64,000 nt of DNA from Candidatus Micrarchaeota archaeon. Its GTDB lineage: Archaea; Micrarchaeota; Micrarchaeia; Anstonellales; Bilamarchaeaceae. The stretch covers positions 308,399 through 372,398 of the forward strand of contig CAZYJW010000002.1 in NCBI GenBank assembly GCA_964647855.1, written 5' to 3'. Below the pieces are notes generated by a model, which saw only the letters and a list, made by a program, of their open reading frames with translations, was not told where the DNA came from and made no database searches. The position numbers were made by a program, and so were the translations under genes. Of this stretch, positions 1 through 64,000 are shown one piece after another. The number at the start of each line of letters is the position of its first letter. The first letter of the stretch is position 1.

Positions 1-2
1 TC

Positions 3-3000
3 GTGTACGAGGGCAACAGCGCCGACTTAAATGCGATTGCCCGGACAATGACGGGGCCGGAAGCCCTCGCATTCTCACGGATTGGGAGGATGATGGTTGA
101 GGCCCGGCGCTCGGGGGCCGGGCGCGCACAGCCCGAAAGCTTCATCATGCATTTTGCCGAGAGGCTGGCGCCGCCGCAGCCGCCGGCCGGGGGGAGAGCG
201 CCCCCGGCGCTCGACGCGCAGGCCGCGCAGGCCCTCGCGGATTATGAGGCCATGTCCAGGCCAAGGCCCGCGGGCGAGGAAAGGGCGCGCATCCACAACC
301 CCGCTGCTATACGCTTGCACCAGATTCTGCGCGAGAACCCGCGCATGCCCAGGGAGCAGGCCGCAAGGCAGGCGGCCGAGGACGTCAACGCCGCGACAAG
401 GCTCACGGCCGAATACGAGATGTTCCTGAACAACTCGCGCCAGGGCCTCACGGTAATCCAGAGCCCTGAGGGCAGGATGATGGGGGAGCTCGCGCTGAGG
501 AATCCGGACCTTTCCCCATACGAGCTTGCGATGCAGGTCGTAAGCGGGCTGAGGTCACAGGGCAGGCTCCGCGAATCCCTCACGCAGCCTATCGGAACGC
601 GCCCCGCGGCCGCCGCGGAGGCGCCGGCACCGAGGCCCGCGGAGGCCGAGCGGTCTGCCGAGGCGCCGCGCCCGGCTCCCGAGGAGGCGCGCCGCGAATG
701 GACCACGGACAGCCTTGTCAGGGAATACATCAGGTTCAACGAGGCGTTCAGAAGGGGGCACACACTCATGCCCACGCCCGAGATGACAGGCGTAGCCGAA
801 ATACTCAGGCAGCATCCCGACTGGAGCGTGAACCGCGCCGCCGCGGAATACCTGAGGCGGCAGAGGGCTGCCGAGGCGCCGGAGGAGGCGCGCAGGCCCG
901 CGGCTCCCGAGGAGGCGCCGAGGGCCCCCGCCGCGCCCGAGGAGAGGCCCGTTCCCGGAAGGCCGCCGCAGGAGCTTCTCGGCGGCAGGGAGGCGCTCGA
1001 TTTCCTTTCCCGGCGCGGCATAACGCCTTCGCTAGATGATACGGGCGCAATCAGGATGTTCGAGCGCGAAGGGCGCAGGTATGCAGAGTTCAATTACACG
1101 GAAGGCGAAGCCACAACGACGGTCAGGATTCCCATGCGCGAGCAGGCGCCGGGAGAGCCGTCGCACATCTACCAGCACAGGCTGAGGGCCGAGGCTCTTG
1201 ACGGATTGCTGCGCATACACGAGGAGTCGATAAGGGGCTCCGCCCCCGAGGCCAGCACGCTGCGGGGAAGGAGGCTCTACACCGTGGCCTACGACATGTC
1301 GCGGGCGCCTGATGCAAGGCTCGGATACGGCACGCCGAACGAGAGGGCCGTCGCCCGCCAGCTGCGCGGCGACCAGGCGTATGCCGACGCCATGGCGCAG
1401 GGGGATTATGCCGCGGCACTCGCGATAACCGAGCGCTACTCGACGCTTTTGGGCTCGATGGAGCGCTCGACCACAAGAACAAGGAGGGGCGAGCATGTGG
1501 ACGAGGTCACCGGCGCGAGGCGCGTTATCGCGATAGGCGACGTTCACGGGGACGCCCACGCGCTCGTGGACCAGCTCGTCCGGGGCGGCGTGCTCGTGGA
1601 CACCATGCCCCACCTTGCCGCGGACGACGCATCGGTTCCGCTCGCGCGCAGATACCGCATAAATCCCGACCTCGCGCAGGGCACGCAGATAGTCTTCACA
1701 GGGGATTACATAGACCGGGGCCCGACAAGCATCGAGGTGGTCGAGCTCGTCCGCCAGATGCAGAGCGACGCCGGATTCGCCGGCTCCGCGGTGCACACGA
1801 TACGCGGGAACCACGAGGCGCTTTTCATCAGGTTCGTGGATGCCTACAGGGGATACACCACCGAGCAGGTCCGCGAGATAATCAGGACCGGCAACCTGCC
1901 GGACGGAACGCCGGACCCCAACTCGATGTTCTGCCAGTGGAACAGGATAGGAATGGGCATAGCATCGCAGAAGGGCGTTCCTGGCACTTTCGAGCAGATA
2001 GTGGCGCGCTTCGGCACCTGGGAAAACTTCATCGCGAGGAACTTCACCAGCGAGGGGGTGGTGATTCCGGGAAGCGAGATGGACTTCATACACTCCACGC
2101 GCGGCGCGGTGATAATAGACAACAACTACTTCACCCACGGCGGGCCCGTGATGACCGAGGAGGTCAGGACCGCGCCCACGCGCGAGGCCGCCCTTGCGGC
2201 ATTGGACGACCATTTCACCGGCCTTTTCGGAACAAGGGACAGGCCCATCGTGGATAACAACTGGGCAACGACATGGGCCGACCAGGCGGCCTTCGACAGG
2301 GGCGACCACAGCTCCAACTATGTGAACAGGTGGTATCAAGAGCTTGGGGGCGCCGACGGCCAGCAGTTCAGGCAGGCTCTCGGAATCGACCAGGTCTACA
2401 TCGGCCATATGCCCACTGAGGGCGGGCAGGTCACGCGCTTCGGGGATTTCGCTACGGGGATTGACGTCGGCATGACCGCGCATTACGGCGGCGGCAGGGG
2501 ATTCCTCGATATCGACCCGGTGAGGCGCGATGCGCCCGTGGCTGCGCGCGCGGAGGCGAGCGGGCCGGGCAGGAACCTGACCGGAGACCGGACCAGGACG
2601 ACTGTGCTCAGGAATCCGGTTTCCGATGCGGCTGCCGCGGTGCTTGACCGCGGCGAGGCGGTCCCGCTTCCGCCCGAAGCGGCGGCAGAGCCTCCGGCCC
2701 CGCAGCAGAGGGCGCCGCCGCCGCGGGAGCAGCCGCCCGCACCGGCTCCGGAACTCCGGGAGGCGACTGCGACCGAAGCCGCGCGCCCCCTTAGCGGAGA
2801 CGAGTATCGGGCACGGCTCGCCATGGTGCCGGAACATTACAGGCCTTTCGTCGAGGCGCGCTTCGCCGAGGCTCCTGATGCGGGCACTATGGGAAATGCG
2901 CTCGCCCTCTTCGGGGAGCGCAGCGGCGAGAGAAGCGGGGTGTTCGGGGATTTCCACACCGTGCTGAGGGGTGAATCCATCGGCGGCAACGCCGGCCCGG

Positions 3001-6000
3001 GGCATGCCGGCGTGAACGGCTATTACGACCCCCAGACCGGAAGGATTACCGCGTTCGGCAACGTGCAGAACATCCCCCCGGAGATTGTCGCGCGCGGAAG
3101 GATTTTCCATATGCGCGTCAACGTTATGGACGGGACAATCGTGCAGGTCTTCGGGGAAGGCGCGCCGGTTCCGCCGCAGGTCGCCGCGCTGAACGGGATG
3201 CAGGTCGTCCGCGGCATGCGGGAGGCGCTGGATGCGGCACACGCGGCTCCGGCTCGCCCGGCGCCGGCGGCGGCTGAATACACGCCGCTGCGGCTGCGCT
3301 TCCAGGAGAGCGACGTCCCGGTCGTATCGCTCGAGAGGCACCTGCCGCGCGGAAGCGACGAGCGCACAGGCTACATAAGGAGGCTCTCGCGCGACCTGTA
3401 CCGCTATGCCGCCGGGACCGGCGAGGTGCCAGAGATGTACCGCCCGGCTGTTGAGGCGATAAGGGCGAACCGTGAGGCTGGCGCGCAGGCCGAAGGCCTT
3501 GCGGTGCAGTTCGCCACCATGCTCGTGGATACGAGCGGGATGGTGAGGCCCGGCTCCGCGGCCGCAATGGAGGCAAGCTCCGGAAACATGCAGGGAAGCC
3601 GGCCGCTCGAGGCGGCGCTTCCCCGCGAGGGGGCAAACGCGCGCGACATCAGGCGCGTCGCGAGGGTGCTCGAGAGGCTCGACGATTCGATAGCGGCCGG
3701 AAGGATGGGGCCGGAGCTAGCGGACCCCGAATACCAGGCCGCCCTTCGCGCTATCGGACCGACGCGGGGCGCCAACACAGCGCAGGAGCGCGCCGTATAC
3801 ACGCGGCAATGGGCCGAGTATATAGTATCACTGCGCGGAGGCGGCGACGGGGGAAGCGGAGGCCCGTCCGGCGGCGGCCCGCGCGGAGGGCCTGGACCCG
3901 GGGGACCGGGGCCGCGGGGGCCGACCACGAGGGGCCCGACGGAGGGGCCTGTGGCCCGCGCAGGCTGGGAGTCGGTCGTTTCGATGGGCCTTGACCGGGC
4001 GGTGAACCCCGACGGGGCGACCACCGCGGAGATATCCCCGCTCGCGTCGCTGGCAAGAAGGTACGCGAGGGGGGACGCCGCGGCGGTGGCAGGGATGCCT
4101 GCCGAGGTCCGCGCAGAGGTGACGAGGCTCGCATCCGATGCGACTTTCGCAAGATACGCGCGCGGGAGCGAGGCACGATTCAATGATTATATCAGAAGGG
4201 GCACGCGGGGCAGGCTCCCGGGAGGCCGCGGTCTTATCGACAATGCGCGCGGCAGGATAATGGATGCCATGCCGGTCCAGGCCGGAATGCCCGAGGAGGC
4301 GCGCATGGTCTCGGGCGTAGGCCGCCTCGAAGTGGCCGGCGATGTCGTCGGGCGCCCGGCGCTCGCGGATGCCCAGTCCGGCAACGGGGCCGCCATGCTC
4401 GGGACGCTCCGGCCCATCCTGAACATGGCCGAGGGCGGAGGCACGCATTCGGGAAGCAGCAGGCTGGCACGGGCCGAAGTGCCAGGCCAGGCAGAAACCG
4501 GAGGAGGAACTGCCAGCGGAGGGGGGCGAAGGAGGGGAAGGCCGGGCCCGGCCGCTCCGGCGCCTGAGCAGCGCGCAGCCGCGCCCGCGGAGAGACCGGT
4601 AGTGCTGCAGACAGAGTCCAACATCCGGCAAATCTCAGGCATAGAGATAGACGGCCGGCGGCCATGGCAGCTTTCACGGGGCCGCGAGCAGGTCGGCGCA
4701 GTCCTCGACGATGCGCTGGGCGTGTTCAGGGAGGCATACGGGAACGTCGGCCTCCGCTACAGCAACCCGCGCGAGCTAATCGGGCGGATGGATGCCGTAT
4801 ATATTGCAAGGGATGCGCAAGGGCGCGCAATCGCCTTCGCGACATTCTCGGAAAGCCCCAGGGGGCTGAGGCTCGCGCTTTGCGGCGCCCTTCCGGGCTC
4901 CAGGGAAGGCAGGGCCGCGGTGAGGCAGGTGCTGCAGCGATTTTCCGCAATGGAAGGCGCATACGGCAACGTCTCGGGCAGGGTGGCGGACATAGTAATC
5001 CGCGAGATGGGCATGCAGATAGTGCCCTACGACCAGGCGCGCTCCATGATGGGCGGCAGCAGGCGCGGCGGCGCCAACGCACAGCGCGACGCCCAAATCA
5101 TCCGCCAGAGGATGGGGGACGCTGCTTTCGCCGAATCGCCGATTGTGCGCGCGGCGATGGAGCGAACAGGAAGAAGCGCCAGGGAGATAACTTTCGACGA
5201 CCTTGTGGCCCAGGCGGTCCATGACGGGGAGATACCCAACACCGACGCTGCGAGGGCGAACTGCTTCGCGCTCGTGCAGTCGCTCGAAGGGCCCGGCGGG
5301 GTTGCAAGGGACACGGTTGAAATCAAGCTGATGGTGGGCAGGCCGCTTGCCGAGCAGGCGCGTGCGGAAACCACTGCACCCGCGCCGGGGCAGGAGGCGC
5401 CTGCCGCGCCCGCAGAGGTCCGCGTCGCCGCGCGGCCAGAGCTGATGCTCGGGGCGGACATCAACGGGTTCGTGGGCGGAGTGCGCACGCGCGTGCCGGG
5501 CGTTGGCCCAAGGGATGTGACATACAAGGGCACCTTCGATGCGGAGGGCGGCAGGCTCGTCCGCTTCCAGAGGGGCGGCGAGATGATAGATATCTACGCC
5601 CCCGAGGGCTTCGCCCAGATGAGGCCCGAGCAGCTGCGCCAGCATTTCGAGGACCAGCTTGTCGCAAGGCTCACGCAGGAGCAGCGGCCCGCCGAGCCCG
5701 AGACTGCCGCTCCGCCGCCCGCTCCCGCGCCGGCCGCGCCCGCGGAAGCGGCAAGGCCCGTATTCGATAGGGGGCTTCCGAGGTCAACGCGCGAGCAGCA
5801 GGCGCGCGGCATAACCCCGATGGACGCAATCGGCATGGAGCCGAGAGACACATATTTCAGGGAGAACAGCATCAACTACAACGGCGTCTACGAGCAGGGC
5901 GGAAGGAGGTATGCCGAATTCACGCTAAGGGGCGAGGAAGGCACGCCGCAGGTCAGGGTCTATCTTCCTGACGAGGCTGCGCTCTCCGCAAGGGGAATCA

Positions 6001-9000
6001 CGCGCAGGCAGTATTTCGAGCAGGCCCTGCGCGATGCGCGTGCGCCTGCTCCGGCCGAGCCTGCAGCGCCTGCAGAGGCGGCGCGCCCGGTCTTCGAGAT
6101 GAACCAGCCCAGGCCCGAGCGCGACCAGCAGGTGCGGGGACTCACACCCGTGGACGCGATAGGCATGCAGCCGGGCGACCCGTATTTCAGGGAAAACAGC
6201 ATCAATTACGGGGGCGTCTTCGAGGCCGGAGGAAGAAGGTTCGCAGAGTTCACGCTAAGGGGTGTCGAAGGGACGCCGCGCGTCAGGGTGTACATGCCCG
6301 ACGATGCAACGCTTGCCGCAAGGGGCATCACGCGCAGGCAGTATTTCGAGCAGGCGCTCCTTGATGCAAGGACGCCACGCGCGGCTCCTGAGCCTCCGGC
6401 GGCGGCTCCCGGCCCAAGGCCGGCGCCCTCCCCCGCGGAGGCGCCTCGGGGGCCCGCACCGGCAGAGGCCGCTGCACCCCCTTCGACGCGAAGGATGCGC
6501 ATCGCCGCCAGGGCAGAAGCTGCGGGAAGGAGCCTGCGCGACGCAACCGTGCAGGAGCATGAGTCGTTCGAGGCGCTTCTCCTGCGCGGTGAGACGCCCC
6601 TTGCCGCGGATGTCGCATCATTGATTCCGGAGGGCGAATTCAGCAGGCCCCTTCGGGGGATAGCGCGCATGCTTCAGGAGCTTGCCGGAAGCGGGCGGCC
6701 GCTCGAGCGCATCGATGCAGAGTACCGCGATGCGGTGTCCGCGATACGCGCGGCTTCTCCAGCGGAGCGCGCCCAGGCCACGGCGACCCGGGCAAGGGCG
6801 ATATTCGAAGGCCGCGGCGGCGAGCTTGGCTACACAGTGCGCAGGGCGGTGGACGGCTATGTCCGGCAGGGAAGGGACAGGGCGCGGGCCACAACGGCGG
6901 TCGAGCAGGCGCTCCTCCTCCCGGCAAGATACCGCGAGGGGTTCACGCCGGCTGATGCCACGGACTCGTTCTTCATGGCGCTCATAGACAGCGCGGTTTC
7001 CCGGCAGCCGGGAAGGCCTCGCGAGGTGATTGCTTTCGAAGTCGGCCAGCAGGCGGCCGCTGCGGCCGCCGGAATCATGCGCCGCAGCATGCTTCCTGAA
7101 GGCGGCGTCAGAAGGCCGGCTGACGGGGGCGAGGCGTTCGCATTCGACATGGCGATGGCGAGGGCCCGTGAACGGGAAAGGGCCGCACTTGGGGGCGAGG
7201 AGGGAAGGGCGGTGGTGCCGACGCAGGAGGATTTCATCTTCGGTGCCGCCGCGCTGGGCATGGTGCTGGAAAGGATGCGGGCGGGTGGCATGGAGGCCTT
7301 CGCCCCGCAGATACTCACCGGGACATTCCACTTCCTCCATGGCACGCCCATGGAAAGGATGCCCGCCGTGCTCGATGCGTATCTCAGGGCCGCGGGAACC
7401 ATAGCGGAGCGCGTGCCGGCCTCGGTCATCACGGGCGAGGAGCAGGTCAACGCATCCCAGTCCCTTTTCAACATCGCGGCCTATCTGCTAGCCAACGGGG
7501 TGGCCGACCCGCAGGCGCTCTTCACGAACGCCTCCAGGACCGGGCTGCTGGACATGTTCACCATCGAGAGCGCCGGGCATCTCAACACGGTCGCATGGGC
7601 TACGACCTTCATGGGCGATATCGCCTACCGGGTCATAGGTGGCAACAGGCCGGAGCTGATTGCGCCCACGCTCAGGCTGATTCTCGAGGATGCGGCAAGG
7701 CTGAATCCCGATATGCGTGAAGCATATCTGCACTCGGTGGGGGAGCAGTTCTCCTGGAGCGACCAGCTCGGAACGAGGATTGCCGAGCTCGATTCGAGGA
7801 CCGGCGCGAGCGCGCGCAGGAAGAGGATGCCGATGCTCGCGATGACCATGGACCCCTCCATGGCGCCGCTTCTGGCAATACTCGACACGAGCGTTGTGAG
7901 GAACAGGCTCAGCACCGATTCGGTGTTCCGCGAGTTCACGGCGTTCCTCGAAAACATGCGCCATGCCGACATGGATGTCGAGGGCCAGGCCTGGCTGTCC
8001 GTGGTCAGGGAGAACATAGAGTACCTCGGCATGAGCATGGAGCAGAGGATGGCGCGGGGCATAAGCGAGGAGGTCGACCCGTCAAGGACCTCGTTCATAA
8101 CCGACAGGGTGCGGCACCTAAACACCCTCTACGGATTCCACCGCGAGGGGAGGATCCAGCCCGACACGCTCAGGCTGATAAGCGAAAGCCTCACGGGAAT
8201 GCTCACGACAGAGCAGTTCAGCTCCACGATGGGCCGGGGCTACAGGAGCCTCGTTCCCGAGCTGAGCGTCTCGGACGCCTGGGTGTCGGCGCACCTCGAC
8301 CTTTTCGCGGAATACGTGTCCTACCGGAGGACTCTTTCCCTTCTTGCGGGCCTTGCGGGCCGCTTCCCGGACTATGCCGGGAGGCCCGAGGCGTTCAGGG
8401 AGGGCCTGGCGCTCCTCGACCGGGCGTTCATTGCCCATGTGGAGGGAAGGTTCGCGGAATTCAAGTTCTCGCCGGAATTCCGGGCCGAGCTCAGGGAGTC
8501 CGCGGCAAGGGCCGGCGTCGATGGGGATGCGGTGTTCCGCGCATGGAGCTCCGAGCGCCAATTCAGGGTGAGCGCGGAGGGGCAGGACTACCAGGTCCAC
8601 GAGACCGGCACTTTCGATGCCGGGTTCTATTCCGGCATGGTGCGCGGGGCGACTGCGTGCCAAAGCCCGAGGAACATGCACCCCACAGTGGGCGGAATCG
8701 TGGGCTCGGTCGTCCAGCCCTGGATGCGGCAGGTCGTAATAGGCCCGCCGGGCTCTGCGGAGGCGACATACCGCAGGTGGATGGTGCTGGTTCAGGGCGA
8801 GGACGGAAGGCCGATACTCCTCCTACAGCCGGCATACCAGCTGCCCGGAACGCCGGCATCAGTTGACGCCGCCGTAATCGCACAGATAAGGCAGACCTAC
8901 GAGCCCCTCGGGGTGGAGGTCAGGGACGTGCGCGCGGGCGTTGCCGAGCGCACTGACGACGCGGGAAGGCCCTCGAACAGGGGCTACGGCACATACCAGT

Positions 9001-9143
9001 TCCGGGCGCCCTTCGCCTATCTTGACAGCAACATGGTGGAGGTTTTCTGGGGCGGCAAGAGGGCGCAGAACGGCCTGCTTGAGGCGCCGGCGGGGCAGAG
9101 GCTGGAGTTCCCGGCAGGTTCGAGAAGAACCATAACGAGGTGA
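3..9143 (+). CDS. Giant multidomain protein (>=3046 aa; 5' end lies outside window) with embedded PPP-family metallophosphatase domain, Pro/Ala/Glu/Arg-rich linkers, Gly-rich tract and internal repeat modules
   Basis: Single uninterrupted ORF from window edge; G/C-rich third codon positions; PPP motifs in canonical order; next gene starts 4 nt after stop behind a GAGGTGA SD-like site. Confidence 0.85.
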   Translation: MYEGNSADLNAIARTMTGPEALAFSRIGRMMVEARRSGAGRAQPESFIMHFAERLAPPQPPAGGRAPPALDAQAAQALADYEAMSRPRPAGEERARIHNPAAIRLHQILRENPRMPREQAARQAAEDVNAATRLTAEYEMFLNNSRQGLTVIQSPEGRMMGELALRNPDLSPYELAMQVVSGLRSQGRLRESLTQPIGTRPAAAAEAPAPRPAEAERSAEAPRPAPEEARREWTTDSLVREYIRFNEAFRRGHTLMPTPEMTGVAEILRQHPDWSVNRAAAEYLRRQRAAEAPEEARRPAAPEEAPRAPAAPEERPVPGRPPQELLGGREALDFLSRRGITPSLDDTGAIRMFEREGRRYAEFNYTEGEATTTVRIPMREQAPGEPSHIYQHRLRAEALDGLLRIHEESIRGSAPEASTLRGRRLYTVAYDMSRAPDARLGYGTPNERAVARQLRGDQAYADAMAQGDYAAALAITERYSTLLGSMERSTTRTRRGEHVDEVTGARRVIAIGDVHGDAHALVDQLVRGGVLVDTMPHLAADDASVPLARRYRINPDLAQGTQIVFTGDYIDRGPTSIEVVELVRQMQSDAGFAGSAVHTIRGNHEALFIRFVDAYRGYTTEQVREIIRTGNLPDGTPDPNSMFCQWNRIGMGIASQKGVPGTFEQIVARFGTWENFIARNFTSEGVVIPGSEMDFIHSTRGAVIIDNNYFTHGGPVMTEEVRTAPTREAALAALDDHFTGLFGTRDRPIVDNNWATTWADQAAFDRGDHSSNYVNRWYQELGGADGQQFRQALGIDQVYIGHMPTEGGQVTRFGDFATGIDVGMTAHYGGGRGFLDIDPVRRDAPVAARAEASGPGRNLTGDRTRTTVLRNPVSDAAAAVLDRGEAVPLPPEAAAEPPAPQQRAPPPREQPPAPAPELREATATEAARPLSGDEYRARLAMVPEHYRPFVEARFAEAPDAGTMGNALALFGERSGERSGVFGDFHTVLRGESIGGNAGPGHAGVNGYYDPQTGRITAFGNVQNIPPEIVARGRIFHMRVNVMDGTIVQVFGEGAPVPPQVAALNGMQVVRGMREALDAAHAAPARPAPAAAEYTPLRLRFQESDVPVVSLERHLPRGSDERTGYIRRLSRDLYRYAAGTGEVPEMYRPAVEAIRANREAGAQAEGLAVQFATMLVDTSGMVRPGSAAAMEASSGNMQGSRPLEAALPREGANARDIRRVARVLERLDDSIAAGRMGPELADPEYQAALRAIGPTRGANTAQERAVYTRQWAEYIVSLRGGGDGGSGGPSGGGPRGGPGPGGPGPRGPTTRGPTEGPVARAGWESVVSMGLDRAVNPDGATTAEISPLASLARRYARGDAAAVAGMPAEVRAEVTRLASDATFARYARGSEARFNDYIRRGTRGRLPGGRGLIDNARGRIMDAMPVQAGMPEEARMVSGVGRLEVAGDVVGRPALADAQSGNGAAMLGTLRPILNMAEGGGTHSGSSRLARAEVPGQAETGGGTASGGGRRRGRPGPAAPAPEQRAAAPAERPVVLQTESNIRQISGIEIDGRRPWQLSRGREQVGAVLDDALGVFREAYGNVGLRYSNPRELIGRMDAVYIARDAQGRAIAFATFSESPRGLRLALCGALPGSREGRAAVRQVLQRFSAMEGAYGNVSGRVADIVIREMGMQIVPYDQARSMMGGSRRGGANAQRDAQIIRQRMGDAAFAESPIVRAAMERTGRSAREITFDDLVAQAVHDGEIPNTDAARANCFALVQSLEGPGGVARDTVEIKLMVGRPLAEQARAETTAPAPGQEAPAAPAEVRVAARPELMLGADINGFVGGVRTRVPGVGPRDVTYKGTFDAEGGRLVRFQRGGEMIDIYAPEGFAQMRPEQLRQHFEDQLVARLTQEQRPAEPETAAPPPAPAPAAPAEAARPVFDRGLPRSTREQQARGITPMDAIGMEPRDTYFRENSINYNGVYEQGGRRYAEFTLRGEEGTPQVRVYLPDEAALSARGITRRQYFEQALRDARAPAPAEPAAPAEAARPVFEMNQPRPERDQQVRGLTPVDAIGMQPGDPYFRENSINYGGVFEAGGRRFAEFTLRGVEGTPRVRVYMPDDATLAARGITRRQYFEQALLDARTPRAAPEPPAAAPGPRPAPSPAEAPRGPAPAEAAAPPSTRRMRIAARAEAAGRSLRDATVQEHESFEALLLRGETPLAADVASLIPEGEFSRPLRGIARMLQELAGSGRPLERIDAEYRDAVSAIRAASPAERAQATATRARAIFEGRGGELGYTVRRAVDGYVRQGRDRARATTAVEQALLLPARYREGFTPADATDSFFMALIDSAVSRQPGRPREVIAFEVGQQAAAAAAGIMRRSMLPEGGVRRPADGGEAFAFDMAMARARERERAALGGEEGRAVVPTQEDFIFGAAALGMVLERMRAGGMEAFAPQILTGTFHFLHGTPMERMPAVLDAYLRAAGTIAERVPASVITGEEQVNASQSLFNIAAYLLANGVADPQALFTNASRTGLLDMFTIESAGHLNTVAWATTFMGDIAYRVIGGNRPELIAPTLRLILEDAARLNPDMREAYLHSVGEQFSWSDQLGTRIAELDSRTGASARRKRMPMLAMTMDPSMAPLLAILDTSVVRNRLSTDSVFREFTAFLENMRHADMDVEGQAWLSVVRENIEYLGMSMEQRMARGISEEVDPSRTSFITDRVRHLNTLYGFHREGRIQPDTLRLISESLTGMLTTEQFSSTMGRGYRSLVPELSVSDAWVSAHLDLFAEYVSYRRTLSLLAGLAGRFPDYAGRPEAFREGLALLDRAFIAHVEGRFAEFKFSPEFRAELRESAARAGVDGDAVFRAWSSERQFRVSAEGQDYQVHETGTFDAGFYSGMVRGATACQSPRNMHPTVGGIVGSVVQPWMRQVVIGPPGSAEATYRRWMVLVQGEDGRPILLLQPAYQLPGTPASVDAAVIAQIRQTYEPLGVEVRDVRAGVAERTDDAGRPSNRGYGTYQFRAPFAYLDSNMVEVFWGGKRAQNGLLEAPAGQRLEFPAGSRRTITR
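1515..2150 (+). other. PPP-family Ser/Thr phosphatase (calcineurin-like metallophosphatase) domain inside the giant ORF
   Basis: Motifs GDVHGD (~1536), GDYIDRG, RGNHE (~1806) and THGG (~2136) in the order GDxHG / GDxxDRG / GNHE / HGG. Confidence 0.75.
5733..6392 (+). repeat. In-frame tandem duplication, 2 x 330 nt (2 x 110 aa), inside giant ORF
   Basis: Both units start AAPAEAARPVF and share RGxTPxDAIGMxPxDxYFRENSINYxGVxExGGRRxAEFTLRGxEGTPxVRVYxPDxAxLxARGITRRQYFEQAL; units start at 5733 and 6063. Confidence 0.9.
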
Positions 9144-9147
9144 CTGC

Positions 9148-9699
9148 ATGGACGAGACAGAGGTTGCGAGGCAGTATTACATACTGATATCGGATTTGAG
9201 GCCGGAAAAGCGGACGGCAGCGTTCGCCAGCCTTTCAGGCGAAAAGAATGAGAGCGCGGCGGCACTCGCGAGAATCGGAAAAAAGGTATTCGACGTGATA
9301 ATCGGCCTCGCCCCCGTGCCCGAGCTCGAGGGCGTGCTTGCGGAGTTCGACTCGTTCACCCCGGTTGCATTCTGGAGCAGGTTCATGGAGACCACCGGGC
9401 AGGAGCTAATCCGCACATGCTACGCCAACCGGGAGATGGACGAGCCGGAGAGGCGGGAGATAATCGGGCATGCGCTCAGGTTCATCTCAAGGGCGCAGGA
9501 CGGCGGTTTCCCGCTGTCGGAATTCACGCTCGCCCAGCTGCGGAAGGTGAAGGAATCCGGTGGCGAGAACGGCAAATCCGCCGAAGAGCTGATTGCCAGG
9601 AACGACATGGTCATGCCTGAGAAAACGGGGGGAATCAGGCCGCCGAAGAAAAGCGGGCCCAAGCCGAAGGGAGGCGGAAGGCTGAAGGGCGTCGCGTGA
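9148..9699 (+). CDS. Hypothetical protein (183 aa) with basic Gly/Lys/Pro C-terminal tail
   Basis: ORF with GC3 bias; ATG 8 nt after GAGGTGA; directly follows giant ORF. Confidence 0.6.
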   Translation: MDETEVARQYYILISDLRPEKRTAAFASLSGEKNESAAALARIGKKVFDVIIGLAPVPELEGVLAEFDSFTPVAFWSRFMETTGQELIRTCYANREMDEPERREIIGHALRFISRAQDGGFPLSEFTLAQLRKVKESGGENGKSAEELIARNDMVMPEKTGGIRPPKKSGPKPKGGGRLKGVA

Positions 9700-9700
9700 A

Positions 9701-10216
9701 TCAGGTGGTCTGGAAAAACCGCCAGTAGGCGTTATTGTCGAGTATCGGCGCGATTTTATCGAGCCCTGCCCCGGTAAGCGCCCCCTTTTCCAGGGCGGAT
9801 TGCGCCTCCCTGAGGGCCGCAAGGTCGGATTTCGCGGCGCCAATGCATTCGCGGACCATCGCCTCGATTTTCTTCTCCGAGCCTTTGGCCTTGGCCTCGC
9901 CGTCGGCGAGCTCTATCCGGACGTTGCGCTCCGGAATTTCGAATAGCAGCCCCATGCCGGTAAGCTCGTCTTTTTTCCCGCTCGCGATTATCCTCGCATG
10001 GTCCTCGACCTCAGAGCGGAGGGCCTTCGCATCGTCCCCCAGGTCCCTCTCGAGCCGGGCTATCGCCGCGGAGATGCTCTCGGAGAGCTCCTCCTGGGAC
10101 TGCGCATGCGCCTTCCTTGCCATGAATGGCCGGCCCGCAACGCCCTTGCCCGGGAATTTCGCTCCGGGAGCCTTGCCCTTATAGCGCCTGGAAATGTCAA
10201 TCACGTCCGCCGACAT
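9701..10216 (-). CDS. Hypothetical protein (171 aa), coiled-coil-like
   Basis: ORF-track start at 10261 is TTG and its first 15 codons have poor GC3; first ATG (MSADVID) at 10216 preferred. Confidence 0.55.
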   Translation of the reverse strand: MSADVIDISRRYKGKAPGAKFPGKGVAGRPFMARKAHAQSQEELSESISAAIARLERDLGDDAKALRSEVEDHARIIASGKKDELTGMGLLFEIPERNVRIELADGEAKAKGSEKKIEAMVRECIGAAKSDLAALREAQSALEKGALTGAGLDKIAPILDNNAYWRFFQTT

Positions 10217-10264
10217 CTTTATCGTATATGAATTGGGAACAGAAGGCTTTAAAGACCGCAATCG

Positions 10265-10274
10265 CTTTATAAAG
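10265..10274 (+). promoter_or_regulatory. TATA-like box (CTTTATAAAG) about 27 nt upstream of ATG 10297
   Basis: AT-rich element in GC-rich background at the spacing expected for a leaderless archaeal transcript. Confidence 0.45.
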
Positions 10275-10296
10275 TTGTCGTATTAAATATACGGAT

Positions 10297-11274
10297 ATGA
10301 AAAATGGGGCGCGCAGGACACCCCTTGCGCTGGCTTTCGGGGACCACCCGGGGAACTTCCACGGGCTGAGGTTCCCGGCGGACAGGGCGTTCTTCCGTGC
10401 CGCAGTAGTCCCGTTCCTCGAGAACGCGGTCCTGAAGGAGGGGCGGAACGCGATAATCATCCACGAGTTCAACACCGGCCTGGAGCTCGGGCACCTAGAC
10501 CGCCACAATCCGGAGCATGCGGAGGCGGTCGAGAACGCCATGGCGGGCATCGAGAGGGGCATCAACGAGCATTTCAGCGAGACGCTCGATGCCGGCAGAA
10601 GGCTCGTCCGCTACTCGGACTGGTTCGACTGGGGCTACGTCGACGACGTGGCGCGGATGAACGGGAGTGCCCCTGGAAGGGTGCGCAGCATCGTCGAGCC
10701 TCTCCGCGCATCCACGGCATGGCTGGTGCATGATAGCATCGCGCCCCGCAGGCGAATTCGGGCGGCGGAGGGCTTCGACGGCATGGTGGAGGAGGAGTGC
10801 GAAGCCATCCGGTTTTCGATCGCGATATGCCTCGAGCGGAGCAGGCGCGTTTCGGCGCTCGTGAAGGAGATAAGGGCCGCGGACCCGGATATCGCAATCG
10901 TTGTCCCGAGGGGATGGGCGCACAGGGGGATGGAAACCGACTTCGATTTCTCGGAGTTCCAGATTGTGGCTTCGGCGGCGCTCAAAGGCGTCCCCCACTT
11001 CTCTTCGGAGGCAGTGGTGGAATCATTCTCACGGGAACTCGGGCAGGACGAGCTGCACAGGTATGCGAGGCTCACGCTTTATGGCGAGATGTACCATTCC
11101 CACAACCGCGAACGGCTCGGGGCAATCCTGGAAATGGGTCCAGAAGCAGCCCAGAAGGCGATGTGGGAGTTCAATGCCGGCGCAAGGCGCTATGCCCTCG
11201 CGATGGAGGATGCCCGGATGAGCGCAGAGCGGCTTTCCGAAGGATTCGCAAGGATGCAGGGCAAGACGGCCTGA
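10297..11274 (+). CDS. Hypothetical protein (325 aa)
   Basis: Long ORF with GC3 bias; no family recognised. Confidence 0.6.
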   Translation: MKNGARRTPLALAFGDHPGNFHGLRFPADRAFFRAAVVPFLENAVLKEGRNAIIIHEFNTGLELGHLDRHNPEHAEAVENAMAGIERGINEHFSETLDAGRRLVRYSDWFDWGYVDDVARMNGSAPGRVRSIVEPLRASTAWLVHDSIAPRRRIRAAEGFDGMVEEECEAIRFSIAICLERSRRVSALVKEIRAADPDIAIVVPRGWAHRGMETDFDFSEFQIVASAALKGVPHFSSEAVVESFSRELGQDELHRYARLTLYGEMYHSHNRERLGAILEMGPEAAQKAMWEFNAGARRYALAMEDARMSAERLSEGFARMQGKTA

Positions 11275-11276
11275 TG

Positions 11277-11897
11277 CTATGCGCTCCTTCCGCCATGGGG
11301 GATGAGCTCGGATATGGCAGAGGCGACCGCCTCGCTGCCGTCGAACGCCCTAAGCGATTCTGCCGCCCGCGCGGCAATCTCCGGAAAGCGCTCGGCAAGC
11401 AGGATGATTGCGCGCAGATGGCGTTCCGGGGCGGCGATGTCGGCCGCGACAAGCGGGACGATGGCGTCCAGCTCCCTTTCGCCGCCTATTTGCGAAAGGG
11501 CTTCCGAGGCGGCCTCGCGGACCGTCCGCATCGAGCCGTAGAGAGCGAGGGCGCCCCGCACGAGCGGGAGGCCTTCGGGCTCCCCGTACTCGGCTATGAC
11601 CGCGACCGTGCGGGCTACGAGCCGCTCCCTGATGGAGAGGTCGGCAATCGCGAGGTCGGCGTGCTCGAGGATGTAGCGGCATTTGCGCAGGGCTGTCAGG
11701 CCGGGGTCGCCGACGGTGATGTCCGAGCGGATTTCCGCCTCGGCGAGGATCGCGCGGTCGGCTTCCGGCATTTTTGAAGTGAACGAGCCCACGGCGCATG
11801 GCGGGTCGATGGAGGGGCGTTCGGAATAGTGGAGCCGCCTCGCCTTGCTTATGGCGATTATTTTCTGCGTATCCACCGCCCGGTTGCCCCCAGCCAT
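11277..11897 (-). CDS. HEAT/PBS-lyase-like repeat protein (206 aa)
   Basis: Repeated helical units such as LPLVRGALALYGSMRTVREAASEALSQIGGERELDAIVPLV; ORF-track start 11939 lies in an AT-rich TATA region, so ATG at 11897 (MAGGNR) preferred. Confidence 0.5.
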   Translation of the reverse strand: MAGGNRAVDTQKIIAISKARRLHYSERPSIDPPCAVGSFTSKMPEADRAILAEAEIRSDITVGDPGLTALRKCRYILEHADLAIADLSIRERLVARTVAVIAEYGEPEGLPLVRGALALYGSMRTVREAASEALSQIGGERELDAIVPLVAADIAAPERHLRAIILLAERFPEIAARAAESLRAFDGSEAVASAISELIPHGGRSA

Positions 11898-11919
11898 ACC
11901 ATATTGATATAATACGCAA

Positions 11920-11933
11920 TTATTTAAAATATA
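11920..11933 (-). promoter_or_regulatory. TATA-like box about 29 nt upstream of ATG 11897 (minus strand)
   Basis: TTATTTAAAATATA in an otherwise GC-rich context. Confidence 0.4.
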
Positions 11934-12100
11934 CCACAATTATCCCGCCAACGCGCGTTTTGCCCACAGAGGGTACGTAAAACACACCAAGAAGCATCAG
12001 AATTTGCGACTGTTCCGCATCAAGATTTATATATGTTATGGAACTAACATATCTTGGTTCATGCTCGTTTTAAGTGCATGGGAGGATAACTGGTCGCCTT

Positions 12101-12122
12101 GCCAGCGGAGCGATCCGCTGGC
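12101..12122 (+). other. Perfect 9-bp hairpin capped by a GNRA tetraloop (GCCAGCGGA-GCGA-TCCGCTGGC) in a non-coding region
   Basis: Read directly from sequence; strand of the RNA, if any, is unknown (GCGA on plus strand, TCGC on minus). Confidence 0.5.
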
Positions 12123-12154
12123 CTATTTCTATTCACTTGAAACTTTGGCTTAGT

Positions 12155-12182
12155 CATACTCAGGGCAAAGTTTCATCAAACC
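12155..12182 (+). repeat. Copy A of 28-nt element CATACTCAGGGCAAAGTTTCATCAAACC
   Basis: 27/28 identical to copy B located 56 nt downstream; core GTTTcatcAAAC is a GTTT-N4-AAAC dyad. Confidence 0.85.
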
Positions 12183-12210
12183 AGGAGATGAACTCCGGAT
12201 ACTGGCTGGC

Positions 12211-12238
12211 CATACCCAGGGCAAAGTTTCATCAAACC
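12211..12238 (+). repeat. Copy B of 28-nt element CATACCCAGGGCAAAGTTTCATCAAACC
   Basis: Direct repeat of copy A. Confidence 0.85.
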
Positions 12239-12317
12239 TAGAGTTGCTTCTCCTGCATGGGGATATGCTTGGGGAAATGCCCCATCAAAGCCATCGGTTT
12301 TTCCTTCCCCACTCGTG

Positions 12318-12329
12318 CTTATTTAAAGC
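12318..12329 (+). promoter_or_regulatory. TATA-like box (CTTATTTAAAGC) about 36 nt upstream of rtcA ATG
   Basis: AT-rich element at promoter distance from 12360. Confidence 0.4.
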
Positions 12330-12359
12330 AGGGCAGCATCAATTCCCTGGGGCAATGCC

Positions 12360-13334
12360 ATGATGGAAGATGCGGTTGAGATTGACGGCTCATACGGGGA
12401 AGGCGGCGGGCAGGTAATCCGCACCTCGCTCACGCTCGCGGCAATCACGCAGAAGCCCCTCAGGATAACCGGGATAAGGGCGAACCGGCCGAACCCGGGC
12501 CTCCAGCCCCAGCACCTTACCGCATGCAAGGCGGTCCGGAACGTGTGCAGGGGCACGCTGGAGGGCGCCGAAATCGGCAGCCGGGAGCTGGCCTTCAAGC
12601 CGGGGCCGATCGTGGGCGGCAGGTACGATTTCGACATCGGGACCGCCGGCTCCGTCACGCTGGTCGCCCAGGCGCTGGTTCCCATCCTCCTTCGCGCCTC
12701 CAAAAGGAGCGAAATCAGGATAAGCGGGGGCACCCACGTGATGAAATCCCCCGGATACGACTATTTCGAGCGCGTGTTCCTTCCGGCGGCCTCCCGCTTC
12801 GGCGCAAGGATCAATTCGAGGATGCTCCGGCCGGGGTTCTACCCCAAAGGCGGCGGGACAATCGAGGTGTCGGTCGAGCCGTCAGTTCTTTCGGGCTGCT
12901 CCGCCTGGCCGCACGAGGACCATGTCCAGGCGGTAATCAGGCTCGCACAGCTTCCGCCCCACATCGGGGTCAGGGAGAAGAAGGTGTTTGTCCAGAACGG
13001 GATAGGGCACGTCTCGGTTTACGAGGACGACGCCCTTTCTCCCGGAAATGCGGTCACGGCCTGGCGGGGGTTACGGGGGGCCTATGCCCTGGGCGAGAAG
13101 GGGAAGAGGGCAGAATCCGTGGCGCAGGAGGCGCTGGATTTCCTGGGGGGGGAAAACGGCGATGTCGACTCGCACCTTGCGGACCAGCTCCTCGCCTATG
13201 CGGCGCTCGCGGACGGCCCGACGAGATACACCATGGGGCATGCGACCCCGCACCTGCGCACGAACGCCCACGTGATAGGGAAGTTCCTGGGGAGGGACAT
13301 CAGGATAGCCGACGGTTGCGTGGAAGTGGGATGA
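12360..13334 (+). CDS. rtcA: RNA 3'-terminal phosphate cyclase
   Basis: N-terminus [46 protein letters not shown] and [14 protein letters not shown] are the RtcA signature; length 324 aa. Confidence 0.9.
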
Positions 13335-13341
13335 CGCCGCC

Positions 13342-13929
13342 TCACTGCTTCGGGGAGGCGCCGACTGAGAGAATGGTGCCGTTCCTGTGGACCTCGACTG
13401 CCATGTAGGATTCCTCTAAGGGCGAGTCCCAGACAACGGTCCATGATTCCCCGCGGGGGTTCTCCGCCACCCTGGGGCGCGCGCCCTCCGCCCCGTAGAC
13501 ATACGAGTGCACCGCGGATGTCCCGGGGAACGTGTGGGACGCTATCACCGCCTCCTCGGGGAAGGCGATTGTGCAGATGCCCTCGGTGCAGACCGAGCAG
13601 CCGCTCGTTATGACCTCGGCCGGCTGGGGCACGAAGTTCTGCGCCGGGTAGTTGTAGAATATGTGGGAGCGTTCGGGGCAGGGGCTTTCCGGGCTTTCGG
13701 TCACGCGGGCCTTCACCTCGAAATATCTCGCCCCGGCCGGATTCGTCTTCTGCACTATGGACATGATTGAGATTTCCGCGCCGGGGTACTTGCTTTCGAG
13801 GTCCTCGAGCACGAACTTGCTCGCGTCGGCCTCGACCACGTCGACCTGGAAGAATTCGATGACCTTCACAAGGACCGCTATCACGAGCAGAAGGGCGAGG
13901 ATGAGCACAAGCTCCCGGCGGATAGCCAT
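13342..13929 (-). CDS. Membrane-anchored hypothetical protein (195 aa), N-terminal TM, Cys-containing ectodomain
   Basis: N-terminal LVLILALLLVIAVLV hydrophobic helix; GC3 bias. Confidence 0.6.
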   Translation of the reverse strand: MAIRRELVLILALLLVIAVLVKVIEFFQVDVVEADASKFVLEDLESKYPGAEISIMSIVQKTNPAGARYFEVKARVTESPESPCPERSHIFYNYPAQNFVPQPAEVITSGCSVCTEGICTIAFPEEAVIASHTFPGTSAVHSYVYGAEGARPRVAENPRGESWTVVWDSPLEESYMAVEVHRNGTILSVGASPKQ

Positions 13930-13953
13930 GTGACAACAACCCGCTCAAGCTTT

Positions 13954-14289
13954 TTATTCCTTGCTTTCCGAGAGGGAGAGGATAGCTTCGGCGATGTCGC
14001 CTCCGGATTTCTCAAGGGCGGCCTTCGCCTCCTCCTCCGAGCAGCCCGCCTGCTCCATCACCATCCGGATGTCCTCGGCGCTGGATTTCTCCTCGACGCG
14101 CACGTTGCCGGCTATCTGGAAGGATGCCTGGCCCTGCATGGTGATTTTCGTGACCTGGGGCTCCTCGATGATTATGGCCCCGGACGAGGTCTCTATGGTG
14201 ACCTTGCTGGCGCTTATTTCCTCGCTCTTGATGCCCATCTGGCGCATGAGCGCCTGCATCTTCTTCGGGTCCATTCCGCCGGGTATCAT
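13954..14289 (-). CDS. nac: Nascent polypeptide-associated complex protein (archaeal NAC alpha)
   Basis: MDPKKMQALMRQMGIK start, NAC beta-barrel segment, C-terminal UBA-like EEDIRMVMEQAGCSEEEAKAALEKSGGDIAEAIL. Confidence 0.9.
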   Translation of the reverse strand: MIPGGMDPKKMQALMRQMGIKSEEISASKVTIETSSGAIIIEEPQVTKITMQGQASFQIAGNVRVEEKSSAEDIRMVMEQAGCSEEEAKAALEKSGGDIAEAILSLSESKE

Positions 14290-14358
14290 AGGTCTGGCCT
14301 CTTAGGGGGGTTTCCGGTTTCGGGCATGCCGGGTTTCCCCCGCACGAAACCGAACGGT

Positions 14359-14364
14359 AAAAAA
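14359..14364 (-). terminator. Oligo-T tract (T6 on minus strand) downstream of rps3ae
   Basis: A6 on plus strand between rps3ae stop and nac start; archaeal terminators are oligo-T. Confidence 0.3.
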
Positions 14365-14384
14365 TGACGAAGAACGCCTCATGA

Positions 14385-14413
14385 AGTTTGATGAAACTTT
14401 ACCCTAAGCCATG
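14385..14413 (-). repeat. Copy C (inverted orientation) of the GGG(C/T)AAAGTTTCATCAAAC element
   Basis: Plus strand GTTTGATGAAACTTTACCCT is the reverse complement of the copy A/B core with 1 mismatch over 20 nt. Confidence 0.75.
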
Positions 14414-14426
14414 GCGAAGGAAGGTT

Positions 14427-15020
14427 TCATTTGAAGGACTCGCCGCGCTCGGACCTGCGTATCTCGACGCGCCTCATCCGGGTTATCGTCTTGAGCCTGC
14501 TGAAGACCTTGGAGGAGAAGCGGCCGTAGATGACGTCCTGGATGACCTCGTCGAAGGGCTTCTCGGCTATCGACTTCTTGCACTCGTCGACGATCAGGGT
14601 GCGCAGGTTCCTGCGGGTGTTCTCGCTGACGCGCGCGCCCGTCACCGCGATTATCTTTAGGCGCAGCGGCTCGTTGTCCTTGGTCTTCTCGTCCACGACC
14701 TGGTGGATGAGCGATTTGCCGCGCCTCGCGAACGTCCTGATGAATGATGGCGCTATCTCATGGCCGAGCAGCTTAGTGTTCGCATCGCTGCCGTTCACGT
14801 CCTGTATCCTGAAGCGCAGCGTGGTGAACATCGCCATCTGCGACCCGCCGCCCATGCCCAGCTCAAGCAGGCTCGAGCGCACGATTCGGTTCAGGAGCCT
14901 CTTGTCGTCCGATGCCACCACCTCGCAGAGCTCCTTGTGCTCGAAGAGCGGCGGCGCCTTTACCGAGTACCATTTCTTAGCCTTCCATTTGTCGACAGTC
15001 TTGACCTTTTTGCCTGCTAT
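14427..15020 (-). CDS. rps3ae: 30S ribosomal protein S3Ae (eS1); 5' end uncertain, no canonical start codon
   Basis: ORF-track model starts at internal GTG (14921), but upstream in-frame codons read IAGKKVKTVDKWKAKKWYSVKAPPLFEHKELCEVV, the conserved S3Ae N-terminus, with good GC3. There is no ATG/GTG/TTG between in-frame stop (15038-15036) and 14921. Confidence 0.75.
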   Translation of the reverse strand: MAGKKVKTVDKWKAKKWYSVKAPPLFEHKELCEVVASDDKRLLNRIVRSSLLELGMGGGSQMAMFTTLRFRIQDVNGSDANTKLLGHEIAPSFIRTFARRGKSLIHQVVDEKTKDNEPLRLKIIAVTGARVSENTRRNLRTLIVDECKKSIAEKPFDEVIQDVIYGRFSSKVFSRLKTITRMRRVEIRRSERGESFK

Positions 15021-15030
15021 GCAATCACCG

Positions 15031-15486
15031 TCACTTCACGAGGAGCGATGCCTTGTCGCGCTCATACCTCCAGCCCGGAGGGAGCATGCCCTTCGATGAG
15101 TAGTATTTCACCAGCCGCTGTATCTTGGACTCGACATGGCCGAGCTTCACCTGGTTGTGGACGTCGTTCTTGGACGCCTTGATGTGGGAGGTGATGCGCA
15201 CGGCCTTCTTGATGAGGTTGAGGAGGTCCTCGGGGTAGTCGCCGAGCGCCTTCTCCTTGGCCAGGAACGCCTTCAGCGTCATGCCGAGGTGGGCGCGCAG
15301 GTTGGCGATGCCGTGCTGGTCGCGCAGGATTAGCCCGATTTTCGCGGGCGGCACGCCCTCGCGGGCCATCTTCAGGATCATCTCCTCTATCTCGTCTTTC
15401 TTGGCGGGGGCCCATTCGGGGGTTTCCCTGGACTTCGGCCTTTTCGTGCCGGATTTCCCTTTCTTCTTTGAGTGCAATCTTGCCAT
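15031..15486 (-). CDS. rps15: 30S ribosomal protein S15 (uS15)
   Basis: MARLHSKKKGKSGTKRP N-terminus, GLILRDQHGI, HLEKNKKD-like SKNDVHNQ, 151 aa archaeal-type length. Confidence 0.9.
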   Translation of the reverse strand: MARLHSKKKGKSGTKRPKSRETPEWAPAKKDEIEEMILKMAREGVPPAKIGLILRDQHGIANLRAHLGMTLKAFLAKEKALGDYPEDLLNLIKKAVRITSHIKASKNDVHNQVKLGHVESKIQRLVKYYSSKGMLPPGWRYERDKASLLVK

Positions 15487-15509
15487 TATATCCCTCTCAG
15501 GTAATAACG

Positions 15510-16067
15510 CTACAGCTCTAGAGTCTTGGAGAATTCTAGAAGAGAACGATATCTATGTGAGGTCTTGTTTTTTAATTCTATGTTTTCCGCGAACGTCTGA
15601 GAATGGCCTTCAGGCACGAATATCGGGTCGTAGCCGAAGCCGCCCCTTCCGCGCGCCTCCATGGCGATGCTGCCCGGGCAGAGCCCCCTGAAGACGGATA
15701 TCCCTGCGCCGTCGTGGTAGGCGATGCACGCCTCGAAGCGGGCGGAGCGCCCCCCGTGCCCCGCCATGAGCCTTAGTATCCCCCCGTTCCCTATCTTCCC
15801 CTGCACCCAGCCCGAGTACGTCCCTGGGAATCCGTTCAGGGCGTCGATGAAGAGCCCGGAGTCCTCCACGAAGACGGGCCTGCGGCACTCCCTGAAGGCG
15901 GCTTCGGCCGCCTCCCGGGCAATCTCCTCGAGATTGTCAGAGCGTATCTCCCCGTGGCTGAAGGGAAGCCTGGAGACATCGATGCCGAAGGATGCCAGGA
16001 ACGCCCTCGCCTCGCCGAACTTATGGGCGTTCGAGGTCGCAAAGAGTACCGCTTTCACGCCATTCAT
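15510..16067 (-). CDS. Non-canonical purine NTP pyrophosphatase (HAM1/RdgB/ITPase family)
   Basis: FATSNAHKFGEA, VEDSGLFIDALNGFPGTYS, RGRGGFGYDPIF, KNKTSHRYRS; start trimmed to ATG 16067 (MNGVKAV) because the upstream 70 codons are AT-rich. Confidence 0.85.
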   Translation of the reverse strand: MNGVKAVLFATSNAHKFGEARAFLASFGIDVSRLPFSHGEIRSDNLEEIAREAAEAAFRECRRPVFVEDSGLFIDALNGFPGTYSGWVQGKIGNGGILRLMAGHGGRSARFEACIAYHDGAGISVFRGLCPGSIAMEARGRGGFGYDPIFVPEGHSQTFAENIELKNKTSHRYRSLLEFSKTLEL

Positions 16068-16158
16068 TCGGAGGGAAGATAAATAAGAGGTGGCCTGGCG
16101 AATGAAATAACCATATTTATAAAGTTTTAGGAATGAATACTCCAATAGTGAAAGAAAA

Positions 16159-16605
16159 ATGGATAAAAAACTTGATGAGAAGGATTTCGCGCTGATCGCG
16201 GAGCTGCGGAAGGATTCCAAGCTCTCTGAGCAGAAATTGGCAAGGAAGACCAGTATACCCATGACAACGGTGCACAACCGTCTGAGGAAGCTGCGCGGGC
16301 TTGGCGTGATAACCGGCTACACGATAAGGCTGGACCACGCCAAGCTCGGCAGGCCTCTGACAGCGTACGTGCTTGTCAAGGCGGCGCCCGGAACCGACCA
16401 GAAGAGGCTCCTTGGGCGCCTCTGCGCACTTCCGGGCCTCTGCGAGGGCGCCGTCGTGTCGGGAGGCGAGTTCGACGTTCTCCTCAAGATGAGGGCGGCG
16501 TCGCTGAGGGAGCTCGGGGAGGCCGTCACGGACGGCCTGAGGATGCAGAAGGGCGTCCTCGACGCGCGCATGATGATAGCTTACGAGAGCGCCGAGAGGG
16601 AGTGA
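16159..16605 (+). CDS. Lrp/AsnC family transcriptional regulator
   Basis: N-terminal wHTH (LDEKDFALIAELRKDSKLSEQKLARKTSIPMTTVHNRLRKLRGLGVI) plus C-terminal RAM/AsnC_trans_reg fold pattern. Confidence 0.85.
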   Translation: MDKKLDEKDFALIAELRKDSKLSEQKLARKTSIPMTTVHNRLRKLRGLGVITGYTIRLDHAKLGRPLTAYVLVKAAPGTDQKRLLGRLCALPGLCEGAVVSGGEFDVLLKMRAASLRELGEAVTDGLRMQKGVLDARMMIAYESAERE

Positions 16606-17417
16606 GGAACGGGAGCGAGGTGTTCGTGATGAAGAAGGCGAGAAGGGAGAAGGGTAAGCCCGGGAATGCGGCCGCGCCGGAAGAGCAGCCTGCGGAAACG
16701 CCCGCGGCAAAGGCCGCCAAGCCCGGCGGCCCCGTAGCGGCGCCGCCCCAGCCGGACATGGCCGCGGTCCTGAAGGAAATGGAGAACGCGCTCTTCGCGG
16801 TCAAGTTCTATCCGGTTGCCGTGAACGAGGAGTCCAAGAACGAGGCGCTGAGGAAGCTCGAGGGCATATACGCCGGGGGGAGCGAGACGGTCCGCCAGAT
16901 GCTGATATACATGCTCCATGAGAACCTATCCCAGAGCATGGAGCTCAAGACCATGCACACCCTCGAATACTTCAGGGCGAGGGGGCAGGGGGCGGGGGAC
17001 CCGGCCCAGCACAGGATGAGCGTCTACCGGGCGATATTCAACTACAACACTTCGCTCGAAGGCCTCCTGGAGTTCATCAGGCTGCTCGGGCGCCTCCGGG
17101 GCGGGGACGACGGCATAAAGCTCCTCACCTACCACTATTCGCACCTCTGCGCGGCGGAGAACGAGGCGAGCCACGTGCTGCGGAACGCGATACTCGAGTC
17201 GCTCGGTAACTCGGAGTCCAAGTACGCGCTTCTTGCGCTTCTCGACTACGCCGAGTACACCGACAGCGAGCGCTCCTTCGGCAGGATAGTCAGCGCGCTG
17301 TCCGAGTGGGAGGACCGCCTCGAGTCGCTGGGCATGCCGGAAATCGAGAAGGAGGCTGTCCGCGAGAGGCTAAAAAGGATTGTCACGAGCGATTTCGGCG
17401 GGTCGCATTACGGATGA
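16602..17417 (+). CDS. Hypothetical helical-repeat protein (271 aa; alternative ATG start at 16629)
   Basis: GTGA overlap with upstream stop, or ATG 16629; GC3 bias; no family recognised. Confidence 0.55.
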   Translation: MRNGSEVFVMKKARREKGKPGNAAAPEEQPAETPAAKAAKPGGPVAAPPQPDMAAVLKEMENALFAVKFYPVAVNEESKNEALRKLEGIYAGGSETVRQMLIYMLHENLSQSMELKTMHTLEYFRARGQGAGDPAQHRMSVYRAIFNYNTSLEGLLEFIRLLGRLRGGDDGIKLLTYHYSHLCAAENEASHVLRNAILESLGNSESKYALLALLDYAEYTDSERSFGRIVSALSEWEDRLESLGMPEIEKEAVRERLKRIVTSDFGGSHYG

Positions 17418-17459
17418 GGAGCCGGAGCCGCCGGTGGCTCGGGAAAATCGGGGGCGGCG

Positions 17460-18500
17460 CTATGCGGCTTCCGATGCTTCCGTGAAATCCAGCTGGGTCC
17501 TGCACTGCGGGTCCTCCTGGAGGAAGCCCGAGATGAAGAGCTTGAAATAGCCCAGGATGGGGACGCGGCCTATCACCACGCCGCGCACGCGGTCCTCCGG
17601 CACGGGGCGGTTGTAGGCGCCGTAGCGGTAGTCATAGACCTGGAGGTCGAGGAGCGGGTTGTTGTCGCCGCGCGTGAGGTAGTATTTCGAGCCGTTGGCG
17701 TCTATCACGAAGAATGCCCGGTGCACTATGTCGCCGATGCTTGCGTAGGCGTCCTCCGGCCGGGGCTGGTATACGATAACGTCGTTCGAGAAGTCGGTGA
17801 AGTATTCGGTTCCGTGGAACTCCACCGACCTGAGGCACGGCATGTGGGCGAGCGAGCCGTTCGAATATGCCAGGCTGCAGCGCTCGTAGCGGTATGTGAA
17901 GGGCCCCTTCGCCTCCACGACAGATTCCGGCGTGTTGATGAGGGCGCCGCACACGGCGGGCCGGCGGTCCGCGACGCAGTATGGGAAGAGCGAGCCGCTT
18001 ATCGTCGCCTCCCCGCCCGGGTATGTGATGGCGGCGGGGCCGTTGAGCGCGGCCAGCTCTGCCCCGGTCATGCTGATTTCGTGCGCGCGAACGGGTGCGC
18101 CCTGCACGATGACGAAGTCCCCCCGCTGGAGGTTCGGGAGCATGCTGCAGGAGACCACCGCCGAGACGGGGGTGCTGGTGTCGAGCAGGAATGACGCGCC
18201 GAACCAGATGGCGAGCGCGATTGCGAGAGCGACCACGGTGTCGAGCGCCTCGTGCTTCCAGCCGTGCTTTGCCGCGCCCTCCTTCACCTCGGCCATCACG
18301 AAGTATGCGATTTCAAGGACCACTAGCAAGCCGAAGAGGACCGGAAGGAAGTTGAGCCCCGAGCGCGGGTCGCCGAAAAGGGCGTTGGATATGAGGGCGA
18401 GGGCGAGGGTGGAGAACAGGACGATAAGCTGGATGTGCGTCTTCCGGAGCTCCTCGCCGATGCCCGGAGACGCTCCCCCTGCGCCCCCTTTCGCCTTCAT
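17460..18500 (-). CDS. Signal peptidase I (archaeal Sec11/S26B type), enlarged (346 aa)
   Basis: SCSMLPNLQRGDFVIV (Ser box), DIVHRAFFV (His box), YYLTRGDNNPLLD; three N-terminal TM helices and an insertion of ~115 aa between boxes. Confidence 0.75.
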   Translation of the reverse strand: MKAKGGAGGASPGIGEELRKTHIQLIVLFSTLALALISNALFGDPRSGLNFLPVLFGLLVVLEIAYFVMAEVKEGAAKHGWKHEALDTVVALAIALAIWFGASFLLDTSTPVSAVVSCSMLPNLQRGDFVIVQGAPVRAHEISMTGAELAALNGPAAITYPGGEATISGSLFPYCVADRRPAVCGALINTPESVVEAKGPFTYRYERCSLAYSNGSLAHMPCLRSVEFHGTEYFTDFSNDVIVYQPRPEDAYASIGDIVHRAFFVIDANGSKYYLTRGDNNPLLDLQVYDYRYGAYNRPVPEDRVRGVVIGRVPILGYFKLFISGFLQEDPQCRTQLDFTEASEAA

Positions 18501-18781
18501 TTTACTACATCCCTGAACTGGGACCTGAATTCGAGCAGCTCCTTCCTGAGCATCTCGAGCGTCTCAAGAACGAGCTTTCCGGGCTCGCCCTTTTTCGTCC
18601 TCACGAAAAGCTTGGGATGCGCGACAAGCGGGTGCTCGACCTTGTAGGACGCGAACTCCACGTCCTTGTCCTCGCTGAGCCTCTCGGCGAGCATCTGGGC
18701 GAGCGACTGGTCGCAGCCGCAGAGCTCCATCTCGATGACATTCTTCTCGTTCGTAAGTATGCGTACTTCCATGTCCTGCAC
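18497..18781 (-). CDS. rpoL: DNA-directed RNA polymerase subunit L (Rpo11)
   Basis: 94 aa; IEMELCGCDQSLAQMLAERL...ASYKVEHPLVAHPKLFVRT pattern of RpoL/Rpb11. Confidence 0.85.
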   Translation of the reverse strand: MQDMEVRILTNEKNVIEMELCGCDQSLAQMLAERLSEDKDVEFASYKVEHPLVAHPKLFVRTKKGEPGKLVLETLEMLRKELLEFRSQFRDVVK

Positions 18782-18787
18782 CTCGGA

Positions 18788-19516
18788 TCAGTATGAACCG
18801 GCCCTTCCGCCCGGGCCCGGGCGCCTTCCGAAGGGCCTGCGCCGGTCGCCGCCCCTGCGGTCGCCCCCCTCGCGGCCCCCGCTTCCGCGGAACCCGCCGC
18901 GCCGCTCGAACCCGCCTTCCCTGCGCCGCGGGAACCTCTCCCTGCGCTCCTCCTCTGGAGGGGGCGCCTCGCCCTCTTTGAGGGGAAGCTTGCGCCGCTC
19001 CTTCCAGAAGCAGGCGGGGCAGATGAATATGCGCTCATGGAGCCCCATCCGGCTGCGGCACTTGGGGCAGAACGCCATGATGACTCCGCAGTCGTGCGGA
19101 AGAATCGTGATTTCAAGGCCGCTCTTTTCGACTTTGCTGATTTTCGCCTTGACTATGTCGCCTATCTTCACCTCGTCGCGCATGTCGCGGACATATCCCC
19201 TGCGCACCGCGGTGACCGGAAGCACGGCCTCGAACTCGACGCCGCGCCCGCCGCCCTCGGCCTCCTCGAGGGGTATGCAGCCGCCGATGGCCTTGTTCAG
19301 GCCCGCCTTGATGATTAGGCAGTATGCCGCCATCCCGGGCTCGGGCTTCCTGAGCGTCCTTCCCTTGACGAGGACCTCGGCCTTCCCCGGGGCGCTCGCA
19401 TCCTCGCCGGCCCCGGCCGAATAGACCTCGTCGTTTTCCGAGTATGTGTTCTGGCCCGGCTCGGCCTCCTCGGCGCTGGTGAGGTGGTCTCCGGGCAAAA
19501 CTAGCTTCTTATCCAT
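18788..19516 (-). CDS. csl4: Exosome complex RNA-binding protein Csl4 with RGG-rich C-terminal extension
   Basis: VLPGDHL start, S1 segment (VRDMRDEVKIGDIVKAKI), zinc ribbon CPKC...CPAC, then ~60 aa RGG/RRE-rich tail. Confidence 0.8.
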   Translation of the reverse strand: MDKKLVLPGDHLTSAEEAEPGQNTYSENDEVYSAGAGEDASAPGKAEVLVKGRTLRKPEPGMAAYCLIIKAGLNKAIGGCIPLEEAEGGGRGVEFEAVLPVTAVRRGYVRDMRDEVKIGDIVKAKISKVEKSGLEITILPHDCGVIMAFCPKCRSRMGLHERIFICPACFWKERRKLPLKEGEAPPPEEERRERFPRRREGGFERRGGFRGSGGREGGDRRGGDRRRPFGRRPGPGGRAGSY

Positions 19517-19563
19517 GGTAATGCCTCTATGGGTCGAAGAGGATTTACTATTGAAAAGGAAGA

Positions 19564-19573
19564 GTTTTTAAAG
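19564..19573 (+). promoter_or_regulatory. TATA-like box (GTTTTTAAAG) about 42 nt upstream of ATG 19611
   Basis: AT-rich element; GGTGGG SD-like site precedes the ATG. Confidence 0.35.
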
Positions 19574-19610
19574 ATGGATAGTGCGTTCTCTCTGAAATGG
19601 CGGTGGGTCC

Positions 19611-20852
19611 ATGAAACGCCCGGTGCTTGTCCTCTGCATAGACCGCGACAACGACCTTTTCGAGAAAGGCAAGGTCAGCGGCCCCCTCGTCGGCAGGGAG
19701 AAGAACGTCCAGGGCGCGCTGGCGCTGTCGCTCGCGGACCCCGAGGACCCCGACTCCAACGCTATATACTATGCCGTCAAGACGTACGACCAGATGAGGG
19801 CCGAGGGCTTCAATGTCGAGGTCGTGACGCTCACGGGGGACAAGAAGCTCGGCTACCGCGCCGACAAGGAAGTCAGCTCGCAGTTCGACAGGATAATAAC
19901 CGAGCTCAACCCCTCATCGTGCGTCCTGATATCGGACGGCGCCTCCGACGAGGAGATAATACCGATAATCAAGTCGAGGCTCAAGATAGACTCGACCAAG
20001 ATAGTGTTCATCAAGCAGGCCAAGGAGCTCGAGAAGACGTATTTCGTCCTTCTCGAAAAGCTCAGGGACCCCCATTTCGCGAAGACGATGATCGGCATCC
20101 CCGCCCTGCTTCTCCTGCTCACTGCCGCATCGGTCACGCTCGGCTGGGGCTGGCTGCCGATAGTGATAGCGGTGGCCGGATACGCCCTGCTCCGCGTGTA
20201 TGGCATAGAGGACTGGTTCGCGGACATCCTCAAGGACTTCCGGTTCTCGTTCGAGCGCACCGCCTGGATAGGATACATCGGCGCGGGGGCGGTCCTCACC
20301 ATAGGCGTTTCCGTGGCGTACCAGACTCTGCAGAAGGGGGTCGCGCTCGGGCTTCCCAACGACAAGCTCATAGCCCTTGTGGGGGGAAGCGTGAGCTGGA
20401 TAGCGTTCACCGCGCTCCTCCTTGTAATGGCCGGCAAATCAATCGACGCGCTCATGGAGAAGAAGAAATACCGCATCGCGAAATACATGCTTTATACCGC
20501 CGCCGGAGGCCTCGCGGCTTTCGTAGTCCTTGTCGGCAGCAGCTGGATAGCCAACCTCAACGAGCCCTATGTGGACTTCGGCCAGTTCCTGTTTGCTATC
20601 GCCCTGTCGCTCGTGCTCGGGTACGTGGCGGCCTACGTGGTCAACTGGTACCGCAAGGAGGTCCTGATGGACATGAAGGTCGAGGGGAAGGAGGCCATCA
20701 CCGAGAACGGCACGTACCTCGGGAAGATTGTCGGCATAGACGGCCGCAGGGGCAAGGTAATAATACAGACGATATTCGACAAGAGGTACGCGCTGCCGAT
20801 GTCCGCGGTCGTCTCGGTCGAGGACAACGTCGTGCTGAAATCCGGGGAATGA
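19611..20852 (+). CDS. DUF373-family archaeal membrane protein with C-terminal PRC-barrel-like segment
   Basis: N-terminal VLVLCIDRDNDLFEKGKVSGPLVGREKN...DPDSNAIYYAV resembles DUF373; central TM helices. Confidence 0.55.
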   Translation: MKRPVLVLCIDRDNDLFEKGKVSGPLVGREKNVQGALALSLADPEDPDSNAIYYAVKTYDQMRAEGFNVEVVTLTGDKKLGYRADKEVSSQFDRIITELNPSSCVLISDGASDEEIIPIIKSRLKIDSTKIVFIKQAKELEKTYFVLLEKLRDPHFAKTMIGIPALLLLLTAASVTLGWGWLPIVIAVAGYALLRVYGIEDWFADILKDFRFSFERTAWIGYIGAGAVLTIGVSVAYQTLQKGVALGLPNDKLIALVGGSVSWIAFTALLLVMAGKSIDALMEKKKYRIAKYMLYTAAGGLAAFVVLVGSSWIANLNEPYVDFGQFLFAIALSLVLGYVAAYVVNWYRKEVLMDMKVEGKEAITENGTYLGKIVGIDGRRGKVIIQTIFDKRYALPMSAVVSVEDNVVLKSGE

Positions 20853-20902
20853 GCGGGGCGGCGCGCCCTGCGCGCATGCCGGAATCCAGGCGGGCCCTGC
20901 AA

Positions 20903-22882
20903 TCAGCCGGACTGGCGCTTCATCTTGCGCAGGAGCTCCTTCTTGGCCCTGCAGTCCTTGAGCGCATGCTCGAGGACGTCGGAGATGTCCTTGACGAGCA
21001 CGACCTCGATTTTCTTGGCCCGCTCGGCGGGCAGATAGACGTCCTGGGCGTTGGCCTCGGGTATCAGCGCCTTCCCTATTCCTGACTCGATGGCCGCGTC
21101 AATCTTGCCGGTGATGCCCCCGACGGGAAGCACGCGGCCGCGCACGTCCAGCGACCCCGTCATCGCGACGTCCTGCCGCACGGGGATTTCCGATATCGCC
21201 GATATCACGGCGACCGCGGTCGATATCGATGCGCTGTCGCCCTCCACGCCCTCGTAGGTCTGGAGGTACTGTATGTGGAGGTCGGTCCGCGCGATTGCGG
21301 TCCCGATGTATTTCTTGAAGATGGCGGACACGTTGTCGACCGCCTCCTTGGCTATAACGCCGAGCTTGCCGGTCGCTATCACGCGGCCCTCGCTTTTCGA
21401 CGCCGCCGGCGTCGCCTCCGCCACAATCGGCAGGACGAGCCCGGCGCGCGAGTCGCCGAGGACCGCGAGGCCGTTCACGCGCCCGACCTCCGCGCCGCTC
21501 GTTATTATCGTCTGGTACTCCTTCTTGTGCTCGATTATTTTCGCGCCGAGCTGGCTCTCGATGGACTTGAACACCTTCTTCGCATCGAGGACCTCGGCCT
21601 TCGTGACGAGCGCGACCCCCTTCTCGCGCGCGATGTCCCCGGCCGCGCGGACGAGGCCGCCGAGCTCGCGCAGGTTCAGCGTGAATTTCCTGCGCCTGCC
21701 TGACATGCGGCGCGCCTCCTCTATGATTTCCGAAACCGCGCCCTGGTCGAAATGGGGTATCTTGCCGTCGCGCCTGACCTCCTGCGCGATGAAGCGCACG
21801 AGCGCCGCCTCGTTCTCGGGGGAATCGTCCATGGAATCCTCGACGTAGACCTCGTATCCTCCGCCCCGGATGCGCGAGCGGAGCGCCGGGTGGATGTGCG
21901 CCATGTCGGGCAGGTTGCCGGCCGCGACAAGGACGAAGTCCGTCGGCACGGGCTGCGTCTTGACGAGCGCGCCCGAGCTCATCTCGCTCTGGCCGGTAAT
22001 CGGGTACTTGCGCTCCTGCATCGCCGTGAGTATCTCCTGCTGCCAGTTGAGCTTCATCGATGCTATCTCGTCGATGAAGAGCACGCCCCGGTTGGCCTGG
22101 TGTATCGCCCCCGCCTCGACCCGCAGGTGCGCGGGGGTGCCGAGCCCGCCGGACTGGAGCGGGTCGTGCTTGATGTCGCCCAGCAGCGCGCCCGAGCGCG
22201 AGCCCGTCGCGTCGATGAACGGCGCGGTGAAGCGCTCGCTGTTGTCGACGATGAGCTTCGGGTTGCTCTGCTCGGTTATCATGAGCCGCCTTCCGAGGCC
22301 CGCCGTGGCGTTCGATATTATCAGCAGGAAGCCGAGCCCGAGCACGGTCACTATGGCGAGCATCTTCACGTTCTCGGCTATCTCGCTCGCGAGCACTATC
22401 GCCAAAATCAGCAGGCCGGCGAGGCCGATTATCAGCGTGGATGGCGGGCCCCTGGGCTCCTCGCGCGGCTTCTGGTATGTGGAAACGCGCCTTCCGAGGC
22501 CGACCCGCAGCGGCTTCGGCGCCTTCTCCTTCGATTCGGAGGCGCGCTTCATCTTCTCGAGCTCCTTCGCCGAGAAGTACCTCTCCAGCTTGTTCCGCTT
22601 CACGTAATCATAGTCCGGATGCGTGCTCATGACACGCACGAGCGGCTGGTTCTCGTTGTTCGGGTTCGGGTAGACCAGGACGTCCTCGAGGCGCTCGCTC
22701 TGCATCAGCTCTGCCATGGCCTGCGCCATCATGCTCTTGCCCGTGCCGGGGGGGCCTATCAGCAGGACGTTGCGCTTCTGCCTCGCGGCCTTCCTGACGA
22801 TGTCTACCGCCTTACCCTGCCCGATTATCTGGTCGATGATGCGCTCGGGGACAGCTACCTCTGCGGTTGATTTGATTGACAT
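20903..22882 (-). CDS. lonB: Archaeal membrane-bound Lon protease (LonB)
   Basis: Walker [15 protein letters not shown] insertion in the ATPase domain, C-terminal S16 domain with EGDSASIS and [10 protein letters not shown]. Confidence 0.9.
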
Positions 22883-22943
22883 AGGATTATCACATGGATA
22901 TGGGGCCGGATGGGGTATTAATTACTTTCTCTGCCGCCGCGCC

Positions 22944-24170
22944 TCACGAAACGACGCGGACCCCTTTGAAGGCGATTTTGGGTGACACCAGGGAGCCGAA
23001 TGTCCTTGCCGTCTTCCCGATGCCCTCTATGTTGCGGAACAACTCGAAGACATTCGCGCTGAGCATGAAGCCCTTCAGCGGCCTGCGCCCCCCATCCTCA
23101 ACGAGATACGCCGCGCTCACCTCGAGGCCTACGTCCCCGGTGGTGGGGTTGGCGGTGTGCGAGCCGTGGGCTGAGAGCACCTCGATGTGCCGCCCCAGCT
23201 CCGCGAAGTCCTCCACGTCGCCCGGCGAGATTACTATGTTTGAGACGCTGATGCCGGGCGGGGCGTCGTATGAGTCCCGCGCGCAAGAGCCCGGCTCGCC
23301 CGCATTCGCGAGCGCCGCGGTCTCCCTGTCGTAGAGGAACGCAGAGACCGTGCCAGAATCGACGAGTTTTCTCCGCTCAGAAGGCGTGCCCTCGTCGTCG
23401 AAAGGCCGCGAGTTTATCGCGCCGCAGAGGGGGTCGTCGGCGATTGTAAGCATCTCGGAAAACGTCTTTTCGCCCGCAACGAGCTTCGTGATTCCCCTCC
23501 GCTTCCAGTCTCCGGAGAAGGACGGCAGGAGCGGCTCGAGCACGTTGTCGAGCGCCTCCTGCGATATCACAACCGTGTATTGGCCGGCCTCGGGCTTTCC
23601 GGCGCCCTTCATCGAAAGCGCCATGTCCGCGGCCTGGCAGCCGAGAATCGAGGCCTCCGCGGAGGGCATGCGGTTCGAAGCGGCGTAGGCGAACCCGAAG
23701 CCGTCATCGTGCATGCATTCTACGTAGAGGGAGAACGCGCTGCGGGGGTATTCGCCCGAAAAGCCCTCGGTGTTCTCGAGTGAGATTCTGCTTTTTTCGG
23801 CCCCGAGAATGACCCTCGCCTTACCGCCGGGCGATTCCGCGCAGGCCCTCGCCTCTTCGACCATGTCGCGCAGGGGAGAGAAGTCTTCCGGGTCGAACGC
23901 CCGGTCGAGCAGGTCCGGCGGCGGCGTCGCCGACGGCGGGGCGAAAGAGAATCCGCTTTCGACAGAATGCGCCGAAAGGGCCTGCGCCCTTGCGAGCGCA
24001 TCGTTGAGCATGGATTCGTCCTGGCAGTATGCGAAGCCGAGCCTCCGCCCGCAAAGCACCCTCACCGCGATTCCGCAGGTCGTGTCGGACTCGCGGGATT
24101 TGAGCTCGCCTCCGCTGTATGAGAGCCGGGCCGACTGGGATTCGACCCTGAAAACCTCGCGCGAATCCAT
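22944..24170 (-). CDS. TldD/PmbA family metallopeptidase component
   Basis: 408 aa; N-terminal GIAVRVLCGRRLGFAYCQD and C-terminal SHGSHTANPTTGDVGLEVSAAYLVEDG patterns typical of PmbA/TldD. Confidence 0.75.
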   Translation of the reverse strand: MDSREVFRVESQSARLSYSGGELKSRESDTTCGIAVRVLCGRRLGFAYCQDESMLNDALARAQALSAHSVESGFSFAPPSATPPPDLLDRAFDPEDFSPLRDMVEEARACAESPGGKARVILGAEKSRISLENTEGFSGEYPRSAFSLYVECMHDDGFGFAYAASNRMPSAEASILGCQAADMALSMKGAGKPEAGQYTVVISQEALDNVLEPLLPSFSGDWKRRGITKLVAGEKTFSEMLTIADDPLCGAINSRPFDDEGTPSERRKLVDSGTVSAFLYDRETAALANAGEPGSCARDSYDAPPGISVSNIVISPGDVEDFAELGRHIEVLSAHGSHTANPTTGDVGLEVSAAYLVEDGGRRPLKGFMLSANVFELFRNIEGIGKTARTFGSLVSPKIAFKGVRVVS

Positions 24171-24204
24171 GCGGACGCCGTCCTGATGGCTTGCCTTCCG
24201 CGGC

Positions 24205-25371
24205 TCAGCCCTTTCTGCGCTTCCTGCCGCCCTTCATGCCCCTCCAGTAGAACACGGCGAAGGCAAGGAGCAGCAGGAGCGCGAGCAGCAGCGCGATTGT
24301 GAGCGCCCCCTGCCCGAATAGCGCGGTGTCGGAGCCTTCGCCCCCGTCCGGGCGGGCGAAAGCCGCGATTGCGATGCTCCTTAGGATTGTGCCGTTGCGA
24401 AGGAGCGAGACGCGGTATTCGCCGGGTTTGCCGAGCGGGAGCGCGAACGTGCCGTCATCGCCGGTCGTTCCGCTCGTGTTCTTCCCGTCCGGGCCGGTGA
24501 CCACATAATCGCACCCAACGCAGGGCTTGCCGTCCGATGTCGCGTTGCAGTCAATCTGCGCGCCCGCGAACGCGGTGCCCGTGCACGAAACGTTGCCCTG
24601 CACGCACTCGTTCAGGATGCAGGCGTAGCCCTCGGGGCAGATGGGGCAGTCAGGCGCGTTCCCGCAGGCATATGGCACGAGGGTGTGGTTGACCGCGTAT
24701 CCGCAGCCGGAGACCGCCTCGCAGCGACCGCGCTGCGCCACGGCGCTGAGCATGCAGAACTCATCGTCCGCGCAGTCGGAATCCTCGGTGCACCCGGGGC
24801 TTTCCTGCGGCGGCTTCTCCACGCACACGTGGCTCTCGCAGACATCGCCGGCCGGGCAGTCTGAATCCTGGCAGCATTCGTATTCCACGCAGGCGTGGTT
24901 CTTCACCACGCCGCAGCCGCATTGCACCGGGACGCACTGGCCGTTTTCGCAGTATTCCGCATCCGGGCAGTCTGCATCGGCTGCGCACTCCGGGCACGAG
25001 CCGCACGGGGCGAGTTCGACAGTAGTCAGGCTGGACGGGAAGTCGTCGAGGGTGGCCTTGATGTCCACCCTGCGGCCGCAGGCCATGAATGCATAAACGC
25101 CCTGCGCGTCGGTGTCCCCCGTGTCGATGAGCGTCGCGTCGCTCGTGTCCTTCACGGAGATGTGCGCGCCCTCCAGGGGGACCCCGTTCCCGTCAAGGAC
25201 GGTCACGACCGCCCCCTCGCAGGAGACGTCCACCTGGATGATCATCGTATTCTCGTAATCGTCATCGTCGCCCGGGCCGCTGGGAAGGTATGGGAACGCA
25301 AGCCCAGCCAGCATGGCGAAGACCATGAATGCCGCAATGAGTCTCATGCATCCAGATGGCCGCATAATCAT
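24205..25371 (-). CDS. Cys-rich cell-surface protein, signal peptide + C-terminal TM anchor, CarboxypepD_reg-like end domains
   Basis: Signal-like N-terminus; repeated C-x-[DS]-x-D-C-P-x-x-x-x-C units; VTVLDGNGVPLEGAHISV and VTGPDGKNTSGTTGDDGTFALPL beta-sandwich motifs; C-terminal LLLALLLLLAFAVFYW followed by RKRRKG. Confidence 0.65.
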   Translation of the reverse strand: MIMRPSGCMRLIAAFMVFAMLAGLAFPYLPSGPGDDDDYENTMIIQVDVSCEGAVVTVLDGNGVPLEGAHISVKDTSDATLIDTGDTDAQGVYAFMACGRRVDIKATLDDFPSSLTTVELAPCGSCPECAADADCPDAEYCENGQCVPVQCGCGVVKNHACVEYECCQDSDCPAGDVCESHVCVEKPPQESPGCTEDSDCADDEFCMLSAVAQRGRCEAVSGCGYAVNHTLVPYACGNAPDCPICPEGYACILNECVQGNVSCTGTAFAGAQIDCNATSDGKPCVGCDYVVTGPDGKNTSGTTGDDGTFALPLGKPGEYRVSLLRNGTILRSIAIAAFARPDGGEGSDTALFGQGALTIALLLALLLLLAFAVFYWRGMKGGRKRRKG

Positions 25372-25427
25372 TATAATATGGTGTGGGGCGGGGGGAGGTT
25401 AATAACCCCCTTCTCCGTAGGGATGCC

Positions 25428-25964
25428 ATGAGGCTTTTTGTTGCCGTTCCTGTTCCGGAGGACATCAGGGAGAGGGCGGCCGCCGCGGGGCGGGAAATCG
25501 CCCTTGGGGGGGTCGTCCCGGTGAAGCCGCAGAACATGCACCTCACGCTCAGGTTCATCGGGGAGGCAACGGAAGAGGATGCGAAGGCCATCGCATCCGC
25601 GCTCAGGGCCGTCCGCTTCGCGCCGTTCGAATGCGCAATCCGCGGCGTGGGCGCCTTTCCGGGCGGGAACTATGTCCGCGTCGTATGGGCTGGATGCGAG
25701 AGCAAAGGCGCGCTCGAGGCCCTGGCCTCCGCGGTTGCGGCGGCATTGAAGGGCTTCGGGGGGGACGAACGCTTCGCAGCGCACCTTACGATAGCGAGGG
25801 TGAAGAGGAAGGCCGACCTCGGGGCGTTCCTGGAGAAGCGCCGCGCGGAGGATTTCGGCTCCTTCAAGGCCGATTGCTTCGAGCTGGTTGAAAGCGTCCT
25901 TGCCCCGGGCGGCCCGCAGTACCGGGTGCTTGCGGAGTTCCGCGCGGAGGGGGGCGATGCTTGA
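25428..25964 (+). CDS. thpR: RNA 2',3'-cyclic phosphodiesterase (2H family, ThpR/LigT-like)
   Basis: Two H-x-T-x motifs (HLTLRF, HLTIAR); MRLFVAV start typical; start trimmed to ATG 25428. Confidence 0.85.
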   Translation: MRLFVAVPVPEDIRERAAAAGREIALGGVVPVKPQNMHLTLRFIGEATEEDAKAIASALRAVRFAPFECAIRGVGAFPGGNYVRVVWAGCESKGALEALASAVAAALKGFGGDERFAAHLTIARVKRKADLGAFLEKRRAEDFGSFKADCFELVESVLAPGGPQYRVLAEFRAEGGDA

Positions 25965-26802
25965 GTTCCTCCCCGCTCTCGGGTCCCTCGCCTCATACGG
26001 GTCGATGGGAGCGGTCTCGAAGATGGCGATAGGCAGGCTGGGCAGGCACAGGGCCGTCGCCTACTCCTATGCCGCCCTGGCAATTCTTCTCGCCGCAGCC
26101 GCGCTCGCCTCAGGGCTCGGCCGCTGGCTTCCATGGGGCATGCTTCCGATCTACGCGCTACAGATAGCCGTCGGGGCAATCGGCTCCGTTGCCGAGTACA
26201 AGGCGCTCCACTACGGGAAACCGGGCATCATAATCCCGGTCGGCCGGATAAACAGCGTTCTCGTCCTCGCTGCGAGCATGGCGTTCCTCGGTGAACAAAT
26301 ATCCGCCGTGCAGGCGCTCGGGAGCGCGCTAATCGTGCTGGCGGCACTTGTCATCGCGAGGGACGAGGGGGGCAGGCTCAGGCTCGAGCCCTGGATGCCG
26401 TTCCTCGCCGTGTCTGTCCTGTGCAGAGCGTATTATTACACCGCGATAGCGCAGTTCGTGTCTGCGCTCGGTGCCTTCGGCGCGAGCCTCTGGCTGGAAA
26501 TCGGCATCGGCGCCTTCATCGTCGCGTTCCATGCGCTCCGCGGGAGGGACCTGTCGCTCCCCCGCCCCGCCTCGGGCGCCGCGCTTCCGCTCGCCGCGGG
26601 AATACTCCTGTTCTGCGGCTCGCTGCTCTATAGCGCCTCCGTGGGGCTGATAGGCGCGGGCCTCACTTCGGCCATATATTCGGGCACCCCGATCGTGAAT
26701 GCGGCCCTCGCCTACGCGCTCCTGGGCGAGAGGCTGGATGCGGCCAAATACGGCGCCGTGGGCCTCGTAGTGCTGGGGCTCGCGCTGGTTTTCATAGGAT
26801 GA
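25957..26802 (+). CDS. EamA/DMT-family transporter
   Basis: About ten hydrophobic helices in two similar halves; ATG 25957 overlaps thpR stop by 8 nt. Confidence 0.65.
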   Translation: MLEFLPALGSLASYGSMGAVSKMAIGRLGRHRAVAYSYAALAILLAAAALASGLGRWLPWGMLPIYALQIAVGAIGSVAEYKALHYGKPGIIIPVGRINSVLVLAASMAFLGEQISAVQALGSALIVLAALVIARDEGGRLRLEPWMPFLAVSVLCRAYYYTAIAQFVSALGAFGASLWLEIGIGAFIVAFHALRGRDLSLPRPASGAALPLAAGILLFCGSLLYSASVGLIGAGLTSAIYSGTPIVNAALAYALLGERLDAAKYGAVGLVVLGLALVFIG

Positions 26803-26835
26803 GAAGAAGGGAAAATGAAAAAGGGAAGGGTGCGC

Positions 26836-27750
26836 TCAGCCGAGGAGCGCGTCGATTGCGAGCTTCAGCTTGGCGTACTCCGGGCTCGCTATGAGGACAT
26901 AGGTGTTCCCGTCGTCAGTGACGCCGTACTCGAAGCCTGCGCCGGCCGCTGCCGCCTTGACCTCGGCCTCGCTGAACTTGGACGCGTCCGCGAGGATGTA
27001 GAAGGTCGGGGTTCCGGCGCTCCCGGTGTTGTATCCCGAGACCGCCTGCCAGTCGCTCGTGAAGTCCTCCACTTCCGTGGCATAGGTGTCTGCGTCGAGG
27101 CAGGCCGCGAAGGCGGCCTGGTCGAGCCCGCTGATGTTCTGGGCGAGCAGCTTCAGGTTGTCCTTGGAATACTTTCCGTCGTTCTCCTCGGGCGTCTGCG
27201 CGTCGTAGATGGCATCATGCATCTCCCAGTACTTGCCCTGGGCGTTGGCGCACATGGCCGCGTTTGACGCGTCCACGGACTCCTGGCCGAGGAATGCCAC
27301 CGGATAGTGCCTGAGCGCGGCCTTGCCGGTGTCGACATAGTCGGCCTCGTAGCTCTTGATTGTCCCGATGATGGGCCCGTAGCGCGAGGCGTAGGCGTCG
27401 GCCCATGCCGAGCCGTATGTCATGCCGCAGAAGGGGCACTGGAAGTCCGAGAACTCGATTAGCGTCAATCCGTTCGATTCCGAGCCCTTCAGGGGGGAAT
27501 CAGAGAGCAGCGATGGCACCCTCATGACGGGAGCTTCGGCGGCTTCGGCAGTGCCGTTTCCGCTCTGGTTGGCCGCGGGCTGGACCGTGCTCTCGTTGCA
27601 CGGCGGGCATGTGAGCGGGGGGCTCTTGACTATCCCGAATCCCTGCGTGAGCGCCGATATCACAAGGAGCACCGCAAGGCCCATGATGACGATTCCGTAG
27701 AACACGTCTTTGCTGAGCGTGACCTGATTCGATGGGCTGTCTGACAACAT
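26836..27750 (-). CDS. Extracytoplasmic DsbA-like thiol:disulfide oxidoreductase (thioredoxin fold, CPFC)
   Basis: LIEFSDFQCPFCG active-site motif; N-terminal TM anchor; start trimmed to ATG 27750, which is preceded by GGAGAGGTGAT SD. Confidence 0.75.
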   Translation of the reverse strand: MLSDSPSNQVTLSKDVFYGIVIMGLAVLLVISALTQGFGIVKSPPLTCPPCNESTVQPAANQSGNGTAEAAEAPVMRVPSLLSDSPLKGSESNGLTLIEFSDFQCPFCGMTYGSAWADAYASRYGPIIGTIKSYEADYVDTGKAALRHYPVAFLGQESVDASNAAMCANAQGKYWEMHDAIYDAQTPEENDGKYSKDNLKLLAQNISGLDQAAFAACLDADTYATEVEDFTSDWQAVSGYNTGSAGTPTFYILADASKFSEAEVKAAAAGAGFEYGVTDDGNTYVLIASPEYAKLKLAIDALLG

Positions 27751-27874
27751 ATCACCTCTCCTAGAGAAAAACGATATTAATTGCGCTCCAACCCTATTTA
27801 ATGGTTTTGAAATGGCGCGCCCATGGCGGGGATAACTATAATAAGATTCCAGGGGCATCCCCCTTGCTGGTCTT

Positions 27875-28570
27875 ATGGTCACACTCGACCGCGCGATAAT
27901 CGCGTCATACGAGAAGGAAGGCAAGAGGTTCGAGCTCTATGTCGACCCGGACGCCGCATACGCGTTCGTGGAGAGGCGCAAGCCGGACGTCAAGAACATC
28001 CTTGTCGCCGAGGAGATATACGAGGACGCGAAGAAGGGCGAGAAGGCGAAGGCCTCGGACGTCCAGAAGGTGTTCGGCACGAGCGACATCCTCGAGATCC
28101 TGGAGTTCGTGCTGAGGAACGGCGAGGTCCAGCTCACCACCGAGCAGCGGAGAAAGAAGGTGGAGGAGAAGCGCAGGCAGATTGTGGCGATTCTGCTCCG
28201 TGAGGCGATAGACCCCAGGACCAAGGCGCCGCACACGCAGATACGCCTCGAGCAGGCCATGGAGCAGGCCCGCATCCACGTCGACCCCTTCAAGGACGCG
28301 CGCGAGCAGATGGAGGAGGTGGTGAAGGCGCTCCGCCCCATCCTGCCCATGAAGTTCGAGAAGATGAAAATCGCGGTCAAGGTTCCGGCCGCCTTCGCGC
28401 ACAAGTGCTACGGCACCCTGAAGAACTACGGAATCGAGCGGGAGCAGTGGCTCAATTCGGGCGAGCTGGTCGCCGTTGTCGAAATATTCGGCGGGCTCCA
28501 GGGCGAGTTCTACGACAAGCTGAACAAGCTGACCGCCGGCCAGGTCGAAACCAAGGTGCTGCCGTCCTGA
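27875..28570 (+). CDS. sdo1: SBDS-family ribosome maturation protein (Sdo1)
   Basis: IIASYEKEGKRFELYVDPDAAYAF...NILVAEEIYEDAKKGEKA FYSH-domain pattern; superoperon position upstream of rrp4. Confidence 0.9.
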   Translation: MVTLDRAIIASYEKEGKRFELYVDPDAAYAFVERRKPDVKNILVAEEIYEDAKKGEKAKASDVQKVFGTSDILEILEFVLRNGEVQLTTEQRRKKVEEKRRQIVAILLREAIDPRTKAPHTQIRLEQAMEQARIHVDPFKDAREQMEEVVKALRPILPMKFEKMKIAVKVPAAFAHKCYGTLKNYGIEREQWLNSGELVAVVEIFGGLQGEFYDKLNKLTAGQVETKVLPS

Positions 28571-28716
28571 GCCGAGTGTGCCGGTTAAAAAATCTTTCCA
28601 TCCATACTCAGTCCGTACAGAGACACGAAAAGGAAAATAGCTTATGCTAGTTCCTGGTTTTGGATAAAAAAGGAGCCGCAGCCCGCAGACGCGGGCCGGA
28701 CAAAAGAGGTAATTGA

Positions 28717-29439
28717 ATGGAAAGGAGAATCGTACTGCCGGGCGAGAGAATCGCGGACGGCAGGCTGAACGCCCCGAACACGTACTACAACGGGGAATCC
28801 ACCTTCGCCGCAGTGGTCGGCATGATGGACGACGAGGGGCGGTACATACCGCTGGAGAACAGGTACCGGCCCGTCGTGGGCGACGTGGTGGTGGGCATGG
28901 TGACCGACGTGCGCCATGCCGGCTACGAGGTGGACCTGAACCTGCCGCAGGGCGGCTTCATCCCGACGCGGGATGTCCGGCTCACCCTGCAGCTCGGCGA
29001 CTTCGTGATTTGCCGCATCAAGTCGGTGAACGAGGTCGGGGACGTGGACCTGGGAGAGGTCCGCAGGCTGCCCAAGGGCAAGATAGTGGAGTTCCCATCC
29101 GCCAAGGTGCCGAGGCTGATAGGCAAGAAGAGCAGCATGATAAGCCTTCTCAAGGACTACACCGGCGGCGACATAATGGTCGGCAACAACGGTTACGTCT
29201 GGATGAGCGAGAGGAGCGACATGCCCCTCCTGCTCAAGGCGATTAAGATGGTGGAAAGGAAGGCGCACAAGTCCGGGCTGACGGACGAGATGGCCAACTT
29301 CCTCCGCAAGGAGACCGGCGGGCGCATGCCAGGCAGGTCCGAGGAGGAGGAGCCGCCCTACGGCGGCGAGGGCGCCGGAGAGAATCCCTACCGGGAGCAG
29401 CAGGAAGAGCAGGAAGGTGAAAACAATGGCGAGCAGTGA
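28717..29439 (+). CDS. rrp4: Exosome complex RNA-binding protein Rrp4
   Basis: IVLPGERI start, S1 (GDVVVGMVTDVRHAGYEVDL), KH (KVPRLIGKKSSMISLL); acidic C-terminal tail. Confidence 0.9.
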   Translation: MERRIVLPGERIADGRLNAPNTYYNGESTFAAVVGMMDDEGRYIPLENRYRPVVGDVVVGMVTDVRHAGYEVDLNLPQGGFIPTRDVRLTLQLGDFVICRIKSVNEVGDVDLGEVRRLPKGKIVEFPSAKVPRLIGKKSSMISLLKDYTGGDIMVGNNGYVWMSERSDMPLLLKAIKMVERKAHKSGLTDEMANFLRKETGGRMPGRSEEEEPPYGGEGAGENPYREQQEEQEGENNGEQ

Positions 29440-30172
29440 AAGCAAGGTCCAGCTTATCATCGACGGAAAGAGGACCGACGGCAGGGGCGCGGAGGACCTC
29501 CGCGACCTGCGCATCGAGGTAGGGGTCATCCCCGAGGCGGACGGCTCATCCTTCGTGGAATGGGGCGGCAACAAGATAGTGTGCGGCGTCTACGGCCCGA
29601 GGGAGTGCATCCCGAGGCACGGCTCGAACCCGTACCATGCGCTCATCAAATGCAGGTACATGATGTCGCCCTTCGCGTCGCTCGAGGAGCACGGCCGGAG
29701 CGGCCCCTCCAGGAGGAGCGTCGAGCTCTCCAAGGTCATACGCGAGGCATTCGAGAACCTGGTTCTCGCTGAGAAGTTCCCGAACACCCAGATAGACGTC
29801 TACATAGACGTCCTTCAGGCCGACGGAGGCACGAGGACCGCAGCGGTCACGGCGGCCGCGGTCGCCCTCGCGAACGCGGGAATCCCGATGAAGGACATGG
29901 TGTCCGCGGTGGCTGTCGGAAAGGCGGGCGGCATGCTCGCCATCGACCTCAACAAGATAGAGGACAACTTCGGGCAGTCCGACATGCCCCTTGCGATATC
30001 GCACAGGGACGGCAAGCTCCTGCTGCTGCAGATGGACGGCATGCTGACCAAGGACGAGGTCATGCAGATGATCGACATGGCCGGGCGCGGATGCGAGAAG
30101 GTCCACGAGATCCAGGCTGGCGCCCTCAAGAGGTTCTACGAGAAGGGCGAGGACGAAGGCATTAAGTGGTGA
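29426..30172 (+). CDS. rrp41: Exosome complex exonuclease Rrp41 (RNase PH fold)
   Basis: DGKRTDGRGAEDLRDLRIEVGV...ADGSSFVEWGGNKIVCGVYGPRE; ATG 29426 lies 7 nt after GGAAGGTGA. Confidence 0.9.
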   Translation: MASSESKVQLIIDGKRTDGRGAEDLRDLRIEVGVIPEADGSSFVEWGGNKIVCGVYGPRECIPRHGSNPYHALIKCRYMMSPFASLEEHGRSGPSRRSVELSKVIREAFENLVLAEKFPNTQIDVYIDVLQADGGTRTAAVTAAAVALANAGIPMKDMVSAVAVGKAGGMLAIDLNKIEDNFGQSDMPLAISHRDGKLLLLQMDGMLTKDEVMQMIDMAGRGCEKVHEIQAGALKRFYEKGEDEGIKW

Positions 30173-30176
30173 GAAC

Positions 30177-30968
30177 ATGGGTGAAGAAGTCAAGGATATC
30201 ATCATGTCCCACATAAGGAGGGACATCATGGGAGCCACGCTCGAGAAGGGCGTGAGGTTCGACGGCAGGAAGTTCGACGAGTACAGGCCCGTCGAGGTCC
30301 AGAAGGGAGTGATAAAGACCGCGGAGGGCTCGGCCATCGGGAAGATAGGCGACTCCATGGTGCTTGTCGCGGCCAAATTCGACATCGTGAAGCCGTTCGC
30401 CGACAGGCCCACCGAGGGCGTGCTCATAACGAATTCCGAGCTGCTGCCCCTGGCGTCGCCCGGATTCGAGCCGGGGCCCCCGAACGAGAATTCGATAGAG
30501 GTCGCCAGGGTCGTTGACAGGGCGATTCGCAGCGCCGAGGTCGTGGACATCAATTCGTTCTTCGTTGAGGATGAGAAGGTGCTCGGGCTCTACCTGGACA
30601 TCTACGTGCTCAACCATTCGGGGAACTACACGGACGCCGCAACGCTCGCGGCGACGGCGGCCCTCATGGACGCGAAGAGGCCGAAGGTGGAGGGGGGCAA
30701 GATAATCCGCGGGGAGAACACGGGCCCCCTGGGGCTCCCGAGGCTCCCGGTCACCACCACCATGATTAAGGTGGGAAACCACTGGCTCGTCGACCCTTCG
30801 AGGGACGAGGAGCGCGTGCTCGAGACATCGCTCACAATAGGCACGACCGAGGAGCACGTGTGCGCCATGCAGAAGGGGAGGGGCTCGCTCACAAGGGAGG
30901 AGCTCTCCGACGCAATCGACATAGCATTTAAAACAGGAAACGACCTAAGAAGGGTGCTGAAAGGGTAG
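30177..30968 (+). CDS. rrp42: Exosome complex component Rrp42
   Basis: RFDGRKFDEYRPVEVQKGVIKTAEGSA pattern; position after rrp41. Confidence 0.9.
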   Translation: MGEEVKDIIMSHIRRDIMGATLEKGVRFDGRKFDEYRPVEVQKGVIKTAEGSAIGKIGDSMVLVAAKFDIVKPFADRPTEGVLITNSELLPLASPGFEPGPPNENSIEVARVVDRAIRSAEVVDINSFFVEDEKVLGLYLDIYVLNHSGNYTDAATLAATAALMDAKRPKVEGGKIIRGENTGPLGLPRLPVTTTMIKVGNHWLVDPSRDEERVLETSLTIGTTEEHVCAMQKGRGSLTREELSDAIDIAFKTGNDLRRVLKG

Positions 30969-30976
30969 GTGGACTC

Positions 30977-31213
30977 ATGTATACTGCCAAATACGGCGCT
31001 TCGAACAGGAAGCTCGTCGACAAGGCCATCGCCGCCAAGAAGACGAGATACGAATGCCCCAGGTGCCACAAGCTCAAGCTGGCGCGAAAGGCGACTGCCA
31101 TCTGGAGGTGCAGGGGCTGCGACGCCAAGTTCGCGGGCGCCGCGTACTCCTTCAGGAGCGAGGCGGGCGAGATAGCCGCGCGCATAATAGGCGAGTACTC
31201 GCGGACCGAGTGA
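30977..31213 (+). CDS. rpl37ae: 50S ribosomal protein L37Ae (eL43)
   Basis: KYGASNRKLVDKAIAAKKTRYECPRCHK...WRCRGCDAKFAGAAY, zinc ribbon intact. Confidence 0.9.
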   Translation: MYTAKYGASNRKLVDKAIAAKKTRYECPRCHKLKLARKATAIWRCRGCDAKFAGAAYSFRSEAGEIAARIIGEYSRTE

Positions 31214-31227
31214 GGGGTGCATGACGA

Positions 31228-31362
31228 ATGGGAGAGTACAAGGACCCCAAGACTGGAGTGGCCGTCGCGGTCAGCGGAGACAAGTTCGCGTTCCCCACCA
31301 CGGGGGCCAAGATTCTTCTGAAGTCCAGGCCTCCAATCGCCACAGTGGTCCAGACGGACTGA
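31228..31362 (+). CDS. rpoP: RNA polymerase subunit P (Rpo12/RpoP)-like 44-aa protein lacking all four zinc-ribbon cysteines
   Basis: Not in ORF track (<60 aa). MGEYKDPKTGVAVAVSGDKFAFPTTGAKILLKSRPPIATVVQTD aligns to the RpoP pattern YxCxxCG...RCPxCGx[RK]ILxKxRPP. By hand count 35 of 44 codons end in G/C, against about half in the overlapping 31221 frame. GGGGTG SD lies 8 nt upstream; position rpl37ae -> rpoP -> brix. Confidence 0.6.
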   Translation: MGEYKDPKTGVAVAVSGDKFAFPTTGAKILLKSRPPIATVVQTD

Positions 31363-31393
31363 CTTTTCATTTTTTCCGGCCTTTGGGAGGCCG

Positions 31394-31687
31394 ATGCCCA
31401 TGATTACCACCTGCAGGAACGCTTCCGCGGGCACAAGGAGGGCCGCAAAACGCCTTGCGGCGGAGGCCGGCGCCCGTTATGTGGCGCGGGGCAAGAAGAC
31501 GATGGACATGCTCGCCTCCGATGCGCGGAGGCTCGGCGAGGAAGAGATTTGCGTCCTCGAGGAAAGGGGCGGAAGGCCCCGCGCCATCGCAATGGCTTCT
31601 GTCGACGAGCTCGGCGCCTGGCGGTGGAAGGGGGAAAGGCTTTTGAATCCAGCCGCGGAAGAGGAAGGGAAGGAGGGGCTCCATTGA
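31394..31687 (+). CDS. Brix/Imp4-domain ribosome biogenesis protein, short form (97 aa)
   Basis: MITTCRNASAGTRRAAKRLAAEAGARYVARGKKTMDML...VLEERGGRPRAI matches archaeal Brix N-terminal half (IITTSRKPS..R.F...L....Y..RGK); superoperon position. Confidence 0.6.
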   Translation: MPMITTCRNASAGTRRAAKRLAAEAGARYVARGKKTMDMLASDARRLGEEEICVLEERGGRPRAIAMASVDELGAWRWKGERLLNPAAEEEGKEGLH

Positions 31688-31932
31688 AGGCCGGATGCGT
31701 CATAAGGGCCGCGTTCCCTGACGGAAAAAGCGCAAGGGCAGCCGCGGACGCGCTCGCCCACGAGAAGGGCGTCGGGGGGGCGCGCTCGCAGACGCGGCTT
31801 TCCGTGGACGGGAGCTCGCTGGAGATAAGCATCGAGGCCGGCGACGTGGTCGCGCTGCGCGCCGGGGCGAACGCATGCCTGCGGGCATTGCAGGTTTTCG
31901 AAGGTATCGATAATGAAGAGGTGCAACGATGA
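31684..31932 (+). CDS. pcc1: KEOPS complex subunit Pcc1-like (82 aa), TTG start
   Basis: SLEISIEAGDVVALRAGANACLRALQV matches the Pcc1 A.D..ALRAa.Ns.LR motif; TTG 31684 lies 7 nt after GGAGG and overlaps brix stop (TTGA); ATGA overlap with pfdB. Confidence 0.6.
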   Translation: MKAGCVIRAAFPDGKSARAAADALAHEKGVGGARSQTRLSVDGSSLEISIEAGDVVALRAGANACLRALQVFEGIDNEEVQR

Positions 31933-32276
31933 AGAAGGAACCGGATGACCTGAACAAGGAGCTTATCGAATACGAGAACATGGAGAAGCAGCTCGAGGTG
32001 CTGCTCATCCAGAAGCACCAGCTCCAGATACAGCTCAACGAGATTCGGCATGCGCTAGACGAGCTCAAGAAGGCCAAGGGCGACGTCTACCGCTCCGTGG
32101 GCTCGATTCTCCTCCACACCACGAAGGAAGAGGCCGAGTCCGACCTCAAGGAGAGGAACGAACTGGTCGAGGTCAAGCTCAACGCCATCTCAAAGCAGGA
32201 GGAGAAGCTCCGCGGCATGGTCGTAGACACCCAGAAGAGGCTGCAGGAGAAAATGAAGGGCTATGCAAAAGGCTGA
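31929..32276 (+). CDS. pfdB: Prefoldin beta subunit
   Basis: 115 aa coiled-coil / beta-hairpin / coiled-coil (VYRSVGSILLHTTKEEA); superoperon position. Confidence 0.85.
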   Translation: MKKEPDDLNKELIEYENMEKQLEVLLIQKHQLQIQLNEIRHALDELKKAKGDVYRSVGSILLHTTKEEAESDLKERNELVEVKLNAISKQEEKLRGMVVDTQKRLQEKMKGYAKG

Positions 32277-33225
32277 TGCCGCCGCGGCTTTCAGGGAGCT
32301 GCAATCCGCCTGCGCAGGCAAGCGCGTCGCGATAGCGACCCACAACAGGGCCGACCCGGACGCCATCGCGTCCGCCTTCGCCCTGTCCCAGGCGCTCCCC
32401 GGAAGCGTGATATGCTCCGACGAGGAGATGAGCGAGAGCGCAAGGCTTCTCGCCGGGCGGCTCGGAATAGGGGTCAGGCCCCTTTCCGGCCTGGACAGGA
32501 AGGGTTTCGAGGGCCTCGTGGTGACCGACACGAGCGCCTACACGCTGATTCCCGGAGCCCGGGGATGGCGGCTGCTCATGATAATCGACCACCACCAGCC
32601 CGAGGGGCGGGACATGGAGGCCGGGGTGATGGTTGTCGACACCGAATCGCCATCGGCGTCCGAAATCGTGGCGAACATGCTGCCCGATGTAGGCGGGGAC
32701 GCGGCGTTCGCGCTCGCGGTCGGCATAATAGCTGACGCCGCGCGCTTCAAGTCCGCCAGGGCCGCGACCTTCTCTACGCTCTCGCGCCTGATGGAGCGCT
32801 GCGGCGCGCCCTATTTCGAGCTCCTATCCTATGCCGAGCCGGACCCGAAGCCCGAGGCGAAGATAGCGATGCTAAGCGCGATGAAACGCGTCGAATTCCT
32901 CTACAGCGGGGGCTACATCATCGCGACATCGGAGGTGGGAAGCAACGAGAGCGACGCGGCTTCCCTGATAGCCGAGGCGGCTGACGTCGCCTTCATAGCC
33001 AAATGGAAGGATTCCGAAAGGGAGACGCGGATTTCCGCGCGCGCCCGAAAAAGCGTGAAGATACCCCTTAACCGGGTCCTTGCGCGCGTGGCCGAAGAGC
33101 TCGGGGGCGCCGGAGGCGGGCATGCCAAGGCGGCCGGCGCGGCGCTCAAATCGCACACCGCCCTGGCGCTCGAAAAATGCGTCGAGGTCTTCACACTGAT
33201 GGCCGAAACCGGGGAAACCGGCTAG
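32263..33225 (+). CDS. DHH/DHHA1-family phosphoesterase (NrnA/RecJ-like)
   Basis: VAIATHNRADPDAIASAFAL, VVTDTS, IIDHHQ, GGGHAKAAGA motifs in DHH order. Confidence 0.8.
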   Translation: MQKADAAAAFRELQSACAGKRVAIATHNRADPDAIASAFALSQALPGSVICSDEEMSESARLLAGRLGIGVRPLSGLDRKGFEGLVVTDTSAYTLIPGARGWRLLMIIDHHQPEGRDMEAGVMVVDTESPSASEIVANMLPDVGGDAAFALAVGIIADAARFKSARAATFSTLSRLMERCGAPYFELLSYAEPDPKPEAKIAMLSAMKRVEFLYSGGYIIATSEVGSNESDAASLIAEAADVAFIAKWKDSERETRISARARKSVKIPLNRVLARVAEELGGAGGGHAKAAGAALKSHTALALEKCVEVFTLMAETGETG

Positions 33226-34487
33226 GCCAGTATGGTCTGCTCCCTCTTGGGCCCCACCGAAACGATGCCGGCAGGGATGCCGAGCCTCTTTTCCACGAAC
33301 CTGACATAGCCTTGCGCGTTCTTGGGCAGGTCCTCCATCCTCCTGATTCCGGAGATGTCCTCGCCCCAGCCCGGAAGCTCCTCGTAGACCGGCTTCGCCT
33401 TCGCGAGGCGGGCCAGGTCGGGGGGGAAATCCTGCGTGCGCTCGCCGTCTATCTCATATGCCGTGGCCACCCTGATGACCGGCAGGTTCCGGAGCACGTC
33501 CAGCTTCGTGAGGGCGAGGGAGTCCACCCCGTTGAGCATGCACGTGTAGCGCAGGACCACGATGTCGAGCCATCCGCAGCGCCTCGGCCTGCCGGTCGTG
33601 GTTCCGAACTCGTGCCCGGCCTCCCGCAGCGCCTTGCCGGTCCTGTCCTGGAGCTCTGTCGGGAACGGGCCTTCGCCCACGCGGGTGGTGTATGCCTTCG
33701 CGATGCCCACCACCCTGCGGATGCTTTTCGGGGGGAGGCCCGTGCCCGTGCAACCCGCCCCGCTGGTGGCGTTGGATGATGTCACATACGGGAACGTGCC
33801 GTGGTCGATGTCGAGGAGCGCGCCCTGCGCGCCCTCGAGAAGGACGTTCCGGCCGTCCCTCACCGCCCGGTTCAGGATGACCTGGGTGTCGGCGATATGC
33901 GGGCGAATCATGCGCGCGCTCCCGAGCAGTGACGAGAGCACCTCCTCGGCGTCGAAATCCTGGAACCCGAGGGCGCGGAGCACCGTCCTCTTGTGCTCGG
34001 CTATCATCAGGACCTTGGCTCGGAGCTCGGCCTCCGGGAGAAGGAGGTCGCATGCGCGTATCGAATAGGTCCTTGAGGCCTTGTCGGAATATGCCGGGCC
34101 GATGCCCTTCTTCGTCGTCCCGATTTTGCCGCTCGCCTCGAGCCCGCCGTCCATTATCGTGTGCCAGGGGAGGATGAGGTGCGCGGCGGAACTGACGAGA
34201 AGGTTCTCCATCGAGTACCCCCGAGACTCCACCGCCTCTATCTCCTTCACGAGCGTCCCGGGGTTCACGACGACCCCGTTGCCTATCACCTTGGTCTTCG
34301 CCGGGTAGAACACGCCCGAGGGCGTGAGATGGAGCCTGAACTCCTCGTTCCCCTTGATGACTGTGTGCCCGGCGTTGTCGCCTCCGTTGAAGCGCACTAT
34401 GTAGTCGAAGTCCTTCGCGAGCATGTCGACTATCTTGCCCTTTCCCTCGTCCCCCCATTGGAGGCCCAGGATGAGAGTTGCGGTCAT
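33222..34487 (-). CDS. purA: Adenylosuccinate synthase
   Basis: GLQWGDEGKGKIVD, GTTKKGIGPAYSDK, TTRVGEGPFPTE, GTTTGRPRRCGWLD. Confidence 0.95.
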   Translation of the reverse strand: MTATLILGLQWGDEGKGKIVDMLAKDFDYIVRFNGGDNAGHTVIKGNEEFRLHLTPSGVFYPAKTKVIGNGVVVNPGTLVKEIEAVESRGYSMENLLVSSAAHLILPWHTIMDGGLEASGKIGTTKKGIGPAYSDKASRTYSIRACDLLLPEAELRAKVLMIAEHKRTVLRALGFQDFDAEEVLSSLLGSARMIRPHIADTQVILNRAVRDGRNVLLEGAQGALLDIDHGTFPYVTSSNATSGAGCTGTGLPPKSIRRVVGIAKAYTTRVGEGPFPTELQDRTGKALREAGHEFGTTTGRPRRCGWLDIVVLRYTCMLNGVDSLALTKLDVLRNLPVIRVATAYEIDGERTQDFPPDLARLAKAKPVYEELPGWGEDISGIRRMEDLPKNAQGYVRFVEKRLGIPAGIVSVGPKREQTILA

Positions 34488-34538
34488 GCTGATGAATAGG
34501 AAAGAAGGGAATAAAAAGCCGGAGAGAGCCCGGGGGGC

Positions 34539-34937
34539 TCAGTCGGTTTTCAGCGCCTTGAGGGCGGCTTCGTTGTCGGACGCGCCCAGAAGGACGTAGG
34601 AGAGCGTCGGGGACATCGTGACCGAGAAGGCGTAGGTCAGGTTGATGCCCTTGTCGGAGATTTTCTTCGCCGCATCTGCCATGGTGCCGGGCTTGTTCTC
34701 GAGCCTGATGATGATTACCTCCTTCTCCATGAAGACGAAGCCCGCCTTCCTCAGCACATCCCTTGCCTTGCCGATGTCCTTCGCCTCCAGAATCAGGTGG
34801 GTGTTGATGCTGCGATCCTCCGGCGGCATGACAATCGCCTTCACGCCGGCGCCGTTTAGAACCTCGGAAGCCCTCTTGACTTCGGAAAAGCTCGGTTTCT
34901 CCAAGAACAGTTCTACGACAATTCGGTCTTCTTCCAT
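34539..34937 (-). CDS. ACT-domain protein (two ACT-like halves)
   Basis: 132 aa; IIRLENKPGTMADAAKKISDKGINLTYAF typical ACT beta-alpha-beta. Confidence 0.65.
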   Translation of the reverse strand: MEEDRIVVELFLEKPSFSEVKRASEVLNGAGVKAIVMPPEDRSINTHLILEAKDIGKARDVLRKAGFVFMEKEVIIIRLENKPGTMADAAKKISDKGINLTYAFSVTMSPTLSYVLLGASDNEAALKALKTD

Positions 34938-35063
34938 ATCCTCACCAGCCTATTATTTCACAGTATTCCCGACATCAATCTTATTAAAAGCGACGGTCGG
35001 CAGGCGCCCCGCAAGGGGCATGCCGGCGAAGAGGGGCATCGCCGCGCATTCAGCATCATATTA

Positions 35064-35077
35064 ATATATTTATAAAC
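35064..35077 (+). promoter_or_regulatory. TATA-like box (ATATATTTATAAAC) about 41 nt upstream of ATG 35112
   Basis: AT-rich island; GGTGGA SD-like site just before the ATG. Confidence 0.4.
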
Positions 35078-35111
35078 ACTTCTAAACACACCCATTCCAG
35101 ATGGTGGAACC

Positions 35112-36452
35112 ATGAGAAGGCTCACACACGCTGAAAACAGGGGGGATGCCAAGGGGGTGCATGAGAGGCGCCCGGAGTTCAGGAGCAGGGCGGCTGCGCT
35201 GCTCGCCATCGGTGCGGCATGCCTGCTGCCCGCCTGCGGATGCGAAAGGGGCTCGTCGGGGAGCTCTCCCGCAAGGGAAACGCCGGCCCAATCCTCATCG
35301 GCGAATGCCATAGAATCGCCTCCGCAGCCCCAGCCTTCGATGGCTCCGCGCCCTGCGGCTCCATCATCCTCATCTCCGGCGGCTGCTCCGCCGGCTTCGG
35401 CGGCGGGCCCTTCGGAAGGAGGCGCTGCACCCGCAGCATCAGGCTCTTCCATGGCGGGGCCAGGCGCAGGCGTTCCGCCTTCAGCCGCCCCTCCGGCGGC
35501 ATCCGGCGCGCCGCCCGTTCAGGAGATTATAGCATGCCCGGACAACCCGGCGATAGAGAGATGGGCGCAGAAACGGAGCCTCGAACCACTGCTGGTCAAG
35601 GCGTTCATTGTCGCCCAGAGCGGAGGCGATGCGTGCGCCGCCGGCAGGGCGTGCAGGGAGGGCTACGACGGCCCTGGCTGCATGCAGCCGGGGGTGGCCA
35701 GGGACGAGGGATACAGTGCCGGGTTCGACGAGATGCACGACCCGGACGGCCGATGTCCCTTCACAAACGCCCCGGCAGGCGCGGGAGACGCGGACTGGAG
35801 ATTCATCGGGCTAGGCCTGATGGGGGGAGTCGAGCCGCCATACACGTTCTGGCCCTCCGACCAGCACCCGGACGGCACGGACGGCGCCTATGCGGACGTC
35901 ATGGCAAGGAGCGGCCTGAGCGGCGTTGATTTCGGGGACGCCCGTGCGTGCAACCCGAGGTTCAACCCGTTCAACGCGGACGATTCGATTTGCCTGGGCA
36001 CCTCCAGGCTCGAGAGGTACATGCGCGCCGCCAAGGCATGGGTTGCCGCGAACCGGCAGTCGCTCGGAATCGACACGCCTGAGAAGGAAAGGAGGCTACT
36101 CACATATATTGCCGGAAGCATGTATTCGGGCGTGTGGTTCTCGAAAAGCCGCTCGCTGGAGCACCCCAGGTGCGCCCCGGGCTCCACGAACGGCGCCTGC
36201 TGGACATCGGGCTTTGTTTCCGCCTCGGCCGCGACCGAGTCCTACTGCGGCTCGCCCGAGGGCAGGAACGACACCGAGCGCTGCGAATCGGGCCGCCCGA
36301 GGGCGAATCCGCCCGCGGAATGCAACGGCTTCACCGACTTCGTCTCGTTCGTGCGCAGCTGCGAGCTCCCCTACCTGCCTTCGGGGCGCGACATGGGATT
36401 CGCGGTGCTCGAAATCTACGGCAGGCTGAAAAGGTCGTGCGGCCAGAGATGA
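35112..36452 (+). CDS. Secreted lipoprotein-like hypothetical protein (446 aa) with Ala/Pro/Ser-rich linker and Cys-rich globular domain
   Basis: Signal peptide ending LLPACGC (lipobox-like), low-complexity linker, C-terminal domain with many Cys. Confidence 0.6.
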   Translation: MRRLTHAENRGDAKGVHERRPEFRSRAAALLAIGAACLLPACGCERGSSGSSPARETPAQSSSANAIESPPQPQPSMAPRPAAPSSSSPAAAPPASAAGPSEGGAAPAASGSSMAGPGAGVPPSAAPPAASGAPPVQEIIACPDNPAIERWAQKRSLEPLLVKAFIVAQSGGDACAAGRACREGYDGPGCMQPGVARDEGYSAGFDEMHDPDGRCPFTNAPAGAGDADWRFIGLGLMGGVEPPYTFWPSDQHPDGTDGAYADVMARSGLSGVDFGDARACNPRFNPFNADDSICLGTSRLERYMRAAKAWVAANRQSLGIDTPEKERRLLTYIAGSMYSGVWFSKSRSLEHPRCAPGSTNGACWTSGFVSASAATESYCGSPEGRNDTERCESGRPRANPPAECNGFTDFVSFVRSCELPYLPSGRDMGFAVLEIYGRLKRSCGQR

Positions 36453-36488
36453 GGATTCGCGGCGAAAATCCCCTGAATACGCAGCGTT

Positions 36489-36496
36489 AAAAAAAA
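36489..36496 (-). terminator. Oligo-T tract (T8 on minus strand) immediately 3' of tRNA-Ser
   Basis: A8 on plus strand adjacent to tRNA discriminator base; flanked by CAGCG/CGCTG inverted repeat. Confidence 0.55.
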
Positions 36497-36650
36497 CGCT
36501 GAGGGCAGGATTTGAACCTGCAATCCCAGGGGGACCGGTTAACTTTCAGTTTTGGGCCGCCTTTTCCCAAAAGGCGGGATTCAAGACCGGCGCACTACCA
36601 GGCTTCACGCCCGGGGCATTCTCCGCCCCGCGGCATTATGCGACCTCAGC
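36497..36650 (-). tRNA. tRNA-Ser(UGA), class II, with two predicted introns (~31 nt near position 8/9; ~39 nt at canonical 37/38)
   Basis: Minus strand reads: GCTGAGG-T-[intron]-G-GCGT-GAAGCCTGGTA-GTGC-G-CCGGT-CTTGAA-[intron]-A-ACCGG-TCCCCCTGGGATT-GCAGG-TTCAAAT-CCTGC-CCTCAGC-G. It has a 7-bp acceptor, a GTTCAAATC T-loop and a 13-nt variable arm; spliced length is 84 nt without CCA. Confidence 0.75.
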
Positions 36651-36653
36651 AAA

Positions 36654-37172
36654 TCATTCGGGTTCCAGCGTTGTCTGGCTCTCCGGAGGGGGCTGCGGCT
36701 GCTGGGCCTCCTCCTGCACGAAATACCTCCTGAACTTCTCGGTCAGCGTCAGCTTCGACGAACGGCCTGATTTCTTCGATTTCAGGAAGCCGCTTGTCAC
36801 GAGCTCCTTGACATCGGAATACGCCTGCGTGCCGACCCTGCGGACAAGCTCGGATTTGAGGAGCCCGTCGTGCTTCGATATGTACGCAAGAGTCCGCAGG
36901 GCGCTTTTGCTTATCTCGGTGTCCTGCGCGTACTGCTTAACCTTGGGCGCCAGATCGTCCCGCACGCGCATGAAGAACCTGCCGTCCTGCTCGGAGATTT
37001 CCACCGCGCTGCCGCGCTCGTCGTATTCCCTGCGCAGCTCCGTGATGACGCCCTGCAGGTAGCCGAGGGCGCCTATCCCGGTGAGCGTCCTGAACTCCTC
37101 TATCGTCATGGCGCGGGAGCTCATGAACAGGGCTGCTTCTATCAGGCGTTTCTCCTCCTTCATGGGCATCAC
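36654..37172 (-). CDS. scpB: Segregation and condensation protein B
   Basis: IEAALFMSSRAMTIEEF...EISEQDGRFFMRV...LSKSALRTLAYISKHDGLLKSELVRRVG double wHTH pattern. Confidence 0.8.
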   Translation of the reverse strand: MMPMKEEKRLIEAALFMSSRAMTIEEFRTLTGIGALGYLQGVITELRREYDERGSAVEISEQDGRFFMRVRDDLAPKVKQYAQDTEISKSALRTLAYISKHDGLLKSELVRRVGTQAYSDVKELVTSGFLKSKKSGRSSKLTLTEKFRRYFVQEEAQQPQPPPESQTTLEPE

Positions 37173-37699
37173 TTCTGCGGGGCCACTGCGGATTCGAGCA
37201 GTTCCCGCGAGTAGTCTACACGGTCAAGTTTTTTCTTCTTATGCTTTATCGCCAGGGCTATAAGCCTTGCCGAAGACCGCGGCGTCCGCTTGGACGTTTC
37301 GAGCTCGAGGGGCGCCTTCCCGTAGACCGCCTGGACGCGCTGCGTGCAATAGTCGAGCATCTCCGCCATGACGTTCTCATCGAGCTTGCGCTTGCCGTAT
37401 CCGCGGGCGCGAAGGCGCCGGCGGAGCATCGAGGGCCTCGTGCGCAGGACCACTATCCAATCCGCCGGAAGCCTGACTTCGCAGGCGAGGTGCCCCTCCG
37501 CTATGAACGATTTCTCTTCCCTGAGGAAGGACAGGGCGCGCGCGAGGCGCCGGATGTCGACCGTGCCGCCCCTCCCCAGGAGGCCCTTCGCCCTGACGAT
37601 TCCCTTGATGTCGATTAGCCGCAGGCCGCTGAGCCGGGCGAGGGCCTTGGAAACCGACGACTTGCCGGTCCCGGGCGAGCCGGTGATTATTATGCGCAT
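37169..37699 (-). CDS. Fap7/AK6-like putative adenylate kinase
   Basis: MRIIITGSPGTGKSSVSKALA P-loop; 176 aa; VVLRTRPSMLRRRLRARGY typical of archaeal Fap7. Confidence 0.8.
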   Translation of the reverse strand: MRIIITGSPGTGKSSVSKALARLSGLRLIDIKGIVRAKGLLGRGGTVDIRRLARALSFLREEKSFIAEGHLACEVRLPADWIVVLRTRPSMLRRRLRARGYGKRKLDENVMAEMLDYCTQRVQAVYGKAPLELETSKRTPRSSARLIALAIKHKKKKLDRVDYSRELLESAVAPQK

Positions 37700-37701
37700 G
37701 G

Positions 37702-38016
37702 TCAGAGCCTCCCCGAAAGCATCCGGAAATATTCACGGGCGGAATCGAGCGTCTCCGAGCCTTTGCGCGTCAGCCGGTAGTATTTCCTGCGCTCCCTGAA
37801 TTTCGAGCTTATCAGCCCCTCGGCCTCGAGCTTGTAGAGCACCATGTACACCATGATGCGGTTCGGCCTGAAGAAGAACTCCCGCTCTATCTCGGATGAC
37901 ACGGAATAGGCGTAGAGTTCGCCCTTGGATTTCATTATTGAAAGGAGGTAGAGCCATAGGTTGCCGTTCGTGAGCAGGTTCTTGAGGCGCTTGATTGGCG
38001 CGGGCGGGCGTTCCAT
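37702..38016 (-). CDS. PadR-family transcriptional regulator
   Basis: LYLLSIMKSKGELYAYSVSSEI...VYMVLYKLEAEGLISS...RKYYRLTRKG. Confidence 0.85.
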   Translation of the reverse strand: MERPPAPIKRLKNLLTNGNLWLYLLSIMKSKGELYAYSVSSEIEREFFFRPNRIMVYMVLYKLEAEGLISSKFRERRKYYRLTRKGSETLDSAREYFRMLSGRL

Positions 38017-38025
38017 TCCACCAGC

Positions 38026-41000
38026 CTATGTGGCGTCGCGGAACTCGTGGTCCGGCGTGAGCGGGGTGTCGGAGCCTCCGGCATAGAGCTCGTCGGGGCG
38101 TTTATCCCGCGGCATCCTTTGCTCGATATGCTCCTTGACCTCTATCAGGTCCTCATGGCGCCTCATGCTGTGCCCGGATGCGGTCGAACGTATGCCGCCC
38201 ATTAGCGCCGCCGTGTCCCCGACGTCGATTGTGACCGCGCGCGGCTGCGCTGTTTCTGGCGCCGCAACCGGGGGTGTCGCGCCGCCTCCGGATGGCGGAG
38301 CCTCCGGCGGGGTTGTGCCGCCGCCTGCGGGCGGGGACGGCGGGCGGTAGCCGCCCGAGCGCTCGACGCTGTCAATCTGGCCGAAGGCGGCCGAATACGA
38401 TTCCGAAGCCTGCTCGAAGCGGCGTGCCGTCGCCGTATCTCCGAGCGCCCTTGCGGACCGCGCGGCGGTGTTGAACTGCTCCACTGCCGTAGCGATCTCC
38501 GCCCTTGCGGTGGAATAGTCCCCCTCGCGAACAAGCCTGTCGATGTTGTCCTGCCGGGCCGTTTCTTGGATGACCCGGATTTCAGCCGGAACTTCGCTTG
38601 CGGGCAATACGACGCCCGGCGCCGGGGAAAGCCCGAATGTGGAGTCCATCTGATGCGTATAGATTCCCGAATCCAGCCCTCTGGAGGCAAGGCCGTATTC
38701 GGTGGCCATGTATTCTGTCCGTGTCGTCGGGTCCCTGCGCACGTACATGTCGTCCGAGAACGCGCGCTCCTCCCGCGCCACGCTGACCATGGACGCCTGG
38801 CCGTAATCGAAGGTTGCGTCCCGGAGCCTTTCGACCGCCGCGACCGCGCCGGGGCTGTTCATGTCAAGCTGCGGACCCGTGGCTGTCTGTATGCTCGGCA
38901 GGGCGGTCGCCTGCTGCATTGCGGAAAGGGAGTGGTATTCGCGCACGGCGTCAGCGACCCCCGGCCCCATGTTATAGGCGCTAAGCGACTCCGGGCGGGT
39001 GAGAAGCAGCTGCGGGATGTTGTCGTCGCGCATGAGGCTTCCCGCGCCCGAGAGCGCGCTGATTCTCGTCAGGTCTGCCCCCTCGAGGCGGGTGCGCAGC
39101 TGCGGGTCCGTTCCAGAAAGGCTTTCGTGGAAGTCCGTGGCTGCGCCGCGTATCTGCGGTGCAAGAGGAGAAATGCCCCTTGAGATTGCATCGATGCTTT
39201 CAGGAGAATAAGGCTGCCCTGTCGCGGGGTCGTTCCTGCCCGCGAGCTGGGCGGCGACGGCCTGCCGCAGGTCGTCCTGGTTCATGGTCATGAGCTCGCG
39301 CACGCTCATGTTCCCGAGCATGCCTGGGAGAACGGCCTGCGCCACCGCCGCGTGCTCCTCCGAAAGGTTAGAGCCTGACGCCAGGGCGCCCACGCCATCG
39401 CGACTGCCAAGCGAGCTGAGGCCGTGGCTGCCTGCGCCGGAATCGGCATCGTGGACCGCGAGGGCGACGGTCTCGTAGCCGCTGCGCTGGTAGTCGCTTC
39501 CGCCAATCGTGGAACTGCCCCTCTCGATGCCGTCGAATAGCTCCGTGTGCCCCGGCGCCCCTGCGCGCATCTCGTCGGTGGGTATGCCGAGCGCGAGGCC
39601 GAGAGCCTCGGCGGCGACATCATATCTGACGGACGTGACGGCAGTCCGCGAGTCCGGGTCCTGGCCGAGCTGCGAGTTTATGCGGTCGGCCTGCTCCTCG
39701 CGCGCCAGCTGTATCTGCTGCTGGGCGTTCTGCATTATCATCGAAAGGCCGGACATCGTCGAGGCGTACTGGTCCACGAGCTGCCCTGCGCCGGGCATGC
39801 CGGGCTGGTATTGCATTGGCAGGCTCGTGAAGGCGCCAAATGCCTGGCTGAACGTTGCCCTGTCGCTCTCATCCATCCGGGCCCATTGGCCCGGGCTGGT
39901 CTGGGTTTCGAATACCGGACTGCCAGGGGTGCCGGTGACCCTGACATCGATCGCCTGGCCATTGATGAACACGTTCATCTGGAGGGATGAAACACGGTCC
40001 TCCCTGTCGAATGTGATTGTGACCTCCCTGTTTGCGAGCATGCCGTTGCGCTCGCCTGCGGGCGTCGTTTCGCCCGCAACGTTGGACTGGGCGATGACTA
40101 TGAATCTCGCCTCTCCGGCTGCATTCCTGATGATGCCGTTCTCATCGCGCGTGTCTCCGGGTTCCATTGGAGGCTGCCTCATCTCGACCAGCGTGCCGTC
40201 GCCGCGGTCCACCATCCAGCCGCTGTGCTCGCCGCGCGCGGCGTTTATCGTGGCGGAGAGCTCCATCGCGGTCCGGCCGTGGTCGGTGAGATGGTTCACC
40301 ATCATCTCCATGCCGCTTTTGCCGCTGCTGGCAAAGATGATGCTGTCGATAGCGCGGCCGAGCGTCGTGCCCAGGGCGACGAATGTCGCCAGGCGAAGGA
40401 GCGTGCCGAAGCCGTAGAGGTTTGATGCCGACCACATGCTCTTGTCGAAGATTGATGTCCCGCCGAGTATGTCCCTGCCGCTGGTTCCCTGCATCGCGCC
40501 GGTCGCTTCAGCGGAAACGCCGCCCGCGCCCATCCTCTGGCTTGCGCCACCCTGGGCCGCCGAAGAACCCCCGGCCGAGCCGCGCTGGCCCTTCTTCGCC
40601 GCAGCCGCGCCGCCGGCCCTCATGTCCGAGCGGCGCTTGAGCGTGTCCCTTATTCCGCCGGTTCCCGAGGCAAGCCCGCCAAGGCCGAATGCCGAGCGGC
40701 CCCATGCCGCCTTGGACTCTTTTTTCGCCCCTTCCGCTGAAAACGTCCCGGCCTTGGCGGACTGGGCGACGCTCGCGACGGCGGATATCACCTGTGTGAA
40801 GTTCATGGAGAAGCCGCGGCCGCGGGCCTGGTAGCGGACGTGCTGGCCTATCCTCATGCTGCCGATGTTGAACCCCATGAACGGGTTCCTACCGGTGAGA
40901 TAGAGAGCGCCGGAAAGGAGCGAGAAGAGCAGTATCAGCGGGAAGCAGATTGCCGGAGTCGCGGAAAGCGGCTCGGGCGGCGGGCACCATGAGGGCCCGG

Positions 41001-41520
41001 TCGCCACGCTCGGCAGGTATTTGTCGTAGTTGAGCTCGGCCGGAAGCACGGCGTCCGAAGCGGTATCGACGCCGTCGGCGTTCGTGGCCTCGGTGTCCAG
41101 ATTGGCGAACTTGACGCACTGCTTGAAGCCCTCGCATTCCACATCGGTCGGGATGCAGTAGGGGCAGTACATCACCTTGAAGTTCAGGCAGGTGGTGTTC
41201 CAGGCGTTGAAGCGGAACGACGCCTTGCCCTCCGCGTCGGTGTAGGTCTTGCGCAGCTCGTTTAGGCCGGTCGGGTTGGAGACCTCGACAAGGACTATAG
41301 TGTCGTGCAGGGGCTGCCGGGGCGGGGACGCGGAGGCGTTCTCGTAGAAGGCGACTATCTCTATGGTCTGGTTCGAGTAGTCGAGGTCGTTTAGCATGAC
41401 GAATATGCCGGTCTGGGGCGCCACGGTGAGCTGTTCGCATGTCGCGCATTCCGGAGGCTCGGCGGAAAGCGAAAGCGGGCAGACGAGCATCAGTGCGAGC
41501 AGTACCGGAAGCGGCCTCAT
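38026..41520 (-). CDS. Large (1164 aa) signal-peptide/TM protein: ~170-aa Cys-containing ectodomain, TM, Gly/Ala/Ser-rich segment, second hydrophobic segment, ~750-aa C-terminal region
   Basis: MRPLPVLLALMLVCPLSLSA signal; TM AICFPLILLFSLLSGALYL; GC3 bias throughout; divergent from paralog operon. Confidence 0.8.
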   Translation of the reverse strand: MRPLPVLLALMLVCPLSLSAEPPECATCEQLTVAPQTGIFVMLNDLDYSNQTIEIVAFYENASASPPRQPLHDTIVLVEVSNPTGLNELRKTYTDAEGKASFRFNAWNTTCLNFKVMYCPYCIPTDVECEGFKQCVKFANLDTEATNADGVDTASDAVLPAELNYDKYLPSVATGPSWCPPPEPLSATPAICFPLILLFSLLSGALYLTGRNPFMGFNIGSMRIGQHVRYQARGRGFSMNFTQVISAVASVAQSAKAGTFSAEGAKKESKAAWGRSAFGLGGLASGTGGIRDTLKRRSDMRAGGAAAAKKGQRGSAGGSSAAQGGASQRMGAGGVSAEATGAMQGTSGRDILGGTSIFDKSMWSASNLYGFGTLLRLATFVALGTTLGRAIDSIIFASSGKSGMEMMVNHLTDHGRTAMELSATINAARGEHSGWMVDRGDGTLVEMRQPPMEPGDTRDENGIIRNAAGEARFIVIAQSNVAGETTPAGERNGMLANREVTITFDREDRVSSLQMNVFINGQAIDVRVTGTPGSPVFETQTSPGQWARMDESDRATFSQAFGAFTSLPMQYQPGMPGAGQLVDQYASTMSGLSMIMQNAQQQIQLAREEQADRINSQLGQDPDSRTAVTSVRYDVAAEALGLALGIPTDEMRAGAPGHTELFDGIERGSSTIGGSDYQRSGYETVALAVHDADSGAGSHGLSSLGSRDGVGALASGSNLSEEHAAVAQAVLPGMLGNMSVRELMTMNQDDLRQAVAAQLAGRNDPATGQPYSPESIDAISRGISPLAPQIRGAATDFHESLSGTDPQLRTRLEGADLTRISALSGAGSLMRDDNIPQLLLTRPESLSAYNMGPGVADAVREYHSLSAMQQATALPSIQTATGPQLDMNSPGAVAAVERLRDATFDYGQASMVSVAREERAFSDDMYVRRDPTTRTEYMATEYGLASRGLDSGIYTHQMDSTFGLSPAPGVVLPASEVPAEIRVIQETARQDNIDRLVREGDYSTARAEIATAVEQFNTAARSARALGDTATARRFEQASESYSAAFGQIDSVERSGGYRPPSPPAGGGTTPPEAPPSGGGATPPVAAPETAQPRAVTIDVGDTAALMGGIRSTASGHSMRRHEDLIEVKEHIEQRMPRDKRPDELYAGGSDTPLTPDHEFRDAT

Positions 41521-41538
41521 GCTAGTAGTATCTTTGGC

Positions 41539-41552
41539 AAATTTATAAATTT
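41539..41552 (-). promoter_or_regulatory. TATA-like box (AAATTTATAAATTT) about 26 nt upstream of ATG 41520 (minus strand)
   Basis: Only AT-rich element on that side of the 102-nt divergent intergenic region. Confidence 0.5.
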
Positions 41553-41592
41553 ACCCATGAAGGGCGGATGCCGGTGTGCGGAACTCCATAAC

Positions 41593-41604
41593 CATTTAAA
41601 TTAG
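41593..41604 (+). promoter_or_regulatory. TATA-like box (CATTTAAATTAG) about 25 nt upstream of ATG 41623
   Basis: Spacing implies a leaderless transcript for the paralog operon. Confidence 0.5.
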
Positions 41605-41622
41605 TAAGCAGGAATTCCCTGC

Positions 41623-42798
41623 ATGCAGGCTTGGCGGGCAGCGCTTACTATAATATTCCTACTCGGAGCCGCGTCTGCCGCCTCGACCGACCTCACCCCG
41701 CTTGTGCCCGCAGTGGCGGTCGTGGTCATGGTGATGCTCGCGATAACCAACATGCTCGCGGTGTCGCTTTCGAATCCGGGCGTCGAGGCGTGGGCGAAGT
41801 CCGAAATCCGGGAGTTCGTGGCTGGCGTAGTGCTGATCGCGCTCGTCATCGGCATGTTCATTGCCTCGGACGGCGTTTCCTTCGCCCTCACTGGCGAGGC
41901 GGACTATGTCGCCAAGTCGCAGGATGTGATAAACGGCTGGGTGGGCAGGCTGATAGCGACATACAAGGACGTAATAGAGGCGGCGCAGAAGATACGCGTG
42001 GCCGCCTCGTACGCCTCCGGCACGAACATCGCGATATGGTTCTTCTCCCTGAGCTACCAGACGTCGCCCCTTTCGGGCGCCGCGCTTTTCCTCGTCCCCC
42101 TGAGCCTCGCCACCCAGGGGCTCACGAACGCCATCTACCTCTGCGAAAGCGTCAAGATGCTGGTCGCCTTCTTCAAGGTGGTGACACCGAAGGTGCTGCT
42201 TCCCATATCGTTCTCAATGCGGCTGATACCCTTCACCAGGAAGACGGGGAACACCCTGATAGCCATATCGCTCGCGACAATCGTCTTCCTGCCGGCCTCG
42301 GTGATTTTCGCCGACTACCTGAACAACGAGATACAGCTTCCGGATGCGCGCATCGACGACCTCGGCGCGCTCGATTCCGACCCCTATCCCATCTACGCCT
42401 TCGGCGCAATCTGCGAGTCCAAGTTCTTCCGCATCCTGTTCTCCATGACCGACCCGCTGTTCGCGCTCATCGTCTGCCTTCCGATAGCATGGATTCCGGG
42501 CGCCTTCCCGGCATGCTTCGACCTGGTCTGGCACGTCGTCTATCCCATAATGAGCATGGTGTTCCAGATAGTCAACGCCATCCTGATGATAACGTGGGAG
42601 GCCGCGGTGAATCCCACATCCTACGGCGAGGACGTCTTCGGCCAGCTCCGGCCCTTCCTCGCGGAGCTGAGCAACCTCGTCATGGTTATTTACCTTGACA
42701 TCGTCTTCATAACGCTGATAACAATCTCCGGCGCGCGGAGCATCTCCGCGGTGATAGGCGGGGACTGGTACATGGCGGGAGTGCAGAGGTTGATATGA
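41623..42798 (+). CDS. Paralog family membrane protein P1 (391 aa)
   Basis: Signal peptide; motifs VEAWAKSEIREF, LLPISFSMRLIPFTRKTGN, C-terminal SAVIGGDWYMAGVQRLI; ATGA overlap with P2. Confidence 0.85.
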   Translation: MQAWRAALTIIFLLGAASAASTDLTPLVPAVAVVVMVMLAITNMLAVSLSNPGVEAWAKSEIREFVAGVVLIALVIGMFIASDGVSFALTGEADYVAKSQDVINGWVGRLIATYKDVIEAAQKIRVAASYASGTNIAIWFFSLSYQTSPLSGAALFLVPLSLATQGLTNAIYLCESVKMLVAFFKVVTPKVLLPISFSMRLIPFTRKTGNTLIAISLATIVFLPASVIFADYLNNEIQLPDARIDDLGALDSDPYPIYAFGAICESKFFRILFSMTDPLFALIVCLPIAWIPGAFPACFDLVWHVVYPIMSMVFQIVNAILMITWEAAVNPTSYGEDVFGQLRPFLAELSNLVMVIYLDIVFITLITISGARSISAVIGGDWYMAGVQRLI

Positions 42799-43775
42799 TG
42801 AGGACGCTCCCCCTCCTTCTGCTTGCTCTCGCGGGCCTCTCCTCCGCAGCCTGCGTCTCGGACGCAACGGCCGTGATAATGTCCGAGCAGGGCATCTTCA
42901 TCGGCGTGGTCATCTCGGTCATGATAGTGGTGATAGCCTTCGCCTACATGTTCGGGACCGCCATGCATTACCCGAACTTCATAGTGTTCGCGAAGGACGA
43001 GGCCTACCACCTCGCGTTCTCTGCCCTCATCCTGGTCTCATTCAGCGGCATCATGGTCTTCTCGTGCCAGATGACCCAGCTCTTCTTCGACGAGACCTTC
43101 AAGAACCTCGGGACAAGCAAGTGCTATTCTGACGGGAAGCTGCCGACCGAGGTCGCGGAATGCTACGTGAACGATGCGAAGAACGACGCCCGCTCGCTCT
43201 CCGAAAGATACATCCAGAAATACATAGACAACATGATGGACTCCACATGGTCCGTCAGCCTGGCGATTCCGCTCTTCACCGCATACACCGCCACGGCGGG
43301 AGCCTACAAGCGCGTGGTGGCCAGCCAGTACAACATGATTTTTTCCACGTTCCTAGTGCCGGCGCTGATGAGCATCAGCATGCAGAAGTTCATGCTCGTC
43401 TTCATCAATGAGAACGTCATACGCTGGATACTCCCCACAGCGCTGCTGCTGCGCTTCTTCCCCCTCACAAGGCACATGGGCAACATATTCATCGCCGTGG
43501 CCATCGCGCTCTACGTGCTCGTCCCGATGCTCTATGCGTTCAACCTTGCCATGTACGACGTCACGTTCAATGACTGCAGCGCATCGGCAGTGGCCGCATG
43601 CGATTTCGTGATTGACGGCGGCTGCAGCCCGCCCCAGAACACCTGCGGCAATCCGGACAGCCTCTGGAACGTGGCGAGGCTCCTGCCGCAGGCGTTCTTC
43701 CTGCCGAACCTTACGATAGCTCTCGTGATAACGTTCCTCGGCTCCATACACAAGGCGTTGAGGGTGATCGGATGA
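42795..43775 (+). CDS. Paralog family membrane protein P2 (326 aa)
   Basis: Signal peptide; FIVFAKDEAYHLA, ILPTALLLRFFPLTRHMGN; ATGA overlap with P3. Confidence 0.85.
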   Translation: MMRTLPLLLLALAGLSSAACVSDATAVIMSEQGIFIGVVISVMIVVIAFAYMFGTAMHYPNFIVFAKDEAYHLAFSALILVSFSGIMVFSCQMTQLFFDETFKNLGTSKCYSDGKLPTEVAECYVNDAKNDARSLSERYIQKYIDNMMDSTWSVSLAIPLFTAYTATAGAYKRVVASQYNMIFSTFLVPALMSISMQKFMLVFINENVIRWILPTALLLRFFPLTRHMGNIFIAVAIALYVLVPMLYAFNLAMYDVTFNDCSASAVAACDFVIDGGCSPPQNTCGNPDSLWNVARLLPQAFFLPNLTIALVITFLGSIHKALRVIG

Positions 43776-45901
43776 ATAAGGCCCTGCTGTTCATTTTCCT
43801 GCTGTGCGGCGCGTTCGCCTACGCCGCCGAGGCGACCGAATCCGAGGAAAGCTTCCAGGAGACCACCTCGGGCTCGAGCGAGGAGCTCTTCCAGGACTGG
43901 CGCCCGCTCTCAATAGCGGCGATAATGACCTCCATCCTGCTGATAGGCATCGCCTACGCAGTCGGCCAGGGGATAGGGATGCCCGAGGTGAAGGCATGGG
44001 CCTCAAACGAGCTCGTGCAGGCCTTCGCGAACGTGGTGATAATAATCTGCCTCATGGCCGCGATAGCCCTCCTGGACGTGCTCGCGGAGGAGATGGTGCA
44101 CGGCAGCGGCCTTGCGATACCCTGCACGGGCGGCCAGAGCTGCCTCGGCGCGGTCGGAGTCCAGTACCTGCAGTCCTACATCGACGCGGCGAGCGACGAC
44201 GCGAAGAGCGTCGCCATAAAGAGCATAGAGGCCGGAGGCTGGGCCGGACGCAGGTTCGGCATCTACTGCACGACCATACTCTGCCTCCAGATAGGCACCA
44301 CCTTCAGCGTGACCGGCTCCTACATTCTAGACCAGGACAGATATTCGCTGATATTCGAGTATTACACCAACCTCCTCGCCTCGCTCGAGGCGCAGAAGTT
44401 CTTCCTCACGAACATCGCGTTCAACATCGGCCCCCTGATGCTCGCGGCGGGCATAGTCGCGCGGTCGTTCTTCTTCACACGCAAGCTCGGCGGCCTCATG
44501 ATAGCGCTCGCGGCGGGCATAATGTTCTTCCTGCCCGGCATGTACGTCTTCAACTGGATAACGCTCGACACCGCCCTCACGGGCGACAAGAACAACGAGG
44601 ACGCAGGCGGCGACCTCTGCCCGCCCGAGTGCGAGACGCCCCACGCCCTTGCGGTCGTGGATGACGGCACGCAGGAGGGCGTCAAGCTCGGCTCCATAAA
44701 GAACGTGTATGACGCCTTCCCCGACTCGGAGGTCCTTATCGCGCAGGGGATAATCGACGGCACAATACCATTCGCATCCCCGGGCGAAGGCGATTATGAG
44801 GACAAGGTCATAACCTCCTGCATGGTCGTTAGCGACGAGGAATGCCCGATGGCGTGCAGGGAACTGCCATACCCCTCGAGCCTCATGCAGTGCATGAACA
44901 TGAGCGCTGACGTGCCGCAGAACTGCGCCAAGCTCCCCGACAAGTGCTGGGTCAGGAGGTTCGCGACCCCGGTGTCGGAGGACAGCATCGAATACGAGCC
45001 GTCGCTCTCAAGCTGCCCGACCGAATGCAAGGTTGTCCCGCCGCTCAAGGGCGACTGCGACACCGGCGACTGCCTGACATCGCGCACCGAGTGCAGGCTC
45101 TACAAGAGGGTGGCGAGCACAGGCGACCCGGACGAGGACTTCGAGTGGTCTCCGAACCCCCCTGACGCCGGGGACGATTCCCAGGCGCGGTGCGAGGATG
45201 CGCAGGACTGCGAGCCGGACTACGACGCCCTCCAGTCGTGCGCATACGTGATTCCGGACACGGGTTCCTGCTCCGAGAAATGCGCCGGATGCCCGGAGTT
45301 CTGCAGGGTGATTACCGAAAACGAGGACAAGCTCTCAAACCAGTGTTTCGATGGGAACGGCTCCGGCAGCCTGCTGTATACATGCAGCCAGTGCCCGGTC
45401 GGGTGCAAAGTCAACGCCACGCACATCGAGGAGGTTGTGGCGGGCATGACCGCCCCGGAGGGCGAGACGCTCCCATGCGACGGATGCGATGCGGAGAAGC
45501 GCATAGTGACATACGGGGAGACCATGCCGGTCGAATATATCTCGGGCTCATGCGACATAAGCACCTGCCCGGTGGAGGACAGGGTCGCGATACCCAGGAA
45601 CTCGTGCGAGCAGTGCCTCTTCAGCGAGGAGTCCGAGATGTACGACCCGCCGATACAGGCCGGATGCGCGGACCTCTGCAAGCCCTCCGACGAGGTGCCC
45701 ATGAAGGGGGCGGACGCCTATACCGGCGTGGGCGGCGAGGGCCTGGTGGGGACCCCGGAGATACAGAACGTTTCCAAGCTGATGCTTCCGGCGTATGTGC
45801 TGCCGCTCTTCGACATAGTTGCGACACTGATATTCATAAAGGGAGTATCGACGATGCTGGGCGGGGACATAGATATCCCGGGAATTTCCAAGGTGTTCTG
45901 A
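43772..45901 (+). CDS. Paralog family membrane protein P3 (709 aa) with ~385-aa Cys-rich ectodomain insertion
   Basis: Signal peptide; VKAWASNELVQAF, IVARSFFFTRKLGG, C-terminal STMLGGDIDIPGISKVF; insertion with 32 Cys (hand count); TGATG overlap with P4. Confidence 0.85.
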   Translation: MNKALLFIFLLCGAFAYAAEATESEESFQETTSGSSEELFQDWRPLSIAAIMTSILLIGIAYAVGQGIGMPEVKAWASNELVQAFANVVIIICLMAAIALLDVLAEEMVHGSGLAIPCTGGQSCLGAVGVQYLQSYIDAASDDAKSVAIKSIEAGGWAGRRFGIYCTTILCLQIGTTFSVTGSYILDQDRYSLIFEYYTNLLASLEAQKFFLTNIAFNIGPLMLAAGIVARSFFFTRKLGGLMIALAAGIMFFLPGMYVFNWITLDTALTGDKNNEDAGGDLCPPECETPHALAVVDDGTQEGVKLGSIKNVYDAFPDSEVLIAQGIIDGTIPFASPGEGDYEDKVITSCMVVSDEECPMACRELPYPSSLMQCMNMSADVPQNCAKLPDKCWVRRFATPVSEDSIEYEPSLSSCPTECKVVPPLKGDCDTGDCLTSRTECRLYKRVASTGDPDEDFEWSPNPPDAGDDSQARCEDAQDCEPDYDALQSCAYVIPDTGSCSEKCAGCPEFCRVITENEDKLSNQCFDGNGSGSLLYTCSQCPVGCKVNATHIEEVVAGMTAPEGETLPCDGCDAEKRIVTYGETMPVEYISGSCDISTCPVEDRVAIPRNSCEQCLFSEESEMYDPPIQAGCADLCKPSDEVPMKGADAYTGVGGEGLVGTPEIQNVSKLMLPAYVLPLFDIVATLIFIKGVSTMLGGDIDIPGISKVF

Positions 45902-46884
45902 TGAAGCCGATTGCCGCCCTCATGCTGATTGCGCTTGCCCCTGCGGCCTTCGCCGCAAGCGGCTGGGAAGGCACCGCGGCGGCCGCGATTATGATATCGG
46001 CGGGCCTGATAGGCGTCCTCTACATGGTAGGGATGGGCTTCGGAGTCAACGAGTTGCAGATTATCGCGAAGGAGGAGTATTATCAGCTTTTCGCGACCGC
46101 CATACTGATAGCCCTGCTCTTCGGCGGGAACAGCCTGATGGACGGCCTCTCGAACGCCTTCGCGGACGGCGGCAGCGCCAACCTGCAGGCGCACGGCATG
46201 GCGATAATCGACGAGACGCTAAGCGGCGGCCCCGACAGCATGACTTCGATATACGACAAGGTAGCCGACCTCGACACGCAGGTGGCGAGCGAGGGCTCGA
46301 AGACGCTCTCATGCAGCATCGTGCAGATAGGCTACACGGTTAGCGCGTGCGGCGGATACTCCATGGTGAACACGCCGCTTTCCATGGCGGGCGGGATTGT
46401 CGGGTTCGCCATCGGAGAGCTGCATTCGATGAAGAGGCTGCTCGCGATTTCGACCGGGTATGCCATGAACCTCCTGCTCCCGATGGGGATACTCCTGCGG
46501 ACCTTCAAGCTCACGAGGGGAGCGGGCGGCTTCCTGATGGCGACCGCGGTCTCGATGCACATCCTGCTCCCGGCGGGCATGGTGTTCAACGACATGCTCG
46601 CGGACACTTTCCTTGCGGATGCCGGCGCCGCGGCATATACCGGCGGCATAGGCTCGATCGTGCCGGAATGCGACCCGGACGCCGTGGTGTTCGACAGCGA
46701 GAGCGGGGCGACCGAGCTCCTCGACAGCCTGCTCGGCGACCTCCGGAAGGTGGTGTTCGGCGTGCTGATACGCGGGACCCTCGGGCCGGTGCTTTCGCTG
46801 CTCATGATGATTGCCGGAATACGCGCGCTAAGCTCGCTCGGAGGCGCCGAGGTCGACGTTAGCGCGCTCGGGAGGTTCGTCTGA
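45901..46884 (+). CDS. Paralog family membrane protein P4 (327 aa)
   Basis: Start trimmed from ORF-track 45190 (upstream part is Arg/Gly-rich off-frame overlap of P3); LQIIAKEEYYQLF, LLPMGILLRTFKLTRGAGG, SSLGGAEVDVSALGRFV. Confidence 0.85.
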   Translation: MKPIAALMLIALAPAAFAASGWEGTAAAAIMISAGLIGVLYMVGMGFGVNELQIIAKEEYYQLFATAILIALLFGGNSLMDGLSNAFADGGSANLQAHGMAIIDETLSGGPDSMTSIYDKVADLDTQVASEGSKTLSCSIVQIGYTVSACGGYSMVNTPLSMAGGIVGFAIGELHSMKRLLAISTGYAMNLLLPMGILLRTFKLTRGAGGFLMATAVSMHILLPAGMVFNDMLADTFLADAGAAAYTGGIGSIVPECDPDAVVFDSESGATELLDSLLGDLRKVVFGVLIRGTLGPVLSLLMMIAGIRALSSLGGAEVDVSALGRFV

Positions 46885-47906
46885 TGGCCGACACGTGCAG
46901 CCTCACCGGATTCGATTCCATAATAGACAACACGGTGCTTCCGCTCGCGCTTGTCGCGAGCTTCACGACCGCCATGGTGATAGCCATCACGTACGTGGTC
47001 AGCCAGGCGATATCGAACCCGAAGCTGAGCCTCTGGGCCAAGACCGAGGCCGTCCAGCTCGCGGTTTCTGCGGGAACGGTTTTCATGCTGATAACCGTCA
47101 TGAACACCTTCTGCACGGTTAAGATGGACGAGGTGGCGTCCCTTTTCGGGCTCACCTCGGCTCCTCTCAGCATCTATGACGCCGCCAACGAGTACCTGGT
47201 CCGCGCGGGCGAGTTCTCCATCAAGGCCCTCCAGGTCAGCAGGTACCACCTCGAGGCCTACAACGTCATGAGCGCCCTCAACGCATTCGAATGCGAGTTC
47301 GGCGGCGGGATAGGGTGCCTTTTCGGCTACTCGGGCACGAACGTCCAGCCCATGGGCGGCTACGGCGCGCACCAGGCGGCGATGAACATATTCTACAACT
47401 CCGCGATAATGTCCGTGATGTCCGCGCTCAATTTCCTCTTCATCCTCAAGTTCGTGTACAAGGGATTCGTGCTGATGTTCCTGCCCCTTGGAATATTCAT
47501 GCGGGCGGTGCCGTATATGAGGACCTTCGGCGGGCTCCTGATAGCCCTCACCCTCGCCTTCCTCATAGTATACCCGCTCCTGCTCTCGGTATTCTACCTC
47601 ATGTCGGACGTCCTGCTTGAGCAGCCGGCCGGTGCGGGCAATTTCATGGACGAGAGCGTCTTCGACGTGGACGACGCCGCAGGGGAGAGCGTCGAGGCAG
47701 CCGTGGCCGGCACGGACGCGGTCTGGGAGAACTACTTCCCGAACGACGACATGCCGCACGTGGCGATTGCCTTCGCGGCATATGCCTTCATAGCCGCGGT
47801 ATTCCTGCCCACGGCCGCCCTGCTCGGGACTATTGGGAGCATCGTCTACCTGACGCGGCTCTACGGCGAGGAGATAGATTTAAGCAGGATAGTTCAAATG
47901 GTGTGA
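46884..47906 (+). CDS. Paralog family membrane protein P5 (340 aa)
   Basis: LSLWAKTEAVQLA, FLPLGIFMRAVPYMRTFGG, LYGEEIDLSRIVQMV; TGATG overlap with P4 stop. Confidence 0.85.
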   Translation: MADTCSLTGFDSIIDNTVLPLALVASFTTAMVIAITYVVSQAISNPKLSLWAKTEAVQLAVSAGTVFMLITVMNTFCTVKMDEVASLFGLTSAPLSIYDAANEYLVRAGEFSIKALQVSRYHLEAYNVMSALNAFECEFGGGIGCLFGYSGTNVQPMGGYGAHQAAMNIFYNSAIMSVMSALNFLFILKFVYKGFVLMFLPLGIFMRAVPYMRTFGGLLIALTLAFLIVYPLLLSVFYLMSDVLLEQPAGAGNFMDESVFDVDDAAGESVEAAVAGTDAVWENYFPNDDMPHVAIAFAAYAFIAAVFLPTAALLGTIGSIVYLTRLYGEEIDLSRIVQMV

Positions 47907-47909
47907 ATT

Positions 47910-48965
47910 ATGGATTTCTTGCTGCCCCTCCTCTCGATAACGGACCTGACGATAAAGAACGACGTCACGTGGCTCAACCACTGGGCGCCGCTCTCGGCGC
48001 TCGCTGTGGCGACGTCGCTCGTCATCCACACCGCCTTCCTCATGGTGGCGAAGGCACTCTCGATAAAGGAGTTCGAGAACTACGCGCTTTCGGAAATCCT
48101 CCAGGCGCTTGCGACGGCGGTGATGATCGGCTTCCTGCTCGTGATGGTGAACAGCGCGCTCGAGCTCGCCCAGACCTACATCGCTGGCGACGTAGTATGC
48201 AACGGAAAGGCGCTCCACATAGGGCTCGGGGACGAGGCGGACTCCGTGATGGACGAGGCCTTCGACGCCATCCGCTGCAGGCTGCAGGAGAAGGCCGACG
48301 TCGTGGCGCAGATACAGCGCGACGTCACCACGAGCACCGAGACCTTCAACTACTTCAACCTCATGAACATCCAGGCCAGCCTGCTCGGAATCACCTTCCT
48401 CAAGGGCGAAGGGTTCAGCGACCTCTACAAGGAGACCGAGACTGTGAGGATAACCAACAACCTCGCCACGGTCATACTGATAGGCCTAAACGCCCAGTCC
48501 TCGGTGCTCCAGTACCTCAAGTACAACGCCCTCACGACGTTCATACCGCTGGGGCTGTTCCTCCGGAGCTTCTTCTTCACAAGGGGCGTGGGGGCGCTGT
48601 TCCTGTCCTTCGGCATCGGCATGTATTTCATATTCCCGGTCTTCTACGTCCTCCTCGACCCCAACTTCATCCCGGCCCCGCCCGTCGCCGAGGGGACCGG
48701 CCAGGCCGACATCCCCCAGCCCTACTGCTACGCCACGATGTCGAGCACGGTCTCGGTCATACAGACCCTCGAGGCCGGGGGGCTCGGCACCACCGCGGTG
48801 CTGAAGAAGGAGAACATCAGGGACGAGCTTTCCAAGTCGTATGTGGAGCTGATGCTCCATCCCCTCGTGGCGTTCTTCCTCACGATGACATTCATAAGGT
48901 ACATGATGACCGTCCTGGGCTCGGACTCGTACGAGCTCGTGCGCATGGTCAGCAAAGTGGTTTGA
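47910..48965 (+). CDS. Paralog family membrane protein P6 (351 aa)
   Basis: FENYALSEILQAL, FIPLGLFLRSFFFTRGVGA, VLGSDSYELVRMVSKVV; next gene starts at the nucleotide after its stop. Confidence 0.85.
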   Translation: MDFLLPLLSITDLTIKNDVTWLNHWAPLSALAVATSLVIHTAFLMVAKALSIKEFENYALSEILQALATAVMIGFLLVMVNSALELAQTYIAGDVVCNGKALHIGLGDEADSVMDEAFDAIRCRLQEKADVVAQIQRDVTTSTETFNYFNLMNIQASLLGITFLKGEGFSDLYKETETVRITNNLATVILIGLNAQSSVLQYLKYNALTTFIPLGLFLRSFFFTRGVGALFLSFGIGMYFIFPVFYVLLDPNFIPAPPVAEGTGQADIPQPYCYATMSSTVSVIQTLEAGGLGTTAVLKKENIRDELSKSYVELMLHPLVAFFLTMTFIRYMMTVLGSDSYELVRMVSKVV

Positions 48966-51900
48966 ATGAACAGACAACTCGCCGCCCTGGCAATTTTGGC
49001 CGTCATCCTTTCGGGCTGCCTCCAGCCCGCGACGAAGCTCGGATGCTGCCTCAAGGAGAACGCGACCGACAGGGACGGCTGCGTGCTCTACAACGACAGC
49101 TCCGACCAGATACTCGACTGGACCGGGAAGACGAACCTCGAGGCGGACGGCCAGAAGTGCAATGTCACCGGCAACTACTGCAACGTCACGTTCGACGACG
49201 ACCAGCCGGGCTACCTGATACCGGTATGCACCGAGGCGGACATTCTCTCGTGCAGGCAGCCGGACTGCCTCGCGATGGTCTGCGGCGACTTCAAGTTCAA
49301 GCCGCCGGTCGCCCCGGGCATCACCGCCGAGGGCGACGACGTGAAGACCGACGTGCCGGCGGACACCCAGGAGGAGTCCGCCATGCAGTTCTTCCACGCC
49401 CAGTGCAGGTTCCTCCCGATGGACGGCAAGCTCAAGAAGATAATGAAGAGCTCGAAGTCCACCATAAACGTTTTCAGGTGGGGCGTGGGCAACTCATTCG
49501 ACGAATACGAGCAGTACAGGTACTATTTCCCGATGTCCGACAAGTTCTGCGCGGTGAATCCGCCCCGCGAGAACGAGCTTCGCGTGGACAGGTACATGAA
49601 CTACCTCAATCCGACCACGAAGGCCGCCTGGGACCCCATCGCGGGCATAACATCGAACTGCATCGAGGACGACGCCAGCGCTCCGCCCCCTTTCAGCTAC
49701 GACGAAAGCGGCAGGGGTGTCACGACCGGCACGTTCACGGGAATCGGGGGCGGCGTCAGCTACAGCTATTTCGGGGTGACGAAGGACAAGAGCAACTACA
49801 AGTTCGCGCACTGGGGGCGCGTGGATTATGGCGAGGTCGAAGAGTCGTATTTCACCGGGTATTCCCTCGCTTCGCCCTTCTTCAGCTCCTTCAGCGTCTA
49901 CAAGAAGATAGACAACTCATACTACAAGAAATGGCTGTCCATTACGTCCGCCTCGACCATCTACGGCCTCAGCACGACGCTCACGAACACCACCCGCGCG
50001 CCTTTCGAGTGCGACCTTTCGAGCATAGACTGCTATTCGGGCATCTGCTCCACCACCACCTACAACCGCGTGGTGATGCTCACGCCACCCAATTCCAACG
50101 GCGTGCAGGAGGAGGTCGTGACTGACTGCGAGAGCTACACGGACGAGAACCTCATAACCAAGCTCGTCTGCGCGCCGACAAAGAGCGTCACGATAACCGG
50201 GCCGAACACGGCGCCAACGAGGACGTATGCCAAGATAGACGCGAGGGTCGTCCATGTGGACGGACTGAGCAGGTTCGAGAGCGTGAACGCGGCCTGCGGG
50301 ATATTCGATAGCCAGCACCTCGACAAGTTCGTGGACTGGGAATACATGGGGGGCTGGGGATACGGCGCTCCGTGGGACGACGTGCAGTGCCCGAACGTCA
50401 TGTCGAGCAACTTCTTCACCGCTGCCCAGGCCAAGTTCGACGTGGGGCAGATAACCAACACCGCGACGGGCTACATGACATACTTCAACGGGACCGACGG
50501 GCTCTGGTACAACCAGTTCCAGGAGGCGTCCGCGGGCCCGCCGGCCGGAGGGGCGCTGTTCTTCGGATACACCGACCCCGAGGCTTCATACGGAGGCAAG
50601 ACGGTGATAGGCTACGCCCTCGCTACGCAGGACGAGGTCGACGACCTTCTTGTCGTGAAGAACTGCGAGATGGTCTCCGGCGTGGATTATGAGATTGTTT
50701 CGGTGCCAGACGACCTCACCCAGTGGGGCGCGCTCAAGAACGCCTTCACGGGATATTTCAGGCAGAGGTATTCGGGCATGAAGGCGGTAAGCACCGGCGA
50801 CAGCTGCGGCGCGGTGTCCTGCACGCTCTATGAGGACGCGCCCCAGATGGCGTGCGCCTACTTCCCTGACTTCTTCTTCGCCGGTCTTCCGTGGGTGGTC
50901 ACGATGGACAAGCAGGCCCACCCGAACTACTGGGGGGGGAACCCGACACAGGGCATCCTTCTTAACAACGAGATACAGATGGGCACGAGGAAGATCAACA
51001 GGTTCAGCGAGAACATGGTGATAACCGGCGGGGCGGACACATGCACCCTCAGGAGGATGCACTCCGGATGGTATTCCACCGCCTCCAGGGAATCCGACGA
51101 CACCAACTACTACATCTGGCTCACCTACCAGAAGCCCACCTACGACCTCCTCTACAGCAAGAAAATCGCCCTGTTTTACGACGACGGGGACGGCATGATA
51201 GGCAAATGCGCGATAGACGGCTCCACGGGCCTGCCCCAGGTCAGGACGTTCGGCTGGTGCGAGCCGTGCACGACGTCCACTATCGCCTACCAGTTCATAT
51301 CGACGCGCGGTGAGGGGCTCTACATGCCGGCGGCGATAGCGGAGATAGAGGGCGGCGGAAACGCTGATGTGACCGCGCTCGAGAAGAGGGTATGCACGGC
51401 AACCGGGGGCGAGATACAGTGCGCCAACAACCTGATAACTTCGGCAAACGATTTTAGCATCGGGGACGGGGAGGTGCCGCTGAATCCCAGGACCTACCCC
51501 GAGGCTTCGGTCCTCAAGGAGAGGCTGGGCAACTACATGAAATCGGGCGTCCTGCCGGTGCTGGACCTGAGCGTCGATGACAACTGGGTGGCGGACGAGG
51601 AGACCGGGAACGTCTGGGAACTGCTCTTCGGGGACGACGGCGGGGACGGCTCCGCGCCCGCCGAGTACGACTTCCAGCGCCTTGTCGGCAACATGGGCGC
51701 GGCGGTGGTCATCGTGGAGCGGGTTGACAACGAGACTGACGCGGAGGCCAAGGCGCAGAACATCAGCGACAGGAGCTCCGCGGTGAGGAGCCGCTGCTAC
51801 GGCTGCCTGACCGCCTTCCATGTCAATTCGCCGGAGAGCAATACCAGCTTCCACGACACGGCCCATGCCGTGTTCTCCACGAACTTCGCGAGCAAGTTCA

Positions 51901-52955
51901 CGGTCGACATGGTCACCTTCGACTATCCCATATCGGACCATACCGGCATGCTGCCCGCGATGGGAAGCGCAATCCTCGCGCAGGACCCCTCCGCCAACCT
52001 CACGTACAACTACAGCCAGATAATCGCGGATGACATAGCAAGCTATTCCAGGGGCATCCTCAAGGCCGAGAACAAGCCCACGATGCTCGTCGGGCTCAAT
52101 CTCGACAGCGACGACTCTGTGATGACCGCGTCCAGGTACAAGGCGCTCTTCGACGCCATCGCGCTAAACCAGGATGATTACGTGAAGGCGGGCCTGATAG
52201 GCATAATATACTCTCCGGCCAGGCAGCAGACGATACTGACATTCGAGATGGACGAGGTCGGAATCGTCGACATGGAATTCGAAGATGACGACATCTTCGG
52301 CCTGAATGGCTATGGCGTCAAGAACGACAAGTTCTGCGCGCTCCAGGGCGCGATGCAGAAGCTCACCGCCGCCCCTCCCGTGGCTGTCTATGTGCGCAGC
52401 AACGCGGTGAACGACAGCGAGTGCATACCCTGCCTCAGCCTCGAGAAGTCCCAGGGCCAGTGCGACGCAGACGCCCTGATGTGCGACAACGGAATCCACT
52501 GCACCCCTCCCGGCGGCCTCAGCCTGTCCGATATCGAGGGCGCCTTCAGGTGCCAGCCCGAAACGATTGTGGACGACCCCGCGGGCGAGCGCTGCACCCT
52601 GTGCAAGGACATCCCCGGCACATACACCTGCACGTTCAGGTACGCGAACGGCTCCATAGAGACGCAGAGCGGGAGCATGGCGGTTCTCGAATCGGACGCA
52701 TACCTCGACATCCTTGCGGGCATCGAGCGCCCCTACAAGTGCTGCCTGGCCGACAGCTACGACCAGAGGCATTCCTATGTAAAGAGGTCCTCGGAGTCCC
52801 TCGTCAACGTGCCCATAGCCTTCTCCAAGACCGGGGACGAGGAGGTCGACTGCGGCATGAGCAGCAGCATCGGCGCGATTACCGAGGCCCAGGAGTTCTG
52901 CAACGTCGAAATCCCGATAAGGAATTACGATGTGACATGCACGATAAGTGGTTGA
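48966..52955 (+). CDS. Giant (1329 aa) Cys-rich, aromatic-rich lipoprotein-like exoprotein
   Basis: Signal peptide with lipobox-like AVILSGC; many Cys and N-x-S/T sequons; no further TM; GC3 bias; no family recognised. Confidence 0.85.
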   Translation: MNRQLAALAILAVILSGCLQPATKLGCCLKENATDRDGCVLYNDSSDQILDWTGKTNLEADGQKCNVTGNYCNVTFDDDQPGYLIPVCTEADILSCRQPDCLAMVCGDFKFKPPVAPGITAEGDDVKTDVPADTQEESAMQFFHAQCRFLPMDGKLKKIMKSSKSTINVFRWGVGNSFDEYEQYRYYFPMSDKFCAVNPPRENELRVDRYMNYLNPTTKAAWDPIAGITSNCIEDDASAPPPFSYDESGRGVTTGTFTGIGGGVSYSYFGVTKDKSNYKFAHWGRVDYGEVEESYFTGYSLASPFFSSFSVYKKIDNSYYKKWLSITSASTIYGLSTTLTNTTRAPFECDLSSIDCYSGICSTTTYNRVVMLTPPNSNGVQEEVVTDCESYTDENLITKLVCAPTKSVTITGPNTAPTRTYAKIDARVVHVDGLSRFESVNAACGIFDSQHLDKFVDWEYMGGWGYGAPWDDVQCPNVMSSNFFTAAQAKFDVGQITNTATGYMTYFNGTDGLWYNQFQEASAGPPAGGALFFGYTDPEASYGGKTVIGYALATQDEVDDLLVVKNCEMVSGVDYEIVSVPDDLTQWGALKNAFTGYFRQRYSGMKAVSTGDSCGAVSCTLYEDAPQMACAYFPDFFFAGLPWVVTMDKQAHPNYWGGNPTQGILLNNEIQMGTRKINRFSENMVITGGADTCTLRRMHSGWYSTASRESDDTNYYIWLTYQKPTYDLLYSKKIALFYDDGDGMIGKCAIDGSTGLPQVRTFGWCEPCTTSTIAYQFISTRGEGLYMPAAIAEIEGGGNADVTALEKRVCTATGGEIQCANNLITSANDFSIGDGEVPLNPRTYPEASVLKERLGNYMKSGVLPVLDLSVDDNWVADEETGNVWELLFGDDGGDGSAPAEYDFQRLVGNMGAAVVIVERVDNETDAEAKAQNISDRSSAVRSRCYGCLTAFHVNSPESNTSFHDTAHAVFSTNFASKFTVDMVTFDYPISDHTGMLPAMGSAILAQDPSANLTYNYSQIIADDIASYSRGILKAENKPTMLVGLNLDSDDSVMTASRYKALFDAIALNQDDYVKAGLIGIIYSPARQQTILTFEMDEVGIVDMEFEDDDIFGLNGYGVKNDKFCALQGAMQKLTAAPPVAVYVRSNAVNDSECIPCLSLEKSQGQCDADALMCDNGIHCTPPGGLSLSDIEGAFRCQPETIVDDPAGERCTLCKDIPGTYTCTFRYANGSIETQSGSMAVLESDAYLDILAGIERPYKCCLADSYDQRHSYVKRSSESLVNVPIAFSKTGDEEVDCGMSSSIGAITEAQEFCNVEIPIRNYDVTCTISG

Positions 52956-52956
52956 C

Positions 52957-53301
52957 ATGGGGCTTGGCGACCTGATTGGGAACATGCTCAAGGGCAAATC
53001 CGGCGGGGCGTCCGGCAGGAAGGGGCAGGCCCAGGCGTGCCCGAACTGCGGGGAGAAGGTCAACCTGAGCATGGAGCGCTGCCCCAAATGCGGCGTGCGC
53101 ATAAAAAGCATGTTCAGGCGCAAATGCCCCAGGTGCCAGGGCCTTGTCGAGCTGGACGCGAAGAAGTGCCCCAAGTGCTTCTACAGCTTCGAGGCGGAAT
53201 TGGAAAGGGCTAATAAAACCTTTTATGTATGTCCAATATGCGGGTTCAAGATGGAGGCGTTGCTGACGCGCTGCCCCGCGTGCAACACCCGATTCATGTG
53301 A
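52957..53301 (+). CDS. Triple zinc-ribbon protein (114 aa)
   Basis: CPNC..CPKC / CPRC..CPKC / CPIC..CPAC, three CxxC-N(10-14)-CxxC units; ATG is 2 nt after the giant ORF stop. Confidence 0.7.
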   Translation: MGLGDLIGNMLKGKSGGASGRKGQAQACPNCGEKVNLSMERCPKCGVRIKSMFRRKCPRCQGLVELDAKKCPKCFYSFEAELERANKTFYVCPICGFKMEALLTRCPACNTRFM

Positions 53302-53305
53302 GCAT

Positions 53306-53875
53306 ATGACTTCAGAATCCTTCAAGCAGGCCGAGAAAAAGCCCGAAATCGAGGCTCCGAAAAAGAAGTTCATCCATCTCCTCGACGAGGAGGAGGTCGA
53401 GATAAAGAAGCTCGACTCGGAGGACATCGAGGACTGCGTCAAGGTCATGCGCAAGTGCGCCTTCGACGTCACGGAGGTCGAGGTCGGGAACATCGTCGCC
53501 TACGGCAAGAGCTTCGGGGCGACCGTGAACAGGATGCTAGTCGGCGTTGGGCTCGCGTGGCCCGCTAAGCTCGACCTCGAGAGCAAGAGGATAACGAGCG
53601 GCGAGGCGAACGCGCTCTATATGGAGGACCCCGCGGTCCTGCTCGCCTACGAGGGCAGGGGCGTGCGCCGCATCCTGCTAGCCGAGAGGGAGAAGGAGGC
53701 CGTCCGCTCCAGCCTAAGGTATTCCATAGGATACCTCTACGAGGACATACCCAAGGGCGACATCGCGAGCTACATCACTGAGGCGGGAAGCGCCCTCGAG
53801 AAGCTGTATCTGTCCGAGGACTACCAGTTCTTCCGCACGGAGAAGGGAATCCTCGCCTTCAAGAAAATCTCCTAG
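53306..53875 (+). CDS. GNAT-like acetyltransferase-fold protein (189 aa), tentative
   Basis: LAYEGRGVRRILLAE resembles GNAT motif A (Q/R-x-x-G-x-G/A); last gene of the coupled operon. Confidence 0.4.
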   Translation: MTSESFKQAEKKPEIEAPKKKFIHLLDEEEVEIKKLDSEDIEDCVKVMRKCAFDVTEVEVGNIVAYGKSFGATVNRMLVGVGLAWPAKLDLESKRITSGEANALYMEDPAVLLAYEGRGVRRILLAEREKEAVRSSLRYSIGYLYEDIPKGDIASYITEAGSALEKLYLSEDYQFFRTEKGILAFKKIS

Positions 53876-54539
53876 GGCGCCTCTTCCCACCGGGCCTTGG
53901 CTTCTTTTTCGCAGCCCCCTTCATTGCGGAGGGGGCTTTCCGGGCCTTCGCACTGCGCGATGCGGAATCCGCCTTGGACCGCCCGGGTTTCCGCGGGAAG
54001 CGTGCCTGCCTGGCCATAGAGGATGACGGCTTGTCCCAGTTGGGGAGCCGGAGCTCCTTGGCGAGGAGGCGCACCTCGGCCTTCGTGAGGTTGCTTTCTA
54101 GGAGGGGGCTGCGGACTCCGGCGGCCTTCGCCATTAGGTAGCTGTGCCCGCGCTCGCAGGCGTCGTCAGTATGGGACCCGTCGAGGACGTTCTTGAGCTG
54201 CATCCGCATCGCCACGGACTTCATAGTGCTATAGACATTCGAGCCCCGGACCGGCCGGGCCTCCCTGGGCCGCGGGGCCTCGATTACCAGGTGCCGGACG
54301 CCTATTATCTTCGCGACGCGCTTCGCCACCGAAAGCTCGCTGCGGGGGTAATTGTCAGAGAGCGTGGTCACGGCCACGGCCTTTTCGCCGAGCTCGTCCC
54401 TGCAGATCCGCATCAGGAAACTGCTGTCGACGCCGCCAGAGAACGCCACAAGGGCGCTGTCGAGCTTCCTTATCCTTTCCCTGAGCGTGGATAGTTTCCG
54501 CTCGAGCCGCCTGTCCATGGGTTTTGATTTGACGCGCAT
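53859..54539 (-). CDS. PP-loop ATP pyrophosphatase (LarE/TIGR00268-like) with Lys/Arg-rich C-terminal tail
   Basis: ALVAFSGGVDSSFL PP-loop; DGSHTDD; ~65-aa basic tail; 3' end overlaps the convergent 53306 gene by 17 nt. Confidence 0.65.
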   Translation of the reverse strand: MRVKSKPMDRRLERKLSTLRERIRKLDSALVAFSGGVDSSFLMRICRDELGEKAVAVTTLSDNYPRSELSVAKRVAKIIGVRHLVIEAPRPREARPVRGSNVYSTMKSVAMRMQLKNVLDGSHTDDACERGHSYLMAKAAGVRSPLLESNLTKAEVRLLAKELRLPNWDKPSSSMARQARFPRKPGRSKADSASRSAKARKAPSAMKGAAKKKPRPGGKRRPRRFS

Positions 54540-54671
54540 GATTATAACCTTGCCTGGGGGATTTCCGGGATTGCAGCATTACTGTTATAAAAAATGTTTA
54601 AAAAAGAATCGTTTGCCGCCCGCAGGCGTGCGCATGGGAGAATATATAACATTTCCCGGGGGAATGCTGCC

Positions 54672-56450
54672 ATGAGGCTTCCCGCAATCCTACTGCTCGC
54701 CATGGCGCTCTGCGCCGCGGCCTGCACGGGCTCGATATCGCAGAGCGTCCCGGCGGTCGTAGGCGACGGCGGAAACCTCGTCAACGTGAGCATGGCGCTC
54801 GGGGAGGGCGACGGGACTGTGTTCGTGAGCGTGGCGCCCGCGACAGGCGTCGCCACGCAGGAGTCGATTTACGACGCGGTCGCCTACGCCTGGATGCTCG
54901 CGGGCAGGGATGGGCCGTGCGACGTCATGGTCAGTTTCGCCGGCAACCCCTCCACATCGTACATCGACGGACCGAGCGCCGGCGCGGCGCTCACCGTGAT
55001 GGCGTATTCGCTCCTCGAGAACCGGACGATGAGGAACGACACGATAATAACGGGGACCATAGAGCCCGACGGAACCATCGGGCCGGTCGGAGGCCTCTAC
55101 GAGAAGGCCCGGGGCGCCTCGGACGCGGGGGCCGCGTATTTCATCACCCCCGTGGAGACGTTCTATGAGATCCTCCTTCTCCGCGAAATCGGGGAATCGC
55201 ACGGAATCAGAATCGTCCAGGCGGCGAGCGTGGAGGACGTCATCCGGTTCATGCTGGATGGCAGCGAGATACCCCAGTCGCAGTTCGAAATACGCGAGAG
55301 GGGAGTGCCGGACGTCCCGCAGTATTACGACCCCGGGCTTGCCGGGTTCGGCCCCGTGGCCCAGCGCATGATAAGCCTCGAAAGGGGGCTTGCGGACGCC
55401 GTGGGGGCGGATGGCAACGAAACGCTCGCGATAAAATCCTTCTACTATTCGGAAGCCGCCAGGCAGGAGGCCATGCTCGGACTGGGCTACGCGTTCAGCG
55501 CGGCCAACGAGGCGTTCCTAAACTATATCGACCTGCTCACGATAGAAGCCGTGGGGAAGGGGGAATTGGACCTTCCCCGGGCCAAGGGGGGCGCCGGAAT
55601 ATGCCTGGGAAACGTGCGAAGGCCGGCGATGACGGACCTGAATTGGGAGTGGGTGGCAGGCGCGGACCAGAGGCTCGGCTGGGCGCAGGAGAAGCTGGAC
55701 AACACCGAAACCGAAGGCGAGATGCTCGAGGACGAGAGGATATACGCGTTCAACCAACTCATGTACGCAAGGGCATGGTGCGAGGTGGCAGGCGCGCTGG
55801 CTGCCGGGGCGCCTGAGGGGGGCAGGGAAATCAACGAGAGCGCCTGGGAGCCGTTCGCAAGGGAGAGGATAGAGGGGGCGAGGGCGCTCGGGGAGCTCGA
55901 CGAGGACTACACGGCGCGCCTCAATATCGCCCAGGCAAGGTATTCCGCGGGCCGCTACGCGGCGGCGGTTTTCGACGCCACCTATGTGATAGAGACATCC
56001 GGGGACGAGCCTCCCCCCGGCGATGCGAACGTTTCGGAGCTGGTGGGCGAAAGCCGCTCCTCGCTCTGGGGGAAGGTCTACCAGTCGCACGCCGCGTTCC
56101 TGAATGCCCAGAACCTCACTTCGGCTGCCTACGAGACCGCCCGCTTCGCCCGGGCCCTCGACGACGCCACGCTGCGCATGGTTGACGAGGGGGAATATGC
56201 CGATGGGGGCGGTGAGGATGAGCCGCTTGCGGAAGGCAGGTCGCTGGACCCGGACTGGCCGGGGCAGGCGGGATGGTGGCCCGTTGCATTGGCCGCATGC
56301 GCATCGATGTTTTTATTCCTTGCCCTGCTATTATTACTCACAAGGCGAAAACATGGAAATGACCGCACGGGACCTCTCAAGGCTGATAGAGCTGAAGAAA
56401 AAGAGGGCGGAGCTCGAGTTCCAGGAAAGGGTGCTCGGCGCAAAGGCTGA
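54672..56450 (+). CDS. Secreted/membrane-anchored Lon-like S16 serine peptidase domain protein (592 aa)
   Basis: Signal peptide with LCAAAC; YIDGPSAGAALTV...ITGTIEPDGTIGPVGGLYEKARGA (Lon_C pattern); C-terminal TM VALAACASMFLFLALLLLL. Confidence 0.7.
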   Translation: MRLPAILLLAMALCAAACTGSISQSVPAVVGDGGNLVNVSMALGEGDGTVFVSVAPATGVATQESIYDAVAYAWMLAGRDGPCDVMVSFAGNPSTSYIDGPSAGAALTVMAYSLLENRTMRNDTIITGTIEPDGTIGPVGGLYEKARGASDAGAAYFITPVETFYEILLLREIGESHGIRIVQAASVEDVIRFMLDGSEIPQSQFEIRERGVPDVPQYYDPGLAGFGPVAQRMISLERGLADAVGADGNETLAIKSFYYSEAARQEAMLGLGYAFSAANEAFLNYIDLLTIEAVGKGELDLPRAKGGAGICLGNVRRPAMTDLNWEWVAGADQRLGWAQEKLDNTETEGEMLEDERIYAFNQLMYARAWCEVAGALAAGAPEGGREINESAWEPFARERIEGARALGELDEDYTARLNIAQARYSAGRYAAAVFDATYVIETSGDEPPPGDANVSELVGESRSSLWGKVYQSHAAFLNAQNLTSAAYETARFARALDDATLRMVDEGEYADGGGEDEPLAEGRSLDPDWPGQAGWWPVALAACASMFLFLALLLLLTRRKHGNDRTGPLKADRAEEKEGGARVPGKGARRKG

Positions 56451-57165
56451 GACCGAGATGCGGCATGTGATCGCGGGCATCCGAGAGCTTTCCGAGAAGG
56501 CGAAGGAGACGGGCGTGGCGCTCGTGCTGCCTTCCCAGGAGAGGCTCGACGAGCTTGGCGAACTGCTTGAGAGCTTCCCCCCGGACGCAATACGGGAGGG
56601 CCTCAAGGTGCGCGACGGGAAGGCGTACGGCACGCTCAGGGAGCGGGGCGCCATCGTGAAGCGCAATTTCGAGAACCGCTCTGAAATCGCGAAACTGCTC
56701 GTATTGTGCGCCAGGATGGGCGAGGACGAGAGGAAGGCCGCCCTCGGCGCGATAGCCGCCGGAGCCGTCCGGGAGCCCCTGAGGATAACCACCCTGGCGC
56801 CGCCGGACAGGGCGAAGCTCCTCAAGTTCATGAAAAGGAGCGGAATCCCTTGCGTCCTCGAAGGCGACATGCTTTGCGCTCCCCCCGCGGATGCGGCCAT
56901 GGGCGAGGTCCGTCTCGAGATGCCGGGCAGGCTGGTCTGGGTCGAGGAATCGGCCAAGCCCACGCTTGAGGCGAACCTCCGGCGGATGAGGGATTTGAAC
57001 GCGCACATCCAGCTCAAGAACGCCGAGAGGCAGATAAAGGTCTTCACGGAAGACGAGGAGAGCCGCTTCGCCGAGCTGCAGAGGGAGTATCTCGGCCTGC
57101 TCAAGGAGCAGGACGAAATCCTCAGGGAATACAACCTCGAGGACGGCATTTCGGTGAAGAGATAG
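56353..57165 (+). CDS. Hypothetical coiled-coil protein (270 aa)
   Basis: Start trimmed to ATG 56353. In the 98-nt overlap with the upstream gene this frame has high GC3 and the upstream frame has low GC3. Confidence 0.6.
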   Translation: MEMTARDLSRLIELKKKRAELEFQERVLGAKAETEMRHVIAGIRELSEKAKETGVALVLPSQERLDELGELLESFPPDAIREGLKVRDGKAYGTLRERGAIVKRNFENRSEIAKLLVLCARMGEDERKAALGAIAAGAVREPLRITTLAPPDRAKLLKFMKRSGIPCVLEGDMLCAPPADAAMGEVRLEMPGRLVWVEESAKPTLEANLRRMRDLNAHIQLKNAERQIKVFTEDEESRFAELQREYLGLLKEQDEILREYNLEDGISVKR

Positions 57166-57167
57166 CC

Positions 57168-58721
57168 TCAGAGCCTCTTCGCCATGTATGGCCCTTCGAG
57201 TGAGTAGCCGCAGCGCCTGTAATACTCCCTTGCGCCGACCCCGCTGATTACCAGGATTTTCCCCCGGCCCGCATCAGCCGCCGCGTGCTCCGCGGCCACA
57301 AGCAGCCTCGAGCCGAGCCCGCTGTGCTGGATGCCCCCCCTCCCGCCTATCGGCACCTCGTTCCCGTAGACATGGAGCTCGCGCACGAGAGCCGCATCCC
57401 CCCCGGCGGGAAACCTCAGGCGAATGAAACCCGCTATCAGCCCCTCCCCGGCGGCGTTTCCGGACTCGAAGGAAAGGAAACGCTCCCTGCCCCCCGCAGA
57501 GGCATAATCGATGCTGCGGAGGCGGAATTCCGACGCAGCAGGCGCGCGCCCGCAGAGCCCCGCCTCGCGGCAGCGGATTTCCACCGGCGATATGCCTTTT
57601 TCGCGCAGCTTCCGCTCGACAAGCTCGCGGAGGTTGCTTTTTTTCACTCCGCCGCATATGAGGCCGGCGGGGATGTCCCTCTGGATTCGCATCACCCGCA
57701 CGTACGGCGGTATGTGGCGGTAGAACTCCGAAATCACGTCCGCGGCCTCCTCGGCGCTGTAAGGCTCGTAGCCGCCGGCATCGGCGATGGCCTTGAGCGG
57801 CGTGCCCTCCATTACAAGCGTGGGGTATATCTTGAGCATGTCAGGGCGGAAGCGGCCCTCCGAGAAGAGCCTCCGGACCATCGCGGCGTCCTTTCCGGGC
57901 CCCGAGCCCGGAAGCCCGGGCATGATGTGGTAGCAGACCTTGAACGCGGCGTCCTTGAGCGCCCGCGTGGAATCTGCGACGTCCTGCACCGTGTGGCCGC
58001 GGCTTATCGCCCGGTAGATTCCGTCGTCCGGATGCTGCACGCCCAGCTCGACGCGCGTCGCGCCGTATGAGAGCATCTCGCCGATATAGGGGATGCATGC
58101 GTCCGGGCGCGTCTCTATCGTGAGCCCGATGGCGCGGTGCGCGCCCCCCCGCTCGTTCGCCGCGATGGCATCCTCGAGCGTCGCGGAGCGGCCGCCGTTA
58201 AGCCCCTCGTAGACGCCCTTCACGAACCCCCGCCGGTATTCCGGCTCCATCTCGAGGAAGGTGCCTCCCATTATTATGATTTCGCACTTGTCGGCGGGAT
58301 GCCCCGCGCCCTCGAACTGCGCGGCGCGCGAGGACGCCTGGAGGAAGGGATCGTATCCGTACTGGCGGCTCCGGAGCGCCGCCGGCTCGAAGCCGCTGTA
58401 GCTTTTCGCGGCGAGGCCCCCCGCCGGGCAGTAGATGCAGCCGTGCCTGCACGAGCCCTGCGGCCGGACCATCACTGCAATCGGCGTGACGCCCGAGGCG
58501 GTGCGCATGGGGCGCTTGAGGAGCAACGAGCGGATTTCCGGCGTAATGCCCCCCTCCGGGATGCAGGCCAGGATTTCGGGGTTCCGTATCATGCGGCCTA
58601 TCCCGAAGCGGCGGCATTCCTCGCGCTTGATCCGGTCGAGGGAACGCTCTCCGGCAAGGATTCGCCTGGCAATCGAGCCGGCGGCTTCCTCCCTCGACAT
58701 AAGCGTGGTTGATGGGGGCAC
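57168..58721 (-). CDS. elp3: Elp3-type radical SAM/GNAT tRNA-modification enzyme
   Basis: CRHGCIYCP cluster motif, IIMGGTF, TIETRPD, C-terminal GNAT (QHSGLGSRLL). Confidence 0.9.
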   Translation of the reverse strand: MPPSTTLMSREEAAGSIARRILAGERSLDRIKREECRRFGIGRMIRNPEILACIPEGGITPEIRSLLLKRPMRTASGVTPIAVMVRPQGSCRHGCIYCPAGGLAAKSYSGFEPAALRSRQYGYDPFLQASSRAAQFEGAGHPADKCEIIIMGGTFLEMEPEYRRGFVKGVYEGLNGGRSATLEDAIAANERGGAHRAIGLTIETRPDACIPYIGEMLSYGATRVELGVQHPDDGIYRAISRGHTVQDVADSTRALKDAAFKVCYHIMPGLPGSGPGKDAAMVRRLFSEGRFRPDMLKIYPTLVMEGTPLKAIADAGGYEPYSAEEAADVISEFYRHIPPYVRVMRIQRDIPAGLICGGVKKSNLRELVERKLREKGISPVEIRCREAGLCGRAPAASEFRLRSIDYASAGGRERFLSFESGNAAGEGLIAGFIRLRFPAGGDAALVRELHVYGNEVPIGGRGGIQHSGLGSRLLVAAEHAAADAGRGKILVISGVGAREYYRRCGYSLEGPYMAKRL

Positions 58722-58727
58722 GTGGTT

Positions 58728-59534
58728 TTAATTGAACAGGTTCGAGAGGAGGCCGGCGAGCGAATAGACCGGAGCCTGGAAGATGGGGAACACCAGCGCG
58801 CCGCTGTTCGTGGCCTTGTAGTCGCCAAGGAGGCCGGAGCGGATGAAGAGCGTGACGTTCTCCGAAGCGTTGATGTTCCTGCTCGCGAGCGAGACGACTC
58901 CTATGGTGGTGCGGTATGCCTCCTCCTCGTCACCTACTATCTCATAATAGACCGAGCGGGTGGACTGCGCGGGGACATAGACGGGCTTGACGAACTCCCA
59001 GCGCTTCGCGCCCGTGGCGCTCACCTGGAAGGCGTCGCCGGTTGAGCCCTTGTTGGTTATCGATATCTTGAACCTGGCGGGCTGGCCGGGGCCAACTGAC
59101 CGGTAGTTCGGCGACACGTCGAAATCCATGATGTCGTAGGTTATCCTCGCCTTAGCGAGGAATGTCACGTTCCCGAGCCGTTCCCCGTCGTTCTCGTCAA
59201 CTACGGTGACGCGCACCGAATAGTTGCCTTCGGCGGCGTCCGGGTCGGCCGTTATCGTAACCATCAGCGGGTCCTGGTAAAGCTTGCTGTCGGCCGACGT
59301 CCAGCCGCGTGGCAGCTCGCCGACGACCGCCTGGTCGTATATGCCGCCCTCGCCGTGGATGCCGCCGGTCCTTGCTTTCGGGTCTATCTGTATGTAGACG
59401 GTCTGGCCCGGGCCCATCGTCCCGAGGTCGACGACATCGTTGTTCCCCACGCCCCGTATTGCGGGCGACACCAGGTCCACGGCGAAGCCGAGCGACAGCA
59501 CAACCATGAGGGCGAGCGATATCCTGCCGAGCAT
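58728..59534 (-). CDS. Secreted beta-sandwich (CARDB/Ig-like) repeat protein with C-terminal hydrophobic segment (268 aa)
   Basis: Start trimmed from ORF-track 60866 (the upstream part is Arg/Gly/Pro-rich and overlaps the HerA-like gene off-frame); signal-anchor ISLALMVVLSLGF; PGQPARFKISITNKGSTGDAFQVSA typical CARDB-like strand pattern. Confidence 0.65.
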   Translation of the reverse strand: MLGRISLALMVVLSLGFAVDLVSPAIRGVGNNDVVDLGTMGPGQTVYIQIDPKARTGGIHGEGGIYDQAVVGELPRGWTSADSKLYQDPLMVTITADPDAAEGNYSVRVTVVDENDGERLGNVTFLAKARITYDIMDFDVSPNYRSVGPGQPARFKISITNKGSTGDAFQVSATGAKRWEFVKPVYVPAQSTRSVYYEIVGDEEEAYRTTIGVVSLASRNINASENVTLFIRSGLLGDYKATNSGALVFPIFQAPVYSLAGLLSNLFN

Positions 59535-59602
59535 GCTGCCGATATCGTTCTTAAGGATTATAAAATCGAAGCCCGGGGCAAAAGGGGGCCCGGGCGGGGG
59601 GC

Positions 59603-61117
59603 TCAGATGAACGCCTCGACGTCCTTCGACCTGCGTTCCTCCCGCTCCTCGAACTCCTTCGCCTGCACATGCAGCGGCGCGCCCTTCTCCCTCTTCACGG
59701 ACCTGCGGTCTCGCACCCTGAGGAACACCGGGGAGTTCACGGCCTCGCCGACCACTATCGCCTCCCCGACCCGAAGTCCCGTGATGCTCTTCGCGACGCG
59801 GGAGTCTATGCCCTCCGAGCTCATCTGGATGTGGTCCAGGTCGTTCGGGTTGGTGACGCGCATTATGATGTGGGTGTTGCACTGGCTCAGGGCAGTGGTG
59901 CTGAGGTTGACCGGGCGCTGGCTGACAAGGCAGAGCGAGGCGCCGAACTTGCGGCCCTCCCTCGCGATGGTCTCTATTATCGCCCGGCTGACCGCCTCGC
60001 CCTCCTCCGCTTTCTCCCTGGCGAAGTTGTGCGCCTCCTCTATGAGCAGCATGAAGGGCGGGATTCTGCCCTTCTTGCGCAGGGAGAAAAGCCTGCGGGC
60101 CGTCAGGGACACTAGAATCTGCTTCTTCCTCAGCGAGTCGATCGTCGAGAAGTCCAGGACGAGCATGCGCCCGGGCCGGACCTCTGCGGCGAGCCTGGGG
60201 TTCTCGGCCTTGCGCGAAAGGAAGCGGTGGCGCCTGAGCTCGGAGAGGCTGCGCTTGAGGGCGCGCTTCACCTCGTCCTTGGAGACGTCGGCGGCGTCGA
60301 TGGCCGCGACAAGCTCGCCGAAGGAATAGCCGTCCGCGCCCTTCTTTTTTTCGCGCAGAGACACAACAGCGTGGCGAAGCACGTCGCGCTGGGGCGCGGA
60401 AAGGTGCGGCAGCCACCCCATCATGGCCTCGGCGCCCACCTTGCGCAGGGGGATTGATATGTCGCCCCCTTCCACGACCGTGACGCTTTTTCCGAAAGCC
60501 GGGTCGTGCGCGAACCCGCCGTATTCTCCGTGGATGTCTATGACCACCACCGCGACGCGCCCGTCGCCCTTGCTCCGCGAAAGAAGCTCCTCGAGGAGGA
60601 CGCAGGCGAGATGCGACTTGCCGGCGCCGCTCATTGCGAGGATTGCGAGGTGCTTCTGTAGCAGGCGCGTCATGGATATCCGTGCCGGGACGTCGTGGTG
60701 CTCGATCTGGCCCAGATGGAGGCCGGATTCTTCGAATCCCAGGAACGCCCTGAGGATTGCTGGGTCGGCGTCGGAAACCTCCGCCCCCGGGGAGGGCGGC
60801 GCGAACGCGCGGGCGAACCCGCCGCCGGAAAAGACGCCGAGTATGCGGACGGACGCCACCGTGCATTCCCAGGATGCCGAGGGGAAGCTGGCCGAGACGC
60901 CCTCGCCGCGGCCGAAATCGGCAACGGTCTCCGCGCGCTCGAAGTAGCGGTTCGACTTGAAAAGCTCGGTCACGAGGCCGAAGAGCGCGCCGCCGCCGTG
61001 CGGAATCTGGACGTACTGCCCCTTGCTTGCGCGGCCGCCGCCCACGACGAATGAGAATTCCGAGGTCGAAGGCGATTCATCGGCCGCAATCACCGTGCCA
61101 AGAGCCGAACCTCCCAT
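59603..61117 (-). CDS. HerA/DUF87-family (FtsK-HerA superfamily) ATPase
   Basis: Walker A AILAMSGAGKSH, Walker B MLLIEEAHNF, N-terminal HAS-barrel-like segment, VSQRPVNLS motif. Confidence 0.8.
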   Translation of the reverse strand: MGGSALGTVIAADESPSTSEFSFVVGGGRASKGQYVQIPHGGGALFGLVTELFKSNRYFERAETVADFGRGEGVSASFPSASWECTVASVRILGVFSGGGFARAFAPPSPGAEVSDADPAILRAFLGFEESGLHLGQIEHHDVPARISMTRLLQKHLAILAMSGAGKSHLACVLLEELLSRSKGDGRVAVVVIDIHGEYGGFAHDPAFGKSVTVVEGGDISIPLRKVGAEAMMGWLPHLSAPQRDVLRHAVVSLREKKKGADGYSFGELVAAIDAADVSKDEVKRALKRSLSELRRHRFLSRKAENPRLAAEVRPGRMLVLDFSTIDSLRKKQILVSLTARRLFSLRKKGRIPPFMLLIEEAHNFAREKAEEGEAVSRAIIETIAREGRKFGASLCLVSQRPVNLSTTALSQCNTHIIMRVTNPNDLDHIQMSSEGIDSRVAKSITGLRVGEAIVVGEAVNSPVFLRVRDRRSVKREKGAPLHVQAKEFEEREERRSKDVEAFI

Positions 61118-61153
61118 ACGGGGCGATTCTCCTTCCCGGCTTATAAGCCTGCG

Positions 61154-61864
61154 CTAGCGCTTCATGGCTTTTAGCAGCACGAAAGCGACCACAAGCCCCC
61201 CGATTAGGAGCGCGGCGGCGCCTGCCGCGAGCGCGAGCATCGCGACATCGTATTCCCTTGAGCGGACCACTATGAATTTGCCCTCCGACATGAGGCTTAC
61301 GATATCGTACTCCGCCCGCATCCGCCCGCCCTCGCCCGCAACCATCTCGCCGTTCTCGGCGCTGATGATTTCCCCTGGCATCTCGACCGAGTATTTGACC
61401 GAGGCGCCGGCCGCCCTCAGCGTGTTGGCGGCCATCCTGGCCGAGGGGCTCTCGAAGTCCGAATCAAGCGCATCGGCGGATGCCGAGGTCATCGAAGAGG
61501 ACTCGACGAACTGGGGCACCCGGTGTATCTCAAGGGTATAGATGGCATACGGGAATTCCGAGGTCCGGTTGAACAGGTAGCCCCCCTCGGCGGCGCTGAT
61601 GCGCTTGGAGAGCGTCACTATGCCGCCTTCTGCGGTGCAGTTGAGGCCGGGCTCCTGCGCCGTGAGGTTCGCGCATGCTCCGGACAGGTCGCTCTCCCCG
61701 AGGGAATACTCCCCGCCCGCCGAAAGCAGGGCGCTCAGGTCCATGGTCTCGGTTATCACGGAGTCCCCGTTGCGCTCCACCTTCTGGGTGAATTCCAGCG
61801 ATATGCAGCCGGATAGCATGAGCGCGAGCAGCCCGGTTAGCAGCAGCGGTTGGCGGATGTGCAT
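61154..61864 (-). CDS. Lipoprotein-like exported protein with C-terminal TM anchor (236 aa)
   Basis: Start trimmed to ATG 61864 (MHIRQPLLLTGLLALMLSGC lipobox-like); C-terminal AMLALAAGAAALLIGGLVVAFVLL. Confidence 0.6.
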   Translation of the reverse strand: MHIRQPLLLTGLLALMLSGCISLEFTQKVERNGDSVITETMDLSALLSAGGEYSLGESDLSGACANLTAQEPGLNCTAEGGIVTLSKRISAAEGGYLFNRTSEFPYAIYTLEIHRVPQFVESSSMTSASADALDSDFESPSARMAANTLRAAGASVKYSVEMPGEIISAENGEMVAGEGGRMRAEYDIVSLMSEGKFIVVRSREYDVAMLALAAGAAALLIGGLVVAFVLLKAMKR

Positions 61865-61917
61865 GCGGATACACTCATTCGCAGTGATTATAAATCCGCC
61901 CCCGCCCCGGCGGCGCC

Positions 61918-62415
61918 TCACTCGAAATTCATCCTGGAGAACTTGATGAAGACGGGCTTTCCACCCTCTTCGCCGGCTATCGCTATCGCAAGCTCCTTGC
62001 GCAGCCTTCCTGCGGCCTCGAGCGAGGGAAGCAGCCCCTCTGCGCCCGCCTTCCACCCCTCCGGGACGACCTCGATGAGATAATAGGTCTTGTCCTCGCC
62101 CGGGCGCACGCCCTTGCGGTGCAGCCTGAGGAACGGGGTTCCGTCGAGGCTCGGCCGCACGATATAGCCGCGCTCGCGCAGGTATTTTAGCACAACGTAC
62201 TTGCGCCGGGCGGAGGAATCCCTCCTCTGCGCCTCCGAGAGCAGCTCGTCCGGCGGGATCGGGATGACCCCGCGCTCGGCGAAATAGGCGGCCTCCAGGT
62301 AGGTGATGCGCGTCTCGTCCGCGTCCTCGACGCCGGCGCCGAGGCTTCTCAGCTTCAGTATTAGCGGCCTATGCCGGATTATCAGGAAATCCTCCGCCCG
62401 TTCGATGCCTTCCAT
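61918..62415 (-). CDS. endA: tRNA-splicing endonuclease family protein (EndA-like), catalytic Tyr/His positions apparently substituted
   Basis: LEAAYFAERGV and YVVLKYLRERGYIVRPS match EndA N- and C-domain patterns. The usual FRVY reads FLRLH, and the usual HSxYLV reads DKTYYLIEV. Confidence 0.55.
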   Translation of the reverse strand: MEGIERAEDFLIIRHRPLILKLRSLGAGVEDADETRITYLEAAYFAERGVIPIPPDELLSEAQRRDSSARRKYVVLKYLRERGYIVRPSLDGTPFLRLHRKGVRPGEDKTYYLIEVVPEGWKAGAEGLLPSLEAAGRLRKELAIAIAGEEGGKPVFIKFSRMNFE

Positions 62416-62424
62416 AGAGCAGCC

Positions 62425-62874
62425 TCAGGTGCCGTCCCCCTTGCCGCCCCTGCGCCTGACGTCGTCGAGGATGAGCATGAGGTGGCTGTGCTTCACGTCG
62501 TACATGTGGATTGCCATGAAGGACCCGCCGGCCGTGTCCACGTTCAGCGTGCCGACGCCGAATATCCGCTGGACGAGGTTCTGGTGGTAGCTCGCCTCGG
62601 TCACCTTCGCGTAGGGTATCACTATCCTGCGGGTGGAAAGCACGCCGGACTGGTAGACCAGTCCGCTCTCGTCGAGCGTGAGCGTGTGGAATTTCACCGA
62701 AACGAGGGACGCCATAACGGAAACCGCGCCGAGCAGCCAGACCGCGGCCATGAGAGTCATCCAGATGCGCTCGACATAGTCCATGAACACGTAGATGAGG
62801 GCGCTGAGGAACAGCGTGGAGGCGAGGATGTTGATGACCCGCACGATGGGATACGGGTTGAAGGAGCGTGCCAT
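62425..62874 (-). CDS. bPH_2/YdbS-like membrane protein (DUF304-type PH domain), 149 aa
   Basis: Two TM helices then RRIVIPYAKVTEASYHQNLVQRIFGVGTLNVDTAG; start trimmed from ORF-track 63753 (the upstream part is Pro/Arg-rich and antisense to rnhA). Confidence 0.65.
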   Translation of the reverse strand: MARSFNPYPIVRVINILASTLFLSALIYVFMDYVERIWMTLMAAVWLLGAVSVMASLVSVKFHTLTLDESGLVYQSGVLSTRRIVIPYAKVTEASYHQNLVQRIFGVGTLNVDTAGGSFMAIHMYDVKHSHLMLILDDVRRRGGKGDGT

Positions 62875-62895
62875 GCCACCTCTTTCCTCGCTCGG

Positions 62896-62903
62896 ATTTA
62901 AAT
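62896..62903. promoter_or_regulatory. Palindromic TATA-like box ATTTAAAT centred ~26 nt from both divergent start codons (62874 minus, 62926 plus)
   Basis: Only AT-rich element in the 51-nt divergent spacer; symmetric spacing. Confidence 0.45.
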
Positions 62904-62925
62904 GATTGCGCATGAAGGGGATTCC

Positions 62926-63357
62926 ATGCTCGTCATACACACGGACGGCGCCTCGCTCGGCAACCCCGGCCACATGGGGATTGGCGTCGTTGTCTACCGT
63001 GACGGAATCGTCGTGGAGGAGCTGAGCGAATACATAGGGGTGGGCACGAACAACGTCGCGGAATATACCGCGGTAATCCGGGCCCTGGAGACCGTCCATG
63101 GGATGGGTGAAAGCGAGGCGCACATCAGGACCGACAGCCAGCTGATAGTCCGGCAATTGAACGGGGAATACAAGGTCAAGGACCCGGGGCTGAGGCTTCT
63201 CAAGAACAGGGTGGACCGCCTCTCCCGGGGCCTGAAGGTGCGCTTCGAGCACATCCCGCGCGAGCACAACGACGAGGCGGACGCGCTCTCCAAGGAGGGC
63301 GCCGCGCTCGGCAGGAAGAGGGCCGGGCGCGCAGGCAACGGGGGCGGGAGCGGATGA
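62926..63357 (+). CDS. rnhA: Ribonuclease HI
   Basis: HTDGASLGNPG, TNNVAEYTAV, RTDSQLIVRQL, REHNDEADALS (DEDD residues); the second ATG (62926) fits the TATA spacing better than 62902. Confidence 0.85.
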   Translation: MLVIHTDGASLGNPGHMGIGVVVYRDGIVVEELSEYIGVGTNNVAEYTAVIRALETVHGMGESEAHIRTDSQLIVRQLNGEYKVKDPGLRLLKNRVDRLSRGLKVRFEHIPREHNDEADALSKEGAALGRKRAGRAGNGGGSG

Positions 63358-64000
63358 TTGCCAGGCAGGAGCCCGCGCTCGGAAGGTACATGACGTTCGA
63401 GCTGTCCAAGGAGAAGCCGGTGCACGGCTGGTTCTGGTACAAGGAAGGATATGCGCCGGAACTGGTGGAATGGGCCCTGGGGGATTTCGAGGCGCGGGCG
63501 GGGCGGGGCGCGGATTCTGTCCTGGACCCTTTCTGCGGGGTGGGGACGACGCTGCTCTGCGCCAAGGAAAGGGGCATCGCCTCCGCGGGGGTGGACGCGT
63601 CCACGCTCGCCGCGTTCGTATCGAGGGCCAAGACCGACGACTACGATTCGTCCGACATCGAAGCGGCGCTCGCGTTCCTGAACAAGAAGCTCGATTACGG
63701 TTCGGCGCAGGGGCTAAACTGGCAGTTCGAGCTGTTCTCAACAAAGGCGGCATTCCCGAAGCGGAACCACGCCGAGATACTCGCGCTGCGGGAGGCCATC
63801 GAAAACGAGGAGGGGAGGGCGCGGAACCTGCTGCTCCTCGCGCTGCTGTCCATCCTGCCGCAGGCGAGCATCATAATGAAGGACGGCGGCGTCCTGAAAA
63901 TCGACAAGAGGAAGAGGGCGCTTCCGGCGCGGGAGATATTCCGCAGGAAGGTGAAGCGGATGTGCCGCGAGCTCATTGGAAGGCCGCAGGGCCACGTGCC
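63354..64000 (+). CDS. SAM-dependent methyltransferase (DNA-methylase-like), 3' end outside window
   Basis: Not in ORF track (no stop in window). ATGA overlap with rnhA stop; open frame with GC3 bias to the window edge; motif I VLDPFCGVGTT. Confidence 0.6.
   Translation, partial: MIARQEPALGRYMTFELSKEKPVHGWFWYKEGYAPELVEWALGDFEARAGRGADSVLDPFCGVGTTLLCAKERGIASAGVDASTLAAFVSRAKTDDYDSSDIEAALAFLNKKLDYGSAQGLNWQFELFSTKAAFPKRNHAEILALREAIENEEGRARNLLLLALLSILPQASIIMKDGGVLKIDKRKRALPAREIFRRKVKRMCRELIGRPQGHV

Follow-up and report, generated by a model that had tools for sequence, protein, structure and literature searches.

The closest described counterparts of the locus analysed here are the bacterial Y RNAs (YrlA/YrlB), whose genes accompany that of Ro60 (rsr) in front of rtcB-rtcA RNA-repair operons (bioRxiv 10.1101/312249; PMC7790460). 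The window, a 64,000-nt stretch of genomic DNA of a Micrarchaeota archaeon, contains a 460-nt non-coding island between a HEAT_2 gene and rtcA, and the arrangement of this island is similar. A small structured non-coding RNA is predicted on the same strand immediately upstream of the RNA 3′-phosphate cyclase gene, it apparently docks to a protein rather than base-pairs, and its 3′ end is rich in pyrimidines and U. However, no Ro60/TROVE match (PF05731) is found in the 81%-complete genome, there is no Rfam Y_RNA match and no tRNA-like domain, the host belongs to an archaeal phylum and the sequence similarity is nil. Moreover, unlike the Y RNAs, the RNA is kept beside radA in lineages without rtcA.

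Another comparison is offered by SRP RNA domain IV and 6S RNA. Like these, the RNA is single-copy, near-universal in its clade and equipped with its own strong promoter; its internal loop and helix foot are invariant, while its distal helices covary freely. It differs from them in its size of ~80 nt, its motif and its phylum-restricted distribution.

The island also carries a hairpin repeat, which resembles REP/REPIN and archaeal MITE-like repeats. It is a short imperfect intergenic palindrome located at gene tails, with compensated stems, uneven copy number among close relatives and occasional tandem clusters. Unlike in REP/REPIN, the copy number is low (1-17), the apical 16-nt palindrome and the ATCAAAC tail are conserved, and no match to the Y1 transposase (RAYT/IS200-type, PF01797) is found in the 81%-complete genome. 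With the ORB and mini-ORB boxes of archaeal origins the repeat shares a short dyad near a G run, repeated in an AT-richer intergenic region; unlike them it shows hairpin behaviour, is scattered through the genome, is specific to the genus and has no orc1/cdc6 gene adjacent to it.

Composite layout of the island

The GC content of the island is 45.5%, compared to 63.3% for the whole window. We suggest that the island is composite and is built of four units. The first would be the promoter serving the divergent HEAT gene. The second would be an independent small RNA gene on the plus strand, with its own TATA box and an RNA of ~12056-12135. The third would comprise one and a half copies, together with a decayed third one, of a genus-specific hairpin repeat (12138-12289), and the fourth would be the promoter of rtcA. 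To this composite layout, taken together with a role of the RNA as a subunit or scaffold of a ribonucleoprotein (RNP), we give an even chance. The features are collected in Table 1. All the elements listed in the original prediction are present in the sequence where it placed them, but they do not make up one object.

Table 1. Features of the island and of the neighbouring repeat copy (window coordinates)
Feature	Position	Strand	Basis and remarks
TATA-like AT-rich box of the divergent HEAT_2 gene	11920..11933	-	sequence reading; putative role
Small-RNA TATA box TTTATATA	12026..12033	+	kept at the same position in 11/11 same-genus homologues
Small non-coding RNA gene, ~80 nt	12056..12135	+	blastn, covariance model R1; both ends putative
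Invariant core AACTGGTCGCCTTGCCAGC	12088..12106	+	13 unpaired nt, AACUGGUCGCCUU, followed by the initial 6 nt of the helix
Helix P2, GCCAGCGGA / UCCGCUGGC, GCGA loop	12101..12122	+	covariation
Pyrimidine-rich tail CCUAUUUCUAUUC	12123..12135	+	tract conserved in alignment
Full repeat copy	12138..12182	+	arms 12138-12147 and 12166-12175; conserved tail ATCAAAC 12176-12182
Partial second repeat copy, right half only	12211..12246	+	56 nt after the first; 89% over 36 nt; nhmmer E = 1.1e-6
Degenerate third repeat copy	12272..12289	+	72% to the 18-nt core; overlaps the ATGGGG/CCCCAT hairpin
TATA-like box of rtcA TTATTTAAAG	12319..12328	+	sequence reading; putative role, from spacing
Further full repeat copy, between rps3ae and nac	14376..14433	-	nhmmer E = 1.7e-15; S3Ae and NAC Pfam matches

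The HEAT_2 gene (Pfam match) starts with an ATG at 11897 on the minus strand. Its TATA-like box lies ~29 nt upstream of this codon, thus the mRNA is presumably leaderless or has a very short leader. On the other side rtcA (RTC Pfam match, 2.4e-79) starts with an ATG at 12360, and a TATA-like sequence is indeed present where its separate TATA box was predicted. The 8-bp perfect inverted repeat (12031-12038 and 12045-12052) also exists; it is retained, with one mismatch, in the closest relatives only, which is not above chance. ATGGGG (12257-12262), CCCCAT (12280-12285) and the following T5 (12298-12302) are found as described, but the proposed hairpin does not fold beyond shuffled sequences (z = 0.04). 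The scan for tRNA and tmRNA genes across the window gave none.

A single-copy small RNA gene of Micrarchaeota

The plus-strand segment 12026-12135, including the TATA box, is a real gene of a predicted small non-coding RNA. It is matched by blastn in 24/24 genomes of the genus and in six further families of the order. In these alignments the TATA box is followed by ~25 nt and the conserved RNA, after which the similarity is lost. Phylum-wide, an 8/8 match to TTTWWAWA occurs in 84 of 117 unique upstream regions, with the distance peak at 55-63 nt before the core; the distance here is 62 nt. The 5′ end at ~12056-12060 is placed from the TATA spacing, and the 3′ end at ~12135 is placed where the conservation fades past the pyrimidine tract. 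A search for RNA runs holding this stretch gave none, and the one candidate run covered just two short pieces of rtcA, which speaks neither for nor against expression.

The covariance model R1 matches 138 of 151 Micrarchaeota genomes and 77 of 85 genera; of the 138 positive genomes, 135 have just one copy. It gives no match in the families f16 (0/5), f18 (0/2) and f24 (0/1). In this genome it finds a single copy with 76.8 bits (C2:320452-320539, window 12054-12141). At the level of sequence these comparisons establish that the gene is single-copy, is present in nearly all of the phylum Micrarchaeota and has a canonical promoter of its own. The weak model match at C1:180913 is discarded, as its sequence looks coding. 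Likewise, two 16-mer core matches with one mismatch in the complete genome of Ca. Micrarchaeum A_DKE are not paralogues but chance matches inside protein-coding genes, one in an SRP54/FtsY-type GTPase gene and the other at the C-terminus of an opposite-strand gene with a third-position substitution pattern.

The most constrained part of the RNA is its core. The exact 19-mer scan of genome contigs gave at least 120 stretches, nearly all of them from Micrarchaeota among the matches listed. The large alignment was gathered with this exact 19-mer, which is invariant there for that reason; 21 homologues form the set free of this bias. CTGGTCGCCTTGCC is identical in all 21 of them, which were recovered by blastn and not by the exact word, and a 14-nt stretch is constant throughout this set. 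CUGGUCGCCUU of the single strand never varies, with one AA-to-AG change upstream of it.

The core runs into helix P2, which the original prediction described as a perfect 9-bp stem with a GCGA tetraloop. The stem (12101-12109 and 12114-12122) is present and covaries among the homologues, while its GNRA character is not conserved, as the loops differ in sequence and length. Across 89 homologues 95.3% of the cells of P2 are paired, compared to 20-39% in slide controls, and 72 cells are doubly changed versus 20.5 in shuffles. Compensatory changes occur at three pairs and the upper pairs covary, whereas the six pairs at the foot are fixed or nearly so, with a G-U wobble at one of them (4/89).

The pyrimidine-rich tail is likely the 3′ end or a weak terminator. 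It is able to pair with the purine-rich GGGAGGAUA at 12080-12088. Cognate combinations pair at -6.3 kcal/mol and non-cognate ones at -5.9 kcal/mol (permutation p = 0.004), which lends this pairing weak support; the 5′ end itself takes no part in it. In Y RNAs the two ends are joined in a long stem that carries a conserved bulged helix. The 5′ part of the RNA is variable between lineages, and the mean z of its hairpin is about -1, with an uninformative reversed-sequence control.

The strand, promoter and start (~12056-12060) of the structured RNA proposed originally thus hold, but its length of ~240 nt does not, as the conserved gene is only ~80 nt long and reaches ~12135. Since the tail here has only T3, transcription may nevertheless read on into the repeats. 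The transcript would then extend for ~245 nt, from ~12056 to the T5 at 12298-12302, the first run of five or more T after P2, and the repeat hairpin would be its 3′ domain. In favour of this, the plus strand gives the hairpin its better fold, several congeners have the hairpin directly behind the RNA gene, and at C1:161289 a related copy comes right after the RNase P RNA gene. However, the phylum-wide conservation ends at ~12135, the repeat is also found, in both orientations, at loci unrelated to this one, and the final hairpin before T5 does not fold better than shuffled sequence. We consider the long transcript rather unlikely, and keep the ~80-nt RNA as the likely product of the gene.

The small RNA family is undescribed before and stands outside Rfam. 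Rfam 15 gives zero matches in the window at the gathering threshold; at a permissive threshold two chance matches appear (E = 2.5-3.7), both outside the RNA, and no match overlaps the RNA in six other lineage variants. No relevant description of a Micrarchaeota or DPANN non-coding RNA, or of an archaeal rtcA-linked RNA, was found in the searchable literature, and no exact core match occurs in viral contigs. SRP RNA, RNase P RNA and 5S rRNA are rejected as identities because all three are encoded elsewhere in the genome. The possibility of a small peptide (CUG GUC GCC...) is dismissed, as loop lengths differ by non-multiples of three.

Micrarchaeota are tiny, reduced, host-dependent symbiotic DPANN archaea with a small core gene set. 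The presence of a single-copy RNA gene in ~90% of the genomes and its unchanged 14-nt stretch suggest that the RNA, missed by the present annotation, likely does something basic. The RNA is open to direct study in a cultivated archaeon, Ca. Micrarchaeum harzensis A_DKE, where it is located at ~63.1 kb of the chromosome.

Possible roles of the small RNA

No antisense target of the core better than shuffled seeds is found in the genome, nor beyond shuffled seeds in RNase P RNA, SRP RNA, 5S rRNA and 10 tRNAs taken from ARAGORN output; the 16S and 23S rRNA genes are absent from the assembly. In otherwise diverse genomes, even the base-paired positions of the helix foot stay fixed. These two observations together suggest that the core is most likely a sequence-specific docking site of a conserved protein. 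Such docking would make the RNA a subunit or scaffold within a ribonucleoprotein.

The neighbourhood of the gene gives a hint on its function. rtcA is the downstream gene at 46 of 138 loci and radA (Rad51 domain) at 47 of the 133 loci scored for context, while the remaining loci have other or convergent downstream genes (e.g. L080), among them a gene of a YbaK-type editing domain. By analogy with the bacterial Y RNAs in rsr-yrl-rtcBA operons, the recurrent location just upstream of rtcA or radA hints at a role in RNA repair or quality control. Our best guess is a protein-binding RNA, possibly involved in RNA repair or quality control, with the repair link read from the gene neighbourhood alone. 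The placement before rtcA and radA offers a concrete hypothesis of a non-coding RNA tied to archaeal nucleic-acid repair; no regulator of archaeal rtcA was found in the literature searched.

The same neighbourhood may be read in another way, with the RNA being a cis-acting leader or attenuator, riboswitch-like or protein-dependent, of the downstream repair gene rtcA or radA. The invariant loop would sense a signal, and the hairpin with the pyrimidine/U tract would stop or pass the RNA polymerase. The next gene is on the same strand at most loci, rtcA and radA being prominent among them as counted above. In several lineages rtcA starts ~50-70 nt past the core, which is also compatible with a leader; at about nine loci in at least two families the distance is 49-67 nt, with scant room for a separate promoter. 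Additionally, an alternative to P2 is conceivable in which CUGGU (12090-12094) pairs with GCCAG (12101-12105); this reads as an antiterminator/terminator layout, although all the bases involved are invariant and carry no covariation signal.

Several observations argue against such a leader. In this window rtcA is 225 nt away from the RNA, past two repeat copies and behind its own TATA-like box. In L036 radA is preceded by a T6 run and a TATAAA box ~27 nt before its ATG, and at the compact loci a leaderless rtcA may use the T-rich tail itself as its TATA box. Furthermore, some loci have convergent downstream genes, and the complete A_DKE genome keeps the RNA in the absence of an RTC domain. We consider the leader unlikely.

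With the docking reading preferred, a more specific role can be put forward only tentatively, and we hold it to be doubtful in this detailed form: the ~80-nt RNA may be a Micrarchaeota-specific RNP subunit for surveillance of RNA or nucleic-acid damage, or a sensor RNA gating rtcA/radA. In the first variant it may be an archaeal functional counterpart to Ro-Y RNA with a different protein partner. In the second one the invariant 13-nt loop may bind a damage-related ligand or an RNA end.

Finally, the RNA could act in trans as a base-pairing regulator, with CU-rich 5′ and 3′ segments masking ribosome-binding sites and the core serving as a chaperone handle. The CU segments (UUCUC / CUCUUCCU) are anti-Shine-Dalgarno-like. 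In almost every lineage the core has pyrimidine-rich segments on both sides, with a GGAGG-like purine run between these segments, and the segments can pair together. However, these segments differ among lineages, no target set is identified, and no genomic site is complementary to the invariant part, which makes this role improbable.

The hairpin repeat and the origin reading

The segment 12138-12246 comprises a full copy and a partial copy of a separate hairpin repeat, GAAACUUU...AAAGUUUC-AUCAAAC in sequence terms. The hairpin and the two direct repeats noted originally are parts of it. The former has 10-bp arms TGAAACTTTG and CAAAGTTTCA. The latter, 28 nt each (12155-12182 and 12211-12238), are identical at 27 of 28 positions and extend to 36 nt at 89%. 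For the region 12134-12186 the folding energy is -15.7 kcal/mol (z = -3.6) for the plus strand and -11.1 kcal/mol (z = -1.6) for the minus strand.

The genome-wide count proposed for the core finds its 19-mer seven times at up to three mismatches in 1.36 Mb, with zero hits for the reversed control. The repeat occupies six to nine sites over three contigs, at gene tails; in the copy between rps3ae and nac the stop codon TGA of rps3ae sits in the left arm. It is present in 24/24 genomes of the genus with 1-17 copies per genome (controls have at most two) and is near absent outside the genus. Tandem clusters with 56-100 nt spacing occur in G023, G022, G006 and G010. In four relatives (L010, L011, L016 and L043) the repeat follows the small RNA gene, with compensated stem changes. 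Five independent double changes are found in the 8-bp stem: GAAAATTT/AAATTTTC, GAATCTTT/AAAGATTC, GAACTTTT/AAAAGTTC, TAAACTTT/AAAGTTTA and CAAACTTTT/AAAAGTTTG. The repeat is a separate REP-like element sited at gene tails, and would probably serve, if at all, as a 3′-end or insulating hairpin.

Three other identities of the repeat are rejected. A CRISPR array, which would be a regular series of at least three near-identical repeats separated by unique spacers, does not fit, as there are two good copies and one at 72%, and the same repeat is single at other loci. The C/D-box reading of the minus strand (UGAUGA...CUGA) fails because the D box is not conserved among the copies. A promoter of leaderless ATGs at +28/+29 is dropped, since these ATGs face the 3′ ends of convergent genes.

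Copies of the repeat adjoin ftsY, SRP54, nac, prefoldin, rps3ae and aIF2-gamma. The repeat could accordingly be an operator for a transcription factor, or else a BRE/TATA-like promoter (AAAG-TTTCATCAAA), of a small regulon of translation and protein-targeting genes; AAGTTT-N4-AAACTT is a 16-bp palindrome, and behind a tRNA related AAAGTTTTATCAAAA sites precede a start codon by ~40 nt. However, the copies have no consistent orientation towards their neighbours, and in two cases they point at the 3′ ends of convergent genes. Substitutions in AAAGTTTC find their counterparts in the remote left arm and not in the adjacent half-site. The copy number varies widely between species, with tandem clusters. 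Hence, we regard the operator as quite unlikely and retain the REP-like element.

The original prediction also compared the GTTT-CATC-AAAC repeats and their G strings to origin recognition boxes, which would make the island a replication origin. This is in line with AGTTTCAT, common to the repeat and the Pyrococcus ORB sequence as given there, which is a lead at most, and with three same-sense copies and one inverted arm within 150 bp, next to an AT-rich stretch. We consider the origin extremely improbable: the repeat is scattered over gene tails on three contigs, whereas ORB boxes are expected only at origins, where they flank an unwinding element in inverted orientation; it varies from 1 to 17 copies among congeners, and its stem covaries as a hairpin, unlike a fixed protein site.

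An orc1/cdc6 gene beside an archaeal origin is usual, although not obligatory. Here, as already pointed out in the prediction, it is not adjacent: the sole Cdc6_C match lies at C3:97994-99184, while the window is located on contig C2. Just upstream of orc1 there are inverted ACTTCCA(G/C)TAT boxes, one with a G6 run; these candidate ORB-like boxes differ from GTTTCATCAAAC. The cumulative GC skew climbs steadily over 1-14 kb and makes no turn at 12 kb, although this is a weak test in archaea. A false origin candidate is thus removed and a genus-specific hairpin repeat family is documented instead.

Several copies of the repeat are syntenic between species, and one lies inside a tRNA-Glu intron. 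For a pseudoknot or long lower stem between the loop and the sequence after ATCAAAC, cognate pairs are only marginally better than non-cognate ones (p = 0.04).

The small RNA gene of the AT-rich island

The AT-rich gap between the divergent HEAT_2 gene and rtcA (the island, 45.5% GC vs 63.3% in the window) carries a small RNA gene that has its own promoter, is single-copy and near-universal, and combines a covarying helix with an invariant single strand and helix foot. With the 462-nt island as the blastn query against 40 relatives, its middle part alone was matched and the flanks were not: about 12022-12181 in all 24 genomes of the genus and about 12080-12136 in six further families of the order. 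In the alignments of the homologues the TATA box is conserved, the next 25 or so bases vary, a further block is again conserved, and similarity is lost past a pyrimidine tract, a gene-like pattern. In 21 blastn homologues collected without exact-word selection CTGGTCGCCTTGCC is invariant (21/21), one of them (L027) having a substitution in the AA preceding it and another (L016) a compensated helix substitution. The 19-mer core, i.e. the single strand and the first six nucleotides of the helix, gives at least 120 exact-match stretches among 185,579 species genomes. Nearly all matches listed are labelled Micrarchaeota or sublineages, among them the cultivated Ca. Micrarchaeum sp. A_DKE, whose genome is complete, and five bacterial ones among those listed lie in unrelated sequence.

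By the covariance model R1, built on the alignment of RNA homologues (A1), 138 of 151 genomes from across the phylum carry the RNA, as do 120 of 133 high-quality genomes and 77 of 85 genera, the relatives counted being non-independent. One unpublished genome, G064, is counted in, and no conclusion rests on it. It is single-copy in 135 of the 138 positive genomes; this genome, an 81%-complete metagenome-assembled genome (MAG), has one match only.

Covariation of the helix is seen in A1 (89 sequences): 95.3% of it is paired, with 72 doubly changed cells vs 20.5 in shuffles, and sliding of the partner strand as a control leaves pairing of only 20-39%. At the foot of the helix six pairs show no change or almost none (one has a G-U wobble in 4/89), and this invariance is partly by construction, as the A1 sequences were gathered by the 19-mer. 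TTTWWAWA is matched 8/8 upstream of the RNA in 84 of 117 unique loci, with a peak 55-63 nt before the core. The distance in this window is 62 nt, which would place the RNA start near 12056 and make the RNA about 75-90 nt long, both ends being putative. Sequencing runs that contain the stretch are DNA runs from anaerobic digesters, biogas and sludge; among RNA runs none covering it was found. Of the original prediction of a structured RNA, the TATA element, the putative start and the helix stand, but the conserved gene is shorter than the length of about 240 nt. The single-sequence fold is modestly better than shuffles (z = -1.8), a helix of the purine run and the pyrimidine tail is weakly supported, and the 5' hairpin is lineage-specific.

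Reading of the sequence and a repeat scan recovered the other listed elements as well, each at the position given for it (table). The repeat scan shows no duplicated rtcA start. The ATGGGG/CCCCAT sequence with its T5 is there, but its hairpin fold is not significant (z = 0.04). A 40-codon ORF begins at the ATG of ATGGGG; its last 20 nt overlap the start of rtcA, which is read in a different frame. Complementarity of 83% links GGAAATGCCCCA with TGGGGCAATGCC, which lies immediately 5' of the rtcA ATG, and their pairing could mask the rtcA ribosome-binding site.

Features of the island and of related loci (window coordinates unless a contig, C1 or C3, of this genome is given)
Feature	Position	Strand	Remark
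HEAT_2 protein gene	ATG at 11897	-	island flank
TATA element TTTATATA	12026-12033
8-bp inverted repeat	12031-12052
R1 match	12054-12141		small RNA
RNA core	12088-12106
Perfect 9-bp stem, GCGA loop	12101-12122		conserved helix
Hairpin with 10-bp arms	12138-12147 / 12166-12175
Direct repeats	12155-12182, 12211-12238		27/28 identity; similarity reaches 36 nt at 89% (repeat scan)
40-codon ORF	12257-12379	+
Third repeat copy	12272-12289		72% (repeat scan)
GGAAATGCCCCA	12273-12284
T5	12298-12302
TATA-like TTATTTAAAG	12319-12328		upstream of rtcA
TGGGGCAATGCC	12348-12359
RtcA gene			downstream island flank; RTC domain, 2.4e-79
Repeat copy	this island		3' of small RNA gene
Repeat copy	14376-14433	-	across rps3ae stop codon, before nac
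Repeat copy			between prefoldin and ftsY
Repeat copy			3' of aIF2-gamma
Repeat copy			3' of GNAT acetyltransferase gene
Weaker repeat copy	C1:161289-161336	+	7 nt 3' of RNase P RNA gene; 34 nt from 3' end of convergent SRP54 gene
RNase P RNA gene	C1:161060-161282
tRNA-Glu(CUC)-like gene	C1:about 518180-518330	+	~52-nt intron after position 37
Inverted ORB-like boxes	C3:97833-97947
Cdc6_C match	C3:97994-99184		sole match in genome

Neighbours and proposed role of the small RNA

Downstream of the RNA on the same strand lies rtcA in 46 of 138 loci; among 133 context-scored loci, 47 have radA (Rad51 domain) downstream, chiefly those of Micrarchaeaceae-type lineages, and 55 have a divergent DUF92 membrane-protein gene upstream. 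The remaining loci have different or convergent neighbours. The recurrent neighbourhood with rtcA and radA suggests a role in nucleic-acid repair or quality control. Bacterial Y RNAs are encoded in rsr-yrl-rtcBA operons (10.1101/312249; PMC7790460); the rtcA neighbourhood is the likeness to them, whereas this 81%-complete MAG is without a Ro60 gene.

No Rfam family was matched at any threshold by seven lineage variants of the RNA. SRP RNA, RNase P RNA and 5S rRNA are ruled out, all being located elsewhere in this genome, as are a tRNA, by a tRNA scan, and a peptide gene, whose reading frame is broken by the loop lengths. The RNA is absent from viral contigs, and the candidate A_DKE paralogues, two near-exact core copies, lie inside coding genes.

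We suggest that the core is most likely read by a protein, since pairs capable of covariation are frozen across widely diverged genomes and nothing points to an RNA target. The small RNA may be a ribonucleoprotein subunit or scaffold, a tentative reading to which we give slightly less than an even chance. Action as a cis-acting attenuator seems unlikely. In some lineages rtcA starts 49-67 nt past the core and this short spacing could mean co-transcription; the T-rich tail of such compact loci might just as well serve a leaderless rtcA as its TATA box. In the complete genome of A_DKE the RNA is present and an RTC domain absent, thus the RNA is not solely for rtcA. Still less probable is a CU-rich base-pairing regulator: complementarity to the core in the genome and stable RNAs does not exceed the shuffled-seed level, in an assembly without rRNA genes. 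Conserved 16S/23S rRNA words have no match anywhere in this genome, and the rRNA operon seems to be missing from the assembly.

In 41 of 133 loci (L030, L036, L062, L121, L130 and 36 others), mostly of the radA type, a single conserved box, TTCC(A/G)CTA(A/T)T (TTCCRCTAWT), precedes the core by 72-88 nt and lies about 10 nt 5' of the TATA box of the RNA. It is often followed by GGAAAG, which gives a TTCC-N7-GGAA dyad, and is probably a transcription-factor operator. The box is absent from this window; ACTTCCACTATT is common to it and to the orc1-side ORB-like box of this genome.

Hairpin repeat family and candidate replication origins

In the window, local partial duplication of a hairpin repeat accounts for the 28-nt direct repeat. 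A genome-wide count of the 19-mer core GGGCAAAGTTTCATCAAAC of this hairpin repeat gave 7 occurrences at up to 3 mismatches vs 0 for the reversed control, and a profile search found five full copies of ~58 nt, the partial second copy of the island and weaker ones. Full copies consist of the hairpin GAAACTTT-(about 20 nt)-AAAGTTTC and a following ATCAAAC. Five independent compensated changes in the stem are seen across this genome and relatives, including one copy within a tRNA-Glu intron. The island copy folds better on the plus strand (-15.7 kcal/mol, z = -3.6) than on the minus strand. In this genome the full copies sit at gene tails, in either orientation (table). The repeat 15-mer is present in 24/24 genomes of the genus, in 1-17 copies with tandem clusters, and at control level outside it. 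No Y1 transposase was found in this 81%-complete MAG. The repeat behaves as a REP- or MITE-like hairpin repeat and possibly serves as a 3'-end or insulating hairpin.

The dyad and G-string of the repeat had also been compared with ORB boxes, but an origin at the island is rejected as highly improbable: the sole Cdc6_C match is on C3, the inverted ACTTCCA(G/C)TAT boxes directly upstream of orc1/cdc6, one with a G6 run, differ from the hairpin repeat, and the cumulative GC skew does not turn at 12 kb. On C3 the inverted ORB-like ACTTCCAGTAT and ACTTCCACTAT flank ~100 bp, with the G6 run after ACTTCCACTAT; this is likely the true origin of the genome.

Several of the few repeat copies adjoin genes for nascent-protein factors (SRP54, FtsY, NAC, prefoldin alpha, a GNAT acetyltransferase) or translation genes (S3Ae, aIF2-gamma), which may merely reflect highly expressed housekeeping clusters. 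The rps3ae stop TGA forms the opening three bases of the left arm TGAAAC, and the same overlap is seen in a relative (L072, CAAATGAAAC). The intron of the tRNA-Glu(CUC)-like gene, found also at L026:1405-1463 (-), holds a short hairpin repeat, GAAACTTTTT-GGG-AAAAGTTTC-ATCAAAA, with the closing pair swapped in a congener (CAAACTTTT / AAAAGTTTG). Several studies have yielded metagenomes of anaerobic digesters, biogas fermenters, bioreactors and sludge that contain DNA near-identical to the window.

Follow-up and report, generated by a model that had tools for sequence, protein, structure and literature searches.

The window analyzed in the present study is a 64,000-nucleotide stretch of a Candidatus Micrarchaeota genome, in which nine co-directional genes (P1 to P9) occupy positions 41623-53875 of the plus strand, neighboring open reading frames either overlapping or lying no more than 4 nt apart. 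The junctions from P1 to P9 measure, in order, -4, -4, -1, -1, +3, 0, +1 (or -8), and +4 nt, and these coordinates confirm the tightly packed operon proposed in a first-pass annotation; its statement that the operon contains no ATPase gene is also true for the window. The first six products are paralogs of one another: P1 (41623-42798, 391 aa), with a signal peptide and about six hydrophobic helices; P2 (42795-43775, 326 aa), with eight Cys and without an acidic C-terminal tail; P3 (43772-45901, 709 aa), the “extended” member; P4 (45901-46884, 327 aa), the member that was modelled; and P5 (46884-47906, 340 aa) and P6 (47910-48965, 351 aa), both without a signal peptide. They are followed by P7 (48966-52955, 1329 aa), a Cys-rich secreted or lipid-anchored protein, P8 (from a GTG at 52948 or an ATG at 52957 to 53301), a small, basic zinc-ribbon protein with 12 Cys, and P9 (53306-53875, 189 aa), a cytoplasmic and weakly GNAT-like protein. 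Upstream, on the minus strand, lies the divergent gene P0up (38026-41520), coding for a type I membrane protein of 1164 aa, which had been left out of the first-pass annotation and which belongs to the conserved cluster. The 102-bp intergenic region between P0up and P1 (41521-41622) carries two TATA-like AT-rich boxes rather than the single one described before P1, one at 41594-41603, 20-29 nt upstream of the P1 ATG, and the other at 41539-41553, about 27 nt upstream of the P0up start. These are the longest A/T runs between 37 and 57.5 kb, where the DNA is 62% GC, and judging from sequence the two boxes would serve as the promoters of P1 and P0up.

The relatedness of P1-P6 is borne out by BLASTP, which connects all six (top scores of 71 bits for P3 with P4, 58 for P1 with P4, and 52 for P3 with P6), and by residues E59, R200, R206, G209, and P224 (P4 numbering), which are invariant over 102 aligned family members. 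Signal-peptide-like N-termini were found in P1-P4, as expected from the four of six originally predicted, and the three motif sets first described are all present, except that the C-terminal LGG[DE]x[DY] tail is missing in P2 and loose in P4. Between hydrophobic helices 4 and 5, P3 has an acidic, Cys-rich insertion of about 400 aa (38 Cys) that is predicted to be extracellular; its orthologs, 640-1580 aa in length, hold third place without exception, and one-to-one orthologs of P1 hold first place in related loci. The family amounts to 2915 representatives at 50% identity, and its named members belong in every case to the Micrarchaeota (DPANN archaea). Searches of Pfam, NCBIfam, PHROG, and PDB sequences gave no match to it, in keeping with its initial description as an unrecognised family, and no description of a six-paralog system was found in the literature searched.

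The largest product, P7, begins with an LSGC lipobox-like N-terminus and has 47 Cys, more than 40 Cys being invariant among 57 orthologs; conservation is found in the N-terminal (approximately 1-390) and C-terminal (approximately 1020-1329) parts, with a variable middle. An AlphaFold2 model of residues 22-1221 (pLDDT 80.8, pTM 0.81) predicts a (beta/alpha)8 glycoside-hydrolase-like TIM barrel at about residues 860-1130, with 116 PDB matches at E<=1e-3, topped by GH53, GH5, GH10, and GH1 barrels (probability 1.0, target TM 0.44-0.50). This is the (beta/alpha)8 barrel fold of clan GH-A, in which strand 4 ends in the catalytic Asn-Glu and strand 7 in the catalytic Glu. Neither the Asn-Glu nor the strand-7 Glu was invariant in the 57 P7 orthologs, provisionally and with strands taken from DSSP only, and the conserved residues on the predicted barrel strands are D/Y, G/Y, and KFC; with catalytic residues not evident in the model, P7 may possibly be no enzyme. 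The barrel is functionally reminiscent of T4SS wall hydrolases. P8 contains three zinc ribbons, as had been claimed, with a match to Pfam DZR at 2.2e-12; it is predicted to be cytoplasmic, has 67% identity in distant genomes, and adjoins the cluster in either of its arrangements. Conservation within the cluster is highest for P9 (72-73% identity in loci L001 and L003), for which the label GNAT-like finds weak support in sub-threshold matches of its orthologs to Acetyltransf_1 (7 of 24, best E 0.0034) and Acetyltransf_9 (4 of 24), but no GNAT match is above threshold and P9 itself matches nothing in Pfam or the PDB. P0up has a signal peptide, a Cys-containing ectodomain of about 165 aa, and one TM helix at 190-208, followed by a long, low-complexity, variable C-terminal part; its conservation is limited to the N-terminal 350 aa or so, and it has no match in Pfam or the PDB.

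Several patterns may be identified across the Micrarchaeota. At least six paralog genes occur in 63 of 81 loci, with a best-hit order of exactly 1-2-3-4-5-6 in 50. The usual companions of the six-paralog array are P7, P8, P9, and P0up: P7 was found in 61 of the 81 loci, and P0up orthologs adjoin the array in 46, either divergently upstream (26) or co-directionally after P7 (20). One-to-one orthology of the paralogs was confirmed in three distant genomes, and gene order, which had been put forward as a check on the operon, is strongly conserved in related genomes. Such strict one-to-one orthology of all six makes it reasonable to suppose a fixed six-membered hetero-oligomeric platform, tied to a giant secreted protein.

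The most divergent arrays keep the six paralogs, with P7, P0up, P8, and P9 undetectable, and are fused instead to pilin-like and VirB4-like genes (loci L065, L067-L069, L071, L074, L075 (Ca. Fermentimicrarchaeum limneticum)). In these fused loci the orthologous array is preceded by genes for two or three small proteins that combine a signal peptide with a pair of hydrophobic helices; all 12 match Pfam T4SS_pilin (PF18895, best 2.4e-4) and two of the 12 match TrbC/VirB2 (PF04956, 1e-4), in both cases below the gathering score, and none matched PDB sequences. After the array, with gaps of 0-10 nt, come two 274-aa membrane proteins and a 508-aa ATPase. The best NCBIfam matches of the latter are CedD (1e-19 to 1e-21), CedB, and VirB4-like families, ahead of HerA, with 70-77 bits for CedD and 67-77 for CedB against equivalog cut-offs of 600-700 bits; in Pfam it matches AAA_10, P-loop_TraG, and TrwB, and its longest alignment to a PDB entry is with 4ag5, the C-terminal domain of VirB4. 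It may be that the genuine equivalent of VirB6/VirB3 is the 274-aa membrane protein encoded next to this ATPase. The ATPase module is orthologous phylum-wide (60-95% identity, 1173 matches) and is also present in genomes with the window-type cluster, in one example (L086 vs L081) at a distance of 230 kb within one contig. Neither a pilin nor a VirB4-like ATPase adjoins the cluster in the window or in any of the 64 loci closest to it, and no pilin gene was found in genomes with the window-type cluster. The gene adjacency expected of VirB6, with a pilin and a VirB4-type ATPase, is seen only in the L065-L075 arrays and not in the window, and the fusion is effectively one event in one related lineage group. 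The first-pass view that the system is unrelated to Ced, Ted, or T4SS, with VirB6 arrays a mere analogy, finds no support, as the array is flanked in the fused loci by pilin-like and CedB-like genes.

Structural comparison was based on P4, for which the AlphaFold2 model (pLDDT 87, pTM 0.79) shows an all-helical fold in which the signal peptide is followed by five hydrophobic helices, with a beta-hairpin and a bundle of helices outside the cytoplasm. A Foldseek search of the PDB with this model, a check suggested at the outset, gave nothing at E<=1e-3 and no significant match to a known family. The natural protein with the highest probability was TrwI/VirB6 (8rtd_L 0.85, 8rt9_F 0.63), at ranks 3 and 5 with non-significant values (E 0.075-0.13, TM 0.23-0.29 for the two; E 0.075, TM 0.25-0.29 for 8rtd_L), and it was outscored by the designed helical maquette 6z0c (probability 0.87-0.91). 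None of 102 paralog family members matched Pfam TrbL/VirB6 (PF04610) at E<1, and hhalign of the family with an 8-sequence MPF_T VirB6 alignment gave a probability of 0.2-0.3%. The five-hydrophobic-helix topology and the “extended” P3 mirror VirB6 and extended-VirB6 proteins (PMC12857230). VirB6/TrbL proteins such as TrwI of R388 and A. tumefaciens VirB6 share with the paralogs a polytopic, helical build, with some five hydrophobic helices and part of the helices projecting beyond the membrane; some extended VirB6 proteins have large hydrophilic insertions, as does P3, and the VirB6 arrays of Rickettsiales consist of tandem paralog genes, as do P1-P6. The pilin profile aligns with TM1-loop-TM2 of the paralogs (hhalign score 27.2, P 0.001, probability 10-21%), compared with scores of 8-22 for controls consisting of other membrane families, a reversed profile, and 20 column shuffles, and across all loci the paralogs were the top matches to the pilin HMM other than pilins. 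An N-terminus resembling a pilin has also been reported for CedA/CedA1 and VirB6/VirB2 (PMC9905601). In R388, VirB5 caps a homopentamer of VirB6, whereas the Micrarchaeota array has six different subunits, lacks counterparts of VirB5, VirB8, and VirB10, and belongs to an archaeon, whose envelope has one membrane and an S-layer. That the six paralogs are non-redundant argues for a hetero-oligomer rather than a homo-oligomer of the pentameric VirB6 type, which recruits pilin and contacts VirB4/VirB3.

In the archaeal DNA-import systems Ced of Sulfolobales and Ted of Thermoproteales, CedA/TedA is VirB6-like, CedA1/TedC is a VirB2-like pilin, and CedB/TedB is a VirB4-like ATPase. At Ted and Ced loci tedA/cedA adjoins the pilin gene, the place that the six-gene array occupies in the fused loci, and components of different Ced/Ted-type systems have no recognisable sequence similarity (PMC9905601). 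The Micrarchaeota system would resemble them as a chromosomal, domesticated T4SS derivative in archaea without a relaxase, with a pilin-like gene (two helices, signal peptide) directly preceding the gene for the polytopic subunit, as in tedC-tedA, with CedD and CedB as the best NCBIfam matches of the linked ATPase, and with a pilin-like N-terminus of the polytopic subunit (by hhalign of the pilin profile with the paralogs). It differs in having six distinct paralogs in fixed order rather than one CedA/TedA, five hydrophobic helices rather than 6-7, a linked ATPase scoring far under the CedB/CedD equivalog cut-offs, and no pilin found in window-type genomes; in most Micrarchaeota, moreover, the array is apart from the ATPase module, and most arrays are coupled to P7, P0up, and the zinc-ribbon and GNAT-like proteins. 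Patescibacteria (CPR) are the bacterial counterparts of DPANN. They depend for epibiotic growth on T4SSs encoded in the chromosome, which include VirB4 as well as arrays of VirB6 and VirB2 (PMC12102498). Shared with these are an ultra-small, obligately episymbiotic lifestyle, chromosomal genes without a relaxase, arrays of pilin-like genes matching PF18895, and phylum-wide conservation, but the patescibacterial systems are bacterial rather than archaeal, are recognisable by sequence as MPF_FATA-like, and have not been described with a six-paralog array or P7-like giant (PMC12102498). Nanohaloarchaeal SPEARE-type giants have a VirB4/TraG-like ATPase domain and a proposed action on the host (PMC10266531), and they likewise are DPANN giant surface proteins coupled to T4SS-type ATPases; P7 and P0up, in contrast, have no ATPase domain or Ig-repeat array, and a polytopic paralog array has not been described at SPEARE loci.

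These patterns are consistent with the operon and P0up being the membrane and surface module of a Micrarchaeota-specific, chromosomally fixed conjugation-like (T4SS/Ced/Ted-like) apparatus, to which we assign a probability of about 0.5. An alternative explanation, somewhat unlikely in our judgement, is that a P1-P6 complex solely exports, anchors, or displays P7 (and P0up) as an envelope platform of its own with no tie to T4SS or Ced. The self-contained cluster of P0up and P1-P9 in the window and about 60 loci, with no ATPase or pilin nearby, the frequency with which P7 accompanies the array, and the failure to find a sequence-profile link to VirB6 would all fit such a platform, but it would not account for the divergent arrays, where the six paralogs persist without detectable P7, so that serving P7 is not their sole purpose, and where they share an operon with pilin-like and VirB4-like genes; nor would P7, which has its own Sec/lipobox-type signal, need a dedicated exporter. 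A role in envelope-glycan or surface biogenesis, with the paralogs as polymerase, flippase, or scaffold and P7 processing the symbiont's own surface glycans, seems improbable: although the P7 barrel, a DsbA-like gene within the window, and the glycosyltransferase (PMT_2, GT4) and GH57 genes that neighbor the ATPase module and also occur at the fused loci could be so interpreted, a Foldseek search of the PDB related the P4 fold to no known flippase, polymerase, or transporter, the paralogs match no Pfam transporter or polymerase family, the canonical P7 catalytic residues are not evident, and the pilin-like and VirB4/Ced-like neighbors favor a T4SS-type machine. Finally, an integrated conjugative or mobile element, or a recent lineage-specific expansion without a core cellular role, is largely refuted and most improbable, for although T4SS-like genes are typically mobile and some MAGs have two cluster copies, the cluster is flanked by housekeeping genes (ScpB, adenylate-kinase-like, adenylosuccinate synthetase, ELP3, exosome, SBDS) whose synteny extends to distant genomes, searches around it revealed no integrase, relaxase, or tRNA, its GC content is like that of its surroundings, and the paralog orthologs follow the phylum over approximately 80 species-level genomes.

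In a conjugation-like apparatus, the six paralogs, each probably indispensable and always in one order, would take the place of the polytopic VirB6/CedA/TedA subunit, most likely with one copy each of P1-P6 forming a pseudo-six-fold ring in the cytoplasmic membrane. Their long helices and hairpins and the Cys-rich P3 insertion would make up an extracytoplasmic stalk or collar, while the invariant Glu/Arg loops would lie on the cytoplasmic side. P7, as a putatively lipid-anchored, disulfide-rich protein with a glycosidase-like barrel, and P0up may dock on this platform and there bind or open the glycan-rich envelope of the partner. Energy and any pilus would be provided by the separately encoded, highly conserved module, comprising a 2-TM protein, the CedB/VirB4-like ATPase, and three more proteins, with VirB2-like pilins in some lineages, and the apparatus would let these obligate symbionts exchange DNA, proteins, or metabolites with their hosts on contact. 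A 21-nm barrel-like platform is visible by cryo-ET in a cultivated relative (PMC11329633), and a more speculative and rather doubtful proposal is that a VirB6-derived pseudo-six-fold ring with P7 and P0up is a DPANN-side conduit or docking organelle linking the Micrarchaeota cytoplasm to the host, driven by the CedB-like ATPase and maybe corresponding to that barrel. If true, this would represent a new T4SS-derived architectural class, hetero-hexameric rather than homo-pentameric, that is essential for symbiosis.

The cluster bears on the means by which DPANN archaea attach to hosts and take up material; to our knowledge, no molecular component of a contact apparatus has been described for Micrarchaeota. 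The phylum-wide gene-for-gene conservation, the housekeeping setting, and the linkage by genome context to VirB4/CedB-like ATPase and VirB2-like pilin genes thus provide a definite list of parts open to testing, ten proteins at the cluster and five in the ATPase module, built around a paralog family of at least 2900 clusters at 50% identity that is absent from Pfam and NCBIfam. If the T4SS/Ced-like reading is true, it would extend this family of machines into DPANN archaea, in parallel with the T4SS on which the epibiosis of Patescibacteria depends; it would also be the first case of the VirB6 position being filled by six fixed paralogs, and would bear on resolving the VirB6-VirB4 symmetry mismatch.

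Nine plus-strand open reading frames (ORFs) at 41623-53875 encode, in order, products of 391, 326, 709, 327, 340, 351, 1329, 117 (or 114) and 189 aa, with successive junctions of -4, -4, -1, -1, +3 and 0 nt, then -8 nt from a GTG start or +1 nt from the ATG at 52957, and finally +4 nt. Two A/T runs, the longest in 20 kb of this 62% GC DNA, lie in the 102-bp region 5′ of the first gene, one 20-29 nt ahead of its ATG and the other about 27 nt ahead of the start of a divergent gene for a 1164-aa protein (P0up; 38026-41520, minus strand). Because each run precedes one start codon, the single TATA-like box of the first-pass annotation is replaced by two, presumed to serve divergent genes. A scan for bacterial promoters and terminators was uninformative, with counts at or below shuffled expectation, and long opposite-strand ORFs such as 46332-47759 are shadow ORFs of the kind usual in GC-rich DNA.

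The first six products (P1-P6) were interlinked at 30-71 bits in all-against-all BLASTP and aligned over their full length in MAFFT except for a Cys-rich insertion of about 400 residues in P3. Five residues (E59, R200, R206, G209 and P224 in P4 numbering) remained invariant after 96 homologs were added, and three shared motifs previously read from the sequence were all present, although the C-terminal acidic tail is absent from P2. Hydropathy and the AlphaFold model give a common order that begins with a signal peptide in P1-P4 and continues with TM1, a short loop bearing the AK.E motif, TM2, an extracytoplasmic helical or hairpin region of about 100 residues, TM3, a loop with the R..TR..G motif, TM4, a variable extracytoplasmic region that is the site of the P3 insertion, TM5 and a short tail. 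If the signal peptide is cleaved, both invariant charged loops would be cytoplasmic and the Cys-rich parts would face outward.

Across the nine products and P0up, the zinc ribbons of P8 (the 117-aa product) were the sole match in Pfam, NCBIfam and PHROGs, and P1-P7, P9 (the last product) and P0up also had none among PDB sequences. Nothing significant was returned from PDB sequence searches with the six-paralog profile, a 102-sequence profile, P7, P0up, P9, a P9 profile or a pilin profile, and a Pfam scan of all 102 family members revealed no recurrent family. The six-paralog alignment, used in a word-indexed search, retrieved 103 proteins, all “hypothetical”, with every named one from Candidatus Micrarchaeota. 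Exhaustive HMM search of 1.84 billion cluster representatives yielded 2915 proteins at E<=1e-3 and 2137 at E<=1e-10; inspection covered the best 150 of the 2915 matches, and the members looked up among these were again Micrarchaeota (Anstonella, Anstonellaceae). A scan of one genome per GTDB species detected 80 loci, whose titles all name Micrarchaeota, Micrarchaeia or families of these, using a single narrow peptide pattern that does not establish absence outside Micrarchaeota. Some long family members, including P0212 (933 aa, Ca. Anstonella stagnisolia) and P0231 (1295 aa), bear long N-terminal extensions, which in P0212 are CARDB domains, indicating that paralogs can be fused to extracellular adhesion-type domains.

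In three distant genomes each paralog has a one-to-one ortholog in the same order at 30-50% identity, accompanied by orthologs of P0up, P7 (the giant Cys-rich 1329-aa protein; 32-34%), P8 (67%) and P9 (72-73%). At least six paralog genes occur in 63 of 81 non-redundant loci, most others being cut by contig ends. Gene order, which the first-pass annotation had put forward as a check on its proposed system, is conserved, with best hits ordered exactly 1-2-3-4-5-6 in 50 of the 81 loci and P7 present in 61. P0up lies upstream in divergent orientation in 26 loci and follows P7 on the same strand in 20, and P8/P9 lie downstream of the array in 26 and divergent upstream in 8. That order and orthology are kept across loci shows the six-fold duplication to be ancient, and retention of all copies, with accessory genes staying attached through rearrangements, is what marks a multi-subunit complex whose subunits are fixed and non-interchangeable. 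Two complete or near-complete six-paralog clusters were found on different contigs in each of four MAGs (L008/L009, L030/L032, L011/L034 and L028/L033), which could be because of duplication, strain mixtures or two functional variants. In the Ca. Bilamarchaeum locus L003, a 53-aa ORF (12060-12221) was called between the P5 and P6 orthologs, with no equivalent called in the window. Genes for a PP-loop (QueC-like) protein (53859-54539, minus) and a membrane protein with a Lon_C protease domain (54594-56450, plus) lie 3′ of the cluster, as they do in L003 and another related locus, L001, and are either conserved synteny or further cluster members.

The most divergent loci (L065, L067-L069, L071, L074 and L075, the last in the complete genome of Ca. 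Fermentimicrarchaeum limneticum) keep six tandem paralogs, with positions 2-6 still best matching P2-P6, and P7, P0up, P8 and P9 were not detected in them. Encoded 5′ of the array are two or three proteins of 115-123 aa, each with a signal peptide and two hydrophobic helices with a basic connecting loop; all 12 have Pfam T4SS_pilin matches (best E 2.4e-4), two also have TrbC/VirB2 matches (1e-4), and none of these reaches the curated thresholds. On the 3′ side, at gaps of 0-10 nt, are genes for two 274-aa membrane proteins and a 508-aa ATPase, followed by a 99-aa protein, a coiled-coil protein and a 793-aa membrane protein. The ATPase matches DUF87/HerA, AAA_10, P-loop_TraG and TrwB in Pfam; its best NCBIfam matches, all far below equivalog cut-offs, are CedD, CedB and VirB4-like conjugation ATPases, above HerA helicases, and in the PDB it aligns at greatest length with 4ag5, the VirB4 C-terminal domain. 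These flanking genes supply the tie to Ced and T4SS that had not been recognized from the window. As in Ted and Ced, where the polytopic-subunit gene is directly 3′ of the pilin gene (tedC-tedA, cedA1-cedA; PMC9905601), the paralog array of these fused loci comes straight after the pilin-like genes. Pilin-like proteins of L067-L075 (e.g. L069 5439-5801, 5886-6233 and 6334-6702) carry one invariant Cys close to where the mature part begins and another at the extreme C-terminus, suggesting a disulfide or other head-to-tail constraint that recalls cyclised T-pilins. Pilin-like ORFs were sought in the window and in loci with its cluster type (type-1), and none was found. An alternative explanation could be a stand-alone display platform for P7, which fits the window but does not account for the P7-less arrays fused to pilin and ATPase genes.

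Identity of the ATPase across Micrarchaeota is 60-95% (1173 hits), with CedB or VirB4 as the name given by some depositors, and type-1 genomes carry the whole ATPase module elsewhere, for example on the contig of cluster L081 at a distance of 230 kb. The five genes (L086 9109-15791; L087 9180-15488; L069 12986-20185) encode a 2-TM protein of 270 aa, the CedB/VirB4-like ATPase, a protein of about 98 aa, a coiled-coil/wHTH-like protein of about 250 aa and a membrane protein of about 860 aa, and are conserved at 230-790 bits across Micrarchaeota; apart from the ATPase, the module is itself uncharacterised. HerA in the window (59603-61117, minus; HAS barrel and DUF87, E 1e-30) was rejected as the missing ATPase, being a canonical HAS-barrel HerA with 38 bits to the otherwise 60-95% conserved CedB-like protein. 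A 300-aa ORF upstream of it (61154-62056, minus) may be NurA, and a 712-aa ORF overlapping it (58728-60866, minus), without family match, is probably a shadow ORF.

Foldseek of the AlphaFold2 model of P4 (pLDDT 87, pTM 0.79) against the PDB gave nothing at E<=1e-3. R388 TrwI/VirB6 chains ranked third and fifth (probability 0.85 and 0.63, E 0.075-0.13, TM 0.23-0.29), with the highest probabilities among natural proteins and only the designed helical maquette 6z0c above them (0.87-0.91). Comparison by hhalign with a VirB6 alignment (TrwI, A. tumefaciens VirB6 and six further plasmid VirB6 proteins) was negative for the paralogs (probability 0.2-0.3%) and for the 274-aa membrane protein; with this sequence result and a structural match short of significance, membership of the paralogs in the VirB6 family is not demonstrated. 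The pilin-like profile aligned to paralog TM1-loop-TM2 over 50 columns (hhalign score 27.2, P 0.001, probability 21%), against 8-22 for controls comprising three unrelated membrane families, a reversed profile and 20 column-shuffled profiles, and when a pilin HMM was run over all ORFs of all loci the best non-pilin matches were paralogs. Beltran et al. reported the same pilin resemblance for CedA/CedA1 and VirB6/VirB2, and Ced and Ted components have no recognisable sequence similarity to each other (PMC9905601). The best-supported reading is that the paralogs occupy the VirB6/CedA position of a T4SS/Ced-like contact apparatus and work like VirB6/CedA.

P7 has a lipobox-like N-terminus and 47 Cys, more than 40 of them invariant in 57 orthologs, with conserved N- and C-terminal parts and a variable middle. 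Its AlphaFold2 model (residues 22-1221; pLDDT 80.8, pTM 0.81) contains a (beta/alpha)8 barrel at about 860-1130 with 116 PDB matches at E<=1e-3, the top ones being GH53, GH5, GH10 and GH1 enzymes. The clan GH-A catalytic N-E/E pair was not evident among conserved residues, and P7 may be either a divergent glycosidase or a pseudo-enzyme that binds glycans. This barrel and nearby glycosyltransferases suggest a glycan-biogenesis complex, but neither fold nor family supports such a role for the paralogs. An S-layer identity for P7 was rejected, the Micrarchaeota S-layer protein belonging to another family (TIGR01564/01567) with almost no sulfur-containing residues (bioRxiv 10.1101/2021.04.28.441871). 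In P0up only the N-terminal 350 or so residues are conserved, comprising ectodomain, TM and juxtamembrane segment; P8 has three zinc ribbons, and P9, the most conserved product of the cluster, is only weakly GNAT-like. Elsewhere in the window, a 362-aa DsbA/thioredoxin-like protein (26836-27924, minus) could supply disulfide formation for the Cys-rich P3 and P7 ectodomains, and an ORF of at least 3046 aa running off the window start (3-9143, plus), matched in Pfam only by a calcineurin-like phosphoesterase domain, may encode a further giant surface or contact protein of this DPANN archaeon.

The window is ordinary chromosome, encoding adenylosuccinate synthetase, ScpB, an adenylate-kinase-like protein, ELP3, exosome subunits, SBDS, RtcA, LonB, TldD and HerA, and within its 64 kb there was no tRNA, integrase or compositional break (tRNA and Rfam scans were empty). 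A mobile element is contradicted by this housekeeping synteny.

From the observed operon, paralogy, distribution, gene order, pilin/ATPase link and folds we infer each step of how the T4SS/Ced-like apparatus would work. One copy of each paralog would form a pseudo-six-fold ring, a stoichiometry that would fit a hexameric VirB4-type ATPase, whereas R388 VirB6 is a pentamer (PMC9259494). The cytoplasmic Glu/Arg face of the ring would contact the ATPase module or P8/P9, the outer helical bundle and P3 insertion would carry P7 and P0up, engaging or opening the partner envelope, and pilins, where present, would be polymerised on the ring. The literature searched describes neither the cluster nor any T4SS/Ced-like system of Micrarchaeota; comparable proposals have been made for nanohaloarchaeal SPEARE proteins (PMC10266531) and for Patescibacteria. 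We rate this as a T4SS/Ced-like finding with an undescribed protein family and an unprecedented six-paralog architecture. Cryo-ET of a cultivated relative has revealed an unidentified 21-nm barrel-like docking structure in the DPANN envelope (PMC11329633), and any tie to the cluster is speculation. Very high ATPase conservation and the position in the chromosomal core point to an essential role in symbiotic life, for which the T4SS of Patescibacteria is a precedent (PMC12102498).

Follow-up and report, generated by a model that had tools for sequence, protein, structure and literature searches.

Archaeal lipoproteins whose processing depends on AliA/AliB, as in Haloferax volcanii, carry the lipobox [L/V/I][A/S/T/V/I][G/A/S]C, and in DPANN archaea both predicted lipoproteins and AliA (arCOG02177) are reported to be prevalent, AliA with some gaps (PMC12462473). 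The archaeal lipoproteins characterised are mainly small proteins that bind solutes, and many depend on the Tat pathway. For the host interaction of Micrarchaeota, descriptions are limited to an S-layer protein and to nanotubes derived from the host (bioRxiv 10.1101/2021.04.28.441871; PMC11329633). The Micrarchaeota S-layer protein SLP_Mh (Micr_00292) is a 101 kDa, PF05123-like protein with almost no sulfur-containing residues and with homologues reported across the phylum (Gfrerer et al., bioRxiv 10.1101/2021.04.28.441871). Multi-paralog membrane arrays are represented by the tandem VirB6 genes of Rickettsiales type IV secretion (PMC7648143), the likeness being one of context, and, again by analogy, by Mce operons with their six Mce paralogs.

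The locus analysed here lies in a window of 64,000 nucleotides from a Candidatus Micrarchaeota archaeon and includes a gene for a very large exported protein, hereafter the giant. With moderate confidence, the giant was interpreted as the outer subunit, anchored by lipid and stapled by disulfides, of a Micrarchaeota-specific envelope module of eight genes not described before, with a barrel domain that binds glycan instead of hydrolysing it. The features of the locus are listed in the table.

Features of the giant gene and its surroundings (window positions; aa, residues of the giant)
Feature	Position	Strand	Details
1164-aa signal-peptide/TM protein, eighth gene of the module	38026..41520	-	divergently transcribed
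Six tandem paralogous polytopic membrane-protein genes	41623..48965	+	41623-42798, 42795-43775, 43772-45901, 45901-46884, 46884-47906, 47910-48965
Giant gene	48966..52955	+	1329 aa, 145 kDa, pI 4.4
Predicted Sec-type signal peptide, lipobox L-S-G-C18	48966..49019	+	Cys18 codon 49017-49019
N-terminal Cys-rich region, aa 19-130	49020..49355	+	KLGCCLK..., CNVT, PNCTAMVCGDFKFKP; sequons N32, N43, N73
Beta-rich N-terminal half, aa 19-820	49020..51425	+	AF2 model m94d5f0060baf, pLDDT 76.4, pTM 0.73
Best-conserved segment of the family, aa 141-200	49386..49565	+	QF.HAQCRFLPMD...INVFR.GVG.SFDEYEQYRYYFP
Predicted (beta/alpha)8 barrel, aa ~847-1146	51504..52403	+	AF2 model m3a4bae50fa39, pLDDT mostly 88-97
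C-terminal Cys-rich alpha/beta domain, aa 1147-1329	52404..52952	+	CIPC, CTLC, KCC; sequon N1228
Triple zinc-ribbon protein (52957-53301) and 189-aa protein (53306-53875)	52957..53875	+	Pfam DZR 1.7e-12 (zinc-ribbon)

The start codon of the giant (48966-48968) directly abuts the TGA of the sixth paralog (48963-48965), exactly as an earlier sequence-only reading of this DNA had described, and the ATG of the downstream gene (52957) begins 1 nt after the TGA of the giant. The cysteine richness and the motifs GCCLKE, CEPC, CYGC, CIPC and CTLC listed in that reading were likewise recovered. The giant contains 47 Cys (3.5%, against 1.35% in the remaining ORFs of the window, as delimited by a crude gene map) and, on the same map, more Tyr (5.0% against 2.79%), Trp (1.3% against 0.73%) and Asn (4.9% against 2.42%) than these ORFs. 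Scans of the whole window for tRNAs and Rfam families found nothing. The GC content of the window is 60-69% and long spurious ORFs are frequent on other frames, a setting in which the giant might be a fusion created by assembly or gene calling, or a spurious ORF, instead of one real gene. This explanation, of which the sequence-only reading had named the assembly fusion, has a negligible probability and is already refuted. The identical 1329-aa product was found on nine contigs from separate samples, 20 DNA runs contained 96% or more of the words sampled from it, and its GC3 of 0.86 is comparable to that of the adjacent genes. More than 200 homologue representatives also showed co-linear conservation over the full length, with E-values down to 0. 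The samples that yielded the organism were anaerobic digesters and sludge. Among RNA-type libraries, a few read-sized exact contigs matched the giant, so that the evidence for transcription is thin.

Forty-six homologues were identified at 31-63% identity, and at E <= 1e-3 the number of representatives rose to 217, of similar length and with the conserved blocks in the same order. All named matches were from Micrarchaeota, Iainarchaeum or Bilamarchaeum, and judged by these named matches the giant appears restricted to the phylum Micrarchaeota (DPANN). A word search using a profile that included distant members gave no homologue in a cultivated strain and no member outside the phylum. Of the genes in the module the giant evolves fastest (35-41% identity, compared with 39-53% in the paralogs), a pattern to be expected of the module's exposed component.

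Exactly six paralog genes preceded the giant in 33 of 33 GTDB reference-genome loci with enough upstream DNA, so the association with the paralogs proposed in the sequence-only reading extends well beyond this window. The same order of six paralogs and giant was also seen in a relative of 27% identity (locus L009). Across the module loci the gene order was fixed, with stop and start codons adjacent or overlapping. The gene for the 1164-aa protein was present in loci L001 and L004-L008. The zinc-ribbon and 189-aa genes lay downstream of the giant in most loci, being present in L001-L007 and absent from L008, which kept the eight-gene core despite its different downstream genes.

When 25 paralog sequences were compared with Pfam at E <= 1, neither TrbL/VirB6 (PF04610), nor MCE, nor any other family was matched, and a VirB6/TrbL array was rejected, at the level of sequence, on the missing TrbL match. 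The paralog profile returned only a chance tubulin match from the PDB (E 1.5), and the 1164-aa protein had no match in Pfam. The likeness to Mce operons consists of six non-redundant paralogs in fixed order with large extracytoplasmic parts, an arrangement which by analogy suggests a hetero-oligomeric membrane assembly. The Mce and VirB6 systems show no sequence or profile similarity to the paralogs and have no counterpart of the giant. Compared with Mce operons and VirB6 type IV secretion, the module also has no internal ATPase or pilin gene.

The N-terminus of the giant reads MNRQLAALAILAVILSGC. Its lipobox, L15-S16-G17-C18, conforms to the archaeal AliA-type pattern [LVI][ASTVI][GAS]-Cys; G17 and C18 were invariant in 47 homologous sequences, and 115 of the 139 full-length family members had [hydrophobic]-x-[GA]-C among their 50 N-terminal residues. 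Kyte-Doolittle windows above 1.6 were confined to residues 1-25, and the scan gave no second TM segment. Both the lipobox signal peptide and the lack of any further TM segment had been proposed from the sequence, and both were upheld. Cys18 would then be lipid-modified after export via an archaeal AliA-type pathway, and the mature giant (~1310 residues) would sit below the S-layer, anchored on the outer side of the cytoplasmic membrane. In contrast to the archaeal lipoproteins characterised so far, it is a 145-kDa, apparently Sec-type protein with 46 additional Cys.

About 40 of the Cys were conserved in position in the 47-sequence alignment. The Cys count ranged from 38 to 157 in the lipobox-bearing full-length members and was odd in 91 of these 115 (79%), which fits one lipid-anchor Cys plus a paired remainder. 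The other 46 Cys of the giant may thus pair, mostly as disulfides, stapling a multidomain N-glycosylated ectodomain. Extracellular disulfides are less expected in an organism from anaerobic digesters and sludge, and some of the Cys could be metal ligands. A multihaem cytochrome or Fe-S protein was rejected, since the four CxxC motifs (CEPCT, CYGCL, CIPCL, CTLCK) are never followed by His and ferredoxin-type spacing is absent. The many N-x-S/T sequons remarked on in the sequence-only reading were borne out in position more than in number. The raw count of 13 is unremarkable against the ~9.4 expected from composition; five sites were conserved, namely N32 (38/47), N43 (44/47), N73 (45/47), N959 (31/47) and N1228 (46/47).

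In the predicted structure of the N-terminal half, pLDDT was 75-85 at aa 29-88 and fell below 50 beyond about aa 111. The stretch at aa 141-200 was poorly modelled (pLDDT 36-58). It had a column identity of 0.81-0.85 and was kept even in the most distant matches, and it is a candidate partner interface. Insertion hot spots of the family were located near aa 290, 470, 570, 650 and 810. A Foldseek search with the N-terminal model gave nothing significant (best E 0.46 in the PDB and 0.05 in BFVD). BLASTP comparisons of the giant with the Cys-rich loop of paralog 3 (E 0.78) and with the divergent 1164-aa protein (E 1.0) were at chance level. Six segments of the giant compared all against all with hhalign gave probabilities of <=1%, by which internal repeats and an internal duplication were rejected. 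At the other end of the protein, the C-terminal domain was modelled by AF2 with pLDDT of about 85-95 over most of its length.

These data bear on the adhesin or structural cargo that the sequence-only reading had put forward. Micrarchaeota are host-dependent episymbionts (PMC8975820, PMC11329633), and a free-standing adhesin or secreted cargo that binds host cells, with the six paralogs as its export or display machinery, would fit a large, exported, Cys-rich and sequon-bearing protein that evolves faster than its neighbours and whose insertion hot spots point to surface loops that vary. The adhesin found no positive support: there were no internal repeats, as would mark an adhesin built from Ig-like, cadherin or beta-helix units, and no adhesin-type Pfam domain, and fold matches to SraP and SdrD had E >1. 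The invariant lipobox argues for tethering over release, and a Sec signal peptide suffices for export, so that a dedicated six-protein exporter is unneeded. The giant, predicted to be tethered to the membrane, keeps its place in the gene order throughout the phylum, with its translation coupled to that of the paralogs, and looks like a subunit and not a substrate, which makes cargo unlikely and leaves the adhesin/cargo explanation as a whole improbable.

A role as an S-layer protein, or as a stalk anchoring the S-layer to the membrane, was also weighed. The giant is large, acidic (pI 4.4), exported, sequon-bearing, predicted to be membrane-tethered and universal in the phylum, and in Ca. Micrarchaeum harzensis the pseudo-periplasm measures 20-25 nm across (bioRxiv 10.1101/2021.04.28.441871). 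With SLP_Mh it shares its phylum, large size, acidity, export to the surface and predicted N-glycosylation. However, SLP_Mh has PF05123 S-layer similarity and almost no Cys or Met, whereas the giant has no PF05123 match and 3.5% Cys, and on this comparison with the protein of Gfrerer et al. the S-layer assignment was rejected. A fixed coupling to six membrane paralogs would also be atypical of S-layers. A stalk or S-layer function is hence considered very unlikely.

The sequence-only reading could assign no domain, a statement since overtaken by the AF2 model of aa ~847-1146, in which eight alternating strands and helices form a (beta/alpha)8 barrel of the clan GH-A type. Foldseek matches of the barrel in the PDB included GH53 6gpa (E 1.2e-5) and GH10, GH5, GH79 and GH51 structures at E <= 1e-3, and the top 38 matches at this threshold were clan GH-A barrels or Kemp eliminases on a GH10 scaffold. 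With a TM of ~0.45-0.5 on target and an rmsd of 7-8 A over about 300-350 columns, the model points to generic barrel similarity only. The giant matched no family in Pfam or NCBIfam (E <= 1) or PHROGs (E <= 0.1), and the 47-sequence family profile had no match among all PDB chain sequences at E <= 10. The likeness to clan GH-A hydrolases (GH53 beta-1,4-galactanase 6gpa; GH10 xylanases 5xzo and 1e0x; GH5, GH79 and GH51) is therefore at the level of the fold, together with an extracellular location that is common among them and predicted for the giant. No known enzyme family unrelated to the surface emerged for the barrel. It forms a single domain within the 1329-aa lipoprotein, and for the remaining ~1000 residues no relatives are known.

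The active sites of TIM barrels sit at the C-terminal ends of the strands, and clan GH-A enzymes carry Asn-Glu at the end of strand 4 and a Glu nucleophile at the end of strand 7. In the giant, the strand ends, and with them the missing glutamates, were assigned from DSSP strings plus alignment columns, with no structural superposition. By this assignment, strand 4 ends in T-F-D986-Y987, with Asp-Tyr in place of Asn-Glu and no acid/base Glu after Asn. Tyr987 was invariant (47/47) in the alignment and present in 80 of 102 members; position 986 was D/E in 72 of 102, whereas about 20% had S, N, K or G there. Strand 7 (aa 1116-1119) likewise lacks the nucleophile Glu at its end and has Lys1119 instead (41/47 and 67/94). 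No Glu of the barrel was invariant in the family alignments. Position 918 (strand 2 end) was D/E in 67 of 102 members, and about 27% carried G, A, N or S. The only near-invariant acidic residue was Asp867 at the end of strand 1, present in 89 of 94 members; at 95% conservation, it keeps a non-canonical active site conceivable. Further polar residues at the C-terminal strand ends are H952, N1045, Y1082 and R1086, and a His close to where strand 3 ends, together with the Tyr at the end of strand 6, presumably recalls the conserved pattern of GH5/GH10.

The giant could, on this evidence, be a surface enzyme with non-canonical activity, a glycoside hydrolase or another processor of glycans, that uses Asp in place of the GH-A glutamates and cuts host or environmental glycans or those of the cell's own S-layer, the products being imported by the paralogs. 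Clan GH-A barrels were its sole significant fold matches, polar residues cluster where an active site would lie, and the protein is predicted to be extracellular. However, no glycosidase model was matched in Pfam or NCBIfam and the family profile came back empty from the PDB sequences; moreover, the acids at 918 and 986 are lost in the proportions given above, and Lys occupies the expected nucleophile position. An active enzyme was accordingly judged unlikely. The absent catalytic glutamates, together with strand-end acids that are partly conserved, suggest a glycan-binding or scaffold barrel and not a canonical hydrolase. A functional analogy is provided by catalytically inactive TIM-barrel lectins, for example GH18-derived chi-lectins such as YKL-40, in which a glycosidase-type barrel lacks catalytic acids and glycan binding is possible; these belong to a different GH clan and are not homologous to the barrel of the giant.

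Returning to the giant as outer subunit of the module, its ectodomain would dock on the membrane assembly of the six paralogs, with the ultra-conserved, unmodellable aa 141-200 as the probable docking interface, and its barrel would either bind glycan, as a lectin-like pseudo-glycosidase, or serve as a scaffold. Gene adjacency alone is no proof of a stoichiometric complex between giant and paralogs. Host contact, uptake and envelope building are candidate purposes of the whole complex. A bolder and distinctly speculative picture, to which we assign a low probability, is that the six paralogs form a hetero-hexameric portal across the envelope, unique to Micrarchaeota, with the giant as its outer cap that recognises glycans, and that these genome-reduced episymbionts use it to dock on their hosts and to obtain lipids or metabolites. 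Host specificity would then be set by the disulfide-stapled ectodomain, with its fast evolution and its insertion hot spots, and aa 141-200 would insert into the ring in the membrane.

The module bears on the question of how DPANN archaea attach to hosts and acquire resources. Its make-up does not vary within the phylum, it resembles no machinery described so far, and the giant is its largest exposed component. About 800 residues were confidently modelled with no fold match, and the barrel may represent a new lineage of catalytically silent GH-A-like barrels. In the few Micrarchaeota available in culture, antibodies, cryo-ET labelling, glycan-binding assays and proteomics could be directed at the giant as a defined target. 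Should it prove to be no more than a housekeeping protein of the envelope, its family would remain a marker specific to the phylum.

The giant, a Cys-rich lipobox protein encoded beside six tandem genes for polytopic membrane proteins (the paralogs, P1-P6), is specified by an ORF whose ATG directly follows the TGA of P6, as the sequence-only reading had described, and the downstream gene begins 1 nt past the giant's own TGA. The possibility that this ORF was a fusion artefact of assembly was ruled out by its recurrence: the identical protein was found on nine contigs from different samples, and at least 96% of its sampled words were present in each of twenty DNA runs, whose sources were anaerobic digesters, biogas fermenters, bioreactors, sludge and soil. 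Three sludge libraries labelled RNA-Seq and a metatranscriptome also yielded short stretches matching the operon exactly, one of them crossing the P6/giant junction and another lying within the giant. These are weakly consistent with co-transcription of the operon, the depths being about 2 and DNA carry-over possible.

Coordinates and sizes of the features discussed (window positions except for L009 and the homologue loci)
Feature	Position	Strand	Length	Remarks
ORF with coding-like GC3	48-9143	+	3031 aa	GC3 0.80; Cys 0.1%
Cys-rich ORF	24205-25371	-	388 aa	Cys 8.0%; hydrophobic N-terminus
Cys-rich ORF	35112-36452	+	446 aa	Cys 3.8%
Candidate tRNA-Ser	36497-36650			two introns
Divergent protein	38026-41520	-	1164 aa	eighth gene of the module
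Paralogs P1-P6	41623-48965	+		
P6 stop codon	48963-48965	+		TGA
Giant ORF	48966-52955	+	1329 aa	ATG from 48966
RNA-library piece	48953-49144			crosses P6/giant junction
Giant aa 141-200	49386-49565	+	60 aa	best-conserved stretch
RNA-library piece	52675-52921			within the giant
Lon_C (S16) protein	54672-56450	+		
HerA-type neighbour	58728-59534	-	268 aa	
HerA-type ATPase	59603-61117	-		DUF87 + HAS-barrel
HerA-type neighbour	61154-61864	-	236 aa	LALMLSGC lipobox
ORF after the giant in L009	14124-21533	+	2469 aa	no Pfam match on record
Divergent gene at four homologue loci			~1200-1400 aa	opposite direction; gene calls
Six membrane-protein genes at homologue loci			~395, 332, ~700, 327, 355, 341 aa	upstream of the giant; gene calls

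The N-terminus of the giant (MNRQLAALAILAVILSGC) has one basic residue, a hydrophobic core and an L-S-G-C18 motif, in agreement with the lipobox-like signal peptide first read from the sequence. Only this segment exceeded a Kyte-Doolittle mean of 1.6, and therefore no further TM helix is predicted. The high Cys and aromatic content was likewise borne out, with 47 Cys (3.5%), Tyr 5.0%, Trp 1.3% and Asn 4.9%, compared with 1.35, 2.79, 0.73 and 2.42%, respectively, in the other ORFs of the window. The abundance of N-x-S/T sequons held only in part: the raw count was unremarkable (13 observed vs ~9.4 expected from composition), but five sequons (N32, N43, N73, N959 and N1228) were conserved in position, which supports the prediction of an extracytoplasmic, N-glycosylated protein.

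In an alignment of 47 sequences, G17, C18, about 40 further Cys and structural Gly, Pro and aromatic residues were invariant. Apart from two even values, the Cys counts among the homologues were odd: 41, 43, 45, 47, 49, 51, 53, 59, 61, 73 and 77. In the wider family, 91 of the 115 lipobox-bearing full-length members had an odd count (range 38 to 157), giving a nominal binomial p of 2e-10 which, the members being related, is not a true probability. This parity would fit a single unpaired lipobox Cys together with Cys residues gained or lost pairwise. Such pairs may represent either disulfides or ligand pairs; neither haem-type nor ferredoxin-type Cys motifs were present in the giant sequence. 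Elsewhere in the window, two more Cys-rich ORFs and a 3031-aa ORF very poor in Cys were observed (table). For the candidate tRNA-Ser, ARAGORN and Rfam (gathering thresholds) gave no tRNA anywhere in the window.

A word-seeded search recovered 46 homologues of 1262-1762 aa with 31-63% identity to the giant; those bearing names were all annotated 'hypothetical protein' and all came from Candidatus Micrarchaeota, Micrarchaeia or Bilamarchaeum MAGs. An exhaustive phmmer search over 1.84 billion cluster representatives yielded 217 proteins at E<=1e-3, mostly of 1100-1900 aa, and the weaker matches bearing names were again all from Micrarchaeota or Bilamarchaeaceae. Scanning one genome per GTDB species gave 39 loci, the named ones being Micrarchaeota, Micrarchaeia, Bilamarchaeum or 'ainarchaeum'. 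When distant members were used to seed a profile search, it yielded no additional member beyond the phylum, nor any from a cultivated strain.

Around four homologues (33-40% identity) a common gene order was found: a divergent gene, six membrane-protein genes, the giant, a zinc-ribbon protein and a ~190-aa protein, followed by a PP-loop ATPase on the opposite strand and an exported Lon_C protease. Locus L008, the second of two copies in one MAG, retains nothing of this order beyond the divergent gene, six paralogs and giant, and these eight genes are therefore taken as the core of the module. An HMM built from 25 paralog sequences was run over every + strand ORF at every locus. In each of the 33 GTDB loci whose upstream DNA was long enough, the giant was preceded by six matches, no more and no fewer, and the last of them ended either at the giant start or no more than a few tens of bases away. 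The coupling of the giant to six paralogs is thus invariant across these loci. The same layout was seen at L009, whose giant is a 27%-identical relative; at this locus two paralogs are enlarged, to 1143 and 683 aa, and a long ORF follows the giant. Two full copies of six paralogs plus giant were present in each of the MAGs JAKEGJ01 (L015, L029) and JBNLBN01 (L020, L036), on different contigs and with different downstream contexts, reflecting either true duplication or mixed strains. Compared with three orthologues, the giant had the lowest identity in the module (35-41%); the paralogs reached 39-53%, Elp3 58-61% and the 189-aa protein about 70%.

The module proteins other than the giant had no Pfam match, and the paralog profile found nothing among PDB sequences; by these two sequence searches the paralogs had no VirB6/TrbL or Ced-type link. 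The giant was also compared with the divergent protein and with the Cys-rich loop of paralog 3; homology to either was rejected, no sequence relationship being found. Just downstream of the module, the Lon_C protein, which lacks an AAA+ module, was conserved in loci L001-L007, with the next gene overlapping its 3' end. In L001, L004, L005 and L007, though not in L006 or L008, a HerA-type ATPase and its two flanking genes keep the same position, some 6 kb downstream of the module.

No curated family model matched the giant, and its family profile matched no PDB sequence. The AF2 model of aa 19-820 was mostly beta (pLDDT 76.4, pTM 0.73), and Foldseek returned nothing significant for it in the PDB (best E 0.46) or among viral predicted structures (BFVD, best E 0.05). 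The best-conserved stretch of the family, aa 141-200 (column identity 0.81-0.85), is retained in the most distant homologues and is also the worst-modelled part (pLDDT 36-58); possibly it binds a partner and folds against it. Insertions cluster near aa 290, 470, 570, 650 and 810. The proposal that the giant is a free adhesin or cargo of the operon fared poorly: it has no internal repeats, adhesin-type or other, no Pfam domain and no significant match to an adhesin fold, and we consider this role distinctly improbable.

The model of aa 800-1329 had a mean pLDDT of 82.8. Between aa ~847 and 1146 it showed a regular strand-helix alternation with eight strands (pLDDT 88-97), followed by a Cys-rich alpha/beta domain. 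All 38 Foldseek matches in the PDB at E<=1e-3 were clan GH-A barrels or designed enzymes on a GH10 scaffold, including the GH53 galactanase 6gpa (E 1.2e-5), GH10 xylanases, GH5 mannanases, the GH79 heparanase and GH51. With a TM of about 0.45-0.5 on the target and an rmsd of 7-8 A, the likeness of the predicted barrel to clan GH-A is at fold level only. In clan GH-A enzymes strand 4 ends in Asn-Glu and strand 7 in the Glu nucleophile; the giant family has Asp986-Tyr987 and Lys1119 at the corresponding places. The barrel contains no invariant Glu, and the acidic residues at its strand ends are conserved to differing degrees (D867 in 89/94 members; D or E at position 918 in 67/102 and at position 986 in 72/102). 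Since the Glu pair is missing and acidic conservation is incomplete, the giant was not filed as a GH-A member. A true enzyme would need an Asp-based, non-canonical site, for which the retention of D867 speaks; with the GH-A pair absent, this appears unlikely. A binding or scaffold role for the barrel is regarded as more likely than catalysis.

An S-layer role is very improbable. The giant was rejected as the Micrarchaeota S-layer protein as it differs from Micr_00292, a 101-kDa protein with PF05123 similarity and almost no sulfur-containing residues, homologues of which are reported across the phylum (bioRxiv 10.1101/2021.04.28.441871). We regard it as about evenly balanced whether the giant is a module subunit with a glycan-binding barrel. 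In such an arrangement, Cys18 would be lipidated; lipoproteins and AliA are reported to be prevalent in DPANN (PMC12462473). The ectodomain would be glycosylated, stapled by some 23 Cys pairs and located in the pseudo-periplasm, a space measuring 20-25 nm across in Ca. Micrarchaeum harzensis (bioRxiv 10.1101/2021.04.28.441871); it would be bound to a hetero-oligomer of the six paralogs, and the barrel would recognise a glycan. Host contact, uptake and envelope construction are candidate functions of the complex. A full-text literature search found no paper describing the giant family or the module, and neither has a curated model. Both the lipobox and the barrel fold are of familiar types; the whole protein and its system match nothing described. 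The giant is a concrete, phylum-wide candidate for a Micrarchaeota surface apparatus.
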